64,000 nucleotides of DNA from Hemiscyllium ocellatum (taxonomy: Eukaryota): positions 26,535,231 to 26,599,230 of the forward strand of contig NC_083435.1 of NCBI RefSeq assembly GCF_020745735.1, read 5' to 3'. Every line of letters starts with the position of its first letter. Within the stretch, counting starts at the first letter, position 1. The position numbers and the translations under genes were made by a program. Of this stretch, positions 1 through 64,000 are shown in pieces. The notes beneath the pieces are model-generated. The model had not been told where the DNA came from and ran no database searches. It saw only the letters and a list, made by a program, of their open reading frames with translations.

Positions 1-1689
1 GAGGGTGGACACTGAGCTCATACTCTCTCTCTCCCTGTGTGATCACTAAAGACCAGCTCATGCAGTTTGACACTAAGCTTTCAGAATGTCCTTCTGCAGT
101 TGGCCGACATTGTTTTGGACTCAGCCTCAAGATATCGTCAAGTAGAGGGATTTGGACTATAGAAACATCCGGAAACCTTTCATCCTGAATGGGGCCTCCT
201 GTCAGCTGATTGACTCCTTTTAAAGGAGTCAATATTCCTAGAGTTCTCGCTGTAGTTTGTTTCTGGAGTTGACTTTTGCTCTCCTGGGATTCTGAATTAC
301 TGCGGTGTGGTGGGTGGTGTCTAGGTCTGATGGAGGCCTCCAAGCAGGTCAAGAGACCAGACCATGTGGAGATAGAAGAGAAATATCTTGACTGGCTGGA
401 GTGTCTCGGACTTGAACGTCAGGTAGTTAAAGTCAGATCTATTGAGGGTGAAACTAGGAAACACTTCCACACATAGAGAGTGGGAAATGGTTAGAACTCT
501 CTCTTTCTCAGAAGGTAATTGATGCAAAATGAACTACTGTGAATTAAAATCTATAAAACTCAGAATTAAGAGACAAATGGAAGATATATAAATGGATTGA
601 GGCAACACACCAGCAAAGATCTGATTGAACAGTGGAATGGCCTCCTCATCTTCCATGTCCCTGTGGGTTTTGCTGGTCTTTAAGGAGTGAGTCTGAGGGG
701 TTTTACTGATGTTTGGGGAATGGGTCTTTTGTGTTTCACTGCTGGTGTTTATGGGAGATGCTATAAAATGTGCTGGGTTTTCTGTGCTTTGTAACAGTTT
801 TTTTTTCTCTTCCCCAGGTTCCTCTAATGTCCTTGCTGGAAACCAGGTTTCCATTGCCGGAATTGATCTTCTAATTTGTTCATCCTCAATTTCAGGAGTG
901 ATTTGAATTGTCAGTCTGGCTTAGTGAAATGTCTACATTTTGTTAATAATAGATTATTGAAATCTATTGGCAGATGTTGAAATGTGAATTCAGTCAAATT
1001 TAAAATGAAGAGACAGCTTAATTGTGATAATGTAATCTTTATTGATTGTAGTTAAAAGCCATCTGGTTCACTAATGCCCTGCCAGGATAGAAATTATTAC
1101 AGTCTGGTCTACATGTCACTATGCAACGAGTTAACTCTTAACTGCCCTCTGGACATCAAGCGCGGGCATTGCCGGTGATGGCCAAATCTCAGGAAATAAC
1201 TTTTAATGGTTGACAGTGTGGTTATTTTTCCTGAGCAGAAACTTCATCTCCACAGCACAACACCCATTGGTCATGCCCCATGCACAATACTGCCAGTCAG
1301 TTCAGCACATAAACATGATCTTCATCAGCCATTCATCACTGGGATCATTCCAGATCTCAATTTGAATTTTCCTGCACCTTAAATACTGAGTGAAACCTTT
1401 TTCTATGTGCTTATTAGACAGGAAGATCTCTGGATACTGATGGAAGACAACACTACCTTACTGTAATGTCATGAATAGATGTCATGAATCCACCTCTTGC
1501 CCAGGCCATGCTGCAGTCTCACACTTTCTGACTTGAACTGTTTCCATGTTCACACTCCTATCAATTTGTAACCTTCCTCATGCAAAGCCTCAATAGAGCT
1601 GCGTACTCATGGCCTGCATTCCAGCTTCCTGTCTTGGGTTCAAGGCTGCACTATTTTCTGTCCCACTCTCTCCAACTCTAAGATTTTGC

Positions 1690-1985
1690 TGAGGTGTTTA
1701 TTGAGTCATCGAGTCATACAGAACAGAAACGACCCAAACAATCTATGTTCCCAAACTAAACTAATCCCACCTGGCTATGCCAGGTCCATATCACTACAAA
1801 CATTTATTATTTGTGTATTCATCCAAATATAAATGGTGTAACTGTACCATGTCCACCACTTCCTCTGGACATTCATTCCAAACACAAACCATTCTCAGTG
1901 TAAAAATGTTGCCTCTCATGTTGGTTTAAATTCTTTCTCCTCTCACCTTAAAAATATGGTCCCCAGTCTTGAAATTCATCCCCCA
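1690..1985 (-). mobile_element. CR1-like LINE 3'-end remnant repeated in each unit
   Basis: gagtcatacagaacagaaacgaccc...accacttcctctggacattcattcc...gttgcctctca is recognisable as the reverse complement of a CR1 3' end. The assignment is from recall. Confidence 0.5.
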
Positions 1986-1989
1986 TCCA

Positions 1990-2620
1990 CACGTGGACAC
2001 ATACACACACTCACGCAGACCCTCTCTCATACACGTGCTGTCCCTCATACACACACAGTCCCCCCATTCTCACATCCACACATGTGCCCTCTCACAGGAT
2101 TATACTCTGTCACACTCACACACACACTGCCAAGCACACGCACATGTAAGCGCAAACTCACGTGCACTCACTCACATACATGTGTATGCACATACACACA
2201 CACACGACTATCAGGTGTATTGCATTTGCAGAATTGTTTTTGCAGACATATTGTTGAGTTTTGGAGCAAAATATAATTTGCAGGCAGTCGATCCATATCA
2301 CCTTAAGTTATCTCGAGAATGTGACTTCAAAGAAATTCTGGCATTTTCATATTAATGAACCAAAACCTACAACCCATGCTGAAAGATGAAAGACTCAACA
2401 GCAATCTTGGTTTGTTCAATATATTGTTTCAGTTGTATGATGCTGTGATCTTTTGCTATAAATTCTGTATCTTGTCTCACAGCTACCTGATGAAAGAGCA
2501 GCACCCCGAAAGGTAGTGCTTCCAAATAAATGTGCTGGTCCATAACCTGGTGTTGTATGATTTTTAACTTTGTCCACCCCAGTCCTATGCCAACACTCCA
2601 CATAATCTGCAATAAGAAAG
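1990..2620 (+). mobile_element. Probable Penelope-like element remnant (CA-rich tract plus hammerhead-like terminal repeat), one per unit
   Basis: An imperfect CA/CT-rich tract, then gcatttgcagaattg..., then CTGATGA...CGAAA followed by aataaatgtgctggtccataacctggtgttgtatgatttttaactttgt. The family assignment is from recall and unverified. Confidence 0.4.
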
Positions 2621-4639
2621 AGTCTAACCATCAGCCTTTGACCATAAATAGCTTTACCATCACTGAATCCCACTGTCAACCTCTGAGGGGTTACTATTCA
2701 TCTGAACCTGACCTGGACTGAACATATAATACAGTGGCTACAAGAACAAGTTAGAGGCAAAGAATACTGCAACATGCAACTCACCTCTGACTCACCAAAG
2801 CCAGTTCACCATCAAGAATGCACAATTCAGGAGTGTGATGTAATACTCCTGACTTACCTATATGTGTGCAATTCCAGTAACACTGATCAAGTTTGACACC
2901 ATCGAAGACAATGTATTGGCACCACATTCATAACTAATTAGCTCCTCCACAAGTGACACTCCGGAGCAGCAGTCCATACTGTTTACAAGATGAACTGTGA
3001 ACCTTCAACGCAACACTTAGACAATGCCCTCCATATCAATGTCCATGACCTCCCAGAAGGATAAGGGCTGCAGATACATGGGAAAACCATCATTTACATG
3101 ACATCCTCCAAACTACTCACCATCCTAGCTTGAAAATATAACTCTACTCATCAGTGTCACTGGGTCAAAACCCTGGAATTCTCCATGAGTGTGGCCAGAG
3201 CCCACATTGGTCCGATCCCTTGAAGATTCTGGCCACAGAAACTGACAGACAAGTGCCCTACTCACATCAATCCAATGACCCGATGAGATGTATGATGGCG
3301 GCCCTGAGACCGTACTGGGAGATTACCAGAGGTTACTGTTCATGGACCAAACCTACAAAATCAATGTGTGATTTCCCTCTCCATCAGCGGATAGCGAAGT
3401 GACAATTACACCAGCTCCCCACACCATTGTGCAGAAGTTGCTGTCTGAGAGAATGGATGGAATTGTGCAGAAAATCCCCCACACTTCTGTTTCCAGGTGA
3501 AGACCAACCATCCAGCGTTCATGGTAACACCAACTGTTGCATTGACTTACAGAACATTCAGCAAAAGTGCCAGCCTGGCAATGTCTGTACAGGTCCATAT
3601 CACGACAAACATTTATTATTTGTGTACTCATCCAAATATAAATGGTGTAAATATACCATGTCCACCACTTCCTCTGGAAATTCATTCCAAACACAAACCA
3701 TTCTCAGTGTAAAAATGTTGCCTCTCATGTAGGTTTAAATTCTTTCTCCTCTCACCTTAAAAATATGGTCCCCGGTCTTGAAATTCATCCTCCCTCTGTA
3801 CTGGTCTCCCATCTGAATACACTGGACAGAGAACACTCTTGCCTGACATTCCTAAAGGGCCTCCCTTTCCAATGGGTAACAGAAGCACTGTCAAAGTTGC
3901 AGATACTGTGCACAGTTCATGAGCCATCTGGTGGGCTCAATGAACAAAGGCCACAGGTGGATACAGTAAGGGACTATGGAGCAGCAAAGACTGTAACTTT
4001 GTAAACAGTAACAAAGACAGTAACAATAACTGACTCGCCTCCACCTCACTCACATTCCCAGATTTCCACAGAAAGGTGTGGGATATCAGGTCATTGCACT
4101 CTAGATCATCCAGAATGTCCAGTAGGAATTCAGGCAGTACCATCGTTGAGACTGACCGCTGCTTTCCGTCTCTACACAATGATGATGGGTTTCCACCTTC
4201 ACTGTATATTTTCTTTGCACCACTTTGAGGTAATGTTTGCAGCATTCAAAGCTGGATGTGAAAGCTAGACGTTGGCAAAGTACATACATCTCAGAGTGAG
4301 AGTCGTTGCCATAAAAGGTGAACACCCCAACAGTGAGAGAAATCACAGAAACAGAGGAAGTAGGAGTAGAAGAAGGTCATTCATCCTTTTAACTTTGCTC
4401 CACCATTCAAAATGATCATGGCTGATCGTCCAACTCAGGACCCTATTTCCATTTATTCCCCATTAACTTTGATTCATTTCATCCTAAGAGCTGAACCTAA
4501 CCCTTTCCTCCAAATATTCAGTGTGACAGAGGCTCATCACTCCCTGGATGAAGACATTTCTCCACAACTCAGTCCAAAATGGCCTCCTGCACATCCTTAG
4601 ACTGTGATCCATGGTCTGGACTCCTTGGTCATTGGGATG

Positions 4640-5290
4640 TACCCTACATTTATCCTATCTTGTCCTGGGTTTCTATGAGATCTCACTCCTCAATCTTCTA
4701 ACCCCTACTGCATAGCGTCCTAACCCCTACTGCATAGCGTCTAACCGATCCAGTCTCTCTCATACGTCAGTCCTGATATCCCTGGAATTGATCTGGTAAA
4801 TGTTTGTTGCTCTCCCTCCATCAGCAGAATATCCTTCCTCTGATAACGTGACCAAAACTGGGTACAATATTGGCAGTGTGGTATCACCAAATGTCTGTAC
4901 AATTGCAGCAAGACATCGTTGCTCCTGCACTCAAACATTCTCACTATGAAGCTCAACACATCATTTGTGTTCTATATCACCTGCCTCACCTGCATGTTTA
5001 CTTTCAGTGATGGCTGTACAGCATTTGTTGCACCTTCCTTTTTCCCAATTTATTGACATTCAAATAAGGATCTGCCTTCCTGTTTTCACTATTAAAGTAC
5101 ATAAGCTGAACTTCAACCACATTATCTTGCATCTGCCATGCATTTGCCCACTCATTCAACTTGTCCAAAATACACTGATACATCTCTGCATCCTGCTCAC
5201 AGCTCAGCCTCCCTCCCAGCTTTGTGTCATCTGCAAATTTGGAGATATTATATGAAGTTTGTTCATCTAAATCATTAATGTAGTGAATCG
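4640..5290 (-). mobile_element. Decayed CR1-type LINE RT fragment (paralogous copies about 16760-17440, 36980-37640, 51530-52200, and from about 63720)
   Basis: Minus-strand translations include YINDLDEQTSYNISKFADDTKLGG, LDKLNEWANAWQM and LQLYRHLVIPHCQYCTQFWS, which are CR1 ORF2 C-terminal motifs, with frameshifts. Boundaries are approximate. Confidence 0.8.
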
Positions 5291-7194
5291 CTGGGCTCCA
5301 AGCACTGATCACTGTGAAACCCCACACATCATTAACTGCCACAAGGCAAATGAACATATATTCTTGCTTTCCATCTACCAATGGGTTCTTGAAACAAACC
5401 CGCATCAAGACACACAGAACTTATTTAAAAATTAGTTTATAGCAGTGACAATTTTACACTGTCAGAAGTAAGCCAGAGGGAAACGCCAATAATCCATTGG
5501 AAATGAGAATATAGTTCTTCATAACGGTTTATGTTAAAGTATACGGGTCAGACCAATTAGCATCATTCACAACTTTTCCTCATTCTTCATTCTTGAAAAG
5601 TGACAAAGGACAATTTAGGAACCCAACTCAGCAACATCTGAAGGAGGAAGACAGGAACTTAGCCATTGCTGTACAGTATGTGCTGCAGTGAAATATGTGA
5701 AACCACAGTAAAGGTGGACAAACTTATTCAAGCTGTAAGTTCACTCAGTGAAGCCAATTAAAGAGAATAGGAGTCTTTATTAAAATCAGCCTAAATTATT
5801 CAGAATGCCATGAATAGTGTGAATAATCTTTGAAAAACTATGAAGAGGACAGGATTAGTTTTAAAACCACAGACAGCTGGTTCCATTCAGTAGAGTCAGT
5901 ATCGAGGGCACAAATTGTTTATTAGGCTACACTCAGCCAGATTCCTCTATTTCTAACAACAAAGTTGGGAATGCTCCATTTTGGCTGCAAAAGCACCGAA
6001 AAATCCTTCAATAACCAATACAGAAGACACATTGCTGTATTGTAATACAATCCTGACTTGCGCGGAAAATATTTCGCTCTTAAAGTTTTCGTTTGGAGGT
6101 AATGGATTATGCTTCACCCAATCCGATGATGTAATGAGGTCTTAGATGAGATGATCTTGTGTCAGCACAGTCAACAAAGCCGACTAAAACACAACTGAAA
6201 CGGAGAAATGAGGCAGTAAACCCAGATTCAGGTGACCAAGAATTCACCGACCTCTCCAAACACCGCCAGCAGCAACAAGGTTCCATCATACAACACCTTG
6301 TTGATGGTGAACAGGCCTTGAGGAGCCAGAGTTGAACTACTTACTGCTGAACCCCCACTCTCTCACCAACTGATAAAACCAGTGTTAATACTGCTGGTCA
6401 CATTCAGGTTCTGGTCAGTGGAATACAACTTAATATTGATGTTGGGAGATTCAATGATGGTAAAGCCTTTGAATGTCAAAGTATTGAGGTGAATGAAAGA
6501 TGTTGAGATTCGGTCTTGCTGAAGATGGTCATTTGGCAGATTCAGGAAGCCCATTTCCACACGGAATACTTTGTTTTATTCAACGAATGTGGACATCATT
6601 GACTAGGCAGCAATTTATTGTCCAGTCCTATTTCTCCAGAGGATAATTGCTGTGGGATCTGGAGTCACTTGTAGGCCCAGACCAGATAAAGACAGGAGAT
6701 TTCCTTGCACAAAAGGACATGAATGAACTCGATGGTTTTACAGCTATCCTCATTGAGTACATGTCCACCACGAGGCTAGGTTTCAGTTCCAAGTTGTTTC
6801 TTTATTGAATTCAAACCTCACTGTCTGCCATGAGGGGATGTGAACCCATGTCCCCAGATGATTAGGTGAGGGGATTCCCAGCCCAGTGACATCACCGCAA
6901 TCTCACCATCTTCCCTCACATCAAGGATCCATCTAAACATATCTTCTCTAAAGGTATGTGAATGTTGGGATAATTTCAAAAGTATCATCAGAGATGATTG
7001 CATTTTTTGGAGACTGAGGTTTGTCTGATATTTTGGCGATTGAAGGAGGTGAAACTGGAGTTAAAAATCAACAATGATCTCATTGGGTGGTGTAGCAGCA
7101 TCGAGGGGCTGAACGGTGTCTGTCCCAAAAATGAATTGCAGCTCAGCTCATTCTCCCAGCAACTGGAGATGACAGTGGAAGTGTTTCTGTGATT

Positions 7195-7310
7195 GGGAAA
7201 TCCCAATCCTGGGCGGAGTTATGCAACCTGTTTGTTGTCTATTCTGCCGGAGTCTGGTGACTCACTGAGTCTTTTTATTGTGATTGGATGGAAGATAGTT
7301 TGGGACCAAT
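7195..7310 (+). promoter_or_regulatory. MHC class I proximal promoter of gene A: NF-kB site, GC box, S-X-Y module, CCAAT
   Basis: GGGAAATCCC 7195-7204; GGGCGG; S-like CAACCT 7224-7229; X2-like TGACTCA 7258-7264; Y box ATTGG 7283-7287; CCAAT 7306-7310. Lies about 190-300 bp upstream of the leader ATG. Confidence 0.75.
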
Positions 7311-7495
7311 CAGTGTGAAGGAGTCTCGGTGAAGAGGGGCAGTAACAGGAACTGAAGCAAAGTGCTGAAAAATATGTCAGGAGAGATAGTGAAGACTCTT
7401 CAGAACAGTTTAATATCATTCTCGATGACAGCTCACAGACTGAGACAGTCCGCTGGAAAATAATTTATCCTCCCAGACTGTCAACTGAAGTCACG

Positions 7496-10400
7496 ATGAT
7501 TGGACTGATAGTGCTGGGGCTTCTATGGGGAGAACTCTCTGCAGGTTAGTAATGGGGGTGTGAGAGAGGGGTAGAGCCAGGCTGGGAACTGGGGCTATAA
7601 CCTTTGTTCATGTTCCCGTCAGAATGATTTATAGGGTAATATTTATCTAATTTCAGGTTTTAAACGTCAGTGAATCCATTGTTCTAAATGATTTAGGTTC
7701 ATACGAGATTTAACCATAAGGCCAAAAGATCTGTATTTGCGAAATTCAAAAGATCTGTTGAACATTACAGGGTGAAAAGTAAAAATATTACAGGGTGAAA
7801 AGTAAAAATATGAAATTGGTAGACTTTTTTTCAAGTGAAAGGAAAAGAGAAAAAAGTTAACAGCATCATGTGATGAAGCTGAAGTGAATGGTATAATTCT
7901 CTCCAGTGCTGGAGAAACGGTGAACAAAATGATTCATGATTCAGGAATTCATGCCCTGATTTTTATGTGTTTCAGAAACTCACTCTCTCCGGTATTTTAT
8001 CACTGGTATGACTCCGATTCCCAATTTCCCAGAGTTTGTGATTGTTGGTTATGTGGACGGGGTCCAGTTTGTTATGTATGACAGCAATCGCAAGGATTTA
8101 ATCCCCCGGGAACAGTGGATGGTGGACAGCGAAGGACCCAAGGCCTGGAAGCGGAAACGGTTTCTTGCTCAGGAGCGAGAAGACTGTGCCAAACGGGATA
8201 TTCTCACATTTATGTCTCGGACCAACCAGACAGGGGGTGAGTGCTCACTGTCCCACAGCATGACATCTTCCTGTGCATTTGAGGAGTCTGGGTGGGAATG
8301 GGAGAAATTAGGAGTGAATCTGAGTTCCAGAGACTGACCGACTGGCTGTGGGAATGGTTGGAGGGGACACCAACTGTCTCTGATCAGCAACTTGTGTTTC
8401 TGATTGACAGGGATCCATATTTACCAGATGATGACTGGCTGTGCCCTGAGGGATGATGGGACTGTGAGTGGGTTCAACCTCCGAGGATGGGACGGGCAAG
8501 ATTTGATCAGCTTCGATAAGGTCCACAGGGTGTGGGTGACCCCAATCCGCTGGGCAGAAAGCATCAAAAACAGCATCGAGTGGCTGAGAAAATACCTGGA
8601 GTACGGACAGAGGGAACTGAGAGTCGGTGAGTGAGTGAGAGTTGTTGTGGTGGATGGTGTCTGGACCTTTCTTTCTTTATGTTCCTGCACTGACCCCTCT
8701 TCCTCTCTCCCTCAGTTGCCCCCATTGTGTCCTTTATCCGTCTGGGTGATTCTAACTGGCTGTCCTGTCTCGTCACTGGGTTTTACCCACGAGCCATCGA
8801 GGTGACTCTGTGGAGGGACGGAGCGTTGATTGATGAGTCCCTGTCCACAGGGATCTTACCTAATCATGACAGGACCTACCAGATCCGGAAATGGATAGAA
8901 TTTGATCCGGAGGATCAGGCCGAGTATTCCTGTCAGGTGGAGCGCAGTGGATTGGAGGAGAAACTGGTGGTGATTTATGGTAAGGCTGATTCTCTTTGTT
9001 AGAGAGGAATCGGACTCCGACCAGGATTACAAGACAGAGGACATAGAGAGGGACGTTCATATGAACGTCAGTGTGTCACAGTGCTCACATCAGTTGTAGA
9101 GGACAACAATTCAGGCAGTGAATCAGGGACAGTTTGCCAGTGTATCCTGGTGTGTAATGCTGCCCAGCATCTTAATATCCAGGATCAGTAAGGATTAAAG
9201 TATTAGTATATCATCTGATATGCGTGTGACAGAACCAGCTATGTCCATTCAGTTCACCATATTTCCTGAGCACTCTTCAAGTCCATGGACACTTTAATCT
9301 CAAACGACAAGGGCAGTGGATTCTTGGGAACACCAGCTCCTGCAAGTTCCCCTCCAAGCTACTCAGCATCCTGACTTGGAAATACATTGTGGGTCCATCT
9401 ACAGCACATAAGCTGCATTGGTCTAAGAAGGTAGCTCACCACCGCCTTCTGTCGAGCAATTCGGGAATGACTGTAAAGACTGGCCCGGGCATTGACACCC
9501 ATATCCCTGTGAATTAAAAAAGAGAAACAGATCCTGAGATGTTTTATTATGAGACAGTCCAATGAATCCAGGGATAATAATGTCCAATAGGATCCATGTA
9601 TCCTGATATTTAAGCATGGCAGCATCCAGTGTATCCTGGAATTGTAGCCCAGTCTATTTATCATTGTTTCTTGATGATCTTTGTCCAACAATGAATAGTC
9701 AGCATGAATTTTGAGGGAGAATATTGTGTTTGACCAACTCCGTTGAATATTTTTCATGAAGTAACAGAGGGTACACAGTGGTAATGTTGCACATGTACTG
9801 CTGCAAAGTTTTCAAAAGGCCTTAGATCAGATACTCCCATAATAGAAATGTTTAGAGAATGTGGGGTCAGTGGGAACGTAATAAAATGGATTGTTAGCTG
9901 CTTTGCAGCCAGGAAACAGATTGGCGGAAAAGGGTTAGTTAGTCAGAGTGTCAGAATGTGGGAAGTGGTGTTCTGCAAGGAAACACTTCCCTTCACATTT
10001 ACAATATTGATTTGGACTTTGAAATTATGGAATCACAGAATTGCTCTAAAGAAGGCTCTTCAGCCCATCATGCCCTGACTGTCTCTCTGAGCATTACCAC
10101 TCAGTGCTATTCTCCTGCCTTCTCCCCATCACCCTGAATATGGTTTTATTTAAATGTAAATTTAGAATTTAAATTATTATATACAGCAGCACTAAGCAGT
10201 CTAGAGACCAAGACAGGAATCCCAGGTAGTCCCAGGGAGGAGAGAAACATTTCAATATATTCTAACAAAGAGCAGAGATGAGCTTTGGACACTCCTGTGT
10301 GATAGGAGATAGGAGATGCAAAATCCCAACGTGAGGTGTCTTATGCACAGGACAGCCTGGTTGTGTCTACGACATTACATTAGTCATTGATTCTGGTGAT

Positions 10401-22900: not shown

Positions 22901-25900
22901 CGACATCACATTAGTCATTGATTCTGGTGATCAAAAACAATTGTCTCCAAAGAAAAACATCCTCGCTTGTCCAACTACTCCTCATAATTCAGTCCCTTGT
23001 ATCATGGAAACGTCCTTCTGCATTCTTTCAAGTTTAATAACATCTTTTCTATTTAGTAAGGTGACCAAAACACAATATTCCAAGTGCTGCCTCACCAATG
23101 TCCTGTGCAACTGCAACATTATTTCCCAACTATACTCAATGCCCTGACTGATGAAAACTGGTGTGCTAAAAGATGCCTTCACTGTTCTGTCTACCTGTGA
23201 CTCAATTTTCAGAGAACTGTGGTCTCTCTGTTCCACAATAGTCCTTAAGCCCCTACCATTCACTTTGAAACCCCAACCTTGATTTGACTTTCCAAATCAC
23301 AAGACCTTACATCTATCTGCATTAAACTCCACTTGCCACTTCCCTAGCTGATCAAGGTCCTGCTGCAATTTTTGATAACCTTCCTAACTGTCCACGATAC
23401 CACCCATTTTAGTGTCATCTGCAAACTTACTAATCATACCTTGTATGTTCTCATCCAAATCATTGATACCAATAACAAACAGCAATGGGCCCAGCACTGA
23501 CCCCTGAGGCACACCATTAGTCTCAGGCCTCCAATCCGACAAACATCCTTCCATTATTACCCTTTGCTTCCTGCCATCAAGCCAGTTGTGTCTCCAATTT
23601 GCCAGCTTCCCCTGAATTCCATGTGATCTAACCTTCCAGGGCAGCCCACCGTGTGGAACCTTTTTAAAGGCCTAACTGAAATCCATTTAGATTATGTTCC
23701 TGGTCACTTCAACAAAGAATTCTAATAAATTTGTGAGGTATGATCTCCTACGCACAAAGCCATGCAGAATATTCCTAATCGAACCCTGTCTTTCCAAATA
23801 TGTGTATTTTATCTCTCCGAACCCTCTCAACTAACTTACCTACCACAGATATTAGGCTTACTAGTCCATAGTACCCAGGATTTTATTGCAGCCCGACACA
23901 ATATTCGCTACCCTCCACCTACCAGGACCTCACCCGAGGCTAACGGTTAGAAAGGAAATTTCTTTACAAAAAACCCGAGGATAGACTTTAATCTTGAGAG
24001 GGAGATTTAGCCTATCCTACCTCACCTTCAATTCTATCTTGAAGTTTGGTTAGACCACATGTCGAGAACTGCAGACAGTTCTAGTTGCCATGTGATGTAA
24101 AGGATATTGAGGCACTGGAGAGGGTGCTGAGAAGATTTACAATGTCAATATCAGAAATGTGTGAGTGTACGCATCAGGAAAGGATTGAGAGGCTTGATGT
24201 CTTCTCTCTTGAAAAATGGAGCCCAAACAGAGATCTTTACAAGGATGAATCATTTTGAAAGAGTGGGTGCAGAGGCAGTGTTTGGGGAAGAGCACAACTA
24301 AGGACCATCAACACAAGACAGTCACCAAATATTCCACAAGGAATTCCAGAGAAATATCTGCAGTCGGAGCATTAGGAGAATATGAAGCTCGCTGCTGCAG
24401 GGTGTGAGTTTGTCAGGATGTATTTAAGGGGAGTTTAGAAAGGAATAGGGAGTGATGGTAACAGATGTAGATGAGGAAGGGTGAGATGAGCAGCTTCACA
24501 TGACTAAATACAAGTGTATGCTGTTTGGATCAAATTGACTCACTGTATGCCGTGTATTCTGTATAACGCTGAATTTTTTTAAAAAACATTTTTTGTCTCT
24601 TTCTCTCTCTTCCTGCTTCACTTGGTTCTCTATCTATCTCTCACCTCTCTTTCTCTCTATCTCTGTCTGTTTGTCTCTCTCCCCCATTTTATTTCTCTCT
24701 CTGTCTCTGTCTCTCTGTCTGTCTGTCTATCTGTCTCTCTCTCTCTCTCTCTCTGGCAGTCCCAAAGTCTCACTCCCAGGTTCTTGTTACTGTCGGGATT
24801 GTATTTGGACTCCTCGGGATCATCTCTCTCGCTGTTGTAGCTGTCGTCGTTCACAAGAAGAAAGGTAGGAGTTTGTAAGAAAATGGTGGCTCCTCACTGG
24901 CAGTTCAGGGAATTAGAGAGTCTGGAAGCATATGGCCAGACGGTAGTGAAGGAAAAAGGAATATTGTGAGCTGTTTTGGGCCCCACATCTAAGGAAGGAT
25001 GTGCTGGTGTTGGAGGGAGCCCAGAGGAGATTTACAAGAATTATCTCAGGGTTGAAGAACTTGTCATATGAGCAGCTGTTGAGGACTGTGTGTGTACTGG
25101 ACGGAGTTTAAAATATCGAGGGGAAATCTCATTGAAAATTACACATTACTGAGAGGCCTGGCCAGAGTGGATGTGGAGAAGATGTAGGAGACACAAGGAC
25201 CCAAGGGAACAGCCTCAGTGTGATCTGAGGAGGAATTTCCTCAGCCAGATGGTGGTGACTCTGTGGAACTCTCTGTTTCCATACTGTACATCTCGATGAC
25301 TCTATAAGACCATGGAGGCCAAGACATTGAGTGTCTTTAAGACAGAGATATATAGATTTTTGATTGGTAAAGGGCTCAAGGGTTACGGTGAGAAGGCAGG
25401 AGAATGAGGTTGAGAAATATATCAACCACGATCGAATGGTGGAGCACACCCGATGAGATGAATGGCCTAATTCTGCTCCTATATCTTGTAGTCTCCAGTT
25501 CATTGTTTGGGTTCAGAAAGTTTGTGAGGAAGCTCTGTGTTTGGGAGTCAGTCTCAGGGTTAGTGATGGCTCAGGCATTCGGGAGAGGCCCTCCATTTGT
25601 GAAGGACGGTCAGAGATATGGTGCCCTGTTCCTCACGTTAGGCTGGAATGTCTGAGGGGTGAATGTCTCACATTGTGAGTGTCAGGTCAGACAGTTCAGA
25701 CTCGGGCTGGCTCTGAGTTCACTGTTGGGCATCAGCAGCTCAGGGCAATGTGGGTCGGAGAGGCTGACTCTGGATGGGAGTGAGGGTCTTCAGCATTTCC
25801 TCTGATTTCCTGACAGTATGTCAAACTGACTGAACATTCCTTGTTTTACAGGGGGAATGAAGAGCGGCTACAATCTCACAAACAGTAAGTTGATAACTCA

Positions 25901-26571
25901 AACATCTCAGCGTCTGTGTTAGTGTATGACAAGCTGTTCTTCCTGTTTCAAACAAAAACACAAACACAGTGATCTGAAACAGAGACAAAAGCAGTAATTG
26001 CTGGAGAAACTCAATAAGTTTGACAGCAGTTGTGGAGAGAAAAACACAGTTGACATTTTGAGTCCAGAGACGTTTTGTACTGGGAGTTCTGTGTGTGTGT
26101 TTCTGTGTGTGTGTGTGTTCGGGGGGTCAGGGTCACCAGATCTACAGCATTAATTCTGCTTTCTCTCTCCACAGATGCTGTGGGCCATGCTGAGATTCTC
26201 CAGCAATTTCTATTTTGTTCTCTGTCTGGTCTAGAATAGTCTATCTGTCTTTCATCCTCCTCTTGCTCTCGTGTGCTCTCTCTCTCATACACTCTTTCTT
26301 TTACATCTCGGGGTCATTTTCACTCTCACTCCTGTTCTCGCTCTCACTCATTTCTCTTCCTCATGCTTTCTTTCTTGTGAATTTCTCTCTAACACTTTCT
26401 CTCACACAAATGTTTCTCACTGTCTTGCACGCTGTCTCACAGTCGCATTTCTCACTCTCTTGTTTCTTGATCTCTCTCTTTCGCTCTGATAATGAGCAGT
26501 TTCTAATGCCTCTCTTTCCATTAACAGCTTCTGATGAAAGGACATCCTCAGACGATTCTGCCATTTCCTGA
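19952..26571 (+). CDS. MHC class I heavy-chain-like gene, copy B (complete, membrane-bound, non-classical), 342 aa
   Basis: Exons 19952-20000 (leader), 20402-20662 (alpha1), 20837-21109 (alpha2, C101 and C164 present), 21199-21462 (alpha3), 24760-24864 (VPKSHSQVLVTVGIVFGLLGIISLAVVAVVVHKKK, TM), 25852-25884 (33-nt GGMKSGYNLTN), 26528-26571 (TSDERTSSDDSAIS*). All junctions are GT-AG and phase 1; the joined CDS is 1029 nt and open. Confidence 0.92.
24595..24755. repeat. CT-rich low-complexity tract upstream of the TM exon (copy about 44630-44830)
   Basis: Imperfect (CT)n/(CTGT)n run ending at the exon 5 acceptor. Confidence 0.85.
24760..24864 (+). CDS. Connecting peptide/transmembrane exon (exon 5) of class I gene B
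   Basis: Follows a long CT-rich polypyrimidine tract and ggcag acceptor. Encodes a hydrophobic segment of about 23 aa followed by HKKK stop-transfer; donor gtagga. Confidence 0.9.
24920..25460 (+). mobile_element. Decayed CR1 3'-end fragment in intron 5 of B (copy about 45020-45540 in C)
   Basis: ttttgggccccacatctaaggaaggatgtgctggtgttggagggagcccagaggagatttacaag and cctcagccagatggtggtgactctgtggaactct resemble CR1 3' regions. Boundaries are approximate. Confidence 0.6.
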
Positions 26572-26622
26572 GGTATGAATATTGTTGGTCGATGTTGTGA
26601 GCAGACTATTCTAACTGGGATA

Positions 26623-26780
26623 TAGAACAACCTCAATTATCCGAACGAGATGGGCGGGGAGTATGTGGTTTGGATAACTGACCTGATCAAAAACAAACAA
26701 AGCATTGACAATACCTTGAGATCTTGTTTGGATAATCTGAAATTCAGATAATTGATGTCTGGATAACCGAGGTTATTCTA
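26623..26780. mobile_element. Tc1/mariner (Tigger/pogo-like) MITE, unit B
   Basis: TIRs tagaacaacctcaattatcc and ggataaccgaggttattcta (17/20 complementary), with TA TSD at 26621-26622 and 26781-26782. Confidence 0.7.
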
Positions 26781-28073
26781 TATTGGGGCTGCTTTTCGCT
26801 GTATGATCAGGAGGATGGACACTGAACTCAGACTCTCTCTCTCCCTGTGTGATCACTACAGACCAGCTCATGCAGTTTGACACTAAGCTTTCAGACTGTC
26901 CTTCTGGAGTTGGTTGACTTTGTCCTGGTCTCAGCCTCAATATATCGTCAAGAGGAGGGATTTATGCTATAGAAACATCTGGAAACCTGACATCCTGGAT
27001 GGGGCCTCTTGTCATCTGATTGACTCCTCTAAAGGAGTCAATACTCCTAGACTTCTCGCTATAGTTTGTTTCTGGAGTTCAGTTTTGCTCTCCCGGGATT
27101 CTGAATTGCTGTGATGTGGTGGGTGGAGTCTAGATCTGATGGAGGCCTCCGAGCAGGTCAAGAGACCAGACCATGTGGAGATAGAAAAGAACTATTTTGA
27201 CTGGCTGGGGTATCTCGGACTCGAATGTCAGTGTAGTTTAAAGTCAGATCTATTGAGGGTGAAACTAGGAAACACTTCCACACATACAGACTGGGAAATG
27301 GTTAGAACGCTCTCTTTCTCAGAAAGTAATTGATGCAAAATGAACTTCAGTGACTTAAAATCTATAAAACTCAAAACTAAGAGATGAATGGAAGCTATAT
27401 AAATGGATTGAGGCAACACACCAGCAAAGATCTGATTGAATAGTGGAACGGGATTGAGGGGCTAAATGGCCTCCTCATCTTCCATGTCCCTGTGGGTTTT
27501 GCTGGTCTTTAAGGAGTGGGTCTGAGGGGTTTTACTGATGTTTGGGGAATGGGCCTTTTGTGTTTCACTGCTGGTGTTTATTAGAGATGCTATCAAATGT
27601 GCTGGGTTTTCTGTGCTTTCTAACAGAGTTTTTTTTTCTCTTCCCCAGGTTCCTCTAATGTCCTTGCTGGAAACCAGGTTTCCATTGCTGGAATTGATCT
27701 TCTAATTTGTTCATCCTCAATTTCAGGAGTGATTTGAATTGTCAGTCTGGCTTAGTGAAATGTCTACATTTTGTTAATAATAGATTATTGAAATCTATTG
27801 GCAGATGTTGAAATGTGAATTCAGTCAAATTTAAAATGAAGAGACAGCTTAATGGTGATAATGTAATCTTTATTGTTTGTTGTTAAAAGCCATCTGGTTG
27901 GGGGGGATCCAAGATGGCGGTGACCCAGCAAAACTGAGTCCACAGTGCTCTACCCAAAACTTGGGCAAAGTGGGCTATCCACCCCCACCACACTCACTAA
28001 ACCATTTATAATATTTGTTAACCTTAAATAGTTACCTATTAGTACATTTAAATAGTCTAATACTAGCTGGAAA

Positions 28074-28937
28074 ATGAGTAAAGGGAAGGGAACAGGCGGC
28101 TCTAAGAAAGCAGGGACCCCTCCCCCACCCTCTCCCTCTTCAGCTGCAACAAAGGTGTCTTCAGCTACTTCAGGAGATTTACCAATGAAGATGAGCTTTG
28201 AGGAGATGTTTGCCAGGTGGGAGGCGAAGATTGATGCTTTTATCGATGAGTCTCGGCAGAGCAGAGAAGCACTATCAGCCGAGCTGCAGAAGCAGGGCAG
28301 AGACATTCAGGAATTGGAGTGCCGAGTCAGAGAGGTGGAGTCGAAGGCCGCAGCCTCAGAGACTGCGATAAAATCGGCAGCCGACCACATCCGTTTTCTC
28401 GAGAATCGAGTCCAGAACCTAGAAAACCACATTGATGACCTCGAAAATCGATGTCGTAGAAAAAATATTCGGTTGTTGGGCCTGCCTGAGCAGGAAGAGG
28501 GAGGTCAGCTGACAGCATTCTTAGAGCATTGGCTGCCACAACTTTTAAATCTGCATAATGGATCAGGCCAGGTAAGGGTAGAATGGGCCTACCGGGTCGC
28601 AGTACGTGGACCCGGTTCAACCCAGCGCCCACGCCCGGTCCTGTTCCAGCTGCAGAGCTATAGGGAGAGGCAGATGCTCCTGGAAGCCTCAAGAAATCTG
28701 GGAAAAGATCCCCAAGCTATGACCCACAAAGGATCCAGGATCATGCTGTTCCAGGACTTCTCCCCAGCTTTGGTCCGAAAGAGGAAGGCATTCGATGAGG
28801 CGAAGAAGCGTTTAAGGGACTTAAATATTCAGTACTCCTTACGATATCCAGCGACACTACGCCTTAGCCACGAAGGATCCATATATAACTTTGGATCACC
28901 GGAGAAGGCTAAGGAATTCTTGGACTCTCTTAAATAA
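28074..28937 (+). CDS. L1 ORF1 protein (coiled coil plus RRM/CTD-like RNA-binding protein), 287 aa
   Basis: Coiled-coil region followed by DDLENRCRRKNIRLLGLPE, ...RPRPV..., and FQDFSPALVRKRKAF...YSLRYPATL motifs typical of vertebrate L1 ORF1; intact frame inside the element. Confidence 0.9.
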   Translation: MSKGKGTGGSKKAGTPPPPSPSSAATKVSSATSGDLPMKMSFEEMFARWEAKIDAFIDESRQSREALSAELQKQGRDIQELECRVREVESKAAASETAIKSAADHIRFLENRVQNLENHIDDLENRCRRKNIRLLGLPEQEEGGQLTAFLEHWLPQLLNLHNGSGQVRVEWAYRVAVRGPGSTQRPRPVLFQLQSYRERQMLLEASRNLGKDPQAMTHKGSRIMLFQDFSPALVRKRKAFDEAKKRLRDLNIQYSLRYPATLRLSHEGSIYNFGSPEKAKEFLDSLK

Positions 28938-29557
28938 ACTGTAAGAGATTGTGGACGCTGGTCTGCCTTTCCCATTATTTTGGTTTACATCCCTTCATCT
29001 TTTCTTATCTTTCCCCTTATGTGTGTATGTATATATATATATATATGTTGGGGCGTTTGGTTAATGTTGATGGGGAGAGGTGCTTACCTTATTCTATTTT
29101 ACTTCTGTTTTTAGGAGCGGGGTTGTTTTTCTTTCCCCTGTTATTTTGTGGTATTATATTTAAGTATTACATGTTGAGATTGTAATCTTATAGTTATATA
29201 TGGTATTAATATTCCGAAATATATTTAGATGTGGGTGTGGGTGGGGTGTTCACTGTTAACTCTAGCTTTATATTATATTTGAATTCTCCTCATTTTATTG
29301 AGGAACACCTGGGTCAAGGGTGGGGCACTGGTTGGAAGAGGGTAAGATGGACTGTGGGAGAGGAAGTGACACTCCCTGGGAACAAGGGAGAAAATCTCCA
29401 ATTCGGAATGTTTTATATCTTTTATACTTAGAAAGAGTTTTTTGTTATATTGTTTTGAGTGTATCAGAGAGTCTTTACTTTTGTAAATCTTGTATGCTCC
29501 ATGCTCGGGATGTTCTAGATAGGGTTTCCCCTCTCGAGGGGTCTCGGATCTGTCCAG

Positions 29558-32500
29558 ATGATTATGGCTGAACAGTCGGTTAAGTGGTGCATCTGGAATG
29601 TCAGGGAGAGTAATTCGCCAGTTAAAAGGAAGAAAATATTATCAAATCTTAAGAAGGAGAGAGTTGATATAGCTCTCCTACAGGAGACACACCTGTCAGA
29701 TAAAGAACACTTAAAATTACGACAGGGCGGATTTGATCAGGCCTTTTTTTCCTCTTTTAATTCAAAAAGCAGGGGAGTCGTTATCCTTGTCCGGAAGAAC
29801 TTCCCTTTGAAAATTCTAAATCAGATAAAAGACGAATCTGGACGATATATTTTGATTAAAGCCCTCATAAATGGAGAGGAATATGGGATCTTAAATGTGT
29901 ACTGCCCCCCGGCACACCCCTTTAAATTCATAACGGAAGCTTTTTCAAAACTGATGGCCTTTGGTGCCCGTCATACAATTATAGGGGGAGACTTTAATTG
30001 TATTATGGATCCGGAAATAGACAGGATTCCCAAGAGTGCCGCTGGAGTATCTCCCAGATCTAGACAACTGGCGGACCTGAATAAAGAATTAGGATTGGTA
30101 GATGTATGGAGATGTCTCCATCCACAGGGTAGAGATTTTTCTTTCTACTCTAATCCACATAAATGTCACACAAGAATTGATATGTTTTTTGCCCCATCGA
30201 TTTTTCTAAATTCTATAGCAACCTGTAAAATAGGTACTATAGCAATCTCTGACCATGCCGCTGTATACATGGAAACTAAGGTAAAGAACAATGGGACATC
30301 CGCTCGGCATTGGCGTATGGACCCCTTCCTGATAAAAGATAGCAAATTTTTAAAGTACTTCTCCCAAGAACTTAAAACTTTTTTAGAAATTAATACTGGT
30401 ACGGCTAGCAATCCGTCAATGATGTGGGAGACCATCAAAGCTTATGCACGAGGTTTGATCATCTCCTATTCAGCGACCCAGAGGAAAATGAAGGGAGAGC
30501 AACAGCGTCTGCTCGAAGCTCGCCTAAAAGCAGCCGAAACAGCATACGCTGATAGACCTTCTATCACAAAATTGCAGAGGATTACAGCTCTTAGGACAGC
30601 TTTAAACACCGCGCTTACTCAAACGGCTAAAAGGGAAATATTATTTGCGAAACAAAGATTATATGAATATGGCGACAAACCGGGTAGATACTTAGCATTT
30701 CTTGCAAAGAAAAAGAAAGCCCCTCAAACTATTCCGACCATCAAGGAAAGTACAGGTACCCTGACTCATGATCATAAAAAGATCAATGTGACCTTTAAAG
30801 AATTTTATTCTGAACTATATAGATCGCAGGATTGTGAAGATAGGATTAGGAGGATGCAGTCATTTTTTAAAAATTTGACCTTCCCGGGCCTGACTCCGGA
30901 ACAGGTGTCGGCCCTAAATACCCCTTTAACAGTCCAAGAAATACTTGAGGCAATTAGGCAACTTCAGAGCGGAAAAGCACCGGGCCCGAATGGTTTTCAA
31001 GCTGAATTCTATAAAGAATTTACAGGAATATTGGTTGACCCACTTATGGATATGTATAATTTTGGCATAGTCAGGTCTGTCTCCCGCCCACGCTGAAAGA
31101 AGCAAATATTTCTCTTATCCTCAAAAAAGGAAAAGACCCAGAAGATTGTGCATCTTACAGACCAATATCCTTACTAAATGTAGACTTTAAAATTCTCTCA
31201 AAAATGTTAGCACTAAGACTAGAAAGGGTACTGCCATATATTATAAAGGAGGACCAGACGGGATTTATTAAGGGCCGCAGATCATCCAATAATATTAGAA
31301 GGGTCCAAGCCTGTCATCAGGGAAAGATACCAGGAGTAGTAATTTCATTGGATGCGGAAAAGGCATTTGATAGGGTTGAATGGTCATATTTATTTTACAC
31401 ATTGGAAAGGTTTGGCATTGGACAGGTGTTTACCAAATGGGTTTCAACATTGTATAATGACCCCAAAGCAGCTGTTATTACTAATGGGTTAAGATCGGAT
31501 GGCTTCAATGTGGGTAGAGGCTGCCGTCAAGGATGTCCTCTCTCACCATTGTTGTTTACACTGATAATCGAACCATTAGCAGAAGCCATCCGGACTGATC
31601 CTAATATAACGGCCCCGAGGATTGGTACAGGTAAACACAAAATTACCCTCTATGCAGATGACGTTCTCTTATTCCTCAGTAATCCTTTAATGTCAGTGCC
31701 TCGTCTAATTCAAGTTATTAATACATTTAGTGCATTCTCAGGCTATAAAATTAATTTTTCAAAATCGGAAGCCATGCCAATGGGTGGTCTGGCTATGATA
31801 CCCCACTTAATGGACGGATCCCCTTTTCCCTTCCGTTGGTCCCTGGAGGGCTTCTTATATTTAGGTATTTTTATCACGCCAGTATTTGATCAGCTGTATA
31901 GGGCTAATTTTGTACAATTAATGGAAAGAATAAGGCAGGGCCTCCAGCGATGGAGAGACCTTCCGACTTCCTGGCTAGGGAGAATAGCATTAATTAAAAT
32001 GAATGTTCTGCCCCGTCTCTTATATCCTATGAGAATGCTCCCGCTGATGCTGCCAAGGCTAGCCCTACGTAAATTATATGGCTGGTTGGGCTCCTTTATT
32101 TGGAACCATAGACGGCCCCTTATTAAGCTGAAGAAGCTACAGCTTCCACAGGCAAGGGGAGGACTGGACTTCCCAGACTTTAGGAAATATCAGTTAAGCT
32201 CCCTACTAAGTTACATAGCTGATTGGGTTTCATCTGATCCACAATCAATTTGGCTGGATATCGAAGCCTCCCAAGTAAAATACCCACTTATTAACCTTTT
32301 ATTTTCAGATAAGAGGAAAATCATTACAGACCACTGTAAAAATCCCATAATATTAAACACAATTAAGGCCTGGAATATAATGCGGCAAAATGAGGGTAAC
32401 TCACATAAAACATCCCCCCATGCACCAATAGTAGGCGCATGGGGATTCCAACCGGGGATTACAGATGCCACCTTTAAACTCTGGAGATCCAGGGGCATCT

Positions 32501-33357
32501 CATGCTTAGGGGACCTATTTAAAGATGGGATCCTGATGTCCTTTGAGCAGCTGCGTCTGAAATTCGGAATACCTAATGGGGATCTCTTTCGATACTTCCA
32601 AGTTCGAGATTATATACAGAGGAAGACTACATTAACAGATAGTCTTTATAAATCAGACAGGGAACGTAATGTCTTACGACCAGCGGGGGCATCCTCCGTT
32701 AGTACTATATACCATTTGCTACATGAAGGAGTCTCAGGAGACATGGATGACCTGCTTAAAACATTGTAGCAGGACTTGGGGCTAGAAATCTCTGAGGATA
32801 TGTGGAATGACATTTGGGAAAATGCTAGAAGAATTGCTATCTGTAACAGAACTCAGGCTATCCAACTAAAGATACTTCATAGGGCCCATATAGCACCGGC
32901 TCGACTGGCAAAATTTAAGGCAGGAGCATCTCCAATGTGTCCCAAATGCAAAATAGAGGTGGGTACTCTTGCACATTGTCTGTGGACTTGTCAGAAAATC
33001 CGCAGATACTGGACTAAAGTGGCAAATACCCTGACAGAAATTTTAGGAACGGAAATTAGGGTGGACCCTGTATCTCTCCTTTTGGGCTTTTCGAACCTCT
33101 CATCTCTGGATATGCATGGGAAGAGACTATTTTCTATTCTCTCTTTCTGTGCAAGGAAAAATATTTTGGTGAACTGGGTGGCTGAGGGCCCCCCTGGACT
33201 TTCAAATTGGCACAGATTAATTATGGAATATATCCCCCTTGACTTCCTCACAAATATGGTGCATCGAAAGACTGAATTATTTTATAAAATATGGCAGCCC
33301 TTTTTGAATTATATAAATGCAGATATTTCGGCTATCCTAACAAGGGCTTTTATTTAG
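29558..33357 (+). pseudogene. L1 ORF2 (AP endonuclease, reverse transcriptase, CCHC), interrupted
   Basis: Endonuclease motifs WNVR, LQETH, GGDFN, SDH; RT motifs SLDAEKAFDRVEW, RQGCPLSPLLF, YADD; C-terminal CPKC..HCLWTC. Split by a 1-nt frameshift near 31055-31075 (YRPISLLNVDFKILSK lies in the next frame) and an in-frame TAG at 32767-32769. Confidence 0.92.
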
Positions 33358-36300
33358 TGAAGATTTGAGACCGGGCTGCTCCGGGGCCCCTTGGGAGAGG
33401 AATCCTGCGCGAATACGGGTTTTATTATATTTGATGTTTATACATTCCGAGCATGTAAGAGACTTAGGTATACACTCTGGTTAGTTATAGGTTAGATTAG
33501 TAGAAAGTTGAGTTTTTTTATCTTTCTTTTTTCGTTTCTTTTTTTTTCTCTCTTTGTTTTCTTTCTTTCTCTTTTCTTTGTTAAATTATGACTATTGTAT
33601 GCATGATTTAATTGTACATCAATGTTTGTATTTGAGAGTTTTGTTTATTTTTATAAATTTGCAAAAATGTTAAATTTCAATAAAAATATCTACAAAAAAA
33701 AAGCCATCTGGTTCACTAATGCCCTGCCAGGATAGAAATTATTACAGTCTGGTCTACATGTCACTGTGCAATGAGTTAACTCTTAACTGCCCTCTGGACA
33801 ACAAGCACTGGCATTGCCGGTGATGGCCAAATCTCAGGAAACAACTTTTAATGTTTGACAGTGTGGTTATTTTTCCTGAGCAGAAACTTCATCTCCACAG
33901 CACAACACCCATTGGTCATGCCCCATGCACAATACTGCCAGTCCGTTCAGCACATAAACATGATCTTCATCAGCCATTCATCAGTGGGATCACCCCAGAC
34001 CTCATTTTGAATTTTCCTACACCTTAAATACTGAGTGAAACCTTTTTCTATGTGCTTGTTAAACAGCAATATCACTGGATACTGATGGAAGACAACATTA
34101 CCTTACTATAATGTCATGAATACATGTCATGCATCCACCTCTTGCCTAGGCCATGCTGCAGTCTCACACTTTCTGACTTGAATTGTTTCCATGTTCGCAC
34201 TCCTATCAATTTATAACCTTCCTCGTGCAAAGCCTCAATAGAGCTGCGTACTCATGGCCTGCATTCCAGCTTCCTGTCTTGGGTTCAAGGCTGCACTATT
34301 TTCTGTCCCACTCTCTCCAACTCTAAGATTTTGCTCAGGTGTTTATTGAGTCATCGAGTCATACAGAACAGAAACGACCCAAACAATCTATGTTCCCAAA
34401 CTAAACTAATCCCACCTGGCTATGCCAGGTCCATATCACAACAAACATTTATTATTTGTGTACTCATCCAAATATAAATGGTGTAACTGTACCATGTCCA
34501 CCACTTCCTCTGGACATTCATTCCAAACACAAACCATTCTCAGTGTAAAAATGTTGCCTCTCATGTAGGTTTAAATTCTTTCTCCTCTCACCTTAAAAAT
34601 ATGGTCCATGGTCTTGAAATTCATCCCCCCTCTACACGCGGACACATACACACACTCACGCAGACCCTCTCTCATACACATGCTGTCCCTCATACACACA
34701 TAATCCCCCCATACTCACATCCACACATGTGCCCTCCCACAGGATTATACTCTGTCACACTCACACACACACTGCCAAGCACACGCACATGTAAACGCAA
34801 ACTCACGTGCACTCACTCACATACATGTGTATGCGCGTACACACACACACGACTATCAGGTGAATTGCATTTGCAGAATTGTTTTTGCAGACATATTGTT
34901 GAGTTTTGGAGCAAAATATAATCTGCAGGCAGTCGATCCATATCACCTTAAATTATCTTGAGAATGTGACTTCAAAGAAATTCTGGCATTTTCATATTAA
35001 TGAACCAAAACCTACAACCCATGCTGAAAGATGAAAGACTTAACAGCAATGTTGGTTTGTTCAATATATTGTTTCAGTTGTACGATGCTGTGATCTTTCG
35101 CTATAAATTCTGTATCTTGTCTCACAGCTAGCTGATGAAAGAGCAACGCTCCGAAAGATAGTGTTTCCAAATAAATGTGCTGGTCCATAACCTGGTGTTG
35201 TATGATTTTTAACTTTGTCCACCCCAGTCCAATGCCAACACTCCACATCATCTGCAATAAGAAAGAGTCTAACCATCAGCCTTTGACCATCAATAGCTTT
35301 ACCATCACTGAATCCCACTATCAACCTCTGAGGGGTTTCTATTAATCTGAACCTGAACTGGACTGAACATATAATACAGTGGCTACAAGAGCAAGTTAGA
35401 GGCAAAGAATACTGCAACATGCAACTCACCTCTGACTCACCAAAGCCAGTTCACCATCAAGAATGCACAATTCAGGAGTGTGATGTAATACTCCTGACTT
35501 ACCTATATGTGTGCAATTCCAGCAACACTGATCAAGTTTGACACCATCCAAGACAATGCATTGGCACCAAATTCATAACTAATTAGCTACTCCGCAAGTG
35601 ACACTCAGTAGCAGCAGTCCATACTGTTTACAAGATGCACTGTGAACCTTCAACACAACACTTAGACATTGCCCTCCACATCAATGTCCATGACCTCCCA
35701 GAAGGATAAGGGCAGCAGATACTGGGAAAACCACCATCTACATGATATCTTCCAAACTACTCACCATCCTAGCTTGGAAATATATCTGTATTCATCAGTG
35801 TCACTGGGTCACAACCCTGGAATTCTCCATGAGTGTGGCCAGAGCCCACATTGGTCAGAGCCCTTGAAGATTCTGGCCACAGAAACTGACAGACAAATGC
35901 CTTACTCACATCAATCCAATGAGATGTATGATGGTGGCCCTGAGGCCGTACTGGAAGATTACCAGAGGTTACGGTTCATGGACCAAACCTACAAAATTAA
36001 TGAGTGTGATCTCCCTCTCCATCAGCTAATAACATGTGACAATTCCACCAGCTCCGCACACCATTGTGCAGAAGTTGCTGTTTGAGAGAGTGGATGGAAT
36101 TGTGCAGAAAATCCCACACATTTCTGTTTCCAGGTGAAGACCAACCATCTAACGTTTATGGTAACACCAACTGTTACACTTACAGAATATTCAGCAAAAA
36201 TGCCAGCCTGGCAACCTATCTGCACAGGTCTCCCATCAGAATACCCTGGACAAAGAACACTCCTGCCTGACATTTCTATAGGGCTTTCCTTTCCAGCGGA

Positions 36301-38836
36301 AGCACTGCCAAAGCTGCAGATACTGTGTGCACAGTTCATGAGCCACCTGGTGGGCTTAGTGAACAAAGGCCACAGGTGGATACAGTAAGGGAGTGTGGAG
36401 CAGCAACCACTGTAACTTTGTAAACAGTAACAATAACTAACTCACCTCTGCCTCACTGACATTCCATGATTTCCACAGAAAGGTGTGGGATATCATTCAG
36501 GAATGTCCAGCAGGAATTCAGGCAGTACCATCATTGAGACTGACCGCTGCTTTCCATCTCTACGCGATGATGATGGGTTATCCTTTCAGTGTAAATGGGG
36601 TAATGTTTGAAGTAATGTTTGCAGCATTTGAAGCTGGATATGAAAGCTAAACATTGGCAAAGTACTTACATCTCAGAGTGAGAGTCGTTGCCATAAAATG
36701 TGAACACCCGAACAAGTGAGGGAAATCACAGAAACAGAGGAAGAAGGACATTCAACCTTTTAACTCTGCTCCACCATTCAAAATGATCACGGCTGATTGT
36801 CCAACTCAGGACCCTATTTCCATTTTTTCCCTATCCACTTGTATTCATTTCATCCTAAGAGCTGAACCTAACCTTTTCCTCCAAATGTTCAGTGTGACAG
36901 AGGCTCACCACTCTCTGGATGAAGACATCTCTCCTCGTCTCTGTTCAAAATGGCCTCCCTCACATCCTTAGACTGTGATCCATGGTCTGGACTCCTTGCT
37001 CATTGGGATGTACCCTGCATTTACCCTATCTTGTCCTGGGTTTCTATGAGATCTCACTCCTCAATCTTCTAACCCCTACTGCATAGCGTCCTAACCCATC
37101 CAGTCTCTCTCATACATCAGTCCTGATATCCCTGGAATTGATCTGGTAAAGGTTTGTTGCTCTCCCTCCATCGGCAGAATATCCTTCCTCTGATAACGGG
37201 ACCAAAACTGGATACAATATTCGCAGTGTGGTATCACCAAATGTCTGTACAATTGCAGCAAGACATCGTTGCTCCTGCACTCAAACATTCTCACTATGAA
37301 GCTCAACACGTTTGTTTTCTTTATCGCCTGCCACATTTGCATGTTTACCTTCAGTGATGGCTGTACAGCGTTTGTTGCACCTTCCTTTTTCCCAATTTAT
37401 TGACATTCAAATAAGGATCTGCCTTCCTGTTTTCACTATTAAAGTACATAAGCTGAATTTTAACCACATTATCTTGCAGCTGCCATGCATTTGCCCACTC
37501 ATTCGACTTGTCCAAAATACACTGATACATCTCTGCATCCTGCTCACAGCTCAGCCTCCCTCCCAGCTTTGTGTCATCTGCAAATTTGGAGGTATTACAT
37601 GAAGTTTGTTCATCTAAATCATCAATGTAGTGAATCGCTGAGCTCCAAGCACAGATCACTGTGAAACCCCACACATCATTGACTACCACAAGGAAAATGA
37701 ACATATATTCTTGCTTTCCAACTACCAATGGATTCTTGAAACAAACCCGCATCAAGACACACAGAAATTATTTAAAAATTAGTTTATAGCACTGACAATT
37801 TTACACTGTCAGAAGCAAGCCAGAGGGAAACACCGATAATCATTGGAAATGAGAATATAGTTCTCATTAAAGGTTTATGTTAAAGTATACGGGTCAGACC
37901 AATTAGCATCATTCACAACCTTTCCTCATTCTTCATTCTTGAAAAGTGACAAAGGACAATTTAGGAACCCAATTCAGCAACGTCTGAAGGAGGAAGACAG
38001 GAACTTAGCCATTGCTGTACAGTATGTGCTGCAGTGAAATATGTGAAACCACAGTAAAGGTGGACAAACGTATTCAAGCTGTAAGTTCACTCAGTGAAGC
38101 CAATTAAAGAGAATAGGAGTCTTTATTAAAATCAGCATGAATTATTCAGAATGCCATGAATAATCTTTGAAAAACTATGAAGAGGACAGGATTACTTTTA
38201 AAACCACAGACAGCTGGTTCCATTCAGTAGAGTCAGTATAGAGGACACAAATTGTTTATTAGGCCACACTCAGCCAGATTCCTCCATTTCTAACAATAAA
38301 CTTGGGAATGCTCCATTTTGGTGGCAAAAACCCAGAAAAATCCTTCAATAACCAATACAGAAGACACATTGCTGAATTGGAAGACACTCCTGACTTGCGC
38401 GGAAAATATTTCGCTCTTAAAGTTTTCATTTGAGGTAATGGATTATGCTTCACCCAATCCTGATGTAATGAGGTCTTAGTTGAGATGATCTTGTGTCAGC
38501 ACACTCGACAAAGCCGACTAAAACACAATTGAAACGGAGAAATGAGGGAGTAAACCCAGTTTCTGGTGACCAAGAGTTCACCGACCTCTCCAAACACCGC
38601 CAGCAGCAACAAGGTTCCATCATGAAACACCTTGTTTGATGGTGAACAGGCCTTGCGGAGCCAGAGTTGAACTACTTACTGCTGAATCCCCACTCTCTCA
38701 TCAACTGTTAAAATCACAGTGTTAATACTGCTGGTGGCATTCAGTTTCTGGTCAGTGGAATACAACTTAATATTGATGGTGGGAGATTCAATGATGGTAA
38801 AGCCTTTGAATGTCAAAGTATTGAGGTGAATGAAAG

Positions 38837-39152
38837 ATTAGATTAGATTACTTACAGTGTGGAAACAGGCCCTTCGGCCCAACAAGTCCACATCGACCCG
38901 CCGAAGCGCAACCCACCCATACCCCTACATTTACCCCTTACTTAACACTACGGGCAATTTAGCATGGCCATTCACCTGACCCGCACATCTTTGTGACTGT
39001 GGGAGGAAACCAGAGCACCTGGAGGAAACCCACGCAGACACGGGGAGAACGTGCAAACTCCACTCAGTCAGTCACCTGAGTCGGGAATTGAACCCGGATC
39101 TCAGGCGCTGTGAGGCAGCAGTGCTAACCACTGTGCCACCGTGCCGCCCACT
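38837..39152 (-). mobile_element. tRNA-derived SINE of the elasmobranch HE1/V-SINE type, present only in unit C
   Basis: The minus strand begins gggcggcacggtggcacagtggttagcactgctgcctcacagcgcc with A-box TGGCACAGTGG and B-box GGTTCAATTCC, includes the V-domain-like gtttgcacgttctccccgtgtctgcgtgggtttcc, and ends in a (TAATC)n tail. The site gaatgaaagatgttgagattc is uninterrupted in the other units. Confidence 0.88.
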
Positions 39153-40210
39153 ATGTTGAGATTCGGTCTTGTTGAAGATGGTCATTGCCTGGTACTTGTT
39201 TGGCATCAATGTGATTTCCCACCTGCTAGCCCAACTTTGTATCATGTGTCATACTATGTAAATACATGGACTGATTCAGTGTCTGACGTCTCACACTGAA
39301 AAATATCCAACCATCAGTGAACATCTTGACTTCTGACCTAAGGATGTAGTGAAGGTTATGGATGAAGGAGTTGAAAATCTTTGGACCTAACACCGTTTCG
39401 TGAGGAACACATGCAGTGCTGTCCTGTGTCTGAGATTGCTGTACCTGAACAGTTTCACTGGGGGCCCATAACGCCAAGAAATTTGTTAGGGCCCACAGTC
39501 TTTGCTATATCCCTAGGCGTTAACTGTACACCAGGTCTAGCAGGATTTGGAGGCAAATTCAGGAAGCCCATTTCCACACGGAATACTTTGTTTTATTCAT
39601 CGAATGTGGACATCATTGACTAGGCAGCAATTTATTGCCCAGTCCTATTTCTCCAAAAGATAATTGCTGTGGGATCTGGAGTCACTTGTAGGCCCAGACC
39701 AGATAAAGACAGGAGATTTCCTTGCACAAAAGGACATGAATGAACTTGATGGTTTTACAGCTATCCTCATTGGGTACATGTCCACCACGACACTAGGTTT
39801 CAGTTCCAGATTGTTTCTTTATTGAATTCAAACCTCACTGTCTGCCATGAGGGGATGTGAACCCATGTCCCCAGACTATTAGCTGAGGGGATTCCCAGCC
39901 CAGTGACATCACCACAATCTCACCATCTTCCCTCACATCAAGAATCCATCTAAACATATCTTCTCTAAAGGTCTGTGAATGTTGGGATAATTTCAAAAGT
40001 ATCATCAGAGATGATTGCATTTTTGGAGACTGAGGTTTGTCTGATAGTTTGGCGATTGAAGGAGATGAAACTGGAGTTAAAAATCAGCAATGATCTCATT
40101 GGGTGGTGTAGCAGCATCGAGGGGCTGAATGGTCCATGTCCCAAAAATGAATTGCAGCTCAGCTCATTCTCCCAGCAATTGGAGAAGACAGTGGAAGTGT
40201 TTCGGTGATT

Positions 40211-40326
40211 GGGAAGTCCCGATCCTGGGCGGAGTTATGCAACCTGTTTGTTGTCTATTCTGCCGGAGTCTGGTGACTCACTGAGTCTTTTTATTGTGAT
40301 TGGATCGATGATAGTTTGGGACCAAT
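40211..40326 (+). promoter_or_regulatory. Proximal promoter of gene C: NF-kB, S-X-Y, CCAAT
   Basis: GGGAAGTCCC 40211-40220; CAACCT 40240-40245; TGACTCA 40274-40280; ATTGG 40299-40303; CCAAT 40322-40326. Confidence 0.75.
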
Positions 40327-40511
40327 CAGTGTGAAGGTGTCTCGGTGAAGAGGGGCAGTAACAGGAACTGAAGCAAAGTGCTGAAAAATATGTTGGGAGA
40401 GATAGTGAAGACACTTCAGAACAGTTTAATATCACTCTCGATGACAGCTCACAGACTGAGACAGTCCGCTGGAAAATAATTTATCCTCCCAGACTGTCAA
40501 CTGAAGTCACG

Positions 40512-43500
40512 ATGATTGGACTGATCGTGCTGGGGCTTCTATGGGGAGAGCTCTCTGCAGGTTAGTAATAGGGGTGTGAGAGGGCGGGGCAGAGCCAGGC
40601 TGGGAACTGGGACAATAACCTTTGATCATGTTACCGTCAGAATGGTTTATAGGGTTATATTTATGTTTCATGTTTCATGTTTAAATGTCAGTGAATCCAC
40701 TGTTTTAAATGATTTAGGTTCGTACGAGATTTAACCATAGGCCAAAAGATCTGTATTTGCGAAATTCAAAAGATCTGTTGAACATTACAGGGTGAAAAGT
40801 AAAAATGTAAAATTGGTAGACTTTTTTTCAAGAGTAAAAGGAAAAGAGAAAAAAGTTAACATCACGTGATGAAGCTGAAGTGAATTGTATAATTCTCTCC
40901 AGTGCTGGAGAAAAGGTGAACAAAATGATTCATGATTCAGGAATTCATGCCCTGATTTTTGTGTTTCAGAAACTCACTCTCTTCGGTATTTTATCACTGG
41001 TATGACTCCGATTCCCAAATTCCCAGAGTTTGTGATTGTTGGTTATGTGGACGGAGTCCAGTTTGTTATGTATGACAGCAATAGCAAGGATTTAATCCCC
41101 CGGGAACAGTGGATGGTGGACAGCGAGGGACCTGAGGCCTGGAAGCGGAAACGGTTTCTTGCTCAGGAGCAAGAAGACTGTGCCAAACGCGATATTCTGA
41201 CATTTATGTCACGGACCAACCAGACAGGGGGTGAGTGCTCACTGTCCCACAGCATAACATCTTCCTGTGCATTTGGGGAGTCTGGGTGGGAATGGGAGAA
41301 ATTAGGAGTGAATCTGAGTTCCAGAGATTGACCGACTGACTGTGGGAATGGTTGGAGGGGACACCAACTGTCTCTGTCTCTGATCAGCAACTTGTGTTTC
41401 TGATTGACAGGGATTCACATTTACCAGATGATGACTGGCTGTGACCTGAGGGATGATGGGACTGTAATTGGGTTCAACCTCCGTGGATGGAACGGGCAAG
41501 ATTTGATCAGCTTCGATAAGGACCACAAGGTGTGGGTAACCCCAGTCCCCTGGGTGGAAAGCATCAAAAACAGTTGGGACCAGGATGTGGTGAGTAAGCA
41601 GAGGTGGAGGCATTACCTGGAGGTGGAGTGCATCGAGTGGCTGAGGAAATACCTGGAGTACGGTCAGAGGGAGCTGAGAGTCGGTGAGTGGACAGGGAGT
41701 GAGAGTTGTTAAATTTCATGGTGCCTGTGTGTTTCTTTCTCTATGTTCCTGCACTGACTCCTCTTCCTCTCTCCTCCAGTTCCCCCTGATGTGTCCTTTG
41801 CCCGTCTGGGTGATTCTAACTGGCTGTCCTGTCTCGTCACTGGGTTTTACCCACAAGCCATTGAGGTGACTCTGTGGAGGGACGGAGTGTTGATCGATGA
41901 GACCCTCTCCACTGGGATCTTGCCCAATCACAACAGGACCTACCAGATCCGGAAATGGATAGAGTTTGATCTGGAGGATCAGGCTGAATATTCCTGTCAG
42001 GTGGAGCACAGCGGACTGGAGGAGAAGCTGGTGGTGATTTATGGTAAGACTGATTCTCACTGTGAGAGAGGAACCGGACTCAGACCAGGATCACAAGAGA
42101 GAGGACCAGCTGAGCTGCTTCAGCAGGACGCTCCAGGGTAGAGAGAGGGACGTTCATATGAACTGTCAGTGTGTCACAGTGCTCACATCAGTTGTAGAGG
42201 ACAGTAATTAAGGCAGTGAATCAGGGACACTACAGCAGGATGTCACCCAGTGTATTCTGGTGTGTAATGCTGCCCAGCATCTTAATATCCAGGATCGTTA
42301 AGGATTAAAGTATTAGTATATCATCTGATATGTGTGTGACAGAACCAGCTATGTCCTTTCAGTTGACCATATTTCCTGAGCACTCTTCAAGTCCATGGAC
42401 ACTTTAATCTCAAAGGACAAGGGCAGTAGATACTTGGGAACACCAGCTCCAGCAAGTTCCCCTCCAAGTTACTCAGCATCCTGACTTGGAAATACATTGT
42501 GGGTCCACCTACGGCACATAAGCTGTATTGGCCTAAGAAGGCAGCTCACCACCGCCTTCTGTAGAGCAACTAGGGAATGACTGTAAAGACTGGCCCAGGC
42601 ATTGACACCCATATCTCTGTGAATTAAAAAAGAGAAACAGATCCTGAGATGTTTTATTATGAGACAGTCCAGTGAATCCAGGGATAATAATGTCCAATAG
42701 GATCCATGTATCCTGATATTTCAGCATGGCAGCATCCAGTGTATCCTGGAATTGTAGCCCAGTCTATTTAACATTGTTTCTTGATGATCTTTGTCCAACT
42801 CAGTGTAACAATGAATAGTCAGCATGATTAGTCATTGGATTCTGGTGATCAAAACAATTGTCTCCAAAGAAAAACATCCTAGCTTGTCCAACTACTCCTC
42901 ATAATTCAGTCCCTTGTATCATGGAAACGTCCTTCTGCACTGTTTCCAGTTTAATAACATCCTTTCTATTAGCAAGGTGACCAAAACACAATACTCCAAG
43001 TGCAGCCTCACCAACGTCCTGTGCAACTGCAACATAATTTCCCAACTATACTCAATGCCCTAACTGATAAGACTGGTGTGCTAAAAGCTGCCTTCACTGT
43101 TCTGGCTACCTGTGACTCCATTTTCAGAGAACTGTGCACCAGAACTCCAAGGTCTCTCTGTTCCACAATAGTCCTTAAGGCCCTACCATTCACCTTGAAA
43201 CCCCTACCTTGATTTGACTTTCCAAATCGCAAGACCTCACACCTATCTGCATTAAACTCCACTTGCCACTTCCCCAGCTGATCAAGGTCCTGCTGCAATT
43301 TTTGATAACCTTCCTCACTGTCCACGATACCACCTGTTTCAGTGTCATCTGCAAACTTACTAATGTTACCTTGTATGTTCTCATCCAAATCGTTGATATT
43401 GATAACAAACAGCAATGGGCCCAGCACTGACCCCTGAGGCACACCATTAGTCTCAGGCCTCCAGTCCGACAAACATCCTTCCGTTATTACCCTCTACTTC

Positions 43501-46500
43501 CTAGCATCAAGCCATTTGTATCTCCAATTTGCCAGTTTCCCCTGAATTCCATGCGATCTAACCTTCCAGGGCAGCATACCATGTGGAACCTTTTTAAAGG
43601 TCTTGCTGAAATCCATTTAGATTATGTTCCTGGTCACTTCAACAAAGAATTATAAGAAATTTGTGAGGTATGATCTCCTACGCACAAAGCTGAAAATGTG
43701 TTGCTGGAAAAGCGCAGCAGGTCAGGCAGCATCCAAGGAGCAGGAGAATCGACATTTTGGGCATGAGCCCTTCTTCAGGAATGCACAAAGCCTCCTACGC
43801 ACAAAGCCATGCAAAGTATTTCTAATCAAACCCTGTCTTTCCAAATGCATGTGTATTTTATCTCTCTGAAGCTTCTCAAGTAACTTACTGGTCCATAGTT
43901 CCCAGGATTTTCTTTGCAGCCTGACACAATATTTGCTACCCTCCACCTACCAGGACCTCACCCGTGGCTAACTGTTAGAAAGGAAATTTCTTTACAAAAA
44001 ACCCAAAGATAGGCTTTAATCTTGAGAGGGAGATTTAGCCTATCCTACCTCACCTTCAATTCTATCTTGAACTTTGGTTAGACCACATTTCGAGAACTGC
44101 AGCAGTTCTGGTTGCCATGTGATGTAAAGGATATTGAGGCACTGGAGAGGGTGCTGATTAGATATACAATGTCAATATCAGAAACGTGAGTGTATGTATC
44201 AGGAAAGGATTGAGAGGCTTGATGTCTTCTCTCTTGAAAAATGGAGCCCAAACAGAGATCTTTACAAGGATGAATCATTTTGAAAGAGTGGGTGCAGAGA
44301 CAGTGTTTGGGGAAGAGCACAACTAAGGACCATCAACACAAGACAGTCACCAAATATTCCACAAGGAATTCCAGAGAAATATCTGCAATCGGAGCATGAG
44401 GAGAATATGAAGCTCACTGCTGCAGGGAGTGAGTTTGTCAGGATGTATTTAAGGGGAGTTTAGAAAGTAATAGGGAGTGATGGTAACACATGTAGATGAG
44501 GAAGGATGAGATGAGCAGCTTCACGTGACTAAATACAAGTGTATACTGATTGGATCAAATTGACTCACTGTGTGCCATGTATCCTGTATAAGGCCGATTT
44601 TTGTTTTTTAAAAAACATTTTTTGTCTCTTTTTCTCTCTTCCTGCTTCACTTGGTTCTCTATCTATCTCTCACCTCTCTTTCTCTCTATCTCTGTCTGTT
44701 TGTCTCTCTCCCCCATTTTATTTCTCTCTCTGTCTCTCTCTCTCTCTGTCTGTCTGTGTCTCTCCCCATTTTATTTCTATCTCTGTCTGTCTGTCGCTTT
44801 CTGCCTGTCTGTCTCTCTATCTCTCTCTGGCAGTCCCAAAGTCTCACTCCCAGGTTCTTGTTACTGTCGGGATTGTGTTCGGACTCCTTGGGATCATCTC
44901 TCTCGCTGTTGTGGCTGTTGTCATTCACAAGAAGAAAGGTAAGAGGAGCCACCATTTTATTACATTCAGGGAATTAGAGAGTCTGGAAGCATATGGCCAG
45001 ACGGTAGTGAAGGAAAAAGGAATATTGTGAGCTGTTTTGGGCCCCATATCTAAGGAAGGATGTGCTGGTGTTGGAGGGAGCCCAGAGGAGATTTACAAGA
45101 ATTATCCCAGAGTTGAAGAGCTTGTCATATGAGCAGCTGTTGAGGACTGTGTGTGTACTGGACGGAGTTTAAAATATCGAGGGCAAATCTCATTGAAAAT
45201 TACACATTACTGAGAGGCCTGGCCAGAGTGGATGTGGAGAAGATGTAGGAGACACAAGGACCCAAGGGAACAGCCTCAAGTGTGACAGCATGACCTTTTA
45301 GATCTGAGGAGGAATTTCCTCAGCCAGATGGTGGTGACTCTGTGGAACCCTCTGTTTCCATACTGTACATCTCGATGACTCTATAAGGCCGTGGAGGCCA
45401 AGACATTGAGTGTCTTTAAGACAGAGATAGATAGACAGATTTTTGATTGGTAAAGGGCTCAAGGGTTATGGTGAGAAGGCAGAAGAACGAGGTTGAGAAA
45501 TATATCAACCATGATCGAACGGTGGAGCACACCCGATGAGATGAATGGCCTAATTCTGCTCCTATATCTTGTAGTCTCCAGTTCATTGTTTGGGTTCAGA
45601 AAGTTTGTGAGGAAGCTCTGTGTTTGGGAGTCAGTCTCCGGGTTAGTGATGGCTCAGGCAGTGGGGAGAGGCCCTCCATTTGTGAAGGAGGGTCAGAGAT
45701 ATGGTGCCCTGTTGCTCATGTTAGGCTGGAGTGTCTGAGGGGTGAATGTCTCACATTGTGACTGTCAGGTCAGACAGTTCAGACTGGGGCTGGCTCTGAG
45801 TTCACTGTTGGGCATCAGCAGCTCAGGGCAATGTGGGTCGGAGAGGCTGAGTCTGGATGGGAGTGAGGGTCTTCAGCATTTCCTCTGATTTCCTGACAGT
45901 ATCTCGAACTGACTGAACATTCCTTGTTTTACAGGGGGAATGAAGAGCGGCTACAATCCCACAAACGGTAAGCTGATAACTCAAACATCTCAGCGTCTGT
46001 GTTAGTGTATGACAAGCTGTTGTTTCTGTTTCAAACAAAAACACAAACACCGTGATCTGAAACAGAGGAAAAAGCAGAAATTGCTGGAGAAGTTCAATAG
46101 GTTTGGCAGCAGCTGTGGAGAGAAATACACAGTTAACATTTTGAGTCCAGTGACGTTTTGTACTCGGAGGTGTGTGTGTGTTTTGGTGGGGGGGAGGTGT
46201 GGTGAGGGGGTCAGGGTGTCTCAATCTAAAGCATTAATTCTGCTTTCTCTCTCCACAGATGCTGCGGGCCATGCTGAGATTCTCCAGCAATTTCTATTTT
46301 GTTCTCTGTCTGGTCTAGAGTATCTGTCTTTCATCCTCCTGTTGCTCTCGTGTGCTCTCTCTCATACACTCTTTCTTTCTTTTACATCTCTGGGTCATTT
46401 TCACTCTCACTCCTGTTCTCACTCTCACTCCTTTCTCTTGCTCATGCTTTCTCTCTTGTGAATTTCTCTCTAACACTGTTTCTCTCACACTCATGTTTCT

Positions 46501-46654
46501 CACTGTCTTGCACGCTGTCTCACAGTCGCATTTCTCACTCTCTTGTTTCTTGCTCTCTCTCTTTCACTGTGATAATGAGCAGTTTCTAATGCCTCTCTTT
46601 CCATTTACAGCTTCTGATGAAAGGACATCCTCAGACAGTTCTGCCATTTCCTGA
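40512..46654 (+). CDS. MHC class I heavy-chain-like gene, copy C (complete, membrane-bound, non-classical), 342 aa
   Basis: Exons 40512-40560, 40970-41230, 41411-41683, 41780-42043, 44834-44938 (TM), 45935-45967 (GGMKSGYNPTN), 46611-46654 (ASDERTSSDSSAIS*). All junctions are GT-AG, the frame is open, and the alpha2 and alpha3 cysteine pairs are intact. Confidence 0.92.
43691..43782 (-). mobile_element. 92-bp Penelope-like (pLTR-type) insert with a degenerate hammerhead-like motif, unit C only
   Basis: Absent at the matching site in A and B (tatgatctcctacgcacaaagccatgca in B). The minus strand reads CTGAAGA-A-GGGC-TCAT-GCCC-AAAA-TGTC. Flanked by target duplications. The family assignment is from recall of common shark repeats. 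Confidence 0.55.
44834..44938 (+). CDS. Connecting peptide/transmembrane exon (exon 5) of class I gene C
   Basis: VPKSHSQVLVTVGIVFGLLGIISLAVVAVVIHKKK; ggcag acceptor and gtaaga donor. Confidence 0.9.
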
Positions 46655-61566: not shown

Positions 61567-64000
61567 CTATCAGGTGAATTTGCATTTGCAGAATTGTTTT
61601 GGCAGACATGTTGTATACTTTTGGAGCAAAATATAATCTGCAGGCAGTCGATCCATATCACCTAAAGTTATCTCGAGAATGTGACTTCAAAGAAATTCTG
61701 GCATTTTCATATTAATGAATCAAAACCTATAACCCACGCTGAAAGATGAAAGACTTAACAGCAATCTTGGTTTGTTCAGTATATTGTTTCAGTTGTATGA
61801 TGCTGTGATCTTTTGCTATAAATTCTGTATCTTGTCTCACAGCTCCCTGATGAAAGAGCAACGCTTCGAAAGATAGTGCTTCCAAATAAATGTGCTGGTC
61901 CATAACCTGGTGTTGTATGATTTTTAACTTTGTCCACCCCAGTCCTATGCCAGCACCTCCACATCATCTGCAATAAGAAAGAGTCTAACCATCAGCCTTT
62001 GACCATCAATAGCTTTACCATCACTGAATCCCACTATCAACCTCTGAGGGGTTACTATTAATCTGAACCTGAACTGGACTGAACATATAATACAGTGGCT
62101 ACAAGGGCAAGTTAGAGGCAAAGCATACTGCAACATGCAACTCACCTCTGACTCACCAAAGCCAGTTCACCATCAAGAATGCACAATTCAGGAGTGTGAT
62201 GTAATACTCCTGACTTACCTATATGTGTGGAATTCCAGCAACACTGATCAAGTTTGACACCATCCAAGACAATGCATTGACACCAGATTCATAACTAATT
62301 AGCTACTCCGCAAGTGACACTCAGTAGCAGCAGTCCATACTGTTTACAAGATGCACTGTGAACCTTCAACACAACACTTAGACAATGCCCTCCACATCAA
62401 TGTCCATGACCTCCCAGAAGGATAAGGGCAGCAGATACTGGGAAAACCACCATCTACATGATATCCTCCAAACTACTCACCATCCCAGCTTGGAAATATA
62501 TCTCTATTCATCAGTGTCAGTGGGTCACAACCCTGGAATTCTCCATGAGTGTGGCCAGAGCCCACATTGGTCAGAGCCCTTGAAGATTCTGGCCACAGAA
62601 ACTGACAGACAAATGCCTTACTCATATCAATCCAATGAGATGTATGATGGTGGCCCTGAGGCCGTACTGGGAGATTACCAGAGGTTACGGTTCATGGACC
62701 AAACCTACAAAATCAATGAGTGTGATTTCCCTCTCCATCAGCTGATAACATGTGACAATTCCACCAGCTCCGCACACCATTGTGCAGAAGTTGCTGTTTG
62801 AGAGAGTGGATGGAATTGTGCAGAAAATCCCACATACTTCTGTTTCCAGGTGAAGACCAACCATCCAACGTTCATGGTAACACCAACTGTTACACTAACA
62901 GAATATTCAGCAAAAATGCCAGCCTGGCAATGAAAGACACCATCTCTGCACAGGTCTCCCATCAGAATACCCTGGACAGAGAACACTCCTGCCTGACATT
63001 TCTATAGGGCTTTCCTTTCCAGCGGAAGCACTGCCAAAGCTGCAGATACTGTGTGCACAGTTCATGAGCCACCTGGTGGGCTTAGTGAACAAAGGCCACA
63101 GGTGGATACAGTAAGGGAGTGTGGAGCAGCAACCACTGTAACTTTGTAAACAGTAACAATAACTAACTCACCTCTGCCTCACTGACATTCCATGATTTCC
63201 ACAGAAAGGTGTGGGATATCATTCAGGAATGTCCAGCAGGAATTCAGGCAGTACTATCTTTGAGACTGACCGCTGCTTTCCATCTCTACGCAATGATGAT
63301 GGGTTACCCTTTCAGTGTAAATGGGGTAATGTTTGAAGTAATGTTTGCAGCATTTGAAGCTGGATGTGAAAGCTAAACATTGGCAAAGTACTTACATCTC
63401 AGAGTGAGAGTCGTTGCCATAAAATGAGAACACCTGAACAAGTGAGGGAAATCACAGAAACAGAGGACGAATGACATTCAACCTTTTAACTCTGCTCCAC
63501 CATTCAAAATGATCATGGCTGATTGTCCAACTCAGGACCCTATTTCCATTTTTGCCCTATCCACTTTTATTCATTTCATCCTAAGAGCTGTACCTAACCT
63601 TTTCCTCCAAATATTTAGTGTGACAGAGGCTCACCACTCTCTGGATGAAGACATCTCTCCTCATCTCAGTTCAAAATGGCCTCCCTCACATCCTTAGACT
63701 GTGATCCATGGTGTGGACTCCTTGGTCATTGGGATGTACCCTGCATTTACCCTATCTTGTCCTGGGTTTCCATGAGATCTCAGTCCTCAATCTTCTAACC
63801 CCTACTGCAAAACGTCCTAACCCATCCAATCTCTCTCATATGTCTGTCCTGGTATCCCTGGAATTGATCTGGTAAATGTTTGTTGCTCTCCCTCCATCAG
63901 CAGAATATCCTTCCTCTGATAACATGACCAAAACTGGATACAATATTCGCAGTGTGGTATCACCAAATGTCTGTACAATTGCAGCAAGACGTCGTTGCTC

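Follow-up and report, generated by a model that had tools for sequence, protein, structure and literature searches.

A 57-nt in-frame deletion in the alpha2 helix of two near-identical, probably non-functional UBA-type class I genes of Hemiscyllium ocellatum

INTRODUCTION

What becomes of a class I gene that has lost part of one wall of its groove and still has an open reading frame? The question is raised by a 64,000-nt stretch of the Hemiscyllium ocellatum genome (GCA_020745735.1; referred to here as the window), which is a gapless tandem array, free of N, made up of units of ~12 to 15 kb with one class I gene per unit. In two of its four genes, A and A', 57 nt are missing from exon 3, and the reading frame continues across the gap. 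A truncated groove wall is not unheard of, given the precedent of mouse T10/T22, class Ib products of the H2-T region, which carry a 12-residue deletion in alpha2 and a 3-residue deletion in alpha1, fold with beta2m without peptide (PMC2196254), act as gamma-delta T-cell receptor ligands (PMC2196254, PMC7608190), and have been said to have a "truncated MHC-like fold" (Wingren et al., 2000, as cited in PMC7608190). We asked whether A and A' encode a functional variant of the class I fold or are genes on the way to becoming pseudogenes.

RESULTS

The array contains two nearly identical units, A (positions 1-14617) and A' (46905-61532), which are 99.15% identical. Situated between them are copies B and C, which have 90 to 94% identity to A, and, alongside these, a broken LINE (28074-33357). 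The translations of A and A' match exactly a 277-amino-acid RefSeq protein (XP_060706346.1 and XP_060707072.1) that is encoded twice on the 49.3-Mb contig of the assembly; B corresponds to XP_060706345.1 and C to XP_060707070.1, and P0194 is the same as A/A' across all 263 residues of exons 1 to 4. RefSeq treats A and A' as ordinary protein-coding genes, without a low-quality flag.

We set the exon coordinates from the sequence and its AG/GT sites. In copy A, all of whose exons lie on the forward strand, exon 1 (7496-7544) encodes the signal peptide MIGLIVLGLLWGELSA and ends in a phase 1 donor, exon 2 (7976-8236) encodes an intact alpha1 domain of 87 codons with an unpaired cysteine in its helix, exon 3 (8411-8626) encodes the alpha2 domain in 216 nt instead of 273 nt, with an open frame and AG/GT flanks, and exon 4 (8716-8979) encodes an intact alpha3 C1-set immunoglobulin domain. 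The last exon (12077-12120), which reads A-SDERTYSDSSAIS-stop, is joined directly to exon 4 in the RefSeq model. Exons 1 to 4 lie at 54390-54438, 54870-55130, 55305-55520, and 55610-55873 (forward strand) in A', at 19952-20000, 20402-20662, 20837-21109, and 21199-21462 in B, and at 40512-40560, 40970-41230, 41411-41683, and 41780-42043 in C. They are open in all four copies, with canonical splice sites. No stop codon, frameshift, or destroyed splice site was found in the coding exons of A or A', and AG/GT is present at every junction.

The initial annotation of this DNA had described an in-frame loss of 57 nt at 8573/8574 and 55467/55468, and sequence, alignment, and blastn coordinates agreed with it: exon 3 of A and exon 3 of A' lack 57 nt that are present in B and C. 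Copy A reads ...AAAAACAG followed directly by CATCGAGTGG..., with the junction at 8573/8574, and A', whose exon 3 is 100% identical to that of A, has the same junction at 55467/55468. The missing segment is found in B at 21000-21056 (forward strand), where it encodes RWDQDVVDNQRWKHYLEVEC, and its equivalent in C, which encodes SWDQDVVSKQRWRHYLEVEC, at 41574-41630 (forward strand). The 65 more distant class I sequences in our alignment also all possess the segment; as it is ancestral, the difference is a deletion in A and not an insertion in B and C. In translation, SIKN-RWDQDVVDNQRWKHYLEVEC-IEWLRKY in B stands against SIKN-S-IEWLRKY in A, so that 20 residues are replaced by a single Ser, made up of the AG of codon 146 and the C of the Cys codon, for a net loss of 19 residues without a frameshift.

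The two breakpoints have one G in common, which makes the junction movable by 1 nt; microhomology extends no further. Repeat-mediated deletion was rejected on this ground, a nearby GCATC repeat being off the junction. A cryptic intron was rejected as well: the 57 nt are not bounded by GT...AG in B or C, and the difference is thus genomic and not one of splicing. The chance probability of an in-frame length is 1/3, so the frame alone is no evidence of selection.

A hand mapping to HLA numbering, which agrees with the Pfam profile coordinates, placed the lost residues at HLA positions 146 to 164, including W147, Y159, and C164, the three residues that had been named as lost at the outset. The Pfam MHC_I profile (PF00129; cutoff, 28.3 bits) matched alpha1 with 63 bits over profile positions 2 to 88; the alpha2 domain of A was matched with 37.7 bits over positions 91 to 145 only, compared with 91 to 179 for alpha2 of B. 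When A was aligned with the nurse shark structure 6LUP, chain residues 2 to 144 were paired and the alignment resumed at 162, skipping 145 to 161, and Ser158 of A stood opposite Cys162 of 6LUP, the equivalent of C164. This cysteine is present in 65/65 of the other aligned class I sequences. The alpha3 C1-set domain (PF07654) scored 56 bits, and the cysteine pair of its disulfide is kept in the A translation.

At 277 residues, the predicted product still has its signal peptide, the alpha1 domain, the beta-sheet of alpha2, the alpha3 domain, and a tail of 14 residues. It lacks the conserved C101-C164 disulfide that ties the alpha2 helix to the sheet, C164 being deleted, and, with 19 residues gone, it lacks a full-length alpha2 helix as the second wall of the groove. 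The Pfam matches, the 65-sequence alignment, and the 6LUP mapping all bear out the claim that neither a canonical two-walled groove nor a C101-C164 disulfide is possible, and, judged from its translation, the A/A' product could not form a canonical closed groove. The initial annotation also predicted a free C101. Its partner is indeed deleted, but C101 is not the sole free thiol in A, as precursor residue C87 in the alpha1 helix is also unpaired.

For a view of the whole domain, AlphaFold monomers without beta2m were compared for A and the intact paralog P0166, both on the same 69-sequence alignment. In P0166, alpha2 had a pLDDT of 92 to 96 and 41 helical residues (segments 150-161 and 163-191). 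In A, the pLDDT of alpha2 was 65 to 87 over the whole domain, strands included, and that of alpha1 and alpha3 stayed at ~90. In the A model, alpha1, alpha3, and the sheet of alpha2 still adopt the class I fold, and two short helix remnants (150-156 and 161-172, with 19 helical residues left) bridge the platform. The deletion is therefore within the alpha2 helix, as had been claimed, but about half of the helix is lost in these models (19 of 41 helical residues are kept), and not most of it. An open, half-walled platform and a misfolded protein had been put forward as the alternatives for the product, and these are the right ones; confidence in alpha2 falls and that in alpha1 and alpha3 remains high, but monomer models leave folding undecided and do not choose between the two. 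When the A model was run against the PDB with Foldseek, 6LUP ranked highest, the next hits were ordinary chains of class I and MR1, and T22 was not prominent. The TM-score of ~0.49 is explained by the free orientation of alpha3 in the monomer model. We rejected the ranking as a discriminator between readings.

A and A' differ from B and C in a second respect, the absence of the transmembrane (TM) exon and exon 6. Both exons are found in B (TM exon, 24759-24866; exon 6, ~25857) and in C (TM exon, 44833-44940; exon 6, ~45940). In the RefSeq model of A, the splice from exon 4 to the last exon yields ...VVIY-A-SDERTYSDSSAIS. All class I exons here are phase 1-1, so that dropping the TM exon and exon 6 cannot disturb the frame. 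The initial annotation had found two independent frame-preserving deletions in one gene notable; with one of them in frame by necessity and the 57-nt event in frame with a chance of 1/3, this argument falls away.

A third A-type gene without the anchor, XP_060707073.1, lies elsewhere on the contig. Its downstream layout is that of A, with a 342-amino-acid class I gene 8 kb downstream in both cases, and it has the A-specific replacements S236 and R271. It still encodes ...EVEC and is therefore without the 57-nt deletion. Its model begins nine codons upstream, inside exon 3, in a frame other than that of its paralogs, which, as far as the protein tells, implies that a separate lesion has broken the frame in the part of exon 3 where A carries its deletion. 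It is likely that anchor loss came first and that the 57-nt deletion occurred later, only in the A/A' line.

Over 14.6 kb, A and A' are separated by 70 mismatches and 11 indels, and 0.48% of sites differ. Between 8104 and 11215, they are identical. A tract of this length (3.1 kb) has a chance of ~1e-9 at the mean difference rate of the unit, and its perfect identity points to recent gene conversion or crossover. The tract is mostly non-coding; within it lie exon 3 with its deletion, exon 4, and 2.2 kb of intron. The deletion may have been copied between A and A' by gene conversion. One silent change, at 8103, is the only difference between A and A' that is certainly later than the deletion. 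We also considered the similarity of the two coding sequences as a sign of constraint (across 790 coding bases, 3.8 differences were expected and 1, a synonymous one, was seen; P = 0.11) and rejected it. Because the identity spans 3.1 kb of mostly non-coding sequence, the lack of exon differences between A and A' is regional and not selective.

The initial annotation had proposed dN/dS on the A branch as a check. We counted as A-branch changes those unique to A at which B and C agree. There were 8 replacement and 18 silent changes (omega, ~0.13; P = 4e-7 against the neutral ratio), and 17 of the 26 fell at third codon positions (P = 8e-4). The corresponding counts were 20 replacement and 15 silent changes for B and 14 of each for C. 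In non-coding sequence, the A-unique rate was 2.4%, and in the upstream 2 kb unique changes amounted to 2.1% for A, 3.9% for B, and 1.9% for C. The ratio on the A branch is well below 1, which implies that the lineage was constrained for most of its history, but the counts cannot place this constraint after the deletion. The evidence on function is mixed: the A branch bears past purifying selection that is not dated to after the deletion; were the deletion an old one, the deleted form would itself have been under that constraint. Near-invariant positions are hit by three of the eight replacements specific to A (D/E102 to A, which adjoins C101; D/E129 to V; and H263 to R). In copy C, which is anchored and has a full helix, 3 of 12 replacements likewise fall at conserved positions, which makes this a weak signal.

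To which class I lineage does the array belong? Maximum-likelihood analysis grouped A, B, and C in one clade with two more copies from H. ocellatum (SH-aLRT, 88), and this Hemiscyllium-only clade was nested in a group with a support of 99, with Chiloscyllium plagiosum P0169 as its sister. A wider clade of 23 rows (SH-aLRT, 100) contained A, B, and C together with O19480_HETFR (horn shark) and O19479_GINCI (nurse shark), and the classical UAA sequences (6LUP, O19481, and Triakis) fell in the other clade of the tree. O19479_GINCI and O19480_HETFR, to both of which A is 70 to 71% identical, we take to be the founding UBA sequences of Bartl et al. from 1997. From its place in the tree, the array is assigned to the UBA non-classical lineage. 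The two 1997 sequences are UBA as cited in PMC12562908, and UBA is an expanded multicopy lineage derived from UAA (PMC12562908, PMC10751288). A, B, and C are likewise a multicopy tandem array with non-classical substitutions at peptide-terminus-binding residues. UBA clusters are further marked by lying apart from the class Ia region, with c4 and rxrb as flanking genes, and such flanks fall outside this window.

Among the other UBA members that we retrieved, the alpha2 helix is full, Cys164 is present, and a TM region is usual, whereas A and A' are without all three. The nurse shark UAA molecule 6LUP, which matches A best in both structure and sequence (50% identity), keeps the classical anchor residues Y59, T143, and K146, all of which are replaced across the A/B/C group. 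In the intact copies B and C, Ala replaces Y59, Ile replaces T143, and Arg or Ser replaces K146; they are themselves non-classical already, and the loss of W147 and Y159 was therefore no conversion of a peptide presenter into something else.

A survey of related species had been suggested from the start, and the deletion was seen in none of the annotated proteins of the other sharks retrieved, including P0169 from the sister genus Chiloscyllium. The place of A in the tree, inside a Hemiscyllium-only clade within the group that has P0169 as sister, makes the event a young one. A collection of 5.8 billion proteins, queried with A in full length and with its exon 3 separately, returned only the RefSeq entry and one unrelated 109-amino-acid protein. 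No Logan fragment with the deletion junction was found in that collection, a result that is uninformative rather than negative. As a separate observation, P0064, P0070, and P0065 are predicted class I proteins of other vertebrates, all unverified models, that are without 11 to 19 residues of the alpha2 helix.

DISCUSSION

Starting from the deletion and its mapping, the exon losses, the intact reading frames, and the lineage, we infer an order of events and, above all, a loss of function. On balance, we favor the view that A and A' are young, probably non-functional duplicates in a UBA array. A common A-type ancestor would have lost the TM exon and exon 6 through a genomic deletion of roughly 2 kb, after which exon 4 would splice solely to the last exon and give an anchorless product. 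The 57-nt deletion in exon 3, with its 1 nt of microhomology, would then have arisen by end-joining or replication slippage and removed residues 146 to 164, including Cys164. The deleted exon, now common to A and A' within the 3.1-kb identical tract, would have been either inherited by both or copied by gene conversion. With one groove wall reduced to about half and two cysteines left unpaired, the product would be expected to fold poorly, to be retained or degraded, and to present no ligand. The genes would then be pseudogenes at an early stage, too young for their reading frames to have been broken. They resemble the truncated genes and pseudogenes of class I families that evolve by birth and death in being recent tandem duplicates with exon loss, an internal deletion, and a broken sister copy, and they differ from them in being still without a stop codon, frameshift, or splice-site lesion. 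To read A and A' as a notable, possibly purposeful variant is not supported, because an intact frame is nothing remarkable, this non-classical family has a rapid turnover, the anchor was lost before, the sister gene is broken, and the changes counted give no sign of constraint after the deletion.

The deletion could, however, have been kept by selection along with the loss of the anchor, in which case A and A' would encode a functional, secreted, peptide-free class I-like protein, an open, half-walled platform serving as a T10/T22-like receptor ligand or a soluble decoy. We regard this as unlikely, though it deserves to be taken seriously. Neither copy has a damaged reading frame or splice site, RefSeq carries protein-coding models, the A branch bears the mark of purifying selection, and the gene has been duplicated and its deleted exon homogenized between A and A'. 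Moreover, the AlphaFold model retains the class I fold, with 26 residues left, by our own arithmetic, to span ~40 angstroms, and T10/T22 fold peptide-free despite a 12-residue alpha2 deletion (PMC2196254, PMC7608190). As in A, their deletion is in frame and within the alpha2 helix and the groove is not closed, peptide binding being excluded in T10/T22. The two are unrelated by descent, and the 12-residue loss in T10/T22 is reported to affect the F-pocket end, whereas A has lost 19, including Cys164, and has no anchor. T22, by contrast, we take to be membrane-bound and to have kept its C101-C164 disulfide. Against a functional platform stand the loss in A of a disulfide that is invariant in 65/65 relatives, which leaves two free thiols, unlike in T22 as we understand it, and the fall in model confidence across the whole alpha2 domain, beyond the gap itself. 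Selection cannot be assigned to the period after the deletion, the sister A-type copy XP_060707073.1 is broken, an ortholog with the deletion was not found in the other shark proteomes searched, and a transcript-derived fragment bearing the junction was not found in the protein collection. A literature search on viral class I homologs without the disulfide gave nothing usable. The more specific proposal that A and A' are a convergent shark counterpart of T10/T22, secreted, with an exposed sheet floor, stable without the alpha2 disulfide, and acting as a soluble ligand or decoy for lymphocyte or NK-type receptors, strikes us as a long shot.

It is also conceivable, if rather doubtful, that A and A' are transcribed and spliced into a product without a function of its own, a tolerated by-product of a rapid birth-and-death family that would at most consume beta2m or chaperones. 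The RefSeq model, the upkeep of the promoter-proximal region and splice sites as well as in B and C (2.1% compared with 3.9% and 1.9%), and the multicopy, expanded nature of the UBA family (PMC10751288, PMC12562908) are consistent with this, but it differs from the young-duplicate reading only in that RNA or protein is made, a distinction that sequence alone cannot draw. Very improbable, finally, is an artefact of assembly in the deletion or in the A/A' duplication. A difference of 0.48% is within the allelic range, and a false tandem duplication of haplotypes is conceivable, but the two stretches that carry the deletion were assembled separately, have flanks of their own, and differ by 70 mismatches and 11 indels. 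N gaps are absent from the window, and A and A' are separated by B, the LINE, and C. Were A and A' haplotypes of one locus, both would still carry the deletion.

If A and A' are decaying, as we favor, they capture an unexceptional moment in the birth-and-death turnover of an expanded non-classical class I family, and the RefSeq models XP_060706346.1 and XP_060707072.1 should be treated with caution, as they are probably not working antigen-presenting molecules. If the protein should instead prove to be made and stable, it would be the first non-mammalian class I molecule with a truncated groove wall and among very few class I molecules without the alpha2 disulfide, and it would bear on how early non-peptide-presenting receptor ligands evolved from class I. 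Should the likeness to T10/T22 reflect true convergence, the oldest jawed vertebrates would have evolved truncated-groove class I ligands on their own.

Probable sequence exchange within the array

Alignment of the two anchor-less copies, A and A', revealed a tract of 3.1 kb with zero base differences (approximately 8104 to 11215 in A and 54998 to 58110 in A'), whereas the copies diverge by ~0.5% over the rest of the 14.6-kb unit and by 1 to 2% at its 3' end. This disparity points to a recent gene conversion or crossover between the two copies. The 3' edge of the unit that A and A' share at 99% identity coincides exactly with an (AC)32 microsatellite (61501 to 61564), which may mark the duplication or conversion boundary.

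We also found that the introns of A, B, and C (for example, 8237 to 8410, 20663 to 20836, and 41231 to 41410, respectively) are more similar to one another than are the silent sites in the flanking exons; copy-unique differences in intron 2 amount to 0.6 to 1.7%, compared with exon dS values of 0.14 to 0.24. On these sequence comparisons, the similarity looks like the product either of intron homogenization or of older exon lineages, as has been reported for other MHC genes.

A non-LTR retrotransposon (28074 to 33357) occupies the spacer that separates B from C. It includes an ORF1-like frame with a coiled coil, as well as ORFs for an APE-type endonuclease (29558 to 31096) and a reverse transcriptase (31204 to 32769). 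Because its reading frames are split, the element is probably dead.

Coding changes in individual copies and related genes

A, A', and C encode an unpaired cysteine in the alpha1 helix (EDCAKRD) at precursor residue 87 (codon at approximately 8175 to 8177 in A and 41169 to 41171 in C), where B has isoleucine. In A, this residue would be a second free thiol alongside C101. Copy C is anchored and in other respects intact. Its exons 3 and 4 (41411 to 42043) carry three replacements, D131N, D246N, and P259L, at positions where >90% of class I sequences are conserved, and this copy may likewise be under relaxed constraint.

Among the proteins retrieved in the class I comparison, three predicted class I proteins of other vertebrates, P0064 (teleost-like), P0070 (sauropsid-like), and P0065, likewise have 11 to 19 alpha2-helix residues missing, and P0065 also lacks C164. 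These may be gene-model errors or additional natural truncations.

A third anchor-less A-type gene, XP_060707073.1 (P0269 in the same comparison), lies on the same contig beyond the window; it keeps the C164 codon and appears to be frame-broken in exon 3. Since a class I gene of 342 amino acids lies 8 kb downstream of it, the array seems to be built from repeated pairs of an A-type gene followed by a B-type gene.
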